Under the pieces are notes generated by a model. The model was not told where the DNA came from, made no database searches, and saw only the letters and a program-made list of their open reading frames with translations. A stretch of 64,000 bases of DNA, from the NCBI RefSeq assembly GCF_031769215.1, contig NW_026783057.1:1-64000 (forward strand). The letters run 5' to 3'. Origin of the DNA: Ylistrum balloti. Taxonomy: Eukaryota. Each line of letters begins with the position of its first letter. Position 1 is the stretch's first letter. Positions 1-64,000 of the stretch are shown here, one piece after another. The translations under genes and the position numbers were made by a program.

Positions 1-399
1 GCTACCGGCCGATTCGACCCTAGACTTCGCCGAGTCAGGGTCGGGTTGCTCCCCCCCTATACCAGGACGCGCCTGGACAGGGGGAGCCACCCCCTGCTCG
101 AGGGCGGAGCTCAGTGTGAGAACACCCCCAGCAGTGACCTCACCCCTCGGCTCAGGGCCGGGGGTAGAAAACCTGGATGGCTTACCTCTCTTACCGGAAG
201 ATGAGGACGAATCCCTCTTCCGGCGAGAAGTTCGCCGACTGGGTAGGGGAACCTTTACAGCGGACCCGGCGTGCAAACAAAGTTCGCACGGCGAGGCCTC
301 GCTGCAAGGCCGGCATAAGGGACAGGCATCATGGGGGTCCTGCTCTCCGTAGAAGTGAGAACACCCATGTGCTGAACCACGACGCATCCCTGAATCCAT
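1..399 (-). CDS. N-terminal part of ORF1 (gag-like) of a DIRS1-type tyrosine-recombinase retrotransposon; runs off the window start
   Basis: ATG at 399, open for 133 codons to position 1 (missed by the ORF track because no stop lies in the window): MDSGMRRGSAHGCSHFYGEQDPHDACPLCRPCSEASPCELCLHAG... followed by a basic, Ser/Pro-rich tract. The Cys-rich DxHxxCxxC...CxxC N-terminus resembles animal DIRS1 ORF1. Much more GC-rich than the flanks. Confidence 0.6.
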   Translation of the reverse strand, partial: MDSGMRRGSAHGCSHFYGEQDPHDACPLCRPCSEASPCELCLHAGSAVKVPLPSRRTSRRKRDSSSSSGKRGKPSRFSTPGPEPRGEVTAGGVLTLSSALEQGVAPPVQARPGIGGEQPDPDSAKSRVESAGS

Positions 400-1010
400 A
401 ATTGTTACGAAATAAATAATCAAATAACAACAGTTATTAATACAAATAAACATAACAAAAATAAATGGAGTGAAAAAACACAACTCCAACAAACAAATAT
501 GAACGAAAGCAAAAGCTAACGAAACGTAAAAAAGCAAAGCAAAATATACGGTCGAATAAATAATACGACCGATAAAAAGCGAAAAAACTTCACGAAATAA
601 CCGAACAGCGCAAAACACGTAGATACGCGCTCGGTGCGTGGAGTATAGCAAAATGGCCGAACAAAGGCCGAATAAAGGCCGGCCGATAAAGGCCTAAAAG
701 CAGGATATATTAACTAAATAAACGTCTGCAAAAGACTGTTATAGTTAAGGATGGGTTTAAAGCAATAAACCGATATATAAATACTCGGTTATAAGCTAGA
801 CTTAAGCTAAAAGGAAAAGGAAGGCACTCAGCAGAATATAGCACGTCCGCCCACTCCGGTAGCCATAAAGATAAGAGGAAGGGAAATAACTCTATGTTCA
901 TGACGTGAAGGCTCATGGTCGTAGGGAGGGCGGGATTTTTGAATCTTTTGTTTTTGGGATACAAAGATGGGTGTAGGTACCATATTTGCATACTAAAGTT
1001 ATGGTAATTA
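1..1010 (-). mobile_element. 5' portion (terminal region, leader, ORF1 start) of a DIRS-like retrotransposon
   Basis: ORF1 above is preceded on the minus strand by a T-rich, CpG-containing leader (400-800) and a terminal region (800-1010) unlike host intron DNA. The right boundary is approximate. Confidence 0.5.
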
Positions 1011-2000
1011 TTACTGAAATGAAAATATATATTTGATATAAGGAAACAGTTTTATTAGATGTTAGAAAAACAAAACTGACATTTTTAATGACATGCTTTA
1101 ATAAGACAATGAAACAGGTACGTCAGGCCAGGATCACCAAAATGACTTTACAAGTTGGTTACCATAGTCATTGTTTACACTTTATGTTAATATAAATACT
1201 ACTACAATTGTGTAGTGATTAACACTGCACCACTAAGTGGAGAAGAGTTTTATGTTGGAGACAACATTACTCTAGCGGTACAGATGGTAGACAGGAACAA
1301 TTTGGCTGACACGGACAACACATGGTAAACAGTAAGAATATATCTGACTTAGACAACACATTGTAAACAGGGAAGAATTCATTAAAAGTGTCATTCACCT
1401 CTGTCTATGTGCTAATAATGAATAGAGTCATCAACATGACAATATGTCCCCCCCCCCCCGCCCCCCCAACCAGGTCCACTTAGGTGCATAAAGTGACCAT
1501 CATACAGTTATACAATCTAAAAAAGAAGGTTAATCAGCTACATAAGAATTATATTGTAAAATTTCAGTTTTTTTATTCAAAACAGTTTGTATAAAATACC
1601 ATTCAACCTATGTAATATGTCCAAGACAACCTTTAATATTACCAGCATTCATCACATGATGTACATACTCCAAACATAATACGTGATACATTTCCCTGTA
1701 TATCATTATAAGTGAATACATACAAAAACAGAAATAAATCACTTGAAATAACAATGATTAAAAAATATTGTTAAACATGTGGTAATTAATGCAGGTTGAG
1801 GGTTGTAATTGTTACCATAACAGGGCTATTTAGTCAAGCAACATGTTTTTCTATTCAGCTGGAAATGAAAATATGTGTGCAGACTAACAAATCTGTACAT
1901 AATAGTTTTCTCCTACGTAGCCAATATCCAGTGTGGTCAGTTTAAAATCTGGGGAAGCCTAAGCGAAAAATAATGATAATACAAATATAGTGCAAAACGC

Positions 2001-2016
2001 TGCGCCCTCTGGCGGG
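2001..2016 (-). promoter_or_regulatory. CTCF-like motif inside the Kolobok-like element
   Basis: Minus strand CCCGCCAGAGGGCGCA matches the CTCF core CC(A/G)C(C/T)AG(A/G)GGGCGC. Motif match only. Confidence 0.3.
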
Positions 2017-2255
2017 AAGAAGACTGTTTGTAAACAATTGCACGCTATATGGAGGCATCAAGTGATGAAACGGTGAGTCTGATTCCATGTTTACTCCTTT
2101 CGTAAGGAAATCATGAAAGAAATTGCATGGTAAACCTTTGTGGACCATATAAAAGTTACTAAAATCCACGGTGAATTCTTATTTGATGGTTTAAATCTGC
2201 TAAACACCGTCTGACATATAATAAATATCACCTGCGATGATGACTTATCACTTAC

Positions 2256-2446
2256 CAACAGTTTAGGAGGGTCTTCACAACTTCTTCATTACTTTGGAAA
2301 AAGTTTTCTTTCTTGAACTTGTCCCAACTCTCGTACTGCTCTCCTATTGTTATTCGAGGGTGAGCTTTCTGCCACTGGCCTTTTCTACGTTTTGTGTTTG
2401 ATCATGTGACCCGTTTGCCACAAACATGCTTCGGCTGGGAAGCCAT
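2256..2446 (-). pseudogene. Decayed first coding exon of a transposon-borne gene
   Basis: aaaaATGG start at 2446: MASQPKHVCGKRVT*SNTKRRKGQWQKAHPRITIGEQYESWDKFKKENFFQSNEEVVKTLLNC(W), ending at a strong phase-2 donor tg|GTAAGT. One in-frame TGA. Similar peptide at 18275-18462. Confidence 0.5.
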
Positions 2447-3399
2447 TTTTTGTTAAGTTTTTTCAGATGCGTTTGCGCATGCTCACAGGTCAAAGTGTGC
2501 ATTGGCGGCTTGCTCATTTGCATTTTATTGTGTCTGTACAGACGATTAGGATTTCCCATATGATTAATAAAAAAACCGATGGAAAACATGCGCTTGTATC
2601 AATATGTCGGTGAGGATAGTTCATAAGGATTATAGATCTACATTTTTACAGATGAATTTGTAACTAGAAAAAAAAATAAACTTGACTAAATAGCCCCTTT
2701 AAGTTAAACATAATGATGAAATTACTTTTTTTTCTAAATCTGAATAATTTTGGAATGTAAATGGGCCTTAAAAAAGAAACAGCCTTTATCTGTTTATAGG
2801 GTGTAAGTAAATACATAAGCGTTCATATCCTTGTTTGTATACAATCTTAAATGCAATACATGTAAAATACTTAAGTATCAAGGAAATTACTTGAAAATAA
2901 AAAAAATATAAATGTTTATTGAAAGACTTATACATATCAAAATATTTTAAGAAAACACATTAAAACATGAAAAACATCCTCATATAATAAAGAAATCCAA
3001 CTAATTATTAGATAAGTTAACTAGATAGGGTCATTGACATTACACTATGCAAAGGTCACCATTATGTGTCCTTATTTCATTATTTTTTTGTGAGATAATT
3101 ACATTCATGTCATTGGATGTTGTAGTGAAAGTAATTTGCCAGTAAAATGTACAAGTGGATAACCTATCAGTGAGGTCATTCTAATGTGGTGACCTTTGTT
3201 TCAACAATTCATTCTGTACAAGTTTATCAGACTAAAAGGACCTCTGTGTGAGGTCAAATTACAACAAAATAGTCACATTCTTATTATCTTTATGTGAGGT
3301 CACATTACAAAGACTTGTGTGAGGTAGACTACAGTGGACTTCAGGTGAAGTCACTTACAATGGCCTTTGTGTGAGGTCGACATAATTGGTGACCTTTGT

Positions 3400-3985
3400 G
3401 TCAGATTGCATCAATGTGACCTTTCTGTGTTGTCACATTATGATGTTCTATCTGTCAGAACATATTATGATGACCTGTCTGTCATGACACATTTTGGTGG
3501 CCTTTTGATCTGGACACAATATGATGACCTCATGATCAGGACACAATATGGTGACCTATCTGTCTGGACACATTATGATGACTTATCTGTAAGGACACAA
3601 TATGATGACTTTTTGGTCAGGACAAAATATGATGACCTATCTGTCTGGACACATTATGATGACTTATCTGTAAGGACACAATATGATGACCTTTTGGTCA
3701 GGACACAATATGGTGACCTATCTGTCTGGACACATTATGATGACCTATCTGTCAGGACACAATATGATGACCTATCTGTCAGGACACATTGTGATGACCT
3801 ATCTGTCAGGACACATTATGGTGACCTTTCTGTCAGGACACAATATGATGACCTTTTGATCAGGACACAATACGATGACCAATCTGTCAGGATACATTTT
3901 GGTGACCTATCTGTCAGGATACATTATGGTGACCTATCTGTCAGAACACATTATGGTGACTTATCGGTCAGGATTCATTAATGTG
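3400..3985. repeat. 27-bp minisatellite, about 21 copies
   Basis: Unit GACACAATATGATGACCTATCTGTCAG. The 9-aa periodicity DDLSVRTQY in ORF 3367..3981 reflects it. Confidence 0.9.
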
Positions 3986-4374
3986 ACCTTTATGTATAGT
4001 TTTGCACTTCTATCCTGTAGAGTCTAAATCATGGCTAATGCAGATGTTCCTCACTACAAGTGGAGCTCAGCAGTAACATCATTTACCATAAACATACAGG
4101 AGTAATTTCTTTATAAAGAGTGAATTACAAGATAAATAATGTAAATGTTGCTTTTTTAAAAATAAAATCAATCATATAGATCATATAGAATGCCCATTAC
4201 ATTGTATATTTCTCTGTTTCTAAATATGGGTTTCATAAAATGAGTATTAAGTAGATATGTACCTGTATTCTACAATGAAGCCAGTTTTTAATACTTAATA
4301 TTATCACAATACTTAAATATAGGGTAGTCACAGCACTGTCTACCATCTGTGACTCAGGTTGTAAATGAAACCCA

Positions 4375-5030
4375 GGTAACTCATAATACCTACAAACAAA
4401 ACAAGGGTAACTCATCACACCTGTACATGAAACAGAGGTAACTCATCACACCTGTACATGAAACAGAGGTAACACATCACACCTGTACATGGAACAGAGG
4501 TAACTCATCACACCTGTACATGAAACAGAGGTAACTTATCATACCTGTCAATGAAACAGAGGTAACTCATCACACCTGTACATGAAACAGAGGTAAATCA
4601 TCACACTTATTCATATAACACGGGTAACTCATCACACCTGTACATGAAACAGAGGTTACTTATCACACCTGTACATGAAACACAGGTAACTCATTACACC
4701 TGTCCATGAAACACAGGTAGCTCATCACACCTGTACATGAAACAGAGGTTACTTATCACACCTGTACATGAAACACAGGTAACTCATTACACCTGTCCAT
4801 GAAACACAGGTAGCTCATCACACCTGTACATGAAACAGAGGTTACTTATCACACCTGTACATGAAACACAGGTAACTCATTACACCTGTCCATGAAACAC
4901 AGGTAGCTCATCACACCTTTACATGAAGCATAGGTAACTCACCATACCTATAGATAAAATACAGGTGACTCATGATACCTGTATAATGAAACATAGGTGA
5001 CTCATCACTCCTGTAAATGTAACTCATCAT
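4375..5030. repeat. 31-bp minisatellite, about 20 copies, just downstream of the sideroflexin stop
   Basis: Unit GTAACTCATCACACCTGTACATGAAACAGAG, with a repeated 3-unit variant block at about 4620-4920. Confidence 0.9.
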
Positions 5031-5165
5031 ACAAAAAAAACCAATATCAATGATCCGTTAATGATCATGTCACAATTTAGCACATTTTGAATGAAAATCA
5101 TATGAAGAATCATGATTTGTTTTGGCAGGTTCATGAGTGAATATCACCAGATCTATTTGACAGCA

Positions 5166-8100
5166 TTAGAGTCCTTTGTTAAAGAAAACTCTTTGTGGGA
5201 GTTCACCATTGAGGTCCATTTTCATTTTCTCATATGCAGCTGGTTCAACTGTCTTCAGACGTTCAGTTGTTACTGAACTACAACAGAAATTAATAACATC
5301 ATATAAAATGGTCACTGCCAAAAAGACGATAACATACAACTTATGTAAACATGTAAATGGCTGTGAAAGTAAAGAAAAATGTTCTGTTTTTTCTCCATAC
5401 TACAGCATTTCATATATGTGTATAGATAAAGTCATTAAATGTGTTATGTATACAAACTTGTTGATCAACATTTGAAATGTAGCATTTATGATTCTATCAG
5501 GGCGTGTCTGTAAGCAAAGTAAAATCAGCAGATCCATTCTTATTTCATACCCTTTTCCCATGGCTAAAAGCACTGTGAAGCTAAAGAGCAGACAACCCTT
5601 GTTATCTCCCATTCACCATTCCAATGCTATAATGAATAACTGACACAAGAAAGCAGCATTTTAGTACAATATCTACTCACCATCTTTGGTTAAACAGTGC
5701 ACAACCTATAGGAACACAGCCAACAAAACTGTAAAACAGAAGGATTCAATAAAATAATTTTAATAAAATAACCACACGAATATATTAAACCGAAAGTACT
5801 GGCCAGACAGCATTAGTCATCTGACCGACTCAATCTTAGTGAAAAGGGCATGAAAATTACAGGAATAAACTGTGGGTAGACAAACACAATAGACAACAAA
5901 GACAAACACAATAGACAACAAAGTGAGATTTGGATAGGGAGAAGACCCAACAAACAAAATCTTACTCAAAGTCAGAAGGGTAGGCATATTAAGGTTAATA
6001 AGCTTGTAATTCTATTGAATAGCAGTAGACAAGGGTGGGCTTATTACAAGAAAAGGACTTATAAGTGGACAAACACAGTAATAAGCTAATTTTTCAATAC
6101 AATGTACTTTTAAGATACATGTTTTACAGATTCTGTAGAGTAATTTTCAGATTAAAATTCAATACCAAAATAACTGTAAAAATAACACTGTATATACATA
6201 CAGACAGTTGAAAAACAACAGTTGTACATAAAAATATATACATAGTTAAGAAACAGTGCATGTGTGGAGACTTACAAAATTCCTGAGAAAAAGACTTGGA
6301 GTGGTGCATTGACAAAGCGGCCATATTTTTTTATCCAGGCGTATTTTTCTAACCGCATCATGACAGGAGGTATCAAAGCTGAAATAAAGAGTAAATATCC
6401 ATATCATCATGTCACAGTAGAACCATAATCTAAATGCTGAAAGTATTACAGACCTCATAGAAATCAATGAGAGATCAACTCCAATTAGCAACTATCCCCT
6501 GATACAGATACTTATATCAAGATTGATATGACCATATGCTGGTGTTGTTGTATTAGGAGATTCAACCTCTGGTCCCTTATTTAGCCTGGTGTATTGGAAG
6601 ATTTGACCTCTGACCTCTTGATGACCCTTGTGGCTTTAGACATTTGACCTCTGACCTTACTGAGGCTCATGTGCAATAAACTTCAATAACAATATAAAGT
6701 GATATTAATTCAAGAAGATGCTGTCATCATTATCCCTGCCTGGCAGATAATTTAAGATAAGACATACTTCATTCCTGTAAGAATCTTTCAACTTATGTTA
6801 TAAAACAATGACGTAAACACATTGAGTTCACAACAATAATGATGTCAGATTAATTCATTCAATTAAAGTTTACTTGAAATGAAGGATTCAAAACCTATTA
6901 ATCCATACTGACACTGTTAACATACTCTCAAGAATGGGCCACTTACTTCTTAAAACAGGGGTTTATACCATGAATATTAGTTTCATAACATCTAAGGCCA
7001 ACCTTACTAGTTATCTTTATAATTCCTGCCCCTTGATATATTATATATATATATAAGATGACAAACAAGACATTACCTACTGATAATACTTACTCATACA
7101 GGGAGTTACAATAAATAATCTGGATATAAACACCTGAAGGATCCCTTTCATAGCAGCATACTATAAAGATACAATGGTATCAAAGTCAATTATGATAAAA
7201 AAAACAGTCAGGTATCAGAGTGGAGACCAGTCTCTTCAGTTATTCACATTCTGTGGTGAGATCAATTGTGCTTTTTTTTCTTCACTGCTGTCATCAATAC
7301 TACAATAACATATACAGTATCATGGCTTCATCACAGTGTCATCCAGTGAATCATTCACCAGTGTAATATTTTTGTGTATATGTCACTAATATACCTTGAA
7401 ACATATTTCATTAGCTGCATTAGTCAGAAATAAAATATGATGTCATATTTAGGACAACAATGTTACATCATAAATTGAGAATGGCAGAACGAAATGGCTG
7501 CTAGCATTTGATTTTTTGCATGCCACGGCTTGCTAAGATAAAATCTTCTAAGACTTTTACAGAATCCCATAAATGAAAATAACAGATATGTGAAATTACT
7601 TTTTTAAGATAGCAACCCTGCATTTAATACACAGCCATTTGAAATGACTATATGCGATAAAAAGAAGAAATTAGTAGATACTTGAACTACTTTCAGGCCA
7701 CATTTGTAATCTAATTCTGCCATACAGATGTATTTCATTTTCTTTCAGTGATCTTTAAATCCAGTTAGCATTACTTGAATAAGAGAAAAATGAATGAGTA
7801 AGTAATATGTCAAATCAAACAGTACATTTTGCCTCTAAACAATCTCTAAATAGTCTCAGATTGTGAACAGCATTACCTGACTAGTGTAAACAGCTTGACC
7901 CCTAGCTAATAGACTAGGACCTTAGCTATTGTACGACCTTGACCTAAGCCAATGAGTAAAACCTGAACTAGTGTGTTATAGACTTGGACTTGGACCCTCA
8001 TAAATGTATAGACCTGGACCTTACCATGTACATAGACCTGAATGCTGTTGATGTATAAACCTGGACCTTAGCAGGTGTGTAGACCTTGAGTCTAGCTAAT

Positions 8101-11100
8101 GTACAGGCCTGGATCCCCATTAGTGTATAGACTTGGACCTTAGCTACCGTTTGGACTTAGACTCTCATTAAGTGTACAGACTTGGACCTTAGCATGTACA
8201 TTGACCTGAATCTCGTTGATGTATTAACCTGGACCTTAGCAGGTGTGCAGACCTTGTAATCTTGGTATGTGTACAAACCTTGTAACCTTGGTAAGTGTAC
8301 AGACCTGGACCTTAGCAGGTGTGCAGACCTTGTAACCTTGGTAAGTGTACAGACCTGGACCTTAGCAGGTGTACAGACCTGGACCTTAGTAAGTGAGCAG
8401 ACCTGGAACCTAGTTAGTGTATAAACTTGAACCCTTGTCAGTGTATAGAGCAGATCTTTATCTAGCTTTGACTTGGACCCTTGTTAGTGTACAGGACTGA
8501 ACTTTAATGTGTAGGTCTGGATCCTAGCTTGTGTACAGATCTGTATAGACCAGGACCATAGCTAATGTATTAACCTGGACATCAGCTACTCTTTAGGTCT
8601 GGACCTTAGTTGATGTATAGACTGGTACTGTAACTAGTGTTTAGGCCTGAACCAAGCTAGTGTATAGGTCTGGACCTTAGCTAATGTATAGATCTGAAAA
8701 CAAATTAGTGTATAGGCCTGGAACCTATCTAATGTATAGGTTTGGACCTTAGATAATGTCTAGATCTAGTGAAGAGACCTGGACCCTATCTAGCTTATGT
8801 ATAGATTTAGGGAACAGACCTGGACTCTAGCTAGTATATAGTGTCTTACCTTGGATTTCCCCACTTCCTTATTGTTTTCGTCATAAACTGTAACTCCATC
8901 TATAATCTCACTGTAAATAAAGAAGTAGATAAAGTGATAGTACAAACCAATTCATTATTTTACAATAAAGACTTTTGTAACATGTGTCTTTAGCATACTT
9001 TCTATATAGTATATATACATGTACATCTATGACACACTGCCAAGTGATGGTATATATGTGTATGTCTGTGACACACTGCTTAATGACAGTACATACATGT
9101 ATGTCTGAGACACACTGCTTAGTGATAGTACATACATGTATGTCTGTGATAACTACCTAATGATAGTACATACATGTATGTCTGTGATAACTACCTAATG
9201 ATAGTACATAAATGTATGTTTGTGATAACTACCTAATGATAGTACATACATGTATGTCTGTGACATACTACCTAATGATAGTACATACATGTATGTCTGT
9301 GATAACTACCTAATGATAGTACATACCTGTATGTCTGTGATAACTACCTAATGATAGTACATACAGGTATGTCTGTGATAACTACCTAATGATAGTACAT
9401 ACATGTATGTCTGTGACATACTACCTAATGATAGTACATACATGTATGTCTGTGATAACTACCTAATGATAGTACATACAGGTATGTCTGTGATAACTAC
9501 CTAATGATAGTACATACAGGTATGTCTGTGATAACTACCTAATGATAGTACATACATGTATGTCTGTGACATACTACCTAATGATAGTACATACATGTAT
9601 GTCTGTGATAACTACCTAATGATAGTACATACAGGTATGTCTGTGATAACTACCTAATGATAGTACATACATGTATGTCTGTGATAACTACCTAATGATA
9701 GTACATACATGTATGTCTGTGATGGCACATACAGGTAGGTCTCTGACACACTACCTAGTGATGACACATACAGGTACGACTCTGACACACTACCTAGTGA
9801 TGGCACATACAGGTACGACTCTGACACACTACCTAGTGATGGTTCATTCATATATGACTGACACACTACCTAGTGATGGCACATACAGGTACGACTCTGA
9901 CACACTACCTAGTGATGGCACATACAGGTACGACTCTGACACACTACCTAGTGATGGTTCATACATATATGACTGACACACTACCTAGTGATGGCACATA
10001 GAGGTACGACTCTGACACACTACCTAGTGATGGCACATACAGGTACGACTCTGACACACTACCTAGTGATGGTTCATACATATATGACTGACACACTACC
10101 TAGTGATGGCACATACAGGTACGACTCTGACACACTACCTAGTGATGGCACATACAGGTACGACTCTGACACACTACCTAGTGATGGCACATACAGGTAC
10201 GACTCTGACACACTACCTAGTGATGGTTCATACATATATGACTGACACACTACCTAGTGAGGGCACATACAGGTAGGACTCTGACACACTACCTAGTGAT
10301 GGCACATACAGGTACGACTCTGACACACTACCTAGTGATGGTTCATACATATATGACTGACACACTACCTAGTGATGGCACATACAGGTACGACTCTGAC
10401 ACACTACCTAGTGATGGCACATACAGGTACGACTCTGACACACTACCTAGTGATGGTTCATACATATATGACTGACACACTACCTAGTGATGGTTCATAC
10501 ATATATGACTGACACACTACCTAGCGATGGCACATACAGGTAGGACTCTGACACACTACCTAGTGATGGCACATAAATATGTATCTGTAACACTACCTCA
10601 TGATGGATCATATATTTACAATGTATGTCTATGCTGTTTAAAATTATATTTTCATTCATTAATTCAAAATGGTCTGATTTAAGTTGGCTTACTTTATGGT
10701 CTTGATATTATTAGAAGATCTGTAGACTGTATATGACATATCACCATAAGGTCCATTCTCTACACATTGAAAATCTTACTTTTGTCTCATTAGTGGAATG
10801 TTCACAGCATTAGCAGCAGCCACAGCAGCGAAGGGAACAAACCTCTGTAGCAGGGCAGAAGCATTCTAAATAAAACAGATTCCATATGATGAAGATTAAT
10901 AAGTATGATTTGAAATGAAATAAAAAAAATAAATACACAAATATGTGTAATTAAATAAATCAATTAATAAATATCACCAAAAATACTTAAATAGGCAATT
11001 CCAAATAACTAATTACAATTAATATAACTGAATCAGATTCTGGGTAAATATCAGGTTTAATTTTTTAAAAAGAATTAATAACTTTTTTTTCGAATAATTG

Positions 11101-14100
11101 TGAAATAAGCTATAAAAAGAAGGCATCATCAATATTTCCAGCTCTCTCCTCTTGGTACTACACTACATTACCATAGACACAGTTCCCAGATTTCTGCAGA
11201 ACATTTATAAAACCCTATTTCCATCATTCATACCAGTACTGTTGATGCAAAACATATATTACCCAAGATATGAACCATATAATTCTTAATCAGATTTAGA
11301 TCTAAGTCACTGAAGCATGAAATATGAGTCAAATTTAGCCTCTGCAGCCTGCATTCTATAGAGTGACACTTATAGTATATTCAAGCAAGTGATCCTTTCA
11401 GTATTGTGAAGTCAACAACAAATATGAAAAATTATAACAATTACTTAATTCCCCATGAAACTGTCCACATACTTGTACCTGTAGCTACCAGCTGAATGAT
11501 CCTTTAATTAGGTGTTACTCACTTTTGCAAGGAAAGCTTTCAGTCCTAGGGCGGTCACTAATGCACTTGTAGTAGCAGTCACATATGCAAACATGATTTT
11601 TCTACAACAGAAATTCCAATGTGCAAGACTATTGTAATATTTCCAGAAAATGTGATATATACAGTTATTGTTATCATCAACAAATTAAAAAAAAATAAAA
11701 ATTCAGAGTCAGGATTTAAGGGAAATACATTTACTTCCATAGGAATCTTTGAAAAAAGTAATGTTTAATAACCTGGTATACAAAATTTCCATATCCATTC
11801 CTTTTCATATGTAGTGCACATTTACATCAGATTTATAATAAAAGCAGGATGGTTTATATTGGTACCTAGCATGTATGAATTTCCTTTACGGAGGTTATAT
11901 AATCTTTTTGGCACTTCTCCTTATTGAGATCTATCTGCCTATGAAGTTCCGTGTTGATATTTCTTATAGTTTTACTGTAATGCTCCAGACAAAATTTAAG
12001 TATGAAAAATAACAAAGTTCAATAACTCCTAAATCATGCAAAAGAGAGTGATGGATCTGGTGCACTGCACATCTCCTTGTTGAGATTTATCTTCCTATGA
12101 AGTTTTATATTGATGTTTGTGCTATGCTCCAGACAAAATTATGACTGACAGACAAACAGATGCACGTACAAAGTGGCAGCTACATGCTCTCCCTTCAGGC
12201 AACATAGAAAAACCCATGAAACACAAGTATGAAACCAATTTTAAATACACATATACACTTGCCAACCTTCCTAATTTGAAAGGGATACTCCCAATTTTGG
12301 ACCCTTAATTTAGCTATTATTAACAAGAGATTTTTTTTAATAGTTGTAATATTCTAATGATTCCAAAAGAAGCCATTTATAAGCCTTAATTCTTTACTGG
12401 AGGGTACATGTACACATTTTATTTATGTTTTTAATTTGAGCATGTAAAATCTCCTCGTAAATTTTTTTTTAAAGTTGTATTGTATTTAGAATACAATTTA
12501 CATATATGTAACTACACACAGACAAAAAACCCCATTTTCCTGCTATGATTTAAACCTCTAATGAACTACCTTCAACCTCAGTTATTTAATAACATAAATT
12601 TACCTACTTGGTATCACTGGAACAGCCAGGTGCATTAGTATAGTTAACAATAGCATTAAATGACTGATTGGTCCATTGCCAGAATACAACTGCTGCCGGA
12701 CTCCTATAATGAAAAAAAAAACATTTTGCTATTCATTCATTGAATTTTTAAGGTCCATGACCAGTATACATACATTGACATTACTACGTATATAGTTAGA
12801 AGCTGTGGCAAATTCCTGTTCTTGATTTCTGCTTTACATGTATATCTAGGAACACAATGAAATATTTATATACATGTATAAATTAAGCGTTTGTAACCAG
12901 GATTAAATTATTCAAAACCATAGAAAAGTTTCCTAACAAAGATAATTCAAATTTGACAAGAAAATCTAAATTCCACAAACCAAAGGTTGTGACAGTAACA
13001 AGAGGCCCTTAGTGCCTGTATCATTCATCTTGTGTTTTTTGCTGAAATTGATTAATTTAAGCTATAGGAAAAGTATTTAAAATACTGGCATCTATTTTCT
13101 CTATTAGGACTCCCCCCTCCTCCACAAGGAGGTTAGATGTACTGTTTGCACAAAACAAAGTCTTTACCCAAGGATGCTTCTGATCAAATTTGGATGAAAT
13201 TAAATCATTCCAAAAGAAAAAGAATTTTTCAAATTTTTTTCTGTTTCCATTACTTGGCCTGCCCATCCCACCTCAGGGTACCAAAATCCAAATTCATAAA
13301 AAATTGTTCCTCTTTTCTCAAGCATAATGATGACGATGTCTGAGTGAGTCTGAATGAAAGTGTACATGTGTCATCCTTAATGTTTATTATTTAAAACGGT
13401 GTGAAATCTTCCAAAAAACAAAAACAAATGAAAAAAAAAACAGGAACAATATCTAGGAATTCCTACAAAAGAGGAAGGATGTTAATGTGTTTGCTGATTT
13501 TCCCTTATTGGGCCCTGCCCCACTTGACCCAGTTGGCTGAAACCTGAACCACAAAATTGATTCATCTTCACCTAAGGAGGAGGTGGAATTTCAAAAATTT
13601 GTTCTATTTACTCTTTTGGGCCCTGCTCCTCTAGCGCCAAAGGACCAAGACCCACCATTTATAAAGAACTGATTCCCTTTCACAACAGAATGCTTCAGAC
13701 GGAATATGGAAAAAATCGAAATATTCCCTTAGAAGGAGTAGGATTTTAAAGAATAAGCTCTATTCTTCTCCTTCCCAAAGAGTGAAACAAAGTGTTTATT
13801 CAAAATTGATTTCCCTTCTCCCAAGAATGCTTTCTGACCATTTTAGAAATAAAAAACAATCATTCCTTGGGGAGGAGTAGTATTGCAAAACTTTATGTTC
13901 TGGGCCCTATCCCTCAGGTTCTGGGAGCCCTGAACCCACTGTAAAAAAATTGGTTTTCCCCTATCCCTGAGGATGCTTCAGACCAGATTTGGTTAAAATC
14001 TGCTCATAGCAATTTGCAGGAAAGGTTGACAAATGCCAGACAACACCGGACACTGCAGTATCCTTGTCCCTTCTGACTAGCTGAACTAAAAACTGATAAT

Positions 14101-16217
14101 AATTTTCTTTAGTGGCTTGGAACTTTTTTTGAAATTAGATATGGAAAGAAAAGAAATTTTGTTCATTAAAAAGAGTTGTGCAATCAGGTTAAAAATGGCT
14201 ACTGTATCTACAAAGTTTTGACCAGGCTGTAAGAAAACAACATATCACCTGCTTCTTTTAATTCATTAATCAAACTCAAAATTGTTTTCTTAATGGTGTG
14301 AATAGTTCAGACTATTTGTTCAAGATGAGTTACATTGGATTTTAGACTAAACCTAAAAATATGATTTGGCCAGGAAATCTCAGGAGCACTTCATGCATGC
14401 TTGATATCACTGTCACTCCCTATTAATGTTTCAGACCAAATTTCACTGAAATCCACCCAGAAATTACATTAAGGAGTAGCATTTTAGAGCAAAATATTGC
14501 CTAACTTCCCTTTTCAGAGCCCTAGGAGTCAAATCAATTCAAGAAATAATTCCCTGCCCCAATGATGTTTCAGACCAAATTTGGTTGAAATCCAACGAGA
14601 TATTAAGCAGAAGTAGTGTTTTAAAGGAAAAGTGTTAAAAAAGTGGACACCAGAAGGTGGACAGTGCACAATAACGAACAACACATGATAGCAATTGGTC
14701 ATTTTGACCCTTTGCCTCAGATAACAAAAATGGCCTAACACACCATACCTGTGCAATGTTATTATTCAATTAATGGGATAACACAATGTACCTGTAAAAT
14801 GTTACCATGCATCCACAAAGAACCATGCCACCTGGGACTTGGAAAGACATCCTTCCTATAACATTTTGCAGTACACCTGTGTCTGGGTGAAATGCTGACA
14901 GTGTTGCCTGCTGGGCACGTCGGTAGTCTGCCACCGTCAACCCAGATGGTAGGCTTTTGTTTTTACTAAAAACATTACAAAAACTTCCTTTATTATTTTC
15001 AAAGCATAAATCATTTTTAGTTTATAGTATACAAATATGCTAAGTGAAATACATACATTTGTCAATTCATTATGAATATGTATTTAAATATTCAAGTTTT
15101 CCAAGAGTAGTATTCATCCTGCAATAAGCTTAATGCTGGTTATAATCACTTCATTCATAAATGAATTGTTACAATCACTTCATACATATACGAATTGTTA
15201 CAATCACTTCATACATATACGAATTGTTACAATCACTTCATACATATACGAATTGTTACAATCACTTCATAGATATATGAATTGTTACAATCTCTTCATA
15301 CATATATGAATTGTTACAATCACTTCATACATATATGAATTGTTACAATCACTTCATACATATACGAATTGTTACAATCTCTTCATACATATACGAATTG
15401 TTACAATCACTTCATAGATATATGTTACAATTCTTACAATCTCTTCATACATATATGAACATATATGAATTGTTACAATCACTTCATACATATATGAATT
15501 GTTACAATCACTTCATACATATACGAATTGTTACAATCACTTCATAGATATATGAATTGTTACAATCTCTTCATACATATGAATTGTTACAATCACTTCA
15601 TACATATACGAATTGTTACAATCTCTTCATACATATACGAATTGTTACAATCACTTCATACATATACAAATTGTTACAATCACTTCATACATATATGAAT
15701 TGTTACAATCACTTCATACATATACGAATTGTTACAATCTCTTCATACATATACGAATTGTTACAATCACTTCACTTCATACATATAGATATATGAATTG
15801 TTACAATCTCTTCATACATATACGAATTGTTACAATCACTTCATACATATACGAATTGTTACAATCACTTCATACATATATGAATTGTTACAATCACTTC
15901 ATATATATATTGAACAACCTTGACTCATGAAGAATTAGGTTTATTATAAGAATATGTTGATTTTTCTGCTGAATCTGAAAATATAAAAATTCTGAGTGGA
16001 CTTATTACCAGAAAGGAGTTTAATGCCATATATAGAGTACACTTGTAGTTCTATTTTACCTGTAGTAGTCCACTAAGTCCTTATACTGATATAATGTTTT
16101 TGTTGGGATCAATGTCAAACGGGTATCAGTGATCCAAGCATAGTAGCGAAGTCTTCCTTGAAACTTTGATAGGTCCCAGATAGGCTCATTCAAATTAACT
16201 GCAGATTCTAAGGTCAT
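5166..16217 (-). CDS. SFXN2: Sideroflexin (mitochondrial inner-membrane carrier), SFXN2-like, 327 aa, 10 coding exons
   Basis: Exons (minus): 16060-16217, 14792-14965, 12608-12703, 11523-11601, 10780-10865, 8850-8910, 7094-7160, 6276-6378, 5681-5728, 5166-5277. All GT-AG, phases consistent, 984 nt total. Motifs: [19 protein letters not shown] (SFXN2-type), [39 protein letters not shown]-terminal VFFNKGL*. The paralog call rests on the GRMSFQxPGGM motif and linkage to ARL3. Confidence 0.9.
7890..8830. repeat. Degenerate ~24-bp minisatellite in a sideroflexin intron
   Basis: Unit approx CAGACCTGGACCTTAGCAGGTGTA (period 24 at 8351/8375), decaying towards both ends. Confidence 0.8.
9025..10610. 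repeat. 37-39 bp minisatellite with two domains and higher-order structure
   Basis: 9050-9720: 38-bp unit GATAGTACATACATGTATGTCTGTGATAACTACCTAAT. 9720-10560: 39-bp unit A (GATGGCACATACAGGTACGACTCTGACACACTACCTAGT) and 37-bp unit B (GATGGTTCATACATATATGACTGACACACTACCTAGT), mostly arranged AAB. Confidence 0.92.
11850..12210 (+). mobile_element. Degenerate Helentron/HINE-like non-autonomous element
   Basis: Two copies of an internal repeat (CTATGAAGTT...ATGCTCCAGACAAAATT), a GACA microsatellite-like tract and a GCTCTCCC...GGCAACATAGAAAA end, matching the HINE layout described in oysters. Confidence 0.4.
12997..14092 (+). mobile_element. Helentron/HINE-like element with ~150-160 bp internal repeats
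   Basis: Starts AACAAGAGGCCC, contains repeated GATGCTTCAGACCAAATTTGG and TTCCC..TTGGGCCC blocks, ends ...GCTGAACTAAAAAC. Related blocks at 14390-14740, 17040-17990, 25730-26270 (reverse), 33781-34690 (reverse) and 44690-45110. Confidence 0.55.
15145..15905. repeat. 29-bp minisatellite, about 26 copies
   Basis: Unit CATACATATACGAATTGTTACAATCACTT (period 29 at 15181/15210). Confidence 0.92.
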
Positions 16218-17039
16218 CTTCAGAGCATAATATGAAAATATAAACATACATAACTTGATGACATTGAGAAAAAGACATAATTCTGCATCCTTACTGATCA
16301 CTTGTATATGTACATGTACATAATGAAGTAAGTAATGTCAACACTGAAGGCAAATATACACCGCTATGTGTAAATATATCAAGTCAACAGTAAAATAGTC
16401 CCAATGTACATTCAGCTTTCATCTCTAACTCATATAGAGTTATTTTGAACATCAAATCTTAATTAGATTACACATACACAAACATTTTTCACCTGTGATG
16501 CTTAAAATATGACAAGGTCAAACCCATTCCAGGCTAAAAATCATTATCTTCTCAAAATACACATACATTTGAAAAAAAAAATTATTGATCAAGTCCATTT
16601 CACTCATTGTCACCTAGAATAATCATCAACAAAATTTCTATTCTGAAAAGTTTGTACTATATCTAGCCAAAAACCTATTCCAAAGGTCATGACACTATAT
16701 CTTTCTATTTTCCAAATCTTCAGAAAAGATAAAGACGAGTTTTCAGAAAAGAAAAAAATTGTTCAATGCAATATTGTCATCAGTGTCATTAACATAACTG
16801 ATTTTATCAAGTAAACATGATATTGGCCACATCATGACCTTCTTAAATCATGAACAAGGGTCCTTCATCACTCTGCTGACTAATTAAGCTACTCAGCTAC
16901 TTTTTAAAAAAAAAATTTAAAAAAGAATTTCAAATATGACAAACAATTTCTGATACAATTTCACTATCGGATCCTAGCCTTATAGTCAAACAGAAGAAGA
17001 AATATTTTTAAGAACTTCCAATTCACAAATTGGGCACAC

Positions 17040-17990
17040 CCCGCTCATCCTTTGGTGCCAGGATACAGAACTGATTTGGGCAAAATTGGGTAATATCCAT
17101 TCATTCCTAAAGGTGGATCAGGATTTTAAAGAGTTAATTCTATTTCCCCTATTGGGCCCAGTCTCTTCACTCCAGATGGCTGATACTTTATAATTGTATA
17201 AAATTGATTTTGCTTCATTAAAGAATGCTTCAGACAAAATCTGGGCACTATCCATTCAATCCTACAGGAGGAGTAGGATTTTAAAGAATTAATTCTATTT
17301 CCCCTATTGGGCCCAGTCTCTCCATACTCCAGATGGCTGATGCCTTATATTTGTATAAGATTGATTTCGCTTCATTAAAGAATGCTTCAGACCAAATTTG
17401 GGCAATGTCCATTCAATCCTACAGGAGGAGTAGCATTTTAAAGAATTAATTCTATTTTCCCTATTGGGCCCAGTCTCTCCATACTCAAGATGGCTGATGC
17501 CTTATATTTGTAGAAGATTGATTTCGCTTCACCAAAGAATGCTTCAGACCAAATTTGGGCAATATCTATTCAATCTTACAGGAGAGGCATGATTTTAAAG
17601 AATTTACTCTATTTCCCCTATTGGGCCCCACCCTTCCCTACTGCCCCAAGCAGTGACTTATGGTTTATACGGAAATGATTCTCCTTCATCAATAGATGCT
17701 TCAGATTTAAAATTTGGGCAATAGCCATTCATTCCTACAGGAGCAGTAGGATTTTAAAGAATTAATTATATTTCCCATCTTGAGCCCCATCTCTCAGCAC
17801 CCCAAGTGGTTGATGCCTTACATTTGTACAAGATTGATTCTTCTTCACCTAAGAATGCTTCAGAGCAAATTTCAGCGATATTCATTCCTACCTAAAGAAG
17901 GAGTAGGATTTTAAAGAACTTGTCAAATTTCCCGTTGGGCCCCGTTCTTCTGATCCCTTGGAGCCTAGCACCAATTTGTATACACAATTG
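17040..17990. repeat. ~157-bp satellite-like tandem array, about 6 copies (HINE central-repeat family)
   Basis: AAGAATGCTTCAGAC anchors at 17221, 17378, 17535 and 17851 give a period of 157-158 bp. Same motifs as the dispersed HINE-like copies. Confidence 0.85.
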
Positions 17991-18022
17991 GTTCCTATTC
18001 CCCTGATTTTTGTCAGAATCTG

Positions 18023-18750
18023 TTAAAGCAACTATAACGTTAAAAAACACAACGAGAAAACAATATAAAAAATTCTATTTTCCAATAGTATGTTACAAAA
18101 CTAAGACTTTTTGTTAATTACTAAAATTAAAAGTCACTGCAACCATTTTTATTGATATCTAAAAAATAAAGAATGTAAACAGTGCGGTTTTGATCTAATT
18201 CATACATACCGCTCATAACCCTGATGCTGCGCATGCATATAATCCTAGAAAGAAGCAACACGGCAGACACAAATATGAAAAGGCGATGAGGACCTAAAAG
18301 TTACCTTACAGAAAGTGCCAAAAAGCTAAGACGAAAGGAGTCAGACCAGAAAAGAGGACTGGCAAGAATTTTTATTAGAAAGGAGATCGATAGATGGCGA
18401 AAGATGAAGGAGGATCTTGGACTGAATACAGATTCGGAATTTGCAAAGCTGCTGCTTGACTGGTTAGCTTAATGTTAGCCCTATAATTATAACGTATCCA
18501 CCTGTCATTGATTATAATCCAATATCCAGTGTTTGACGCGTGAATATGTTATGAACAACACTACTAAAAGTGTTATCTGATAAATGTTGAATGAAAATAG
18601 TTGTGTTATTCGCTTGAATTTGCTATTGACAACGTGTGTTTGTTGTTGACTGCAAGGTGGGGCCCAATTTGGGGTATTCATTCTAAGTGTAAAAATATGA
18701 TGGTACTGGTGTTACTGTGAATACATAATGAATACATCGACACATGTTGA
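18023..18750 (+). mobile_element. Second Kolobok-like element (one end seen) with a decayed first exon
   Basis: TTAA|AGCAACTATAACG terminus at 18023. 18275-18462 reads MKRR*GPKSYLTESAKKLRRKESDQKRGLARIFIRKEIDRWRKMKEDLGLNTDSEFAKLLLD(W), ending at a phase-2 donor tg|GTTAGC. The matching right TIR was not found. Confidence 0.45.
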
Positions 18751-18754
18751 ATGG

Positions 18755-19390
18755 TAAACAATATCCTAGTCACAGCAGATGTATCTTCACTTTATACTGC
18801 TATCCCACACTGGGATGGAATATTGGCAGTTAAAGATGCGCTTACCAACAATTATCAAATTAATTCCCCTGCTTGGATACTTTTGTGATTCTTGCATTTC
18901 ATTCTCACCAAGAATTGCTTCCGCTTCGAAGACAAATTTTATCTGCAGAAACAAGGAACTAGTATGGGGACTATTTGTCCCCCTAACTATTTTTATGGAC
19001 GACTTGGAAAACAAGTTCCTCCAGGGAGCCACTCTAAAGCCCCTTGTTTGGTGGCGTTACATCGATGATGTATTCATGATCTGGACTTTCACTAGCGAGG
19101 ACCTCTGCACCTTCATAGAGAGTCTCAACAGCTTTCACCCAACTATCAAATTTACTTATGAAATTCACTCTCACAAGATCAGCTTCCTGGACACATATGA
19201 GTTGAAAAATGAAGATGGATCACTGAGTACTATCTTGTACACGAAACCCACCGATGCACACTTGTATCTACACTATTCGTCTTGTCATCCCAGACACCAA
19301 ATACGGAACATACCTCTAGGATAATTCAAAAGGGCAAGAAGAATTTGCACAAATTTTAAGGACTTTGAAGACCAGAGTTCTCAGATTGAA
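18755..19390 (+). mobile_element. Penelope-like retroelement RT fragment (pseudogenised)
   Basis: Motifs ILVTADVSSLYTAIPH, FYLQKQGTSMGT, WWRYIDDVFMIW, FHPTIKFT, YTKPTDAHLYLHYSSCHP. One in-frame stop near 18890, a frameshift near 18980 and a stop at 19322-19324. Confidence 0.85.
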
Positions 19391-21571
19391 CATTGAACAT
19401 TAACTTCGTATATGGACCGACGTATACGATACTCATCTATTTTTATTTAATAGAATTTAATAGAATATTTATCTATTTTTAGAACTGTTATTTCTAATTC
19501 CAGTTTTATCTCATTCTAATTATGAACTCTTTCTTATTTCATTATTTATTACAGATGTACTCACATCGTTAGTCATTGTGTTAGCTTTACATATATATCA
19601 TATCGTCACACTCAACGATTGTTATTTATTCCAATGCTATAATATTGTTATTGTGTAACTGATTACAACAGAAGACTCTAATCTAGAGTCATTAATTCTA
19701 TAACCCATATAGTATAGTTAAATCAATTGTAAACCACTAACTCTATAGAGTTTGGTGACTTCCGCCTAATCTAATAGATCATTATGTCACATTTCTATCA
19801 TTATTTATGACGTAACCAACTAATGTTGTTGTTATCAATATGTGATGATGTAACAATCTGGGACTGTTGTTCTGAAGACGGGTTGCATGGACTCAAAGCA
19901 TGTAAGCAACTGTTGCACGAATAAATCGTGAATTGGAAAGGAGCTGCTCGTGTTGTCATCACTCTTGACACGCATTTTACTTTTATCTAGTGAGGACTCT
20001 TGTATACCTTTCGGTATCCACGGCAGCCCAAGGGAGAAAACCTTTGAACTTTTCACTTGTGGGACGTTGTGCCTCCATCCCACTGTATTAATATCTATTA
20101 ATGTGAACAGACAGAGTAGCAATTCCTGTGCATTTCTGCACCATGAGTTTTTTCTTTTCTGATTGTAATTACCCACTTTGGGGCCCCACTAGTTTAGCGC
20201 ATGTGATTGACATGGGTAATTCTTGTACGAGAAGCCAAAACAGAACTAGTTACTTAGATTGATTGTTAAAAATTATATATTATATCACTATAGAATCATT
20301 TACTGCAAACAAGAATTAGCAGAAAAGTTTAAAAGCAAGTGTCATACATAAGATATGTGCATTTGTTTACACTTTCCTCGTAATTCACCTTTTCTTTGCA
20401 GCAGAAGTAAATGACTTTGTCACATGACAAGCCATGTGACCCACTCTGCTTTCTTGTAATAAACCGAGCATGATCATGTTTATAAACAATAGTCCAGAAA
20501 AACAATGTTGTGACATTGAAAATATGTACAAAAACAACAGATTTGCTGTTATAGGCGCATGTATAGCTTTATTGTGAATATGTTTTATTATTCACAAGCT
20601 GAATTCTCCATTTCCCCATGTTGATATCTAAGGTAAGTCATTCATGACTAGTAGTGATTTTATTAAACAGTTGACAGATGTTAGACACTGCACCATGACG
20701 TAAGTTCACCAGTCCTTTGGACCAGGTAAGCTAAAAATACTAGAATCACCTGAGATTTAATTACTTTTCATCTATATGTCAAAATAATTATCAAAAATAA
20801 AAATGTTGAACATTAAATACATAGGGATAACTGTACAATAGAATTGATTATCGGATCTTTTTCCTTGTTACCCTTTAACACATCCTTTCACCTATGATTT
20901 TGATGGGCTATGACCAGATAGTAGATTCCTTTAGGTTTGCAATACTGTGTCATCAGTAACCGGATTATGAACAAGGTACAAACTATGAAAAGAGGTAAAA
21001 AAACAGCCATTACAATGCATCAAGTCCTAACTAATTCAGAACCTGTATCTAATGTGAAATGGAAATGAAGCTTGTATTTATTCTAAGGAGTACACATTAC
21101 TCAGGTTTATTCTTTAAAATATTCATTAGCTCTAACATAGAAATGCTGTCTGTGTGTCTGGGCTTTGATGACTATAGTGGTATCACAACACATCGTACTG
21201 TAATATATAGCACTTCCATGACATTATTTTTATTTATTTTTTTAAGTTCGTGATCATTATACCATACTAAGGCCTCAGCATATCATGTTTCCAGTTTTGT
21301 AAAGAAATCTAGTATATTCAGCACAGTAATGTGATACAATTTATAGTTTGGATATCAAATATCCCGGGGCTCACAACTTAGCAAGTAGAGGTCACGATAG
21401 CAGACAACACTTTTGATCAAATTACATTCTCCAGATTACTTTTGTGATCATGCCATTCCTGAGTTCCATGTCAATGATTTTTAAACATCTATGCATGTTT
21501 CGTACATATAGAGTATCATATATGGCTGACATTATTAATATTTACAAGAATTATTTTATATCAACACATAC

Positions 21572-21724
21572 CTTGACGAGATCTCTGGCTGGAGCACCTG
21601 CACATTATACGTAGAATTCTTCTACGTTTGAAGATACAATTGGAGTAACTTCCGCTTTCAAAATGAGGCAGTGACGTCACGCGTAGTTACATAGCGAAGC
21701 CGTAGATTTCCTTGGAGGAAAATG
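21572..21724. promoter_or_regulatory. Bidirectional promoter shared by SFXN2 (minus; non-coding exon 1 donor at 21571) and ARL3 (plus; ATG 21722)
   Basis: CpG-rich stretch with donor AAG|GTATGT on minus and ATG|GTAAGG on plus only 150 bp apart. Perfect palindrome GTGACGTCAC (CRE, 21671-21680) and ETS-type ACTTCCGC (21648-21655). Confidence 0.75.
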
Positions 21725-24700
21725 GTAAGGCGAAGTTGTGTAATTAAACCAGCAAATGAAATGTTTTAAATATTTTATAGACAGTACAACTACAAACATG
21801 TAGACACTATTTAATGAATCCGTTTTATCTCACCGAAAATATAGATCATTATTGGAATCAAATTTCTTTCCTTGACATGATCTGTACACAGACACACAGG
21901 AATATTGGTCAACGAATGCAATTTGAACTCTATACAGTTGTGTTTCGTATCTTGCCTTTTTATGTTGGCTCTTAGTAGCTGCTAAATGAAAAGTTCAACC
22001 AACAATTGCTCATGCATTGCATGAATTTTTTTATTTTGATGGTGTGAGTAGTGTGTGATCTAATCAGATAGAGGAAGTAGATGGTGACCAGAATTACGAT
22101 TCGCATTCGGTCGGTCGTCTATTTGTTGTCAGATAAATCATCTGTTGTTAAAATCCGCAGATTTGTACAAAATATGATTTTAAGTTTTATGGATGAAACA
22201 TGGTAAATCATATGACATTATGCTAATATGATCATAAATTAATTTCAGGCTTTTGAAGTCATGTGTCAATTTATGTATACAGTATCGTTTTATTTCGTGT
22301 GCATTCTCAGGAACTATGATAATTGGAAGCAAAATAACTTTGGGTTTTTATGGGCTACCCAAATACTCTTGAAGATCTGGTAGATAATGGATAACCGAAA
22401 GGTATCAAAAAACGCCTGTGATATGAGGTGAATATTTCCACAACAAAGGATCAGCATATATCTGGTATATGTTCTGAAATGAGCTTTCTTTGTCTCATGA
22501 TAACAGCTATATAAAGGAACCATCTGTAATCTCCATTTTCCCACCCATCATTTGGTATGCTTAATTCTTTTAGTGGTTGGTCACGAGTATCAGTTTTCAT
22601 CACACTTAATTCACATTTTGAGTCCAGATTTTTGTTCACTTAAACCACAAAATATTCATTGGCTTATGTAATTGAATGTTCTTTGAGACCTAAATGCTGT
22701 TGTCAAAAGAATATTGTTTGCAGGGGAATTTATGATAATTCTAAGTTTATTTAATAGTCAGTTTATTCCCTTATTATTGGTGAATGATTTACACCATGAT
22801 ATATGCACTTTGTCTCAAAGTTCAATAGAAACTAATATTGGTTTTAACTCGAAATTCGTCCATATTATTGCTTCACTATACGAAAATATGTTTAGTGCCG
22901 TTCTTCATCAAGGGTTTGTTTCCGATTGGTTCAAAGTTTGCCAGGGCACGCGTCAGGGAAGCATTATCTCCCCTTGGCTGTACACTGTTTTTATTAATGA
23001 TTTACTGAATGAACTGTGCTCATCAAGTTATTCATTTTCTATCCATGGCACCAACGTCACTTGCCCGACGCAAGCCGACGATATCACATTGCTCTCACTT
23101 TGTAAACGTGGCCTGGACAATCTTATGGATGTCTGCTATGCGTACAGCATTAAGTGGCGTTTTATGTATAATGCATCTAAGTCAACTGTCATTGTCTTTA
23201 ATGAAAGCAAAAATGCCTATTCCAAAAACACCCGAAAATGGGTTCTGGGTAATGGGATTGTTTCGGAGTCAGCCAATACGAAACATGTCGGCATTTTTCT
23301 TAACAAGTTCAAAATTGGATCTCCAGATATCCATGACATTGTTAACAGGCTACGCAGTCAATGTTTTGCGCTACTTAACTGCAATTTTTTTGATACTGGT
23401 ATGAACCCCATCACGGGTGTGAAATTATACAAGTCTGTTGTTATGCCAAGATGCCTCTTCGGCTGTGAACTCTGGTTTTCTCTGACAGATTCAGACTGGT
23501 CTCGCATTGAAACTGTACATCACCTTTGTGCAAAACTCATTCAAAGGTTCTCTCGTCGCACACGTTCAGACATCGCTCTAAGCATGTTAGGTCTTACTTC
23601 TATACAAGTCGAGGTCGATTTAGCCAAACTTCGTTTTTTTGCTAGTCTATGTAGACTTGATACTCATTTTTCCGCTAAAAGATTGTTTATGCTTCGTCTT
23701 TTTCATAGTTATTTTGAAGTCTGTAAAGAAGAAAAAGATCTTGTCTCAGATGTTTTGAACATATTTCATGAGCATGATTTACTTGATGTGTTACATACAT
23801 TTTTGCAATCAGGGTACTTTCCATCGAAACAAAAATGGAAATTTTTGACAAAAAATGTCTTATTGCGTAATTACACTACTGACTGGAAACAACGTCTTCT
23901 TCTCAGCAGTGACTTTTCTAGGTTTAACTATTTGCAAATCGAAATTAGGCCTTCAAATATCTGGCTTCTTTCAAAACGTTTCCCATCTTTGGATAACATT
24001 TGTGCTAGCGTTGCTAAATTATGGACTATGTCTCCTTCTTGTCAGCTAATGTGTGCAAAGTGCAGCACGTTTGTAAATGACGCAGTCGCACATTGTTTAT
24101 TAGACTGCTCACATATAGATATTTTGTCTCTACGTGATGATATATTTACCAAAATTGTAAATGATTACCCTGTACATGTTTATATAACTGTTGACCAGGC
24201 TTCTCGTGAGGCTCAGGTAGCCACATTTCTCTGTTCTCCTCCCGAAAATATTCAAGACATTTTCGGAGGATACGATGACCTTTTCTTCCACTTTTTACGT
24301 GATTGTTGTGTGTTCTCCGAAAAGGTGTCTCGCCTTACATTTCAGTAACTTCTTTTGATAAAAGGTTGCTATCATCGACTGCATTGGTGTCATTTGGAAT
24401 GCTTTAGTAATTTAATTGCTCACTTTCTCTTTCTGGATATTTACTTCTTTATTTGATCGACAACTAATCTCACTATCTTGTGTACATGTATCTTAAAATA
24501 TGTTAATATCTTTTTCATTTATTTGTAACTCTTCATCTTTTGGAGGAATAAAGAAATGAATGAATGAATGAATGAATAGAAACATTAGATTGTCTTAGCT
24601 TTCAATATGCTAGCACATCCTTTTGCTGTTAGCATACATTACCGCATTATCACTAAAGCAACAAAGATGTATCAGTTCCACATTCACTGAAATTAGCAAT

Positions 24701-27700
24701 GTTTTTTTTATTTTTGTGCTTGAAGGTTATCTTACTTCATAAGTTTAAGTGAAAAAAAAACTGATTTTGGCAGATTTACAGTTTTTACAGAGTTTGATTT
24801 GTAATAATATGAAATAAGTTAATTTCTGCAGTCTTTCATAAACATTCTATAGAAAAAAAATCATTCATCTCTAGATGCTAAAGTTTGTCATGTTAACACG
24901 GTTCTATTTTCAGAATCTTGCTGCAATGTTATGATCAGCTTTCCGACAGTTTAGTTTCAGTTAACATGGTTTTTTCATATGATTCACATCACTGGATGAA
25001 AGAATATGTTGCTCCCCTATACTTTTTCTCATTCATATTGTTTAAGTTGTTTGTTCTGTCAAACAATGTATCTTCCATCACTTGTTCGTTGCTACAGTTA
25101 ATGATTACATTTGAAAACAATATGTCTTTCGCAGAAGAATATATATACCAGGGAGGCATTGCAGAAAAATTACAAAGAACACCTAAAGATTTATCATTTA
25201 CATGCCATTGTTCAGAAACCAATGTGCAGAAAAGAACAAGAAACATATCGTAGATGTGTGTTTGACAGTTGGAATAAGACACCAACTCCAAACATGATAA
25301 TTAATAATCATTGTAGATATAGCATTAGTTTTGATAAATAATAATATGAAAATCTAAGTGGTTAGGTGATTACAAATTGCTTTCCATTTACACGTACCAG
25401 TGACCAATAAACTGTAACATGTTTCTCTGAAGTCATTTACACTAGCTCTGTTGCTCGAAAACAAGGGAAGGAACTCATTTGTATCATTTTGCTTGAAATT
25501 ACCTGAGTTGTTGATTTTTTTTCTGCAGGGTCTTCTAAGTCTATTGAGGAAGATGAAAGGTGGCCAAGATCAGCAGATAAGAATTTTGCTTCTTGGTCTA
25601 GACAATGCTGGCAAGACAACAATACTTAAGACGATGGCTAAGGAAGAAATACAGAATATTACCCCAACACAGGTAAATTAAAGAGAATGTTGACCTTTTC
25701 CCATAGTTATGGCAAATACCACAGCTTCCATTGTCTGTAAGTCTGTGGCATTTCTTATAAATCACAAGGTATTAACCAAAAGCAGATTTTGACTTGATTT
25801 GGTCTGAAACATCCCTGAGGGAAAAAAGAAACTGATTGTGTATAAATGGTAGGCATAGGCTTCTATAGATTTATATTTTATGTTGATGTAGAAAACTCAA
25901 CTGCTGTTAAAACCTATTCAAATGGAAGTTTGTTTTTTGTAAAAAAATTGTGAATTTCATGGTTCCATGATCTCACATTTCCTTGTAGAGAAGGGTAAAG
26001 TTTACTTTAGTTTATATAGGAAAAAATTGATTTTTTAAGCATTATTTGTGGAATTTCCATTGGAAATATTTCAGACTTGGTTAGAATAATGAGGGAAGGA
26101 TGACAGCTTGTTGGTATGCCCATAATGATCCTGGCTGACCCCCAGGATTTGATGTACAGGGCCAAAAAGAGTCCAGTTGACACTAATTTCAAAATGGGTC
26201 TCACATTTCTCTATGGGGAGGAGGTTAACTTTACTTAAATTTTTGTTGAAAAGTATCATTTTTCAGCATAACGTTGTTTATTACCTATTGGAAATAATTT
26301 TGTAAGAATTATTAGTATAGAATGACAGTTTTGATGATATGCATGTATTGACAGTGACTTGCTATCCTCAATGTCACAAATTCTTTTTCATGACACTTTT
26401 AAGTGCTTACTTTTTAACCTTTATATTATCTCTGGTGACCATCAAGGCTGTAGGCCTCTTGTTTGTAATTACTAGAATTAGGAACAGGGTGACTACAGAT
26501 CATGTCTAACAGACATCTGGTTGTTCTATACCACTATTCATAGGGTTTTAAAGACAACTTACTTAGATTTCTACACATGTTCATCTCTATATCAAATTTT
26601 TGAATTTGTCTCCCAGTTGAAAATCAACAGAAACCAATGTACTTACATAATATCTGTTTTTGATTTGATGCTTTATCTTTACAGGGGTTTAATATCAAAT
26701 CTGTGGTGTCATCTAAAGACCGTTGCCAAATGAATGTTTGGGATATAGGAGGACAAAGGAGAATAAGACCCTATTGGAAGAATTACTTTGACGATACAGA
26801 TGTATTGGTATGTTAGAAAGTATTATAGTGCAGTCAGAAAATGCAAATGCATTAATAAGTTAGATAGTATGGTGTGGGAAGAATATAACCTACCATCATC
26901 AGATGGTTTGCTGTTCAAATTGCCTTGTATCTGTTATGCAGCATCCATTCACCTGTCCAATAAATAATGCTTGTTATAAATCTTTCATGAAAACAATGCA
27001 AGTGTCAACCACTATTGTGTAAGTCATGACTATAGGTCATGTAAGGTCACACATGTGACCCCAGTTGTGTACATCAATTTTAAGTGCCAACATTTTATGT
27101 ACTTTAGAGGGAAATTTTATACATCCTGATGAAGCCCACATAGCTTGAACGAAACAGGAAGGCCAGATTAATAAACCTATGACCAAAGTTATTTTGAGCT
27201 TGTTGCGGTTGGTACTTGCATTTGTTAATCCCTATTCCTCAATTGACCTGCATACTGGGTGGTGTCTGAGCAAGGGATATCTGGAACACCCTAAATTACA
27301 CCAAGAACCACGGCCTTGGCTGTAGTCCCAGAATTCTTTCTTGAGAAGTAATGGATAGATCATTTTCAAATTTTATGTGCAGATTCGTCTTTGTTCCTAG
27401 TCGCGCATTTTCTCATTCAGGGACTTCCAAAAACACAGACGATTGTCTTGGCTTTTGACAGTAACAGTTTTTTATCGCTGTTTCTTTAGATGTAACAGAT
27501 GGATAATGCTCAGATTTTTATCTGTAGGTTCCTCTTGATTCCTAGTAGTACATTGTCTGATTTAGGGACAGTTCTAATAGATAATATGAATAGAATAGAA
27601 ACATTCAATTTATCAAACGTAGGCATTCAAGGTATTTATAGATGTTGAATGTTTCTTGAATCATTCTTTTTACAGATATATGTGGTAGACAGCACTGACA

Positions 27701-30434
27701 GAAAACGAATGGAAGAAACTGCAACGGTAAAGAATATTTTATTTGGAATATATTTCAGTTCAACACATTTCCTGAATACAAGTTTAAATTTCTGTAGATA
27801 ACTAACTCTTCTTATTAGCCCACCATCATCAGATGGTGGGGTATTCAAATCACCCTGCCATCCGTGGTCCGTCCGTCCGTAAACAGTTCTTGTTACCGCT
27901 ATTTCTGGAAAAGTACTGGATGGATCTTTCTCAAATTTCATATGCAGGTTCCCCTTGGTCCCTAGTTGTGCATTGTACCTTTTTTGAACTGATTCGCATT
28001 CAAGATGGCCGACAGGCAGCCATCTTGGATTTTGGAAGTAAAAGTTTGTTACTGCTATTTCTTGGAAAGTACTGGGTGGATCTTTCTTAAATTTCATATG
28101 CAGTTTCCCCTTTGGTTCCAAGTTGTGCATTGTACCTTTTTTTTGACTGATTTGAAATCAAGGTGGCCCACAGGCAGCCATCTTGGATGTCGACAGTAAT
28201 ACAGCACAAGCATATTGTCCATTATCCACCTGTAACTGACTGCTGTCTAATAATACTTTGGGATCTTTTTCAAAAGATATTTGCTAATAGGTGCTAAATA
28301 AAAATATCTTGTGCCATCATTGAGTACATTCAATGAAGACCAGTTCATGAACATTAACAACACCTGTAACAAACAAAAAAAAATAAACAAATCTTCAAGA
28401 ACTGAAAACAGATCCTCAAATGGTGGGCGCCAAGATCCCTCTGGTTGACTATATCATTTTGATCAATGCTCATTGTAAGAATTAGATTTTGAATGCATTT
28501 ATTCATTTAGAAACAGTATGGTAATAATGTATTTTGATCCATATTTTGTGTAGTATTTTTATCTACAAGTAGATGTTACTGGAGCAGTAAGAGAATTATA
28601 ACTTGATTGTAGTAAGTCCTAAGTGATTGAGAGTCCTGAGTGATCATGTGTAGTAAGTCCTGTGTGATCATGTGTTGTAAGTCCTGAGTGATCATGTGTA
28701 GTAAGTCATGAGTGATTGAGTGTAGTAAGTCCTGAGTGATTGAGTTAGTAAGTCCTAAGTGATCTTGTGTAGTAAGTCCTGTGTGATCATGTGTTGTAAG
28801 TCCTGAGTGATCATGTTTAGTAAGTCCTGAGTGATCATGTGTTGTAAGTTCTGAGTGATGGTGTGGAGTAAGTCCTGAGTGATCATGTGTAGTAAGTCCT
28901 TAGTGATTGAGAGTCTTGAGTGATCATGTGTAGTAAGTCCTGATTGATCGTGTGGAGTAAGTCCTGAGTGATCATGTGTAGCAAGTCCTGAGTGACCATG
29001 TGTAGTAAGTCCTGAGTGACCATGTGTAGTAAGTCCTTAGTGATCATGTGTAGTAAGTCCTGAGTGATCATGTGTTGTAAGTCCTAAGTGATGGTGTGGA
29101 GTAAGTCCTGAGTGATCATGTGTAGTAAGTCCTTAGTGATTGAGAGTCTTGAGTGATCATGTGAAGTAAATCCTGAGTGATTGAGTGTAGTAAGTCCTGA
29201 GTGATTGAGTGTAGTAAGTCCTGAGTGATTGAGTGTAGTAAGTCCTGAGTGATCATGTGTAGTAAGTCCAGAGTGATCATGTGTAGTAAATTCCTGAGTG
29301 ATCATGTGTAGTAAATCCTGAGTGATTGAGTGTAGTAAGTCCTGAGTGATCATGTGTAGTAAGTCCTGAATGATTGAGTGTAGTAAGTCCTGAGTGATTG
29401 AGTGTAGTAAGTCCTTAGTGATCATGTGTAGTAAGTCCTGAATGATTGAGTGTAGTAAGTCCTGAGTGATTGAGTGTAGTAAGTCCTGTGTGATGATGTG
29501 TAGTAAGCCCTGAGTGATCATGTGTTGTAAGTCCTGAGTGATCGTGTGGAGTAAGTCCTGTGTGATCATGTGTAGTAAGTCCAGAGTGATCATGTGTAGT
29601 AAATCCTGAGTGATTGAGTGTAGTAAGTCCTGAGTGATTGAGTGTAGTATGTCCTGAGTGATCGTTAAAAAGCTTATTTCTGACACAGATATTACCAATC
29701 ATCCAGTTGTATACCCATATTTACCAAAGGCTTTTGAGATTTACTTTAAAAATAAAAAAGGATCAAAAGATTTTTATCTTTTATTATGTCACAACAATAC
29801 ATTGTCTACAGGTAAACAAAAATGGAACACCATGTTTGAATACAGTGACGAAAAATGGAAACAAATATACAAATTGCCTTTTAAAGTAACAAAAAATACC
29901 AAATTACATTGGTTACAATATAGGATAAATCAGCATATTTTAACTACTAACACTTACCTATCAAAAATAGGGATAGAAAATAGTTCTTCCTGTTTCCAGT
30001 GTGGAACAGAACCAGAAACAATTATTCATGCCCTATGGGAATGTGAAAAAGTACAAAGATTTTTACAGAATTTTGAATATCTTGTGGACAGTCTTTCAAT
30101 TCCTTTTGCATATAATAAAGAATCCTTTTTATTTGGAATATTGAATAGGAACAATATCAATTTTGTAGTGGACAACACAATAATATTGATAATGAAACAG
30201 TACATCTATAGCTCTAGATGTTTAAAAACGGAATTATCTATTCATGGTCTCAAGAATCTAATTAAGGAAACATATTGTGTCCAGAAATTCATAGCTACTG
30301 GAAAAGGGAATCTGGTACTGGATGAGTTTAAAAAAGTATGGAGGAAATGGGAAAAGTTAATTGAGATAACTTAGCATCATAAATTTGTGTTTCTAGGATG
30401 TGGTTATACATTCCCAGGCAGCTCCCTCTTAATT

Positions 30435-30466
<32 letters not shown>

Positions 30467-33257
30467 CCTCTCTTTCTCCTTCTGAGATATATTCCTTTTA
30501 TGTAGTTATGTGTATTTGTTCTGTGTTTTTTGAGTGGGTGAAGTATGAGTGATAATAACATGTAAGAATGTTTGTATAGGTGTAGTATAGGTAAAGGATG
30601 AGTGAATATGTATACATAGTGGAAAAATGAGTGAACACATCCTTCAGGGGAGTTTGTATAGGTGTATGATATATATATGAAGAATTAGTGAAATGTAGTG
30701 TATGAAATAAGTGAATCAATCTTTTATGAGTGTTTTTGTTATATAAATGAGGTGCAGGTGAAATATGAGTGAATGTAGTATAGGTGAAGGATGAATGAAT
30801 ATATCCTATATAATAAATATACCAGTTGGGAGTGTTGTATAGATGAAATGAAGGTGATGTATGAATGTAGGTGTATGATGAGTGACTGAAAGAAGAAAAG
30901 CTGAATGGGATATAAAATATAAATGAGAAAGTGTGGTATGTTTATTGTCTTGCAATGTATCCTGTTTGAAGAAAAAAATAAAAAGTTACAAAAAAAAAGT
31001 CCTGAGTGATCATGTGTAGTAAATCCTTAGTGATTGTGTGTTATTAGCTCTGGATGATTGTGTGATGTAAGCTCGGTGATTGAGTGTATTAAGTCCTAAA
31101 TGATATAGTGTAGTACATCCTGAGTGAGGAGAAATCACACAATAACTGACTGACATCATGCTTCACACCTGTAACAGAAAGAGTGAGTGAAAAAACTCCC
31201 CTTGTCAGGCCACATACCCTACTTCTTTATTGGTATAACCCCTACAACAAAGTGGTATCCAACAAAGCAAATGTCCAAGAAAGAATTTTTTCTGAAAACT
31301 AGTAAAATTGAGTCGCACTTGAATAAATGATTTTACAGTTATTAAGTGTACTTTCCCACTACAAGCAGAAATTGACAGCTTTTTATTATATTTCAGGAAT
31401 TAGAGGAATTATTAGAAGAGGATAGACTGGCCGGTGTACCAGTTCTGATATTTGCCAATAAACAAGATTTGGGGACTGCACAGCATCCTGATGAAATCAG
31501 TGATGCATTACGACTTGACAGATTTCGTAACAGGCAATGGCATATCCAGGCATGTTCTGCCAAAAACAATGAAGGTTTGGAGGTAGGTTTTCCAACTCTG
31601 TGATTTGGTGTAAATAAGGAATACCAGATTTTATGTAAGTCACATTGATAACAAAGAGCCACATAGACCAGGAGCCCCTTGATTGGCTGTTTATATGTAC
31701 CTATAAACAGACATATAGTTATATACATATGTGTGTGTTAACATATATATATGATAAATATAAGTAATTACAACAGTAGGCACAAGTAAAATGTCAAATT
31801 TTGGGGCAATCTGACCCTTAATTAAGACACAAAATATTACATATATTACATCGCATACATAGAACATAAAACAAAGTTACAATCTATTATTGATAATAAT
31901 AATGTAAAGAGTATTGATAATCCCTTGATCTGATGGATGCCAAAAGCCTTTTATAAGGACTTCAGACTTAAAAAAACATCTTCATGTGGTGTTTGAAAGA
32001 TGGTGAATATTTATCAACTTTGAGATTAATCATTTCAGTGCTGTGTGTGTGGTAGCCAAAAATAAGATATTTTATGTAAAGATTTTAACAAATGTATGTA
32101 TATTTAGAATGAAAAACATTTTGGATTAAAATCACCAGCACAAAAAAAGAATCTTTGAAAAATCTTTTGAATAAACAAGTTGATGGATGTTTAAGTAACA
32201 AGGTGCTGATATTAAGGTCTGATTGGCTGACATCGCCAGACACAATATTTTGCTGAAGGAATCATCTGATCTAAAGGAGATTTACTCAGTACACTTATTT
32301 CTCAGATCCTTTGAGCAGGTTGTTTGTTAATCAAGTTCTGTACATGTTTAATGAGGCTGCTATGATCTGATATTCTGATTGCATTCTTTACAATATCTTT
32401 TGAAGTATTGATAGATTACATGATGATTACACAGTGTAATAATTTAACTTCTTTTATGTTCTTAGATTGAGAAACTAAAGATAATTTGATGATAATACAA
32501 TTATATTTTAAGGTTGGCAAATTAAAGATAATATAATTAGATTTTTGGATTGGCAAATTAAAGACAGTACAATTACATTTTTGGGTTGGCAAATTAAAGA
32601 TAATCCCAGAACCAAGAAGGCCAACATTTTGACACAAGTCACTGTGATAAGTAGATTTGCAATAGGGTCTTATATCTATTATTCAGTCCATTTAGAAATA
32701 AATTGGTACTTCTATATTGTAACACTTTGGTTGACCTCAATATTAAGGTCAGACACATAGCTGGTTCCATTTGTAACTACCCAGTAGTCAAGGTTAATGA
32801 TTCCGTACCAAAACTACTTGCTAGGAATTTATATCAGCTGCATCTGAAATTTAATTTGGTCGTATGTTGTTACCTTTGAGTTTTTTGTACAGAAGTATTT
32901 TCCATTTCAATGTTTCCAAAGGCCAAAAAAAAGTACACTGTTATTTTATAAAATATTTTAAAATTATGCTGGTATAAATTAATTACATGTTCAAGTTTGA
33001 GTTTATGTCAGATCTGGCAAGAGGCTCATTGGGCTTGTATTGATCAGCTGGTATTTTAACATAGAATAGAAGTTCATTCAACACAATTTCTGTGGTTTCA
33101 CATGATATTAACATCATGGTTGTTAGTGGGACAAAACAGATTTCAAACACTGTGAATATTGTTGATCTTAATGTAATGCTTTTCAGAAATATTTGTTGTA
33201 GAATAAACAGAACATTTCGTCTTTTCACAGGAAGGTGTTTTATGGTTCCAAACTAAG
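21722..33257 (+). CDS. ARL3: ADP-ribosylation factor-like GTPase 3, 177 aa, 6 coding exons
   Basis: Exons: 21722-21724 (ATG only), 25529-25672, 26685-26807, 27676-27726, 31397-31582, 33231-33257. All phase 0, GT-AG, 534 nt. [12 protein letters not shown]-terminus, [10 protein letters not shown]-loop, [36 protein letters not shown]. Confidence 0.92.
22833..24574 (+). mobile_element. 5'-truncated non-LTR retrotransposon (L2/CR1 group) in ARL3 intron 1
   Basis: Uninterrupted ORF to 24348 with RT motifs QGSIISP, TQADD and a C-terminal CxxC...H...C. AATAAA followed by a (GAAT)n tail. 9-bp TSD AATAGAAAC at 22824-22832 and 24575-24583. Confidence 0.88.
27812..28195 (-). mobile_element. HINE/Helentron-like element
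   Basis: Hairpin CCCACCATC-ATCA-GATGGTGGG, a GTCC microsatellite and two ~165-bp internal repeats. Confidence 0.55.
28605..29663. repeat. 24-bp minisatellite, about 44 copies, in ARL3 intron 4; remnant continues at 30999-31120
   Basis: Unit GAGTGATCATGTGTAGTAAGTCCT. Split by a LINE insertion. Confidence 0.93.
29664..30998 (+). mobile_element. 5'-truncated L1/Tx1-group LINE (ORF2 C-terminus, 3'UTR, polyA)
   Basis: Stop-free ORF to 30374 with [14 protein letters not shown] and zinc knuckle CFQC-x8-H-x4-C. The 3'UTR has (CT)n, AATAAA at 30977-30982 and A10 at 30989-30998. Flanked by GTCCTGAGTGATC on both sides (29651-29663, 30999-31011). Confidence 0.88.
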
Positions 33258-33780
33258 GCACTCAAAGGTCGTAAGAAGTAGTTCCAACATGGACCAGTTA
33301 TCACCAAGAAATAAGGAATGACTGATATGTCAGGAATTTACTCACTATTGTAATGCTATAATGGACCCAGTCACATCTCATCTTGGACATGACATATTCA
33401 GTGAGAGTACGCAACATTCTACATGAGTGGGATGCTAGTTCTTAAATGGTAATCCACATATCATCGCAGCTCACTTTTGAGTGGACCGAAGCATTGAGAG
33501 CATTGACCTTACAATACATGATTACAACATATCACAGACTGTTGTAAGAGCAGTGTTACACTGCTAATTTGGTGGTTCATACATGGTCTTTTGTTTTCTT
33601 TTCCTCGTGTATTCCTAGCTTTTTACTTTTGAATACAAACTTATTTTCAACTCGGTAGACATTTTTAAAATTCGATCATTTGATATAAAAAGAATCCTTT
33701 TAGTTTGTTTAGAAGTGGCATTGGAGCCAAATCAACATTAGCCATAAACACTACTTACTGTTATCCAGCTGAGGTTGACT

Positions 33781-34690
33781 TTTTAGGTCATCTGACCCAA
33801 AGGGTCAAGATGACCTATTGTTATCATTCATCGTCGTGCGGTGTTGGCCAGTTGCCATTCACAAACTTTTCTTTTAAATCACTACTCCTGCTTAACTCCG
33901 CAAAAGGATAGTAAGACAGTAATTTGCTTCAGAATGCTACTATTCCTTAATGCATGAATGGCATTCATTCAATTTGGTTGAAACATCAGTGGAGTTAGGG
34001 AATTAATTCTTCAATTCAAAAAATTAATTAGTTAAGGACTTGGGGCAGGGCCCCAAATGGGGATGTTAGTTAATATTTTGCCTCAAAATGCTACTTTTCC
34101 TTAACGTTTGAATGGATTTAAACCAAATAGGGTCTGAAATGTCATTGTGGGTGGGAAATCATATATGTTTCTTAAATTCAGGATGTTGACTGGACCCTTA
34201 GACACTTGGGGCAGAGCCCCAAATGAGGAAGTTATGCAGTATTTTGCTTCAATATGATGCTCTTCCTTAATGCTTAAATGAATTTCATTCAGATTTGGTC
34301 TTGAACTTCATTTCTTAAACTCAGAAAGTTGATTTGACCCTAAGGGACTTGGGTCATAGGGACAGGTCCCACATGGGGAAATTAGGCAATATTTTGCTCC
34401 AAAATGCTACACCTTCTGCATACCCGAATAGATTTCATCCAAATTTTGCCTGAAACATTTTCATTCACACCACTGAGAAAAATAGTTGGAGTTTGTTTTG
34501 TTAAGGAAAAGAAAGAGATGGTACATGTTGTTATTTTTCAGCCTGATCAAAACTTCAGCATGGTAACCACAGTAGGAATGTTCCAAATTTGAATTTATCA
34601 GATTGGTCAGACCACCATCTGCAAATTCTGTGGTTTGTCGATCAGTTCATTGATTGTCAGATGACCGTTAAGGGCCATTGCTCTCTTGTT
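33781..34690 (-). mobile_element. Near-complete HINE/Helentron-like element downstream of the ARL3 stop
   Basis: Terminal hairpin AGGTCATC-T-GACCC-AAA-GGGTC-AA-GATGACCT, several internal ~150-160 bp repeats (reverse of the 13-14 kb family), other end ...CTCTCTTGTT (AACAAGAG on minus). Confidence 0.6.
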
Positions 34691-37600
34691 ACAAATTGTC
34701 ATCATTATTTTGGATTTAAAATATTATTCATGCTGAAAAGACTGATTTTTTCTTCGTTTTAGTTTACCGTCTAAATCATTATGATACATTATTTTAGCAC
34801 TTTTTGTGAATCGATTTAGGAAAATATCCTTTCTTTTGTAGACATGTTTATCATAATTTCATTTCTCAAATCACTAGCTTTGGATTCTTATCTGAGTAAA
34901 AGTATCAGAAGGTTGTAAAGTTTGCCATCTATATCATCAGTCTACATACATTCAATATTCAATGTATCACGAGACATTGATATCAATAACCTCCACTAAT
35001 TCCTTGATATCTCTCTTTCTTATGGTACTGATATATCTAAAAATTATGTTAATCATGATAGTAAGTTTATCATTTTGCAACTGAAGAAGTTAGTACTTTA
35101 CATTTTTTAAATGTTGATGTTAAAAAAACTACAATAGAATATATCAAAGTGCTCTGTTAAATTCCAGTGTTTCAAATCTGTTTTTGCCCTTTGTCCAAAT
35201 TGAAGTCATTTACAACCTATCATTACAAATCTCAAACAGCTGTTGTTGCCAGTGATCACAATATTGAATATCAGATATTTAAGCATGTTATCAGAACTGA
35301 GAATGCTAAAATAGCTTATCTAAATTTGACTTTATCCTTTAACATATAACATTGAGAGTGTGTTTCAGGTACAAAAACTTGTTAATTTTAGTGAATGCAT
35401 AATTGTTTGAACTGTATGCTGTATAAGCCAACACACAGATATAATCATGAAATCATGTTAGTGTGGTTGAGTTTAAAAAAACGTTAAAGACTTGATACTA
35501 TTTGGTATTTGACTTTGTATTTATTTTGTCAATTTGTTCTCCATTGTTTGTTCAAGTGTGTGAGTGACAACAATTATAACTACATGTACACCTTTATCAG
35601 TACTTCTCTGCTTTCATCGGTAAATTTAAATTTTGTCATTTATTTAAGTGTGAAAGATGTACTAAGATTTATTGTAACCTTGTATTTAACAAATCGAAAG
35701 CCCATATTTTTTCCTTACAATTTTTGGTGAGAAACCATTATATATGGTAATTAATGCCTAATTAATCACAGGCCTGTGTATCTTGTTATTATGATGCCAC
35801 ATGAGATGTATGAAGGGAACATTGTTATTTATCATGTTGTGGTGAAAATGTCCGTCCAGTTGTTTATATAACATATCTCTGTACCATGTGTCTTTTTCTC
35901 ACTTTTTAATTTCCAGGTTATGTATATACTCATTTTAACTGTGGAAACAATTGTTTGACTTAGATTTATAGGAATTTTACAGAGGAAAGATGTGCAAAGG
36001 ATTAATAGAAACTTTCATACCTTTGAAATAGGGGTCTCAAATCAAGGGGAAAGATTATAGAGTTAAAAAATAAATGTCAAGCTTGCTGGATGTTTGCAAC
36101 ATAATAATCTTTTCCCAAGAGTACAGATTTCCCTACCTTGCCAACTTTTGGGTGGATGATTTTTTTTTCTCTTACCCTGCTGGCCTTCTAAGGTATCATT
36201 TCATTGTCCCAATGCTTTGTATTGTTATTATATTATCAATATAAAAGGGGATTCCCCTACTATCAACCCTAGGGCGAGACAAAGAAATCAGACTCAAATA
36301 AAAGCAGCGATAAATCTGTCTGTGTAAGAGAAATTGAAATCTCTTTTTGGAATGTAACACATCATGACTGGGTATACTCGGTTGAAGATCTGCATATTTA
36401 TTTACACATTAAATATATATATTGTTTGCACTCACAGCATGTGAATTTGAATTACTGAGGACATAATGTCTGTCAGAAAGCATATTCTGAAATATCGAGC
36501 CAATTTTGTATTGGTCTAAGGTGAGAAATGGTTGTGATACTCTAAGCAAAGCTAACACACATATTTATCACAGAATACGTTTTGACATCAGGTGCAATGT
36601 TAACAGGTTTATTGATTTAGAATGAACTAACTTGTAACAGGAAAAAATTTGTTTTAAAAAAATTTTGATAATGTTTTCTCCCTAAGACTACTAAGTTGTA
36701 ACATACCTTATAAGGAAATAAAATCATTTAAAAGAAGACAAATTTATAGTTTTTTATTGTTTATTTTATTAGCAAAGTCTAAAGGGTGCTTATGCTCTAC
36801 CCCTGTAATCAAGGTCTCCAATCAGGTCAAGTCGTATCAAAATTAAATTTATTACAAGTGGTAATCAACCTAACTTGCATTGCCAATGTATTGATGATGT
36901 GGTATGACCACAGCTAAATTTGACTTCTTATAACTGTATCTTTTTTGGTACATTTTTGTACTGGGGTACATTCTCATTATGTCTTTTCAGTAAATGGTGG
37001 TACATATATATGGTGGTGAACTATTCTATTGAGTATTTTGTGGAAAAATATTTCCAAATAAAAGAAGAAATGTACAGAGGACAAAATCATCAAATATGAT
37101 CAAATCTCTGGTTGACAATATCTTGCTCAAATTTGGCAGTACACTTGAGCTGGAAATCAAATACACCACAGGCCCAACTACATCAGGCCTCTTACTTCAA
37201 TCTTATTTTAAATTTTACTACAAAGAAACAAAGAGTGATAGCTACTGAGCTCTGAAAATACTGTGAACTGTATGAAAATTTTAAGCATTGTAGGATGACA
37301 ATGGCAACAAGCTTAAAAGTAAGTTAATGTAAATTTATTATGTATTGTTGACCAGTTTTGCCCAGAAATGTGGCTTCCTTAGGACACTCAAGTAAGAAAA
37401 TTTTCTCTTAAAGTACCGAAAAGGATTGCCTAATTTTGAATACTGAAATAAATTCCTATTTACTTACTCCAAGCATGTTGCGATTGTCATCATACTTAAC
37501 CGGTCCCTGTTTTCCAACCGCTCTGCATACCAGGTAGGTATCCAAGCAAGGAGTCACTTGAATATCCTGAACCAGTATGAAAACAATGGCTTTGGCTCCA

Positions 37601-38169
37601 TTTCTTTGGTTATATGCTTAGTTGTCTATTACGGAACCCCTGCATCTACTATGGATCCGCAGAAGGAACAACCGAGTTGAATTGGACCATTTCTTACAAA
37701 CGAACATGACCGAGAAAGACACTAACAGTTTATCATTCAGATTCCCAACTAGTAACGACAAGGAGAACTATAGCCAAGGACTAACAAGGTAACACAAAGC
37801 CAGACATTCCCCATGCCCTCCTATTTAAAATAAATACACATAACCATATATATGTATAATGTTAATATTAGAAAAAGTTTATTTTTTTATTTGTTATTTT
37901 TACTTTACCCATACAAAGTATTTAAATGGAGAACGTCTACTAGAGTACTAGCTTGATGCTTGTACAAAGGTTTGATTACTGGGTAATAACCTTGAATAAT
38001 CTAAGAGGCCTACCTGTTTCCATGGTAACAGAAAAATTATTTAAAAGGAGAACTTCTCCATAGCAAAAGATACTTACTAGCTTAGTATGTGTTAAAAGTT
38101 TTGAGCACTAGTTCGGCAAGACTGTGACCCCCTTTATCAACGTCACAATATTTGTTTTCCCAAATTTTG

Positions 38170-38560
38170 AGTAACAAAAATGTCCTGAACCAGTATGAAA
38201 GCAACCACATTGACTCCAATTCTTGGGTTGTAAAATTAAAACATGATTTTAATTTCCTAATAGTGAATTTACATCATTTCTGGACAGCAAAAGTCTTGCT
38301 TCTTCAGCCTATAGTGTTTACATGTCGCAGTTTATTCAATATTCAAGGGCTTGTTCTCAATATGATGATTTTGGTCCAAATTAAATATGTTGACAACTGT
38401 CACATAAATTCACAACACAGGGTTTATCAAGAGATGCTGGATACGTTGTTCATAATGGATTGACAAAGATTTTTCTAGTGGATTGCTGATGAAGCAGAAG
38501 ACGTTTACCCTTCTGGAACACCTGGTCTTATTTTACATATAAAGTGTAGTACTTTTGCAG
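38170..38560 (+). mobile_element. Degenerate Penelope-like RT C-terminal fragment
   Basis: Frameshifted pieces KHDFNFLIVNL and SKSLASSAYSVYMSQFIQYSRACSQYDDF resemble the RT thumb region of molluscan PLEs. A related 22-bp motif recurs at about 37561. Confidence 0.5.
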
Positions 38561-38989
38561 GTGTCTCCATGCAAATCATGATGCTCATATCTTTTCTAGT
38601 TTCATTAACTTTGAGGTTGAGTTAAGATTCTGTCAACATATTGTTACTTCCTTTGGTGTTTTTGATCAGGGAAATACAACAGATAGAAGTCTGTCTACAT
38701 CTCTTTGTTACCATTTTGTCATTTTTCTGTAAAAGTGCATAATACTTTTTTTTATTTTTTTTTTAAAGTCAGTGGTGGAAAACTGTGCTCAGTAAAACAC
38801 AACATCTGTTGAAAACTTAATGAGAAAACATGCAGAAAAAATTTAACTTTCCCAAATTTGTAAACTGCAAATGCACTTCAGGAAAACACATTTTTCATGA
38901 CATGGTGATTAAGCCTACCCAGCTTGTTGACAACTGAGACAGGAAATTTCTGTATTTATTCTGTATTTATATATTTATATGATGAATAA

Positions 38990-39215
38990 ACAAGAGGCAG
39001 TAACTCTGACGGCCTCCTGGAATGTGCAAGAGCATGTTTTTGGGAGGCTGTGATATGTAGGATTCAGTCTCCATGTATCTTGAGATCTTCACACAACTTC
39101 ATGTCAAGGTGATTGAAAATGGTCAGTTGAATAGTATGGAAAAAACATCTCTTGGCAACCAGAGGTTTAAGACAGCCATCTCCTGTCAAAATTTTTGACA
39201 GGCATATGAAAAAAC
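38990..39215 (+). mobile_element. Short HINE-like remnant
   Basis: AACAAGAGGC start and perfect hairpin CCTGTCAAAA-T-TTTTGACAGG at 39182-39202. Confidence 0.35.
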
Positions 39216-40469
39216 ATCACTAGAACCCAGGGAAAGAACTTTGTTCTGTTCCATTGAAAAATTCCTTAATCTTTTTATGAGAAGCTGCAGTGATAAGCTT
39301 AAAAAACACAACATGGACATAATATTGTAATACCATTATTTTTTGTAGGGAAATTTATTTTTGCTGAAATGGTGGGTACTCTGAATTTATATTTCCACAA
39401 AATAATCAACTGATGAAAGTTAACATGGATTACAGTACTAGCAGATTTCAGGAAAACCACGCCACATAAATTCAAATCATTCTTAAAAATCAATAATAAA
39501 AAGCTTGTCAAGTCAGTAGTATAAATCTGATAAAATCCAGAACATAGCAGGCACATGTACAACAAAAATCATTAAAAACATATACAAAATGTGTATATTG
39601 ATATGTAATTTGATGCTTTTTGATATTTGCATTTTGTTATGGGTGAGTGTGCATGTGTTTCGTCTGGTAAATGTATTGTGATGAAAAATATTCAATCAAT
39701 AATCTAGCAAAAAAAAATACAAATTTATTTCACTTCAAAAATCCCTAAGTAGTTGTCATGTCATCAATCACTAAATGTGAAATGCACAACAAGGATCCAT
39801 GAAAATGTCTTTCTTTAGAAATGTAAGTTACTGGAAACACCGTAAAAATCTACCAGTTGGCAAAATTTGAAATTTTAACCTTGATTTCATCTTATCCCGT
39901 TTTTGTTCTCAAGAAGTTGTTGTTTAGATGGAGATGCACAATGTTAGAGGAATACTTGTTTTAACAAATGTCAGTCATATTTGTCCAAGACATGTACTCT
40001 ATATAGATATTTCTGGGAATGAGGTAGCTTTGACCTTGCATGTGTGTTTCAGCATCTTTCAAAGACATACCATATTTATCTGGCAATAAGCCCATGCCTG
40101 GTAACAGACCGACCTATATATATCACTGTTCAGTATGATAATGAAATAATGCTATTTCACGGTTTTGTAATCAGTCTATCCCCTGACTCTGAATATGAAT
40201 AAATTATTTCCCCTACCCTATATCTAAAGTACTGCGGGACATATATCTAGTATATGTTTATAATGTCTTTAATAGATAACATGGAACAGATTGATGGTTC
40301 ACCAAACAAATACCAGCTTTAACTAACAGACAAAAAAGGCACAAAGCAGTTGTTTTTAATCAAAGTGTTTATATTTACTAGGAAATGCTATCTACATGGT
40401 TCAATTGAAACAGGGTCAAATGTCATACATAAAGCCCTCCAACAAAAACACAATTTTTACCCATTTTTT

Positions 40470-43400
40470 TTATAATCCATGTTCTTTTCGTTTTTCTTTG
40501 CCTTTTAATATAGCCTGTTTGAAAAGGCTACAATACAGTTCAATGGATGTTAATGTATCATCATTTCCTGGAACAGGGTAAGTGATGATCCTTGGATCCG
40601 AGTTGGTATCCACTATTCCTATCGTAGGAATCATCATCTTCGCACTTTCAACGATGGCAGTATGTTGTTCAAATACAGTGTTTGATGTACTGAGGAAAAT
40701 ACAAGTGTCAGGCAGACGTGTGACAGAGCCAAACTGCTGTATAGCATTGGTAAAGGTTCCGCCCCGCCAGTATCTACAGTGACTGTACTCGCCTGCTTCC
40801 TCTGCTGTCTTCTCCACCAAGGGCATACTCAATGCCTGTCTTGTAAGGAATAAAATGACACCTCCTCTATATGCTATGTGTGCTAGAAAATTTAATGCTA
40901 TTTCCATGTTATCGACTGTCTGTTTAAGATCCAAAATATCAACTCCCATCCTGCTACCATATATGTAGGGCACCATGTATTCATTACGAACTCCTGATTT
41001 ATGACCATAATGAACACCTGCTTCAAAAAGTTCCTCCACTTTTATCAATTTTTTCACATCAAAGTAGTCATCATGCTTTAATGGATTGTCAATAATTTTG
41101 TCTGAAAAAAAAATAGTAAATTTGAAACAAGAAATCAAAAAAAAAAACAAAAAAACACCAGTACTTAATACATCAAATAAAATCAATTGGAACCATACAA
41201 AGATTTTTTTTATCTTTTGGACAGAAACATGCCTCAGTAAGTTTTCATAACAAGTACGGTATATTGCATTGAATGCAAATAAGTTTGAGATGTGTTTCAT
41301 CTTTGCTACAGCCAAGGTCATTTGTAGATGACGGAATCATTTATGGACACTTTTAGAGTGCCATCACACTGTCCTAACTGCTCATTCAAAGCTGAATACA
41401 AAGCAGAGAGCAGTAAGTACATGCCTAAATCAGGGGACAGAACTCCTACTCTTCTTTGATTTAGAAAGTGGATGCTCATTATCAACACAAAAGACACAAA
41501 GCAAGGTATAGCCTTGTTATGCTTTAAGGTTCAATCAGAGAAAACAAAAGATCCCTGAGGATTCAGGGAGTACTTCTCCAGAAATGACAATAACAAGAAT
41601 TATTAATGAACAGAGGGACAGATGATGGACTGTGACAAAGGAAATTTTGAACAGCCCACCATCTGATGATTCATGTAAAGGAAACAGTGATTACATTCTG
41701 TACATGCATGCCCTATCTCTATATTCAAGGCAGGAATGAATTTGAGATTCTCTTGATGATGTCAACATTTATTCATGCTGTCTGTAATGTCATGACATGT
41801 TTTCTTCAATATTCATTCAGCAATAAACCTATGTCCATGCATCTCATAATCCTTTAGTAAGTGTATCAACTCATTCAGAATTAGTATGTTAGCTCTGTTC
41901 TCTTGACTTACACAGCACAAATAAGGTACATATCAATATACTATTTTTGCAACTTCATGGATATATATAGATGTACCACAATTATATAGCCCAAGTTTTT
42001 TCGGACATACACCAAACATCTCTTTACAGGGCTCAACAGCAGATTCTTCACTATTCCAACAGACATGTACAGCATGCAGGAATCTCTGTTACAATGTCTA
42101 ACTTCTGGTATTGAGGCAAGAGAAAACTCAGGTTGAGAGAAAACTCAGGTTAATTACTCAACTATTAAGTGATATTCATCACATGATTAAAAAATTACTG
42201 TTGTGATTACAAACATTGTACCAAATATCTGCCACTATGATAATATACATTCTTTCAACATGTAGGATTTTTCATTCACATATAATACATTGTATCAGGT
42301 AATTCTCAACCTATCAAATTTCTTAGAGGTTGACCAGAAACAAAATTTTAAAATTCAGAGCATTTTAAAAATACACTGTAAATCAATTAATAACATAAAT
42401 TACATATAGACACAAGTAGATACACACTTCCTCATGGTTTATTTGGAGAAAGGAAACACAAACCAGCCATTCTTCCATTAACATTATCACTATTAGTGAC
42501 AACAACAGCTTAAAAATTTCAGCGTGACACCCTTAAACCCCATCCCTGTAACCTTGTCAAGATCATTTTGTTACCTTGGTTATCAGCTTCTTGTGTCAGT
42601 GGAATCTGTTGCTTTACTTGGTTGGCACAGAACAGTCTGCGACTGCCCTGGCAAGTAATTGGAGAGTCCCATGAAACTTTGTTTGACCTCCTCCTCACGA
42701 GAGACTGTACTGGACAACTTGCAGCTTTGGGGTCTAGTAGACAAAATCAAAAGTCATGACACTTACCCTGCTAAATATGTACATATATAATAATCTTCTG
42801 GGTAATGTTCAGTACTTGAAATCTTAAAGGCCCCTCCAGCAGAAAAGTAACCTATTAATAACTAGGTACAATCACATAACCATTAATTTGCACAAACATA
42901 ATGTACATAAATATTCTATTTGTTTTCTCATGTAAATCAAAGAATTGGGAGCTCTATTATAAATGTTAATTGTTAATGTACAATGAAAATAGGAGGAATT
43001 TTATCCGATACATATTCATGAATCTTAGAACCATATTATGTAAAGCCAGTGCCAGACGCTAAATGCTCTATGTGAATTGCTTTATACCAAATATTGAATG
43101 CAAAATGCTTCATGTAAACTGCTTTAATTTTGATTTCAAGATGACCTCAAGTCATAAGAAAACATCTGTCTCTTTGCACGTAATAAATGTTAAGATAACT
43201 TATGTTGCCATACTGACAATATATAAATGTTAGATAACTTATGTTGCCATACTGACAATATATAATTGTGAAGAGTTGTTTCCATTTATTATGTTTGGGA
43301 AATTCTACATAATTGAATACTTAATGCTTTATTTTGAATCCGTACTGTGATATGCTTCATGCAAAATGTTTACAATGTAAAGAACTTTTTTATGAAGCAG

Positions 43401-44345
43401 GCCAAATAATTTGAAATGCTGAATGCTCTACAGGCAACCATGGATGATGGGCACTAGTCCTGCAGATGAGGGAAAGTTACAGCTTTGATTAATCAATTAG
43501 TTACTCAAATGCAGGGTAATTTTGAAATGGAAACACATGTTACAGGAGCCAAAAAATGCATGACCAGACCGGGTTCAAAACCAAGACCTTCCAAACTCTA
43601 GACAGATGCTCTGCCTACTGAGCTAACTGGTTGCTGACAATTGATCCCGTCCAGTTCAATTACACACATTGAGTTCCAACTTCATTGTTTATCAACTATG
43701 TTTTAGAGAACACATGTAAATTCATGCTCATCTATGACATTTACACTAAATGCTCCCATTGGCATTATACACTGCAGTCAATGGAGAACAGAGTATGTAA
43801 ATAAATTGTACACTATTGGGTAACAGAAATTAATATTTCTAATGCTACAGGTTTGGCATAGCTCATCTATTATTTGTAGCTCTACGATCCCTGATAAAAT
43901 TACTTCATAATCAATACATTTCAAAGTAAGTATTTCGCATAAGGGGTTCGCATTAAACAATTTGTATGAAGTATTTCGCATTCAGCATTTCGCACGAAAC
44001 AATTTGCATGTTGTAACGGCTTCCATATTTTATAAACAAGTGGTCAAAGTTGGTTGGTTGATAGGTTTTCCGTCTCCACGCTCCTCCCGTTGTCGTTATC
44101 GTCTCACCAACGAACGTAAGTGGTCAGTGTGTGGTCAAAACGTTTGGACAGTAAATTATATTACTACAGGATTCACTTATTAGGACAGAAACAAGTTTGA
44201 GACCGTGAGGATCAGTAACTGTTGCATGAAAAAAAGTAAGATCATAAAAATAAGATTATAATGTGTATATCCAAAACGTACCTGATATCTTATTGATCAG
44301 CCTATTTCTAGCTAATGTCACGACTTTGCCTCTGAGCGCAGCCAT
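40470..44345 (-). CDS. MRPS2: Mitochondrial small-subunit ribosomal protein uS2m, 284 aa, 3 exons
   Basis: Exons 44282-44345, 42575-42733, 40470-41101. Phase 1/1, 855 nt. Arg-rich transit-like N-terminus, S2 motifs LFEAGVHYGHK, YWRGGTFTN, RLPD, IPTIGIVDTNSDP and YPVPGNDD. Confidence 0.95.
43545..43632 (-). mobile_element. tRNA-derived SINE head in MRPS2 intron 1
   Basis: Minus strand CCAGTTAGCTCAGTAGGCAGAGC (A box) ... GGTTTTGAACCC (degenerate B box). No intact cloverleaf, so not called as a tRNA gene. Confidence 0.55.
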
Positions 44346-45555
44346 GTTGTTTGCAAACCGGATATACAATTTTCAAGTGGCGCGTTCGTACAAGTACCGT
44401 GGTAGTGCATCATGTCGCTTTCGTTAATATGGTTGAGCCGTTCCAGGTGGGACAGAAATATTCGGCATTCCTCTTAAATAACAATATTTAATAAAATTAC
44501 AATGATGTAACAACTAAAACGTTGCATATTTTATTGTGAATCCATTTTCGTCAAAAATGTAATGAGTAACTAAGCATAAGCGTGGAAATTATTTTTACTA
44601 TTATTTTCGCTATTTTCGTTGGAATGTCATTCTAGGCCCTTATTGTCTGTCAAGCTTATCGCTATACAAATTGATAAAAAAGGCCGATTTAACATCGGAA
44701 TATTTCCGACCATTTCACCCTAGCTTGCTTCAGACCAAATTTGGACAGAGAGCATCATCTCAACAGAAGAAGGATTTTAAAACCTTTCTCTATTTCCGCA
44801 ATTTGGCCCTGGACAGCCCCCTCAGACCCCGGGAGCTGGACCCTCCATTTATACTGAATTGTTTCTCCTTCACCCTAGGATACTTCAGACTAATGTCAAA
44901 TAAGGACATTGTTCAAAGATACCTTCATAACAGAAGATTTGAAAATACAGGGTCCGCGATCCACCGTTTACTTCCCTTCACAAAAATATATTTCAGACCA
45001 ATACAACTTTGGAGAAAGCCCAGTCATTTCCGCGGATATAGGACGTTTAGTTTGCCGAGTTTCTCCCTTTGTGCTAGGCCCCTAGAGGTCGAGACCTGCC
45101 ATTCAAACCAACCAATCTAATGGAAACATACGACCGCCATACTCATGATTTCTATAACTCTGTATTTCTATGTTTTGTTTACATTTTTCAATTTTCATGT
45201 TTCAAATTGTCTATTTTCCGATGTTTATATCAGTATTCGCATATTGCAAATGTTACAAATCTATTTTTGTACACATAAGTTTATATATTTCTATGCTAGT
45301 ATTCAAGTATTTTTCATTTTTTCCGTTTAGAATATTGTATCTTCGAACTTATTTCTTTTCGTTTTTAAATCACTGTGTTGTGTTCCAACTGAATGAAGTC
45401 CCAACTATGAAGATACTTGTTGTAAAAACAGTAGTTAACCTGTATTTTGACACTAAAAAGCTACGTTCTCAACTGAACATGACTGACAGTGAGGTACCAC
45501 AAGTGGTACTACACGGTGTTCCTTACCCCCATATCAATCAACTTCAGGTAAGCTC

Positions 45556-46279
45556 TGTTGCACAATACACACAACATTAACGAGTTAATTAAAGTGATCG
45601 TATAGTGTTTATTATCTTACAAGTCATGTCGCTGTACATAGTCCATACATCATGTACGCCTCACTCTCAGGCCACGCTCCCCGAGAGCGTCCGGTCAGCT
45701 CTCCCACTCTCGAATTGTACCCTCTGAGAGCCCTATCTCAAAAGCTTCCAGACCCTAGTCTGTCTACCTAATATCCCCCAAAACATAGCGAGAACAGAGA
45801 GAAGAACATGTGTCTAATTGTTGATGTTATTGACCATCGGTATCTAATTGATGCAATTATTGACCATCAATCTCCATGAATGACAATAAACACTCCGCTC
45901 AAACTCGCGGACTCGAGAATATAATTAATAAATTCAAATTTCATCTTATTAACCTGCCAGTGACCAATACTATAAGAGAGATAAATAGACTACGCCACTG
46001 TTAAACTATCAAACCTCTCAACCCAATATTGAGATTGATGCATGTGAACGTCCATTTGGAATTTAGAGAATCTATATTTGATATAATTATCCTTCTCTCT
46101 GCTTAACTGTAACAGTACATTGAACTTCTAACTTATCTAAAACATGTTCCAATATATGAAGAAAATATAATCAATATAATCCCTCCACCACAAAGATATA
46201 TAATTAACTAACACTGATTACCACCAATTAATTATCTTAAAATAATTAATTATCTTAATTTTACGGCTATTTTGTCACA
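45556..46279 (-). mobile_element. Solo LTR (Ty3/Gypsy-like), 724 bp
   Basis: TG...CA termini, 4-bp TSD GCTC at 45552-45555 and 46280-46283, and a minus-strand AATAAA about 55 nt before its 3' end. Confidence 0.75.
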
Positions 46280-46637
46280 GCTCTTTCGTTGTCTACGTTA
46301 TTATAGAACTAGTTTTTTGACACACAAGGATAGTACCTTGTCCCGTAATTCGCTCATTGTATAGTATACGTATGATAGTGCTCGCCTTGTATGGTGGGAT
46401 ATCATTCCTCCTTTGCGTTCTGTATTCTTCGCTTCAAAACGACAGTGGCTGATGAACCCAACAAACAACAAAGAACTTGGTTATGTTAAAATATCTTTCA
46501 CCAAATCATTATATTGACATGTGATATGTGAAGACAGAAAAATTGTGCGAATATGTCTGACATCATCAATTAAATCGAACACAATGCATCTAACATTTTA
46601 CTTCCGACAGGCTTTACGTTGAAGCTACCATCGTTGT

Positions 46638-49600
46638 TCACTTTTCCGAGAAAGGCATATCTGAATTCCCCGGACTCTTTTCGGACTTTCTCTTCAGGCA
46701 CATCGGTCGTTTGTTTAATGACACATCACGTATCAGATTGATAAACAAACTGTATTCTTCCGTGTGGTTATACACGTTAGCAGAAAGACGGACATAAAGG
46801 TTGTCAAGGACACAGAATATTTGTACTTGTATATCGTGTTCATAAAATAGATCGTCCATCAGACGGTAAGCTTCGGCCTGTAACATAACATAAACATCAA
46901 AACAATACGCTGTCTAATACATGGTTCACTTCGGCATTTCACATAACATGAACACAAAAAAGCTGTCCAACACACGGTTCACTTCGGCATGTATCATAAC
47001 ATAAACATCAAAACAATAAGCTGTCCAACACACGGTTCACCTCGGCCTGTAACATAACACAAACATCAAAACAATAAGCTGTCCAACACACGGTTCACTT
47101 CGGCCTGTGACATAAACATCAAAACAAGAAGCTGTCCAACACACAGTTCACTTCGGCCTGTGACATAACATAAACATCCAAACAATAAGCTATCCAACAC
47201 ACGGGACACTTCGGCCTGTGACATAAACATCAAAACAATAAGCTGTCCAACACACGGTTCAATTCGGCCTTTAACATAACATAAACATCAAAACAATAAG
47301 CTATCTAACACACGGTTCACTCTGGCCTGTATCATAACATAAACATCAAAACAATAAGCTGTCCAACACACGGTTCACTTCGGCCTGTAACATAACATAA
47401 ACATCAAAACAATAAGCTGTCCAACACACGGTTCACTTCGGCCTGTAACATAACATAAACATCAAAACAATAAGCTGTCCAACACACGGTTCACTTTGGC
47501 CTGTGACATAACATAAACATCAAAACAATAAGCTGTCCAACACACTGTTCACTTCGGCCTGTAACATAACATAAACATCAAAACAATAAGCTGTCCAACA
47601 CACGGTTCACTTCGGCCTGTGACATAACATAAACATCCAAACTATAAGCTATCCAACACACGGTTCACTTCGGCCTGTAACATAACATAAACATCAAAAC
47701 AATAAGCTGTCCAACACACGGTTCACTTCGGCCTGTGACATAAACATCAAAACAATAAGCTGTCCAACACACGGTTCACTTCGGCCTGTAACATAACATA
47801 AACATCAAAACAATAAGTTGTCCAACACACGGTTCACTTCGGCCTGTAACATAACATAAACATCAAAACAATAAGCTGTCCAACACACGGTTCACTTCGG
47901 CCTGTGACATAAACATCAAAACAAGAAGCTGTCCAACACACAGTTCACTTCGGCCTGTGACATAACATAAACATCCAAACAATAAGCTATCCAACACACG
48001 GGACACTTCGGCCTGTGACATAAACATCAAAACAATAAGCTGTCCAACACACGGTTCAATTCGGCCTTTAACATAACATAAACATCAAAACAATAAGCTA
48101 TCTAACACACGGTTCACTCTGGCCTGTATCATAACATAAACATCAAAACAATACGCTGTCTAATACATGGTTTACTTCGGCCTGTAACATAACATAAATA
48201 TCAAAACAATACGCTCTCTAATACATTGTTCACTTCGGCATTTAACATAACATGAACACAAAAAAGCTGTCCAACACACGGTTCACTTCGGCATGTATCA
48301 TAACATAAACATCAAAACAATAAGCTGTCCAACACACGGTTCACCTCGGCCTGTAACATAACATAAACATCAAAACAATAAGTTGTCCAACACACGGTTC
48401 ACTTCGGCCTGTAACATAACATAAACATCAAAACAATAAGCTGTCCAACACACGGTTCACTTCGGCCTGTGACATAAACATCAAAACAATAAGCTGTCGA
48501 ACACACGGTTCACTTCGGCCTGTAACATAACATAAACATCAAAACAATAAGCTGTCTGACACACGGTTCACTTCGGCCTGTAACATAACATAAACATCAA
48601 AACAATAAGCTGTCCAACATACGGTTCACTTCGGCCTGTAACATAACATAAACATCAAAACAATAAGCTGTCCAACATACGGTTCCCTTCGGCCTGTAAC
48701 ATAACATAAACATCAAAACAATAAGCTGTCCAACACACGGTTCACTTCGGCCTGTAACATAACATAAACATCAAAACAATAAGCTGTCCAACACACGGTT
48801 CACTTCGGCCTGTGACATAAACATCAAAACATTAAGCTGTCCAACACACGGTTCACTTCGTCCTGTAACATAACATAAACATCAAAAGAATAAGCTGTCT
48901 GACACACGGTTCACTGCGGCCTGTGACATAAACATCAAAACAATAAGCTGTCCAACACACGGTTCACTTCGGTCTGTGACATAAACATCAAAACAATAAG
49001 CTGTCCAACACGCGGTTCACTTCGGCCTGTGACATAAACATCAAAACAATAAGCTATCCAACACACGGTTCACTTCGGCCTGTTACATAACATAAACATC
49101 AAAACAATAAGCTATCTGACACACGGTTTACCTAGGCCAGTGTCATAACATAAACATCAAAACAATAAGCTGTCCAACACACGGTTCACTTCGGCCTGTA
49201 ACATAACATAAACATCAAAACAATAAACTGTCCAACACACGGTTCACTTCGGCCTGTGACATAAACATCAAAACAAGAAGCTGTCCAACACACGGTTCAC
49301 TTCGGCCTGTGACATAAACATCAAAACAAGAAGCTGTCCAACAAACGGTTCACTTCGGCCTGTGACATAACGTAAACATCCAAACTATAAGCTATCCAAC
49401 ACACGGTTCACTTCGGCCTGTAACATAACATAAACATCAAAACAATAAGCTGTCCAACACACGGTTCACTTCGGCCTGTGACATAAACATCAAAACAAGA
49501 AGCTGTCCAACAAACGGTTCACTTCGGCCTGTGACATAACGTAAACATCCAAACTATAAGCTATCCAACACACGGTTCACTTCGGCCTGTAACATAACAT

Positions 49601-52600
49601 AAACATCAAAACAATAAGCTGTCCAACACACGGTTCACTTCGGCCTGTGACATAAACATCAAAACAAGAAGCTGTCCAACAAACGGTTCACTTCGGCCTG
49701 TGACATAACGTAAACATCCAAACTATAAGCTATCCAACACACGGTTCACTTCGGCCTGTAACATAACATAAACATCAAAACAATAAGCTGTCCAACACAC
49801 GGTTCACTTCGGTCTGTGACATAAACATCAAAACAATAAGCTGTCCAACGCACGGTTCACTTCGGCCTGTAACATAACATAAACATCAAAACAATAAGCT
49901 GTCCAACACACGGTTCACTTCGGCCTGTAACATAACACAAACATCAAAACAATCAGCTGTCCAACACACGGTTCACTTCGGCCTGTAACATAACATGAAC
50001 ATAAAAAGCTATCCAACACACGGTTCACCTCGGCCTGTAACATAACATGAACATCAAAACAATAAGCTGTCCAACACACGGTTCACTTCGGCCTGTGACA
50101 CAACATAAACATCAAAACAATAAGCTGTCTATTAGGCCTTCAAAACAACATAAAATACATCAGTTCTAAACTCAACAATAAGTCTTACATCAAACCTTCA
50201 ATCTCAACAAGTCGTGCAACAGGACGAACATATGACACAGTACTAACTACATATGAAGAAAGCACAGCTGTAGTAACCAACACATACGTACCGTCGTTAC
50301 GTCGTATAGGTCCATATGCGGCAATCTGATCATTTTCATACACGGTGCTTCCATGTCCCGAGGGATAGGTAATTTGCCAGTACCCCATTCCGTCACCATC
50401 CTGTCAGTTACGAGGTCCAATAGAGAGGAGTTGTACCCAGTTATGGCAGTCTGGCAAAAGCAAAGGAAATTTCGATTATATGCTAAATATATAGTGTAAC
50501 AGTAGAAATTTTGTCAAGATGGAATGGAATATTTTTTTTCAATCCTACCATTCCTCCGAGGTCCTCGTAGAATTTAAGAGCGTCTGTCACAGTTACATAA
50601 GCACAATCGTCACGTGTTCCCTGCATGAAGAATTCCATGGTAAACTCTTTCAGATAATACCACGAGGTGACTAATGGCCGAATCCAGGCGTGGTGTTCTC
50701 TCCTCACATACAAGAGAGCGCATCCTCTTGGTGTATACGCCCACTTATGTAGATTACCTGAAAATTTAATAATATTGACACATACATCATAGCTGCAATT
50801 AGTCCGAAGGATTCCGACTATCTATCCGCGAATTTATTTTCGTCTTGGTCGCAATCGATATTCAGAATTCAGAATACAAAAAAAACATTGGCTCGGGCCG
50901 GAGTTGGAATCCAGGCAGTTTTTTAAATTTAGTTTATAACAGCATGATAGTTACAAATCATATATCAATTGAAATGTAAAACCTTTTTCAGCGAACTTGC
51001 ATATGTGTTATGGCAAGCAATTTAATGACGAAAGCTGAGAATATCTCTAGATAGATTTGTTCTTGTCAACCTACCAAGAGTAAGCTCTCGCGAGATTGGC
51101 GGAAATATTAGGTTTACAAAAATAAGTCTAGAGAAAATCCGAACAGATTTTTCCCAATATGGCGGTCATTGTGGTGATAAACTGAACATATTACTATTTA
51201 AAGGGAAAAAATGGGCATGACTGGTTTTATATAAGCCTGGTTTATGGATTGATGTTCACATGGATACGTTTCCATAAAGTTATGTTTACATGTCAGAGGA
51301 GAATGTCTGCAGCGCAGTATTTGGTGGTGAAATGAACCCATAGTATCTTGTAACTTAGACACTTTATAAGGATAATCTGACTTACTGACCTGTGTAAAAG
51401 TCGGGATCCAGGTCCTTTAAATCGATAGGTACTTGCCCAGGCGCATGCGCACCATCTATCATGGACATGACATCATGTTCTCGACACAACTTGATGATTT
51501 TCTTAATAGGCATGACAACGGCGGTGGAGCTTGTAATGTGATCTATGGCGACAAAAATAATTTTTAAAGTCTCAAAACCTCAAATTCAAAATGACTGTAA
51601 ATACAAGGACACTTTTCGGACACGAAATGTAATCAAATGCTAGTATTCTCGGAAGAAATTGATGTATACATGTGAAATTTCGCAAACGAACTTTGTCCCG
51701 GAAGGATAAGAAAATTGGACTTACCTATAACTGCCAGCCGCACGTGCGGATGTGATGAGAGGAACTGCCTGTACTGTTCCACTACGTCATCCTCCGAGAT
51801 TATAGGGTAGTTGATGTCCATTTTGTAATACTGTGATCCTGAAATTGTCACGTCATTTAGACCATTCTAAGGTAACCATGTCCTTTGTGTTCGTACTTAC
51901 ATGTTGAAATTTCGTTTAATTTTATAGAGTTTCACATGGAAAATGCTTCCTTATTGGAAGTCGTTATGAATAGGTTTATAGCTCGTTGTAAAAATGTATT
52001 GTTTGAAACTAATTAAATAATGTTGATAATTTAATTATGACATCCACTTTTTCTTTAAAGAAAGATTTATTTTCCGTATTGTCAAAGAAGTATTCTGAAT
52101 ATATGACACCGCTAACGATACCACTATTGGCTGCTTTCGCGTGTTCGCACGTAAACTGAATTGCCGGATATGTGTTGTCTGTCGCTAGGATAGCATCATT
52201 CTCTTTAAAGTTTATCGACTTCAGTACAGTATTGACCCCTGAAAAACATATATACGTATGTCATAAATATTTAGGAACGTGTGATAATACAAAGCCCATT
52301 GTGAAGAAAATTATGACCTTTTAATTCTAGCAATTACACATCAGTAAATATTTTACAATAACCTTTGAGCTGATGTTATAGAGAATCAACACAAAAACAA
52401 TGATCACAACGATTGTATTGTGACCTTTGACCTGTTTTGGATGATGAGTAATTACTCTCACCTGTAGTTGCGTTCTGTACAAGGACAACATCTTCTGAAT
52501 CGGCGTTCACAAACGCGGCAATAGCGTCCCTCCCTTCCTTCCATTTACCGAGGTTGTTCCGACGGAACCAGTCGTCTGGGTGATCATCCATCTTGTCAAT

Positions 52601-53705
52601 GTAGCTAAACATCCACATCAAATTACAAATTAATCGCTTAAAACCACATTTACGTTTGACTGAAATAATTCCTAGAATTCAAGAGGAGACAAATTCAAAT
52701 ATACTTCTATCTCATAATATATGTGACAGAGTAAAATAGGGTCGGTAGGTTGGGATTTCTTTTTAAACAATGTTTGCTTGCTCTTAAAACTGACCTCCCA
52801 AGTAAGGCATATTGATTACGAAAAGGTTTATACCCATGTGTTTGGTATAAAGGTAGGTATAATTATCGCATATGTATATTATAAAATGTTTAATCCGAAG
52901 GGTTCCGACTATCTATCCGCGATTATTTTTGTCTTGGTCGCGGGCGGTAGTCAAAATTCCTTCCTTAAGAAAAACGGGGTTCTAAGGCTCGGGCCTGGGT
53001 CGGCATTCAGGCAATATTTGATATAGTTTACAACAGCGTGATGTTACAGATCATACATCTATTGAAATATAAAACACTTTTCTAAATTGTACTAACTTGC
53101 ATATGTGTGAAAAAATGGATTTCAATTAATTTTCCCAACAATTTTACTTTCTGACATGGTTGCCAATACACGGATTCTCTCTAGACTTGATTCTGCAAAT
53201 CTACCGTTTCCGCCAATCTCGCGAAAGTTATGTTACTATGTTTCAGAAGACAATTCTAGAGAGATTTCGTATAGTGGTAGCCATTGTAGATGTTAGTTTA
53301 GTATTCCCAGAAAGGTGTCGAGAGAACGTACCACATCTATCTGTATACATAAGTTTCTAAGTGCTTGACCTCATTCTACTAGTGTTTCTGGAAATCGCAG
53401 AAAAAGTGGCAAAATCAACACGGAGAGTAAATCTGTTTTTGCCGAATGTTGAAAAAAATAGGGTCGGTAGTAAAATAAAAGAGACAGTCGGGAAACCGGA
53501 AACATGGATATTTGGTTTTTCTTTGTTAACTTAAAGAATAGTTGATTGAGATAAAAAAAATTTACCGTTTCTGAATGTCTTTCACACGTTTCGGTACCGT
53601 TCCGAATGAGCCGTGGTTTAAAAACATTGAGCCTTTTCTCATACAGAACTCTTTTTCTCTCATCTCTTGACCAAACGGAGGAAGTGTCATCTCCTCAGAT
53701 CCCAT
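46638..53705 (-). CDS. PLP-dependent class-V aminotransferase-fold C-S lyase (hercynylcysteine sulfoxide lyase Egt2 / plant L-cysteine desulfhydrase / isopenicillin N epimerase-like), 424 aa, 8 exons
   Basis: Exons (minus): 53566-53705, 52462-52604, 52122-52238, 51725-51838, 51390-51542, 50549-50757, 50292-50450, 46638-46877. GT-AG, consistent phases, 1275 nt. Motifs: LNHGSFG, NATTG, DHITS, IDGAHAPG, GNLHKW (PLP lysine), GTRD, VRLSANVYN. Confidence 0.9.
46878..50130 (-). repeat. 58/53-bp tandem array (about 57 copies) filling intron 7 of the lyase gene; the unit is the splice acceptor plus exon-8 start
   Basis: Sense-strand unit GCCGAAGTGAACCGTGTGTTGGACAGCTTATTGTTTTGATGTTTATGTTATGTTACAG. A 53-bp variant lacks one ATGTT. 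Confidence 0.95.
50803..51170 (+). mobile_element. Interspersed repeat copy 1 (probable non-autonomous DNA element) in lyase intron 5
   Basis: Shares TCCGAAGG(A/G)TTCCGACTATCTATCCGCGA...GGCTCGGGCC...AACTTGCATATGTG with 52894-53110. Confidence 0.55.
52894..53510 (+). mobile_element. Interspersed repeat copy 2 in lyase intron 1
   Basis: Diverged homolog of 50803-51170, ending near GGGTCGGTAG...GTCGGGAAACCGGAAAC. Confidence 0.5.
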
Positions 53706-54355
53706 GGCTGGACAAGATTGAACATAAAACAAAAAACAAGTTAAAATATGTACAATAATATCATCGAGTTAATGCCACCATTTTTGGTGGAGGTGATTGG
53801 GGGTGGAGGGGGGGAGGGCTATTGTTGACTCCAGAGGTGAGGGAGCAAATTTAAAAGATAAGTTTTAATAAATACACAAATATTTTAAAACATTGGATGG
53901 ATGCACAGACCACAGAAAGACACGCACGTTTTACAACAATAGTCGTTTAGTTCATAATATTACAGAATTGTTTTCAAAAACTTAAACAAAGTCACGTAAA
54001 ATAAGTGATGAGCCGTACATGTATATTAAAAAAAACGATTTTCTCTTCCTTAAGCACGCAGTGTTACATAAATATCTAGTTGTTATATTACTTCCGGATG
54101 TTTATCATATAAACAGACATAACATTAAAACACGCATGGACGCTGTAATCATAAGGATTAAGAATAGAAATAGACGTTTGTAAGCCAGCGAAGCTCAAAT
54201 ATGACATAGGTGTAGGGACATACATTTGACATTTGAAATGCTGCAGTAGGTTAGGTAATAGAAAATACTCCGGACATTCTGAAAAGACGCTTGTTTATTA
54301 TAGACACGTAAAGATTGTCTCTTAAACCCGCCATGTTAACGATTTTGTATACAAT

Positions 54356-54778
54356 AGATCAATCTCCCCTTACACCGTCTCATTAACGATTACGTCTACA
54401 GCAGATCAATCCCCCCCTTACACCGTCTCATTAACGATTACGTCTACAGCAGATCAATCTCCCCTTACACCGTCACATTAACGATTACGTCTACAGCAGA
54501 TCAATCTCCCCTTACACCGTCTCATTAACGATTACGTCTACAAGAGATAAATCTCCCATTACACCGTCACATTAACGATTACGTCTACAGCAGATCAATC
54601 TCCCCTTACACCGTCTCATTAACGATTACGTCCACAGCAGATCAATCTCCCCTTACACCGTCACATTAACGATTACGTCCTCAGCAGATCAATCTCCCCT
54701 TACACCGTCACATTAACGATTACGTCTACAGCAGATAAATCTCCCCTTACACCGTCACATTAACGATTACGTCTACAG
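54356..54778. repeat. 47-bp minisatellite, 9 copies, between the LIM-homeobox stop and the lyase start
   Basis: Unit AGATCAATCTCCCCTTACACCGTCTCATTAACGATTACGTCTACAGC (period 47 at 54356/54403), very homogeneous. Confidence 0.93.
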
Positions 54779-55052
54779 CTGTGCTCGTATCATTATAACC
54801 AGGGACGTATAATATCCTGTTATAAACCATAATCAGATGGTAACATTATGACAATCGTCTCACCGACAGGTAATGATAAAAACACGCATGTGTACACTTC
54901 AAATAAATATTTTAATTTTCAACACTCAAACTTTAATTTGAAACAATTTGCGTTACAAAAACGTCATCACTTGGCGTTGCCTGCTTGGATTCAAATTGTT
55001 CTACTCCAGCGATAAAACAAGGAGAAAAGCATAGTGATGACGTAAAATTGTT

Positions 55053-57707
55053 TTAAATCGCAGGAATCCAGGTGTCGCTATCGTGATGCTCCACCTGTCG
55101 TTGATACCATTGAAGGTCGCTATATTGATTCTGGCTGTCTCTGTTGGAGTCCAGCTTTATTTCTCCGTCTCGTGTGAAGTCTGACGCCTTCAGTTCAATG
55201 TTAGGTGGGACCGCGTCTACTGCCAGGGAATCTATGTGTTTGAGCCAGGTATTTAGTCTGTTGAGAGGTGATCTGGCGATAGCGCTGGTCTGTAGAGTAG
55301 ACAGATCACTGGAGTAATTCATCGGGTACTGCACTTCTGAAAAAGGAGTTAAGAACAAAAATTATACATGACTTTGAAAAGAAAATAGTAAGCAAACATG
55401 CGTGTAAATCTAACTTGAAATTAGTAAAAGTTGGACAATTTGAAAAATGGGACTTTATGCTTCGAGAATCACTGACGAGTCCTAGAAAGACGAAACCTCT
55501 GTGTGATACAGTTTAATTAATAATTTTGCTCTACTGTAATGATTTAACAATTGTAAAATGTGCTAATACTTGTGTGTCTTCCGTACAGTTTCACTTTTGT
55601 GACAAATCACCAGAATAATCTTCAGAAGAACATAATAAAACGTAGACAGAATATGTTAAAAACTGTAGTAAATAGACATCGATTTTGGCTTGTATTTTAT
55701 TGGATCGCATCTCGTTTTTCTAGGAAACCTACCATTTATTGTATTCTGCACATCGTCTCCAGAACCCGAGAGAGAACCGGAAGTTGTTTCATTGTCACTA
55801 AGCCCAGAATCCTGATTTCTGCCACCACATCCTCTGCGGATATTTCTTATTCTTCGACTCCTGGTTTTGCTTCGTTTATTACGGAACCACGAGTGTATCA
55901 GCCTGGTTTCAATGCCTGTAAGAGTACTCAGTTTCTGCCGGATGTGACGTGGAGGTCGTGGGTTACTCCTATACGCATGTTCTAATATATCCCTCTGATT
56001 ATGATTCAGGTTTAACGCGAGTCGTTTACTTGTGTGGCCGTCACCAGTGGAGGTTATGTTTCGGTCCTCTGACGCTATAAATAAACAGAAACATAACCGT
56101 AATAATATTTAATAGTAATAAATAGTAACTTTGGTTAGGACCTATACATAAAATGGAGAGTTTCGTACTTAATTCAACTAGATGGAAAAAATATACGTAC
56201 AAGAAAAAAATGTGTAAAAACAAGACCGCTATCTTCCTCGTTCTTGTGTGTTAAGATGTCAGTAACTTTTGCATCAACGTTTGCATTTTTTACCTTGAGT
56301 TGTGATTTTTTGGAGGTCCTGGTCGCATAAAAGCTTATCGTCTTCCCGAATGTAGAATTTATCACCGGTCTGTAATCCAACGCGACACACTGCGCACGCA
56401 AAACAGGTCTCGTGATAGATGTTGTTGCCTGCCATTCGAACGGACTCCTCTGGAGCTACCATACCAGAGCATCCAGAACACATTCCGCCAAACCTCCTGT
56501 AGATGAAAATTACACAACGGTGATTTAAAACTCAAAAATTGACATATCTTTCATATATGTTTTACGTTATTTCAAGGAATTTAAATGGGTTAACCCGTCA
56601 GTACAACTAAGTAAGACACACTATAGCTCATTAGTAAACTGATGTCAGATTTAATGAAAACTACGGGAAAAAGCTGTGACACTAATCTACTGGGGTCAAC
56701 TGTGTTGGTCACACTTGTTATGACCTAGAGAGCTCACCTGTAAAAGTCAGTTTGACAATAGATGTCGGTCCCGTCAGAAAAACAAACATTCGACACTTCC
56801 ACGCCACACGCCGTACATCGAACGCATGCGCTGTGCATTACTTCATCTTGCACGCGAACCACTAGTCTGTCGAAGATTGCGTTTCCACATCTACAGCAAG
56901 TTGGGGCGCTTACTGTGGAAGGAAATAAAACATTATTTCGATTTATTGTAAACAACATAAAGTCTATTTTTTGTCATCAATCTACTCTATACGATCCAGA
57001 AATAAAGACATAAAAGGGTCAAATGTAATACTACGGACAGCTTTAGGCATTAATCTTTGTGGTCATACGAAATGGCATTATATCATATAGACTAAAACAT
57101 AAATAAAGAACATTGACAGGTAAACATCTGAAATAATGGTGTATACATCCTACAAGCCAAATTTAAAATATTAGTGGGAAACACACAGCTTCAGAATACA
57201 GTACATATTTAGTAATATTTTAAAATCTGTTTACCATTCAAAGTTAGCAAACTGATTTTGTATGTTATCGAAAATCCCCTTTTTGAATTTCTGCTGGTTT
57301 GGATTTTCTTAAATTTCTTTCAGAATATCGACAAGTTTGGTCCGTTTGGAGAGTCTAAGATGGGTAAAACAGCAGTGTGTTTCTGGTAATTATTGTTAGT
57401 CTTCAACATATCCTGTTTCTATTGCTAAATCAGTGACATATCCTGAATTTTGGTAAAGGTGGGGGCCAAAAACATCTTTCCGTCTTTTCAATAAAATGAA
57501 TAAGCAATGAAAACATTACATCGTTCGCATTCATTTCTCACCTCCATTCCAGTTGTTTCCGACCATGGAAAGTTGCTCCTGAGTTTGGGGGACAGCCAGG
57601 TGCTCGTGGGGTATGGCGACTGGCGTGAGATGATGCACCCTGGGGTTTGGGACTGATGTAGATGAGTGTAGCCTTTCCAGTATATCGGGTGATGTACATG
57701 TGCCCAT
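55053..57707 (-). CDS. Divergent LIM-homeodomain transcription factor (Lhx3/4 - Lhx1/5 group), about 389 aa, 5 exons
   Basis: Exons (minus): 57542-57707 (start less certain), 56738-56912 (LIM1), 56294-56496 (LIM2), 55733-56074 (homeodomain; not in the ORF track), 55053-55336. Phases 1/2/1/1, 1170 nt. All zinc ligands of both LIMs are intact, with the DFYR|RFG junction. Homeodomain: SKRLALNLNHNQRDILEHAYRSNPRPPRHIRQKLSTLTGIETRLIHSWFRNKRSKTRSRR. Confidence 0.88.
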
Positions 57708-60349
57708 CTTACTTATAGTATGGGTAAAAATATAAACGACAGAGAAATCACGCGTCTTCGACACTTGTTTAAATTTTTCCAAAATTCGAGTAGTCCAGGA
57801 GTAAAACTTGTCATCCGTCGTTTACGAGATGTGAGTGAGTTATGAAGATTCTCAGAGTGACCTGGCTATTTATCGTGACCTCGTAGACCAAACATTCCAG
57901 GTAGAGCCGTATAAATTAAACATATACAGGTATGTAAAGTTAATCAGTTCCTATTATACCATGATTCCGGATAGATTAACGGGGTCATTGTTCAGGTGAA
58001 CGCGTGAATGTACTTTAGGGTAGATCCGCGACGCCCAGATTGCAGGTAGCATGTCTCAGAAAGGGGTCGGGATTCACCTACAGACGGGTAAATGAGAAAA
58101 TACGACGGACGTCTGGGGTCAGGTTTTAACAGGTGATCAACCCCCTCGAGTGACTTGCTTGTAGCTGGGGTCAACATTACAGACTTACAGGTAATTCGGC
58201 TGACCAGACGGGTAAATATTGTCTAGGATAACGGTAGTTTTAAAAGAATCCAACCTTTGTTTACTTATATTGTTTACAAACTTTCTATAGATATTGATAA
58301 TGGCGTTGCCTGTTTTTACTCGTTTACTACCGACGTAAATGAAATTCGGTCAGGCAGTCAGACGGTTCAGTGAGAGATAAGACCCAGACAGTGAGATCAT
58401 ACGAAGGACTGTTATATATAATATCTGTTACAATCTTGTGTACTTCTTGATCATAAGAATTCAGAAGAGTTACAGAAAAAGAGGAGGGGCGGGAGGATAT
58501 CACACAAATTTGAACAATATTGAAAGAAAGAAACTTACAAGGACCCATACACACAGATACACACGGACAAACACATACCTACACATGTTCACATAATAAC
58601 TTGTTATACAGTTATACATGAATCACCTTTCAATAACATATTAACACATTATTTGTGTGGTTCATTTCACAACTTTAGGCACATAACGATATAATACAGA
58701 TATTCTTTCGCTCGGTTAGCAATGATTTATGTATTAACACGAAAGCGCGAAAACACGGTGTAAAAAGTCATGCACAACACTATCATAGACAATGCTTATG
58801 TATGATCCAAGTTACAACAGGCCACTGTGTGGTAGGATTCTAGTCACAATGACTATGGAGTTAATTCTAAAATCCCCCAGTTATTTTGGCGATAAATCAT
58901 AGGCGATGATATCACCACAAAGACCATGAAGTCAATGATAATTATGACCCTTTTCCTCTAAATTCAACTTCTTTTAGCAAATCATTGATAAAGGTCCACC
59001 TTGTAAAATTCCACGTCTAATAATTACCTTGTCTGACTTAAGACCATTAAGCACAACATTACTGGTTAAACGATAACACATTTGTTTCTTAATATTCCAT
59101 ATTTTCCCTTTTCAATGCCCATATTATAAAGTTTATAAAACAGACTTTCTTGCCATACCGAGTCGAATGCTTTATTACTATGTAGAAAAGCAACAAAGAC
59201 ATCAGATCCATTTTCTGGGTTACAGTTAACACTTTCTTGTAAATTTAAGAATTACAAAAGCTGTTTGGTAATATACATGTTTATAGAATCGGGCTTAGAC
59301 GAGTAGACAACAGTGTCTCACAGGAGTTTATATAACACCCCTGTAACTATTTAGGTCGTCATTTGGTTAACGATTACCTTTATACAACGTGGTTATCGTG
59401 CCAAGTTCCCAGGATTTCAGAATATATTCATAATTAACAATCAGATTGAAAAAAAATAAGTATTATGTGTAGCTAATGAATTGTTACAGTACTTACCATA
59501 TTCAAACACAATGATCGTCTGGACCACCAGACATTCTTGTCTTAAGATTTTTACATATTTCAGAAACCTCCTTAAAAATGAATTCCTTTTCTATAAACTC
59601 TCTACAATCAAAGTTGTACCGTAACAGCGTAACTCGAAGTTCCAATAAATAAACTGAAAATTTGATTTAAATAAATGATTAATAAATAGTTTATCTAGAG
59701 TGTATCTCGACATATAGGTGTCCCTGACTGCGATTACTACAAAACGTTGGTATTACTTACGGACGTTGGCCGTAGTAATACTAATACGATACTGTACATC
59801 TAACGGGTTTGGATATTTGACAGCGATCATTCTACGTCATGAGCTGGGTAAGGGTAAGACAAGGACAATACATTTGACGGTTTTTAATATCGAACTTTTT
59901 TGTTATGACTCCTTAACATGAAAGCAATGAATATTGATTGCTTCACGTATCGGTTGGTAATCAGAAATACCTTCTTCATTTTAAATATGAACTTAATATT
60001 ACTTTTTCTCCCTAACCTTAGTTTTGTTTACTTCTGTTTATTTGCATTAAAGTCAGAAGTAAAAAGTCCACTGGATTATATTATAATTTTCATCTGAAGA
60101 TCTGCGACCTGTTAAATGGAAAAATGTTGTACGCCTGAAAGGTAATAAATACCGCTCCAGGGACTGACAAATTACATCTAATTATATCATAAACAATTAT
60201 GATTTAGTCAATTAGGCGTAGCATTCTATCACTATTGACACCCAATATTATCTTATTTCTGGGCTGATCAACTTCAATCAAAGTGCAGTCCACTCCCTTT
60301 TGGTAACGGTTCGGTGATGGCCACCTTGCAATTTAAATGAACTTTTTAT

Positions 60350-62100
60350 TCTGACCTCTGTATTATCATTGTGATCTTTATATCATTATTTTGACCTCTG
60401 TATTATTAATATGGTTTTTATATCATTATTTTGACCTCTGTATTATTAATGTGGTCTTTATATTATTATTCTGACCTCTGTATTATTAATGTGGTCTTTA
60501 TATCATTTTTCTGACCACTGTATTATTAATATGGTTTTTATATCATTATTTTGACCTCTGTATTATTAATGTGGTCTTTATATTATTATTCTGACCTCTG
60601 TATTATTAATGTGGTCTTTATATCATTTTTCTGACCACTGTATTATTAATATGGTTTTTATATCATTATTTTGACCTCTGTATTACTAATGTGGTTTTTA
60701 TATCATTATTTTGACCTCTGTATTATTAATGTGGTCTTTATATTATTATTCTGACCTCTGTATTATTAATGTGGTCTTTATATCATTTTTCTGACCACTG
60801 TATTATTAATATGGTTTTTATATCATTATTTTGACCTCTGTATTATTAATATGGTTTTTATATCATTATTTTGACCTCTGTATTATTAATGTGGTCTTTA
60901 TATTATTATTCTGACCTCTGTATTTTTAATGTGGTTTTTATATCATTATTTTGACCTCTGTAGTATTTATGTGGTCTTTATATCATTATTTTGACCTCTG
61001 TATTACCATCGTGGTCTTTATACTGTTATTTTGACCTCTGTATTATCATTGTGATCTTTATATCATTTTTCTAACCTCTGTATTATCATCGTGGTCTTTA
61101 TACTGTTATTTTGACCTCTGTATTATCATTGTGATCTTTATATCATTTTTCTGACCTCTGTATTATCATCGTGGTCTTTATACTGTTATTTTGACCTCTG
61201 TATTATCATTGTGATCTTTATATTGTTATTTTGACCTCTATATTATCATCGTTTTGACCTCTGTATTATCATTGTGATCTTTATATTGTAATTTTGACCT
61301 CTGTATTATCATCGTGGTCTTTATATTGTAATTTTGACCTCTGTATTATCATTGTGATCTTTATATTGTAATTTTGACCTCTGTATTATCATCGTGGTCT
61401 TTATATTGTTATTTTGACCTTTGTGTTATCATTGTGATCTTTATATTGTTATTTTGACCTTTGTGTTATCATTGTGATCTTTATATTGTTATTTTGACCT
61501 CTATATTATCATTGTGATCTTTATATTGTTATTTTGACCTCTATATTATCATTGTGATCTTTATATTGTTATTTTGACCTTTGTGTTATCATTGTGATCT
61601 TTATATTGTTATTTTGACCTTTGTGTTATCATTGTGATCTTTATATCATTATCTGACCTTTGTATTAATATTCTTGCCTTTCTTCTACTATTGTGACCTT
61701 TCTATTGTAATTCTGACCTTTCTTCTACTATTGTGACCTTTCTATTGTTATTCTGACCTTTCTTCTACTATTGTGACCTTTCTATTGTAACTCTGACTTT
61801 TCTACTTTTACTGTGACCTTTCTACTTTTACCGTGACCTTTCTACTTTTACCGTGACCTTTCTATTTTTACCGTGACCTTTCTATTGAATTACTGCTGTG
61901 ATCTTTCTATTATTATTCTGATGTTTGAGCTTTTAGCGTGACCTTTCTACTTTTACCGTGACCTTTCTATTTTTACCGTGGCCTTTCTACTTTTACCGTG
62001 ACCTTTCTATTTTTACCGTGACCTTTCTATAACTATTCTGACATTTGAATTACTGCTGTGATCTTTCTATTATTATTCTGACCTTTGAGCTTTTATTGTG
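60350..62100. repeat. 40-bp (2 x 20-bp) minisatellite grading into 20-bp monomers
   Basis: Unit TTATTTTGACCTCTGTATTATTAATGTGGTCTTTATATCA (period 40 at 60391/60431). From about 61700 it becomes 20-bp GTGACCTTTCTACTTTTACC-type monomers, with degenerate continuation to about 62400. Confidence 0.92.
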
Positions 62101-64000
62101 ATCTTTTAGTACCATTGTGGATTTTTTGGTATAAATTGACAATTTCATTATCTTTCTTATCTCTCAATACAATTTTGACATTTCCAGTATCATAGTAGTA
62201 TTTCAAATATTATTTTTACCTTTTTAATGTTTTGGACCTTTCTGGTAGTTGTTACCTTTCCACTCTCATTGTGACCTTATTAATATTTGTGACCTTTGAA
62301 CTCTCATTGTGACCTTTTTAATATGTGTGACATTTTCACTCTTGTCTTGGCATTTACGATACTATTGTGACCTCGCTAGTATGTGACCTTTCTAACATCG
62401 TAGAGACATTTCTATTGTCGTTCTGAATTTACTGGTATTGTTGCTATCTCCTGTCATGGGAATTCATATAAAATAGTGTGGCCTTCCACACAGTGTCATG
62501 GTGAACTTCTTAGTGTAACTAAATTGGCTCTGAAATGATAAGTTAAATTCGATATTGTGACCTTCCCAGTGTTACAGATAACCCCGACGGTCACTGAGAT
62601 TTTCCACTCTTACATAACGTCGATGCGACTTGTAGAACCATCCTGTTTACGTATGCTGGCGGAGGTCAACTGAACATGGGGTATTTTACACTTGTATTTA
62701 CATCTATCTATTATCTCTAACATATATATTATGGATATGTGTGTGTTGCCGTGCGTGTATATATAGGGTAAATATGAGTATTATACAAAAACACGCCCAG
62801 CCAGCTGACAGCACAGTGACTGGAGCCACTCCATGCCCGAGTATGCGTGATGTGGCAAATATTATGGAACATCTCCGATGCCTGCCAGTGATGCTAGATT
62901 GTTGTTCCGGATACAGACTGATTTTTAGATGAAGAAAGGCAGGACAAGCTTTGTTCCAGGTAGGTTACAAGCTACAGTGTTTAGAGTAGTTTTGTGTTGA
63001 CAATCACCTTTGTACTATGTCACACGTTGTCGCTTTCACGACCACGTAAAATAACACACGATACACATGATAACCAAGACACCTGTTTACGATCAGCTGA
63101 CACAGATTTACCTGTTTACGGACGGGAGTCTACTTCTTGGGATTCACAATCTAAGTACACTGCTTCGGCTGGAAATTCTCCATGGAGGTCAGCCCGTCAC
63201 ATATTACAATATAACAGTGATCACATCATGGTACCGACACATACCATAAGTACATTTGTCTCTTATTTAGAGCGTACAAGTACAGATCATGGTACCCTCT
63301 TTACTCTCAACAGTCCCTAATGATCTATATGACAGAGATAGCTTTCAATTTATAATTCTTAGTGAGACTATTATTCCGATACCGTTTAATTTTGCACATA
63401 TTGTTTCAAACCAGCGATGGTATCTGTGTTACACCCTGTTTTCTAGAGTTGATTTTTATATCGTTACATTTCTTCATTAATTCGTTCACATCTCCTTCTA
63501 TGTTATTTAATCTTGTAATGTCTTAGCCAGTATTCAAATGACTCTTGTCGTTCGTCTGTCAAATGTAAGTGTCCATGCAAAGTTTTCCTTCAAATGATGA
63601 AAATGAAGCTGTTTAGAAAGGTTTACTGACCAGATGGCAAGGACGCCGAAGTGGTATATAACCTGACTGCGATATAGGGAGTAACTACAAAAACAAGGTT
63701 TTCATGTCAAATTAAATATATATGATACATTTTATTTTGAATGTTTGCATTGATGTACATGTATGTTCAATAAGTATTTTACACTATACCAACACTGTCT
63801 ATTAATCAATTTCTACTGATGTTTTCAACGTGCGACAAGTACACCAGACAGTGAATACTACACATGTTAGCAGGTCAATGGCTTTTAACTGCCTTAATGT
63901 TTTACTGCTGATATCACAACATAGGATTTCCAGTCACTTATGTCTCGAGTGTAAAACCACAACCTCCAAACGTTTAAGTGCATTTGTACGAAGTATATGC

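What the first reader, a model, noticed from the sequence alone, without database searches (positions are those of the whole stretch)
55733..56074. LIM-homeobox gene with rewired DNA-contact residues (A5, S47, R50)
Seen: the 60-aa homeodomain aligns without gaps to the Lhx3/4 and Lhx1/5 pattern (L16, Y20, PRP at 24-26, RHIR at 28-31, W48, F49, N51, R53). However, it has Ala at 5, Ser at 47 and Arg at 50. Established: LIM-class homeodomains have Arg5, Val47 and Gln50, and positions 5, 47, 50 and 54 determine base recognition. Both LIM domains keep all zinc ligands, so cofactor (Ldb1/Chip) binding may be retained. Inference: a lineage-specific duplicate with a new binding specificity, or a weak DNA binder that competes for Ldb like LMO proteins. 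Known spiralian homeobox novelties are mostly TALE and PRD class, so a LIM-class case would be notable.
Basis: partly seen in the sequence, partly recalled or inferred. Interest (0 to 1): 0.7.

Follow-up and report, generated by a model that had tools for sequence, protein, structure and literature searches.

The report
Scallop Lhx3-like gene, rewired homeodomain
This is an intact, selectively maintained scallop gene for a LIM-homeodomain regulator derived from the Lhx3/4 family. Its DNA-reading residues (positions 5, 47 and 50) were replaced in the scallop ancestor and then conserved, so it probably reads a different DNA site than any other known LIM-homeodomain protein.

Summary
Window 55733-56074 (minus strand) is exactly the homeodomain (HD) exon of a five-exon LIM-LIM-HD gene. 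The gene equals NCBI model XP_060085048.1, 'LIM/homeobox protein Lhx3-like' of the scallop Ylistrum balloti.

**Residues.** The HD has A5, S47 and R50. Both LIM domains keep all eight zinc ligands.

**Not a pseudogene.**
- Syntenic orthologues exist in Pecten, Mizuhopecten and Argopecten.
- Whole-gene dN/dS is 0.11-0.14; the recognition helix is 0-0.12.
- S47 and R50 are invariant. Position 5 is A, A, S or T, never R.
- A spliced Argopecten transcript contig uses the same exon junctions.

**Origin.**
- The LIM domains and the HD are closest to Lhx3/4.
- Family members in the ark clam Tegillarca and the file clam Acesta share a previously undescribed conserved C-terminal domain. They keep canonical R5, V/I47 and Q50, so the rewiring arose on the scallop stem.
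- The oyster Lhx3/4 is canonical, which argues that this family is an old paralogue within pteriomorph bivalves.

**Not tested.**
- DNA specificity.
- Ldb/Islet binding.
- Whether scallops also keep a canonical Lhx3/4.

**Verdict.** I found no paper describing the family. It is a new variant of a known kind and moderately interesting.

The parts
57799..58079 (-). Probable 5' untranslated exon
   Evidence: blastn to nucleotides 29-321 of the Argopecten transcript contig L001, 76% identity. Boundaries are approximate.
57542..57707 (-). Coding exon 1. ATG at 57705-57707; poorly conserved N-terminus of 55 residues; donor GGAG|gtgaga, phase 1.
   Evidence: Sequence read. tblastn of P0001 residues 1-55 at 100%. 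Identical to the N-terminus of P0001.
56738..56912 (-). LIM1 exon. Acceptor cacag|TA; donor AG|gtgagc.
   Evidence: Pfam LIM 4.1e-9. All 8 zinc ligands present. dN/dS 0.03-0.14.
56294..56496 (-). LIM2 exon. Acceptor tacag|G; donor caag|gtaaaa.
   Evidence: Pfam LIM 5e-15. All 8 ligands present. dN/dS 0.05-0.12. The LIM1-LIM2 tandem aligns without gaps to the Lhx3 LIM domains, E 6e-32.
55733..56074 (-). Homeodomain exon (the finding): linker, the whole HD with no intron, and a basic/serine-rich linker.
   Evidence: Junctions confirmed by P0001 and by the Argopecten mRNA alignment ending exactly at 55733.
55851..56030 (-). The 60-residue homeodomain proper. A5 at 56016-56018, S47 at 55890-55892, R50 at 55881-55883.
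   Evidence: AlphaFold2 predicts three helices with pLDDT 77-89. dN/dS 0.05-0.17; helix 3 0-0.12.
55053..55336 (-). C-terminal exon. Acceptor tttttcag|AA, phase 1; stop codon at 55053-55055. Encodes a conserved domain of unknown function with core WLKxxDSLAVDAVPPNxELKxSDF..GEI...QY...W(I/L)P(A/G)(I/L)-end.
   Evidence: Identical to the C-terminus of P0001. Conserved in four scallop genera. dN/dS 0.04-0.10; core 0.01-0.04. Found in Acesta L002 and Tegillarca L006. No Pfam or PDB relative.

Best explanation
A functional transcription-factor gene, a fast-evolving offshoot of the Lhx3/4 (Lim3/CEH-14) family found so far only in pteriomorph bivalves (scallops, file clam, ark clam). It has two Lhx3/4-type LIM domains, a homeodomain encoded on one exon, and a family-specific conserved C-terminal domain. 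On the branch leading to scallops the HD was remodelled, including the base-contacting positions: R5 to A/S/T, V/I47 to S, Q50 to R. It has been held almost unchanged since. Shown: gene structure, orthology, purifying selection, polarity of the changes, and Lhx3/4 affinity. Inferred: the protein still binds DNA, because N51, R53, K55, R57, W48, F49, K2 and R3 are kept and helix 3 is frozen. Also inferred: it prefers different bases flanking the AT core and has a weaker minor-groove anchor, while its LIM domains still recruit Ldb and possibly Islet. On this reading it directs the usual LIM-HD cofactor complex to a new set of sites.
For: The gene model equals XP_060085048.1. Orthologues of 76-79% identity exist in Pecten, Mizuhopecten and Argopecten. 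They share the same five-exon structure and the same downstream Aminotran_5 neighbour. A spliced 1684-nt Argopecten contig carries the whole coding sequence with the same junctions. Whole-gene dN/dS is 0.11-0.14 at dS 0.8-1.2; HD 0.05-0.17; helix 3 0-0.12. S47 is kept through three synonymous codons and R50 is invariant. Acesta (L002, IMG Ga0072491, PMC8755941) and Tegillarca (KAJ8300052.1) members share the C-terminal domain and intron phases but have R5, V/I47 and Q50. Lhx3/4 affinity: HD best PDB hit is Lhx4 at 2.4e-11. The LIM tandem hits Lhx3/Lhx4 at 6e-32, against LMO4 at 1e-19 and Isl1 at 6e-18. The nearest LIM-bearing representatives and profile hits are all Lhx3/4. Precedent: HOXD13 Q50R keeps DNA binding but changes the dinucleotide flanking the AT core, to sites unlike any known factor's (PMC3847778).
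Against: No binding, interaction or expression data exist for the Ylistrum protein. R5, the main minor-groove contact, is lost, and position 5 varies among scallops, so affinity may be low. The substitutions on the scallop stem are not significantly concentrated at DNA-contact positions (11 of 21 contact versus 9 of 25 other positions, p = 0.21), so the change looks like general fast evolution and not a targeted switch. In the tree the family falls outside the canonical Lhx3/4 clade. That tree had only an Islet outgroup, and the scallop stem is 2.0 substitutions per site, so family assignment rests mainly on similarity ranking.
Confidence: 0.55

Rival explanations
1. LMO-like competitor. The HD no longer binds DNA usefully, and the protein acts mainly through its LIM domains, titrating Ldb and Islet away from canonical LIM-HD factors.
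For: Loss of R5, with position 5 drifting (A/A/S/T). S47 replaces the hydrophobic contact to the TAAT core. The LIM domains are well conserved (dN/dS 0.03-0.14) and clearly Lhx3/4-like.
Against: Helix 3 is the most constrained part of the HD (dN/dS 0-0.12 with dS about 1). N51, R53, K55, R57, K2 and R3 are all kept, which a mere spacer would not need. HOXD13 Q50R still binds DNA. The HD is predicted to fold normally.
Confidence: 0.2
2. Not a paralogue. It is the scallops' only Lhx3/4 orthologue, which diverged drastically, so the ancestral Lhx3/4 role is carried out with an R50 homeodomain or has been lost.
For: NCBI names the models 'Lhx3-like' or 'ceh-14-like'. Lhx3/4 is the nearest family. 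I could not show that a canonical Lhx3/4 exists in any scallop, ark clam or file clam genome. There is a weak resemblance to the Lhx3/4 C-terminal motif SSDLST..SP..WL..D.
Against: The oyster Lhx3/4 HD is fully canonical: by direct reading, 5 differences from amphioxus in 57 positions (Paps et al. 2015 supplement). The derived family traits are the C-terminal extension and divergent LIM and HD sequence. They are shared by Arcida, Limida and Pectinida, which on the accepted pteriomorph tree (my knowledge) bracket the oysters. Both gene types must then have coexisted in the pteriomorph ancestor. The tree puts the family outside a canonical clade that includes a sea anemone.
Confidence: 0.15
3. 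A decaying or non-functional duplicate (pseudogene in the making).
For: Unusual residues at normally invariant positions.
Against: Intact reading frames and identical splice structure in four genera. dN/dS 0.11-0.14 at near-saturated dS. A spliced transcript in Argopecten.
Confidence: 0.03

Closest known systems
Lhx3/Lhx4 (Drosophila Lim3, C. elegans CEH-14) LIM-homeodomain factors
   Same: Two N-terminal LIM domains align without gaps to the Lhx3/Lhx4 LIM domains (E 6e-32). The HD is closest to Lhx4, with the AY..SP/NP(K/R)P.RH(V/I)R signature. The intron between LIM1 and LIM2 lies just before the RFG motif that opens LIM2. There is a possible remnant of the C-terminal SSDLST..SP..WL..D motif.
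   Different: A/S/T5, S47, R50, K52 and S54 instead of R5, V47, Q50, R52 and A54. About 40% HD identity to canonical members, which are themselves about 90% identical across bilaterians. An extra conserved C-terminal domain of about 70 residues. It falls outside the canonical clade in the tree.
Non-scallop members of the same bivalve family (Tegillarca granosa KAJ8300052.1; Acesta excavata metagenome contig L002; P0080)
   Same: The same LIM-LIM-HD-C-terminal-domain architecture, intron phases and single-exon HD. Shared motifs include CFSDGxDxYC, LQTGDKxYxRxDxKLxC, WFxNKR(S/A)K, and DSLAVDAVPPNxEL with a W(I/L)P(A/G)(I/L) end.
   Different: They keep R5, V/I47 and Q50. The scallop HD is only 50% identical to the Acesta HD.
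HOXD13 Q317R (Q50R) human limb-malformation allele
   Same: Arginine at HD position 50. It is experimentally shown to keep DNA binding, to alter the dinucleotide next to the AT-rich core, and not to mimic K50 factors (PMC3847778).
   Different: A single disease substitution in an Abd-B-type HD with R5 intact. The scallop HD combines R50 with S47 and loss of R5, and is a naturally fixed, selected state.
LMO (LIM-only) proteins
   Same: A tandem LIM module of the nuclear LIM-HD/LMO type that could bind the Ldb LIM-interaction domain (LMO4 E 1e-19).
   Different: LMO proteins have no homeodomain. Here the HD is intact and under strong purifying selection.
Lophotrochozoan 'novel' homeobox clades of Paps et al. 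2015 (PMC5322547)
   Same: A lineage-restricted, fast-evolving homeobox clade in molluscs.
   Different: That survey lists no novel LIM-class clade in molluscs, only one in neodermatan flatworms, and gives oysters 8 ordinary LIM genes. No HD of this type is in the part of their alignment held here, which is cut after the first Pinctada entries.

Membership tests
LIM-class homeobox (LIM-HD) proteins | Two tandem N-terminal LIM zinc-finger domains with complete zinc ligands | tested here: met
   Pfam LIM 4.1e-9 and 5e-15. C-x2-C, H-x2-C-x2-C-x2-C and C-x2-D are read in both domains.
LIM-class homeobox (LIM-HD) proteins | 60-residue homeodomain C-terminal to the LIM domains with fold-defining residues (L16, F/Y20, W48, F49, N51, R53) | tested here: met
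   Pfam Homeodomain 7.8e-11. Residues read. Three helices with pLDDT 77-89.
LIM-class homeobox (LIM-HD) proteins | Class-typical DNA-contact residues R5, V47 and Q50 | tested here: not met
   A5, S47 and R50 in Ylistrum. A/S/T5, S47 and R50 in all four scallops. Canonical state: 7 of 7 fly LIM HDs have R5 and Q50, and 28 of 28 true LIM-linked HDs in my hit set (after setting aside 7 false pattern matches) have V47 and Q50.
Lhx3/4 family | LIM domains and HD more similar to Lhx3/4 than to other LIM-HD or LMO groups | tested here: met
   PDB ranking: Lhx3/Lhx4 6e-32, LMO4 1e-19, Isl1 6e-18. HD: Lhx4 2.4e-11, Isl1 7.7e-9, Lhx9 7e-6, Lmx1a 3e-5. The nearest LIM-bearing database proteins are all Lhx3/4. 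Lhx1/5, Lhx2/9 and Lhx6/8 LIM domains are not represented in the PDB comparison.
Lhx3/4 family | Monophyly with canonical Lhx3/4 in a phylogeny including all six bilaterian LIM-HD families | tested here: inconclusive
   In the LIM+HD tree the family (85/81) sits beside, not inside, the canonical Lhx3/4 clade (89/88). Islet was the only outgroup and the scallop stem is 2.0 substitutions per site.
Lhx3/4 family | Lhx3/4-type C-terminal motif (...SSDLS...SP.SWL.E.D near the C-terminus) | tested here: inconclusive
   Scallops have SSDLST...RSP...TWLKHID at the start of the C-terminal exon. hhalign pairs the two motifs, but P = 0.11.
Lhx3/4 family | Binding of Ldb1/Chip and the Islet LIM-interaction peptides; TAATTA-type DNA site | not testable with these tools
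   Needs co-IP or yeast two-hybrid, and PBM or SELEX.
LMO-like LIM-only decoy | No functional DNA-binding domain | tested here: not met
   The HD is intact in all orthologues. HD dN/dS is 0.05-0.17 and helix 3 is 0-0.12. This shows constraint, not binding itself.
Pseudogene | Disrupted frame or relaxed selection (dN/dS near 1), no transcript | tested here: not met
   Intact in four genera. dN/dS 0.11-0.14. Spliced Argopecten transcript contig.

The most novel reading that the evidence does not exclude
Scallops carry a LIM-homeodomain factor with a DNA-recognition code (small residue at 5, S47, R50) used by no other LIM-HD protein. It was fixed after a burst of change on the scallop stem. It keeps Lhx3/4-type LIM domains and has a family-specific C-terminal domain. 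It would therefore bring the Ldb/Islet cofactor machinery to a new class of cis-elements. That would be a natural change of specificity within the otherwise highly conserved LIM code, comparable in kind to the Q50K origin of Bicoid.
Probability: 0.3. Interest if true: 0.7.

Novelty: new variant of a known kind. Interest (0 to 1): 0.5.

Why it matters
LIM-homeodomain proteins are among the most conserved developmental regulators. Their R5/V47/Q50 recognition residues are essentially invariant from cnidarians to vertebrates, and the 'LIM code' for neuron identity relies on it.

This system offers a naturally occurring, selectively maintained Q50R/V47S/R5-loss version. Close relatives in file clam and ark clam still have the ancestral residues. 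That gives a ready-made way to study how homeodomain specificity evolves through ancestral-versus-derived swaps.

It also adds a LIM-class case to the list of mollusc-specific homeobox novelties, which so far are mostly TALE and PRD. The conserved C-terminal domain has no known relatives and is a second unexplained feature.

Tried and rejected
- **Word search with the HD exon alone:** blank. This is uninformative, because full-length relatives (about 389 aa) exceed the length window.
- **Sequencing-run tool:** There is no RNA evidence for Ylistrum itself.
- **Metagenome scan with the C-terminal-domain profile:** no confirmed locus.
- **Rfam on 54-59 kb:** nothing.
- **C-terminal domain against Pfam and PDB:** nothing.
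- **AlphaFold2 of the whole protein with a 9-row alignment:** only the LIM domains and the HD are confident. The C-terminus has pLDDT below 50, so no fold search was run and no intramolecular contact can be claimed.
- **Link to the Lhx3/4 C-terminal motif by hhalign:** not significant, P = 0.11.
- **Enrichment of scallop-stem substitutions at DNA-contact positions:** not significant, p = 0.21.
- **Search of the Paps et al. HD alignment for family-like sequences:** none. The file is truncated in storage.
- **Literature searches for scallop Lhx3, 'Lhx3-like' or 'ceh-14-like':** nothing relevant.
- **Canonical Lhx3/4 in scallops:** contig L007 (P0134) has an HD nearly identical to the oyster's, but its species cannot be identified.
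rejected in favour of Lhx3/4.
- **Pseudogene reading:** rejected.
- **Exon joining:** Exons were searched by reference, and full-length analyses used the database protein P0001, which is identical to the model.
Full report
**What is at the coordinates.**
- The finding's interval, 55733-56074, is on the minus strand. It is exactly one exon, with acceptor tatag|CG at 56074 and donor AATG|gtaggt at 55733.
- Translated in frame from 56072, it encodes a linker, a complete 60-residue homeodomain (window 55851-56030) and a basic/serine-rich tail.
- The homeodomain has the fold-defining L16, Y20, W48, F49, N51 and R53, and the LIM-HD-like N23-P-R-P-P-R-H-I-R31 stretch.
- It has Ala at 5, Ser at 47 and Arg at 50, plus K52 and S54.
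- Pfam scores it as Homeodomain at 7.8e-11.
- Upstream on the same strand are a LIM2 exon (56294-56496, Pfam LIM 5e-15) and a LIM1 exon (56738-56912, 4.1e-9). Each has the full set of eight zinc ligands.
- All splice phases fit with a first coding exon (57542-57707) and a C-terminal exon (55053-55336).
- The window has no N.

**The gene model is public and the organism is a scallop.**
- An exhaustive HMMER search of cluster representatives with the HD exon returned a 389-residue protein, P0001. It is residue-for-residue the five-exon model.
- P0001 is XP_060085048.1, 'LIM/homeobox protein Lhx3-like' of Ylistrum balloti.
Exons were searched by reference, and full-length work used P0001.

**Orthologues and selection.**
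- P0001 has full-length relatives of 76-79% identity in Pecten maximus, Mizuhopecten yessoensis and Argopecten. The Argopecten protein is 99% identical to A. irradians XP_069121017.1, 'ceh-14-like'.
- All have the same five-exon structure with junctions at homologous residues.
- In Pecten and Mizuhopecten the next gene downstream is a class-V aminotransferase, as in the window.
- The Argopecten sequence comes from a 1684-nt Logan contig that carries the whole coding sequence uninterrupted. It aligns to the window exon by exon, ending exactly at 55733 and resuming at about 55337. That makes it a spliced transcript. It also reveals a probable 5' UTR exon at about 57799-58079.
- Nei-Gojobori dN/dS between the four genera is 0.11-0.14 overall at dS 0.8-1.2. 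By region it is 0.03-0.14 for LIM1, 0.05-0.12 for LIM2, 0.05-0.17 for the HD, 0-0.12 for helix 3 and 0.04-0.10 for the C-terminal exon.
- S47 is encoded by TCG, TCT and TCA in different genera. R50 is invariant. Position 5 is A, A, S or T, never R.
- The gene is therefore functional, and its unusual recognition helix is the selected state.

**Which family.**
- The HD's best solved relative is Lhx4 (2.4e-11), ahead of Isl1, Lhx9 and Lmx1a.
- The LIM tandem aligns without gaps to the Lhx3 and Lhx4 LIM domains (6e-32). LMO4 (1e-19), Isl1 (6e-18) and LMO2 are far behind.
- Every LIM-bearing protein among the nearest representatives is of Lhx3/4 type apart from one Islet. The same holds for the profile word search beyond the family itself, whose list ends in a single weak filamin-binding LIM protein without a homeodomain.
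- The affinity is therefore Lhx3/4, not Lhx1/5.
- In a LIM+HD tree the family does not nest inside canonical Lhx3/4. It sits beside a canonical clade that includes a sea anemone. The stem to scallops is very long (2.0 substitutions per site), against 0.04-0.16 on the terminal branches to the four scallops.
- With only an Islet outgroup available, formal placement is inconclusive.

**A wider bivalve family, and the polarity of the change.**
- Three other sequences belong with the scallop genes:
  - KAJ8300052.1 of the ark clam Tegillarca granosa (partial model);
  - an anonymous relative, P0080;
  - P0012, on a 1.66-kb contig of IMG metagenome Ga0072491. This is the gill metagenome of the file clam Acesta excavata (PMC8755941), so the contig is presumably host DNA.
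- The Acesta contig carries a LIM2 exon, a single-exon HD and a C-terminal exon with the same intron phases.
- The Tegillarca locus has the C-terminal exon just downstream of the truncated model.
- The shared C-terminal domain has the core WLKxxDSLAVDAVPPNxELKxSDF..GEI...QY and ends in W(I/L)P(A/G)(I/L). It has no Pfam or PDB relative. It is under the strongest constraint in the protein, with core dN/dS 0.01-0.04.
- All three non-scallop members keep R5, V or I at 47, and Q50. The R5 loss, V/I47S and Q50R therefore arose on the scallop stem.
- Those substitutions are part of a broad remodelling: 20 of 46 polarisable HD positions changed. They are not significantly concentrated at DNA-contact positions (p = 0.21).

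**Paralogue or sole orthologue.**
- The oyster Lhx3/4 homeodomain in the Paps et al. (2015) supplement is fully canonical. By direct reading it differs from amphioxus at 5 of 57 positions.
- No family-like HD occurs in the stored part of that alignment.
- That survey reports eight ordinary LIM-class genes in oyster and no novel LIM clade in molluscs.
- On the accepted pteriomorph phylogeny (my knowledge, not tested here), Arcida, Limida and Pectinida bracket the oysters. The divergent family and a canonical Lhx3/4 should then both have been present in the pteriomorph ancestor, which makes this an old paralogue.
- I could not search scallop genomes for a canonical copy. The 'sole, highly derived orthologue' reading keeps some weight.

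**How it probably works.**
- Kept: the residues that hold a homeodomain on the DNA backbone, the invariant N51 adenine contact, and K2/R3 of the N-terminal arm. The domain is predicted to fold normally (pLDDT 77-89).
- Changed: the residues that select bases.
- In Drosophila all seven LIM HDs have R5 and Q50. R50 occurs only in the CERS HD and one ZF-class HD (PMC4901127).
- The one experimental precedent I found is HOXD13 Q50R. It retains substantial DNA binding, changes the dinucleotide flanking the AT core, does not mimic K50 factors, and occupies sites unlike those of known factors (PMC3847778).
- By analogy (inference), the scallop protein most likely still binds DNA with an altered flank preference and a weaker minor-groove anchor. 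Its Lhx3/4-type LIM domains would still engage Ldb and possibly Islet.
- The alternative is that it acts chiefly as an LMO-like competitor. This is less likely, because the recognition helix is the most constrained part of the HD, but it is not excluded.

**Novelty and limits.**
- The proteins exist as automatic predictions named 'Lhx3-like' or 'ceh-14-like'.
- I found no paper describing the family, its C-terminal domain or the R50 state.
- It is a new variant of a known kind.

Noticed in passing
window 55053-55336 (-); L002:1221-1469; L006:14285-14521: A roughly 70-residue C-terminal domain (WLKxxDSLAVDAVPPNxELKxSDF..GEI...QY...W(I/L)P(A/G)(I/L)-end). It is conserved from ark clam to scallops, has no Pfam or PDB relative, and is the most constrained part of the protein (core dN/dS 0.01-0.04). 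Its function is unknown. AlphaFold2 gives it low confidence.
   Followed up: partly
window 51385-53732 (-): Exons of a class-V aminotransferase gene (Pfam Aminotran_5 2.9e-6 on one exon) lie immediately downstream of the LIM-HD gene on the same strand. The same neighbour is present in Pecten maximus and Mizuhopecten yessoensis, so the synteny is conserved.
   Followed up: partly
window 46638-50291: Another reader of this window noted an intronic array of about 57 copies of a splice acceptor plus exon start (s1-258820). The composition profile shows a strong negative GC skew at 46-50 kb. Not examined here.
   Followed up: no
window 40470-41321 (-): A single-exon 283-residue ORF with a Ribosomal_S2 domain (Pfam 4.1e-42), probably the mitochondrial ribosomal protein S2 gene.
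   Followed up: partly
window 22714-24348 (+) and 29658-30374 (+): Retrotransposon remnants: a reverse-transcriptase ORF (RVT_1 8e-10) and a zf-RVT ORF (1.4e-7).
   Followed up: partly
window 3367-3981 (+), 9671-9976 (+), 15613-15930 (+), 29084-29698 (-): Long ORFs made of short tandem repeats (for example YDDLSVRTQ and ITQDLLHS units). They are most likely satellite or minisatellite DNA read through, not genes.
   Followed up: no
proteins P0005 and P0015: The S47+R50 pair (..SWFRN..) also occurs in individual homeodomains of two unnamed multi-homeobox proteins among the search hits. Other R50 homeodomains (NWFRN type) occur in a further group of unnamed proteins. R50 is therefore rare but not unique outside the LIM class.
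   Followed up: no
L007:1126-2310: An unidentified Logan contig carries a canonical Lhx3/4-type gene (HD nearly identical to the oyster's) with LIM1, LIM2 and HD exons separated by introns of only about 200 nt. No family-type C-terminal exon lies within 2 kb downstream.
   Followed up: partly
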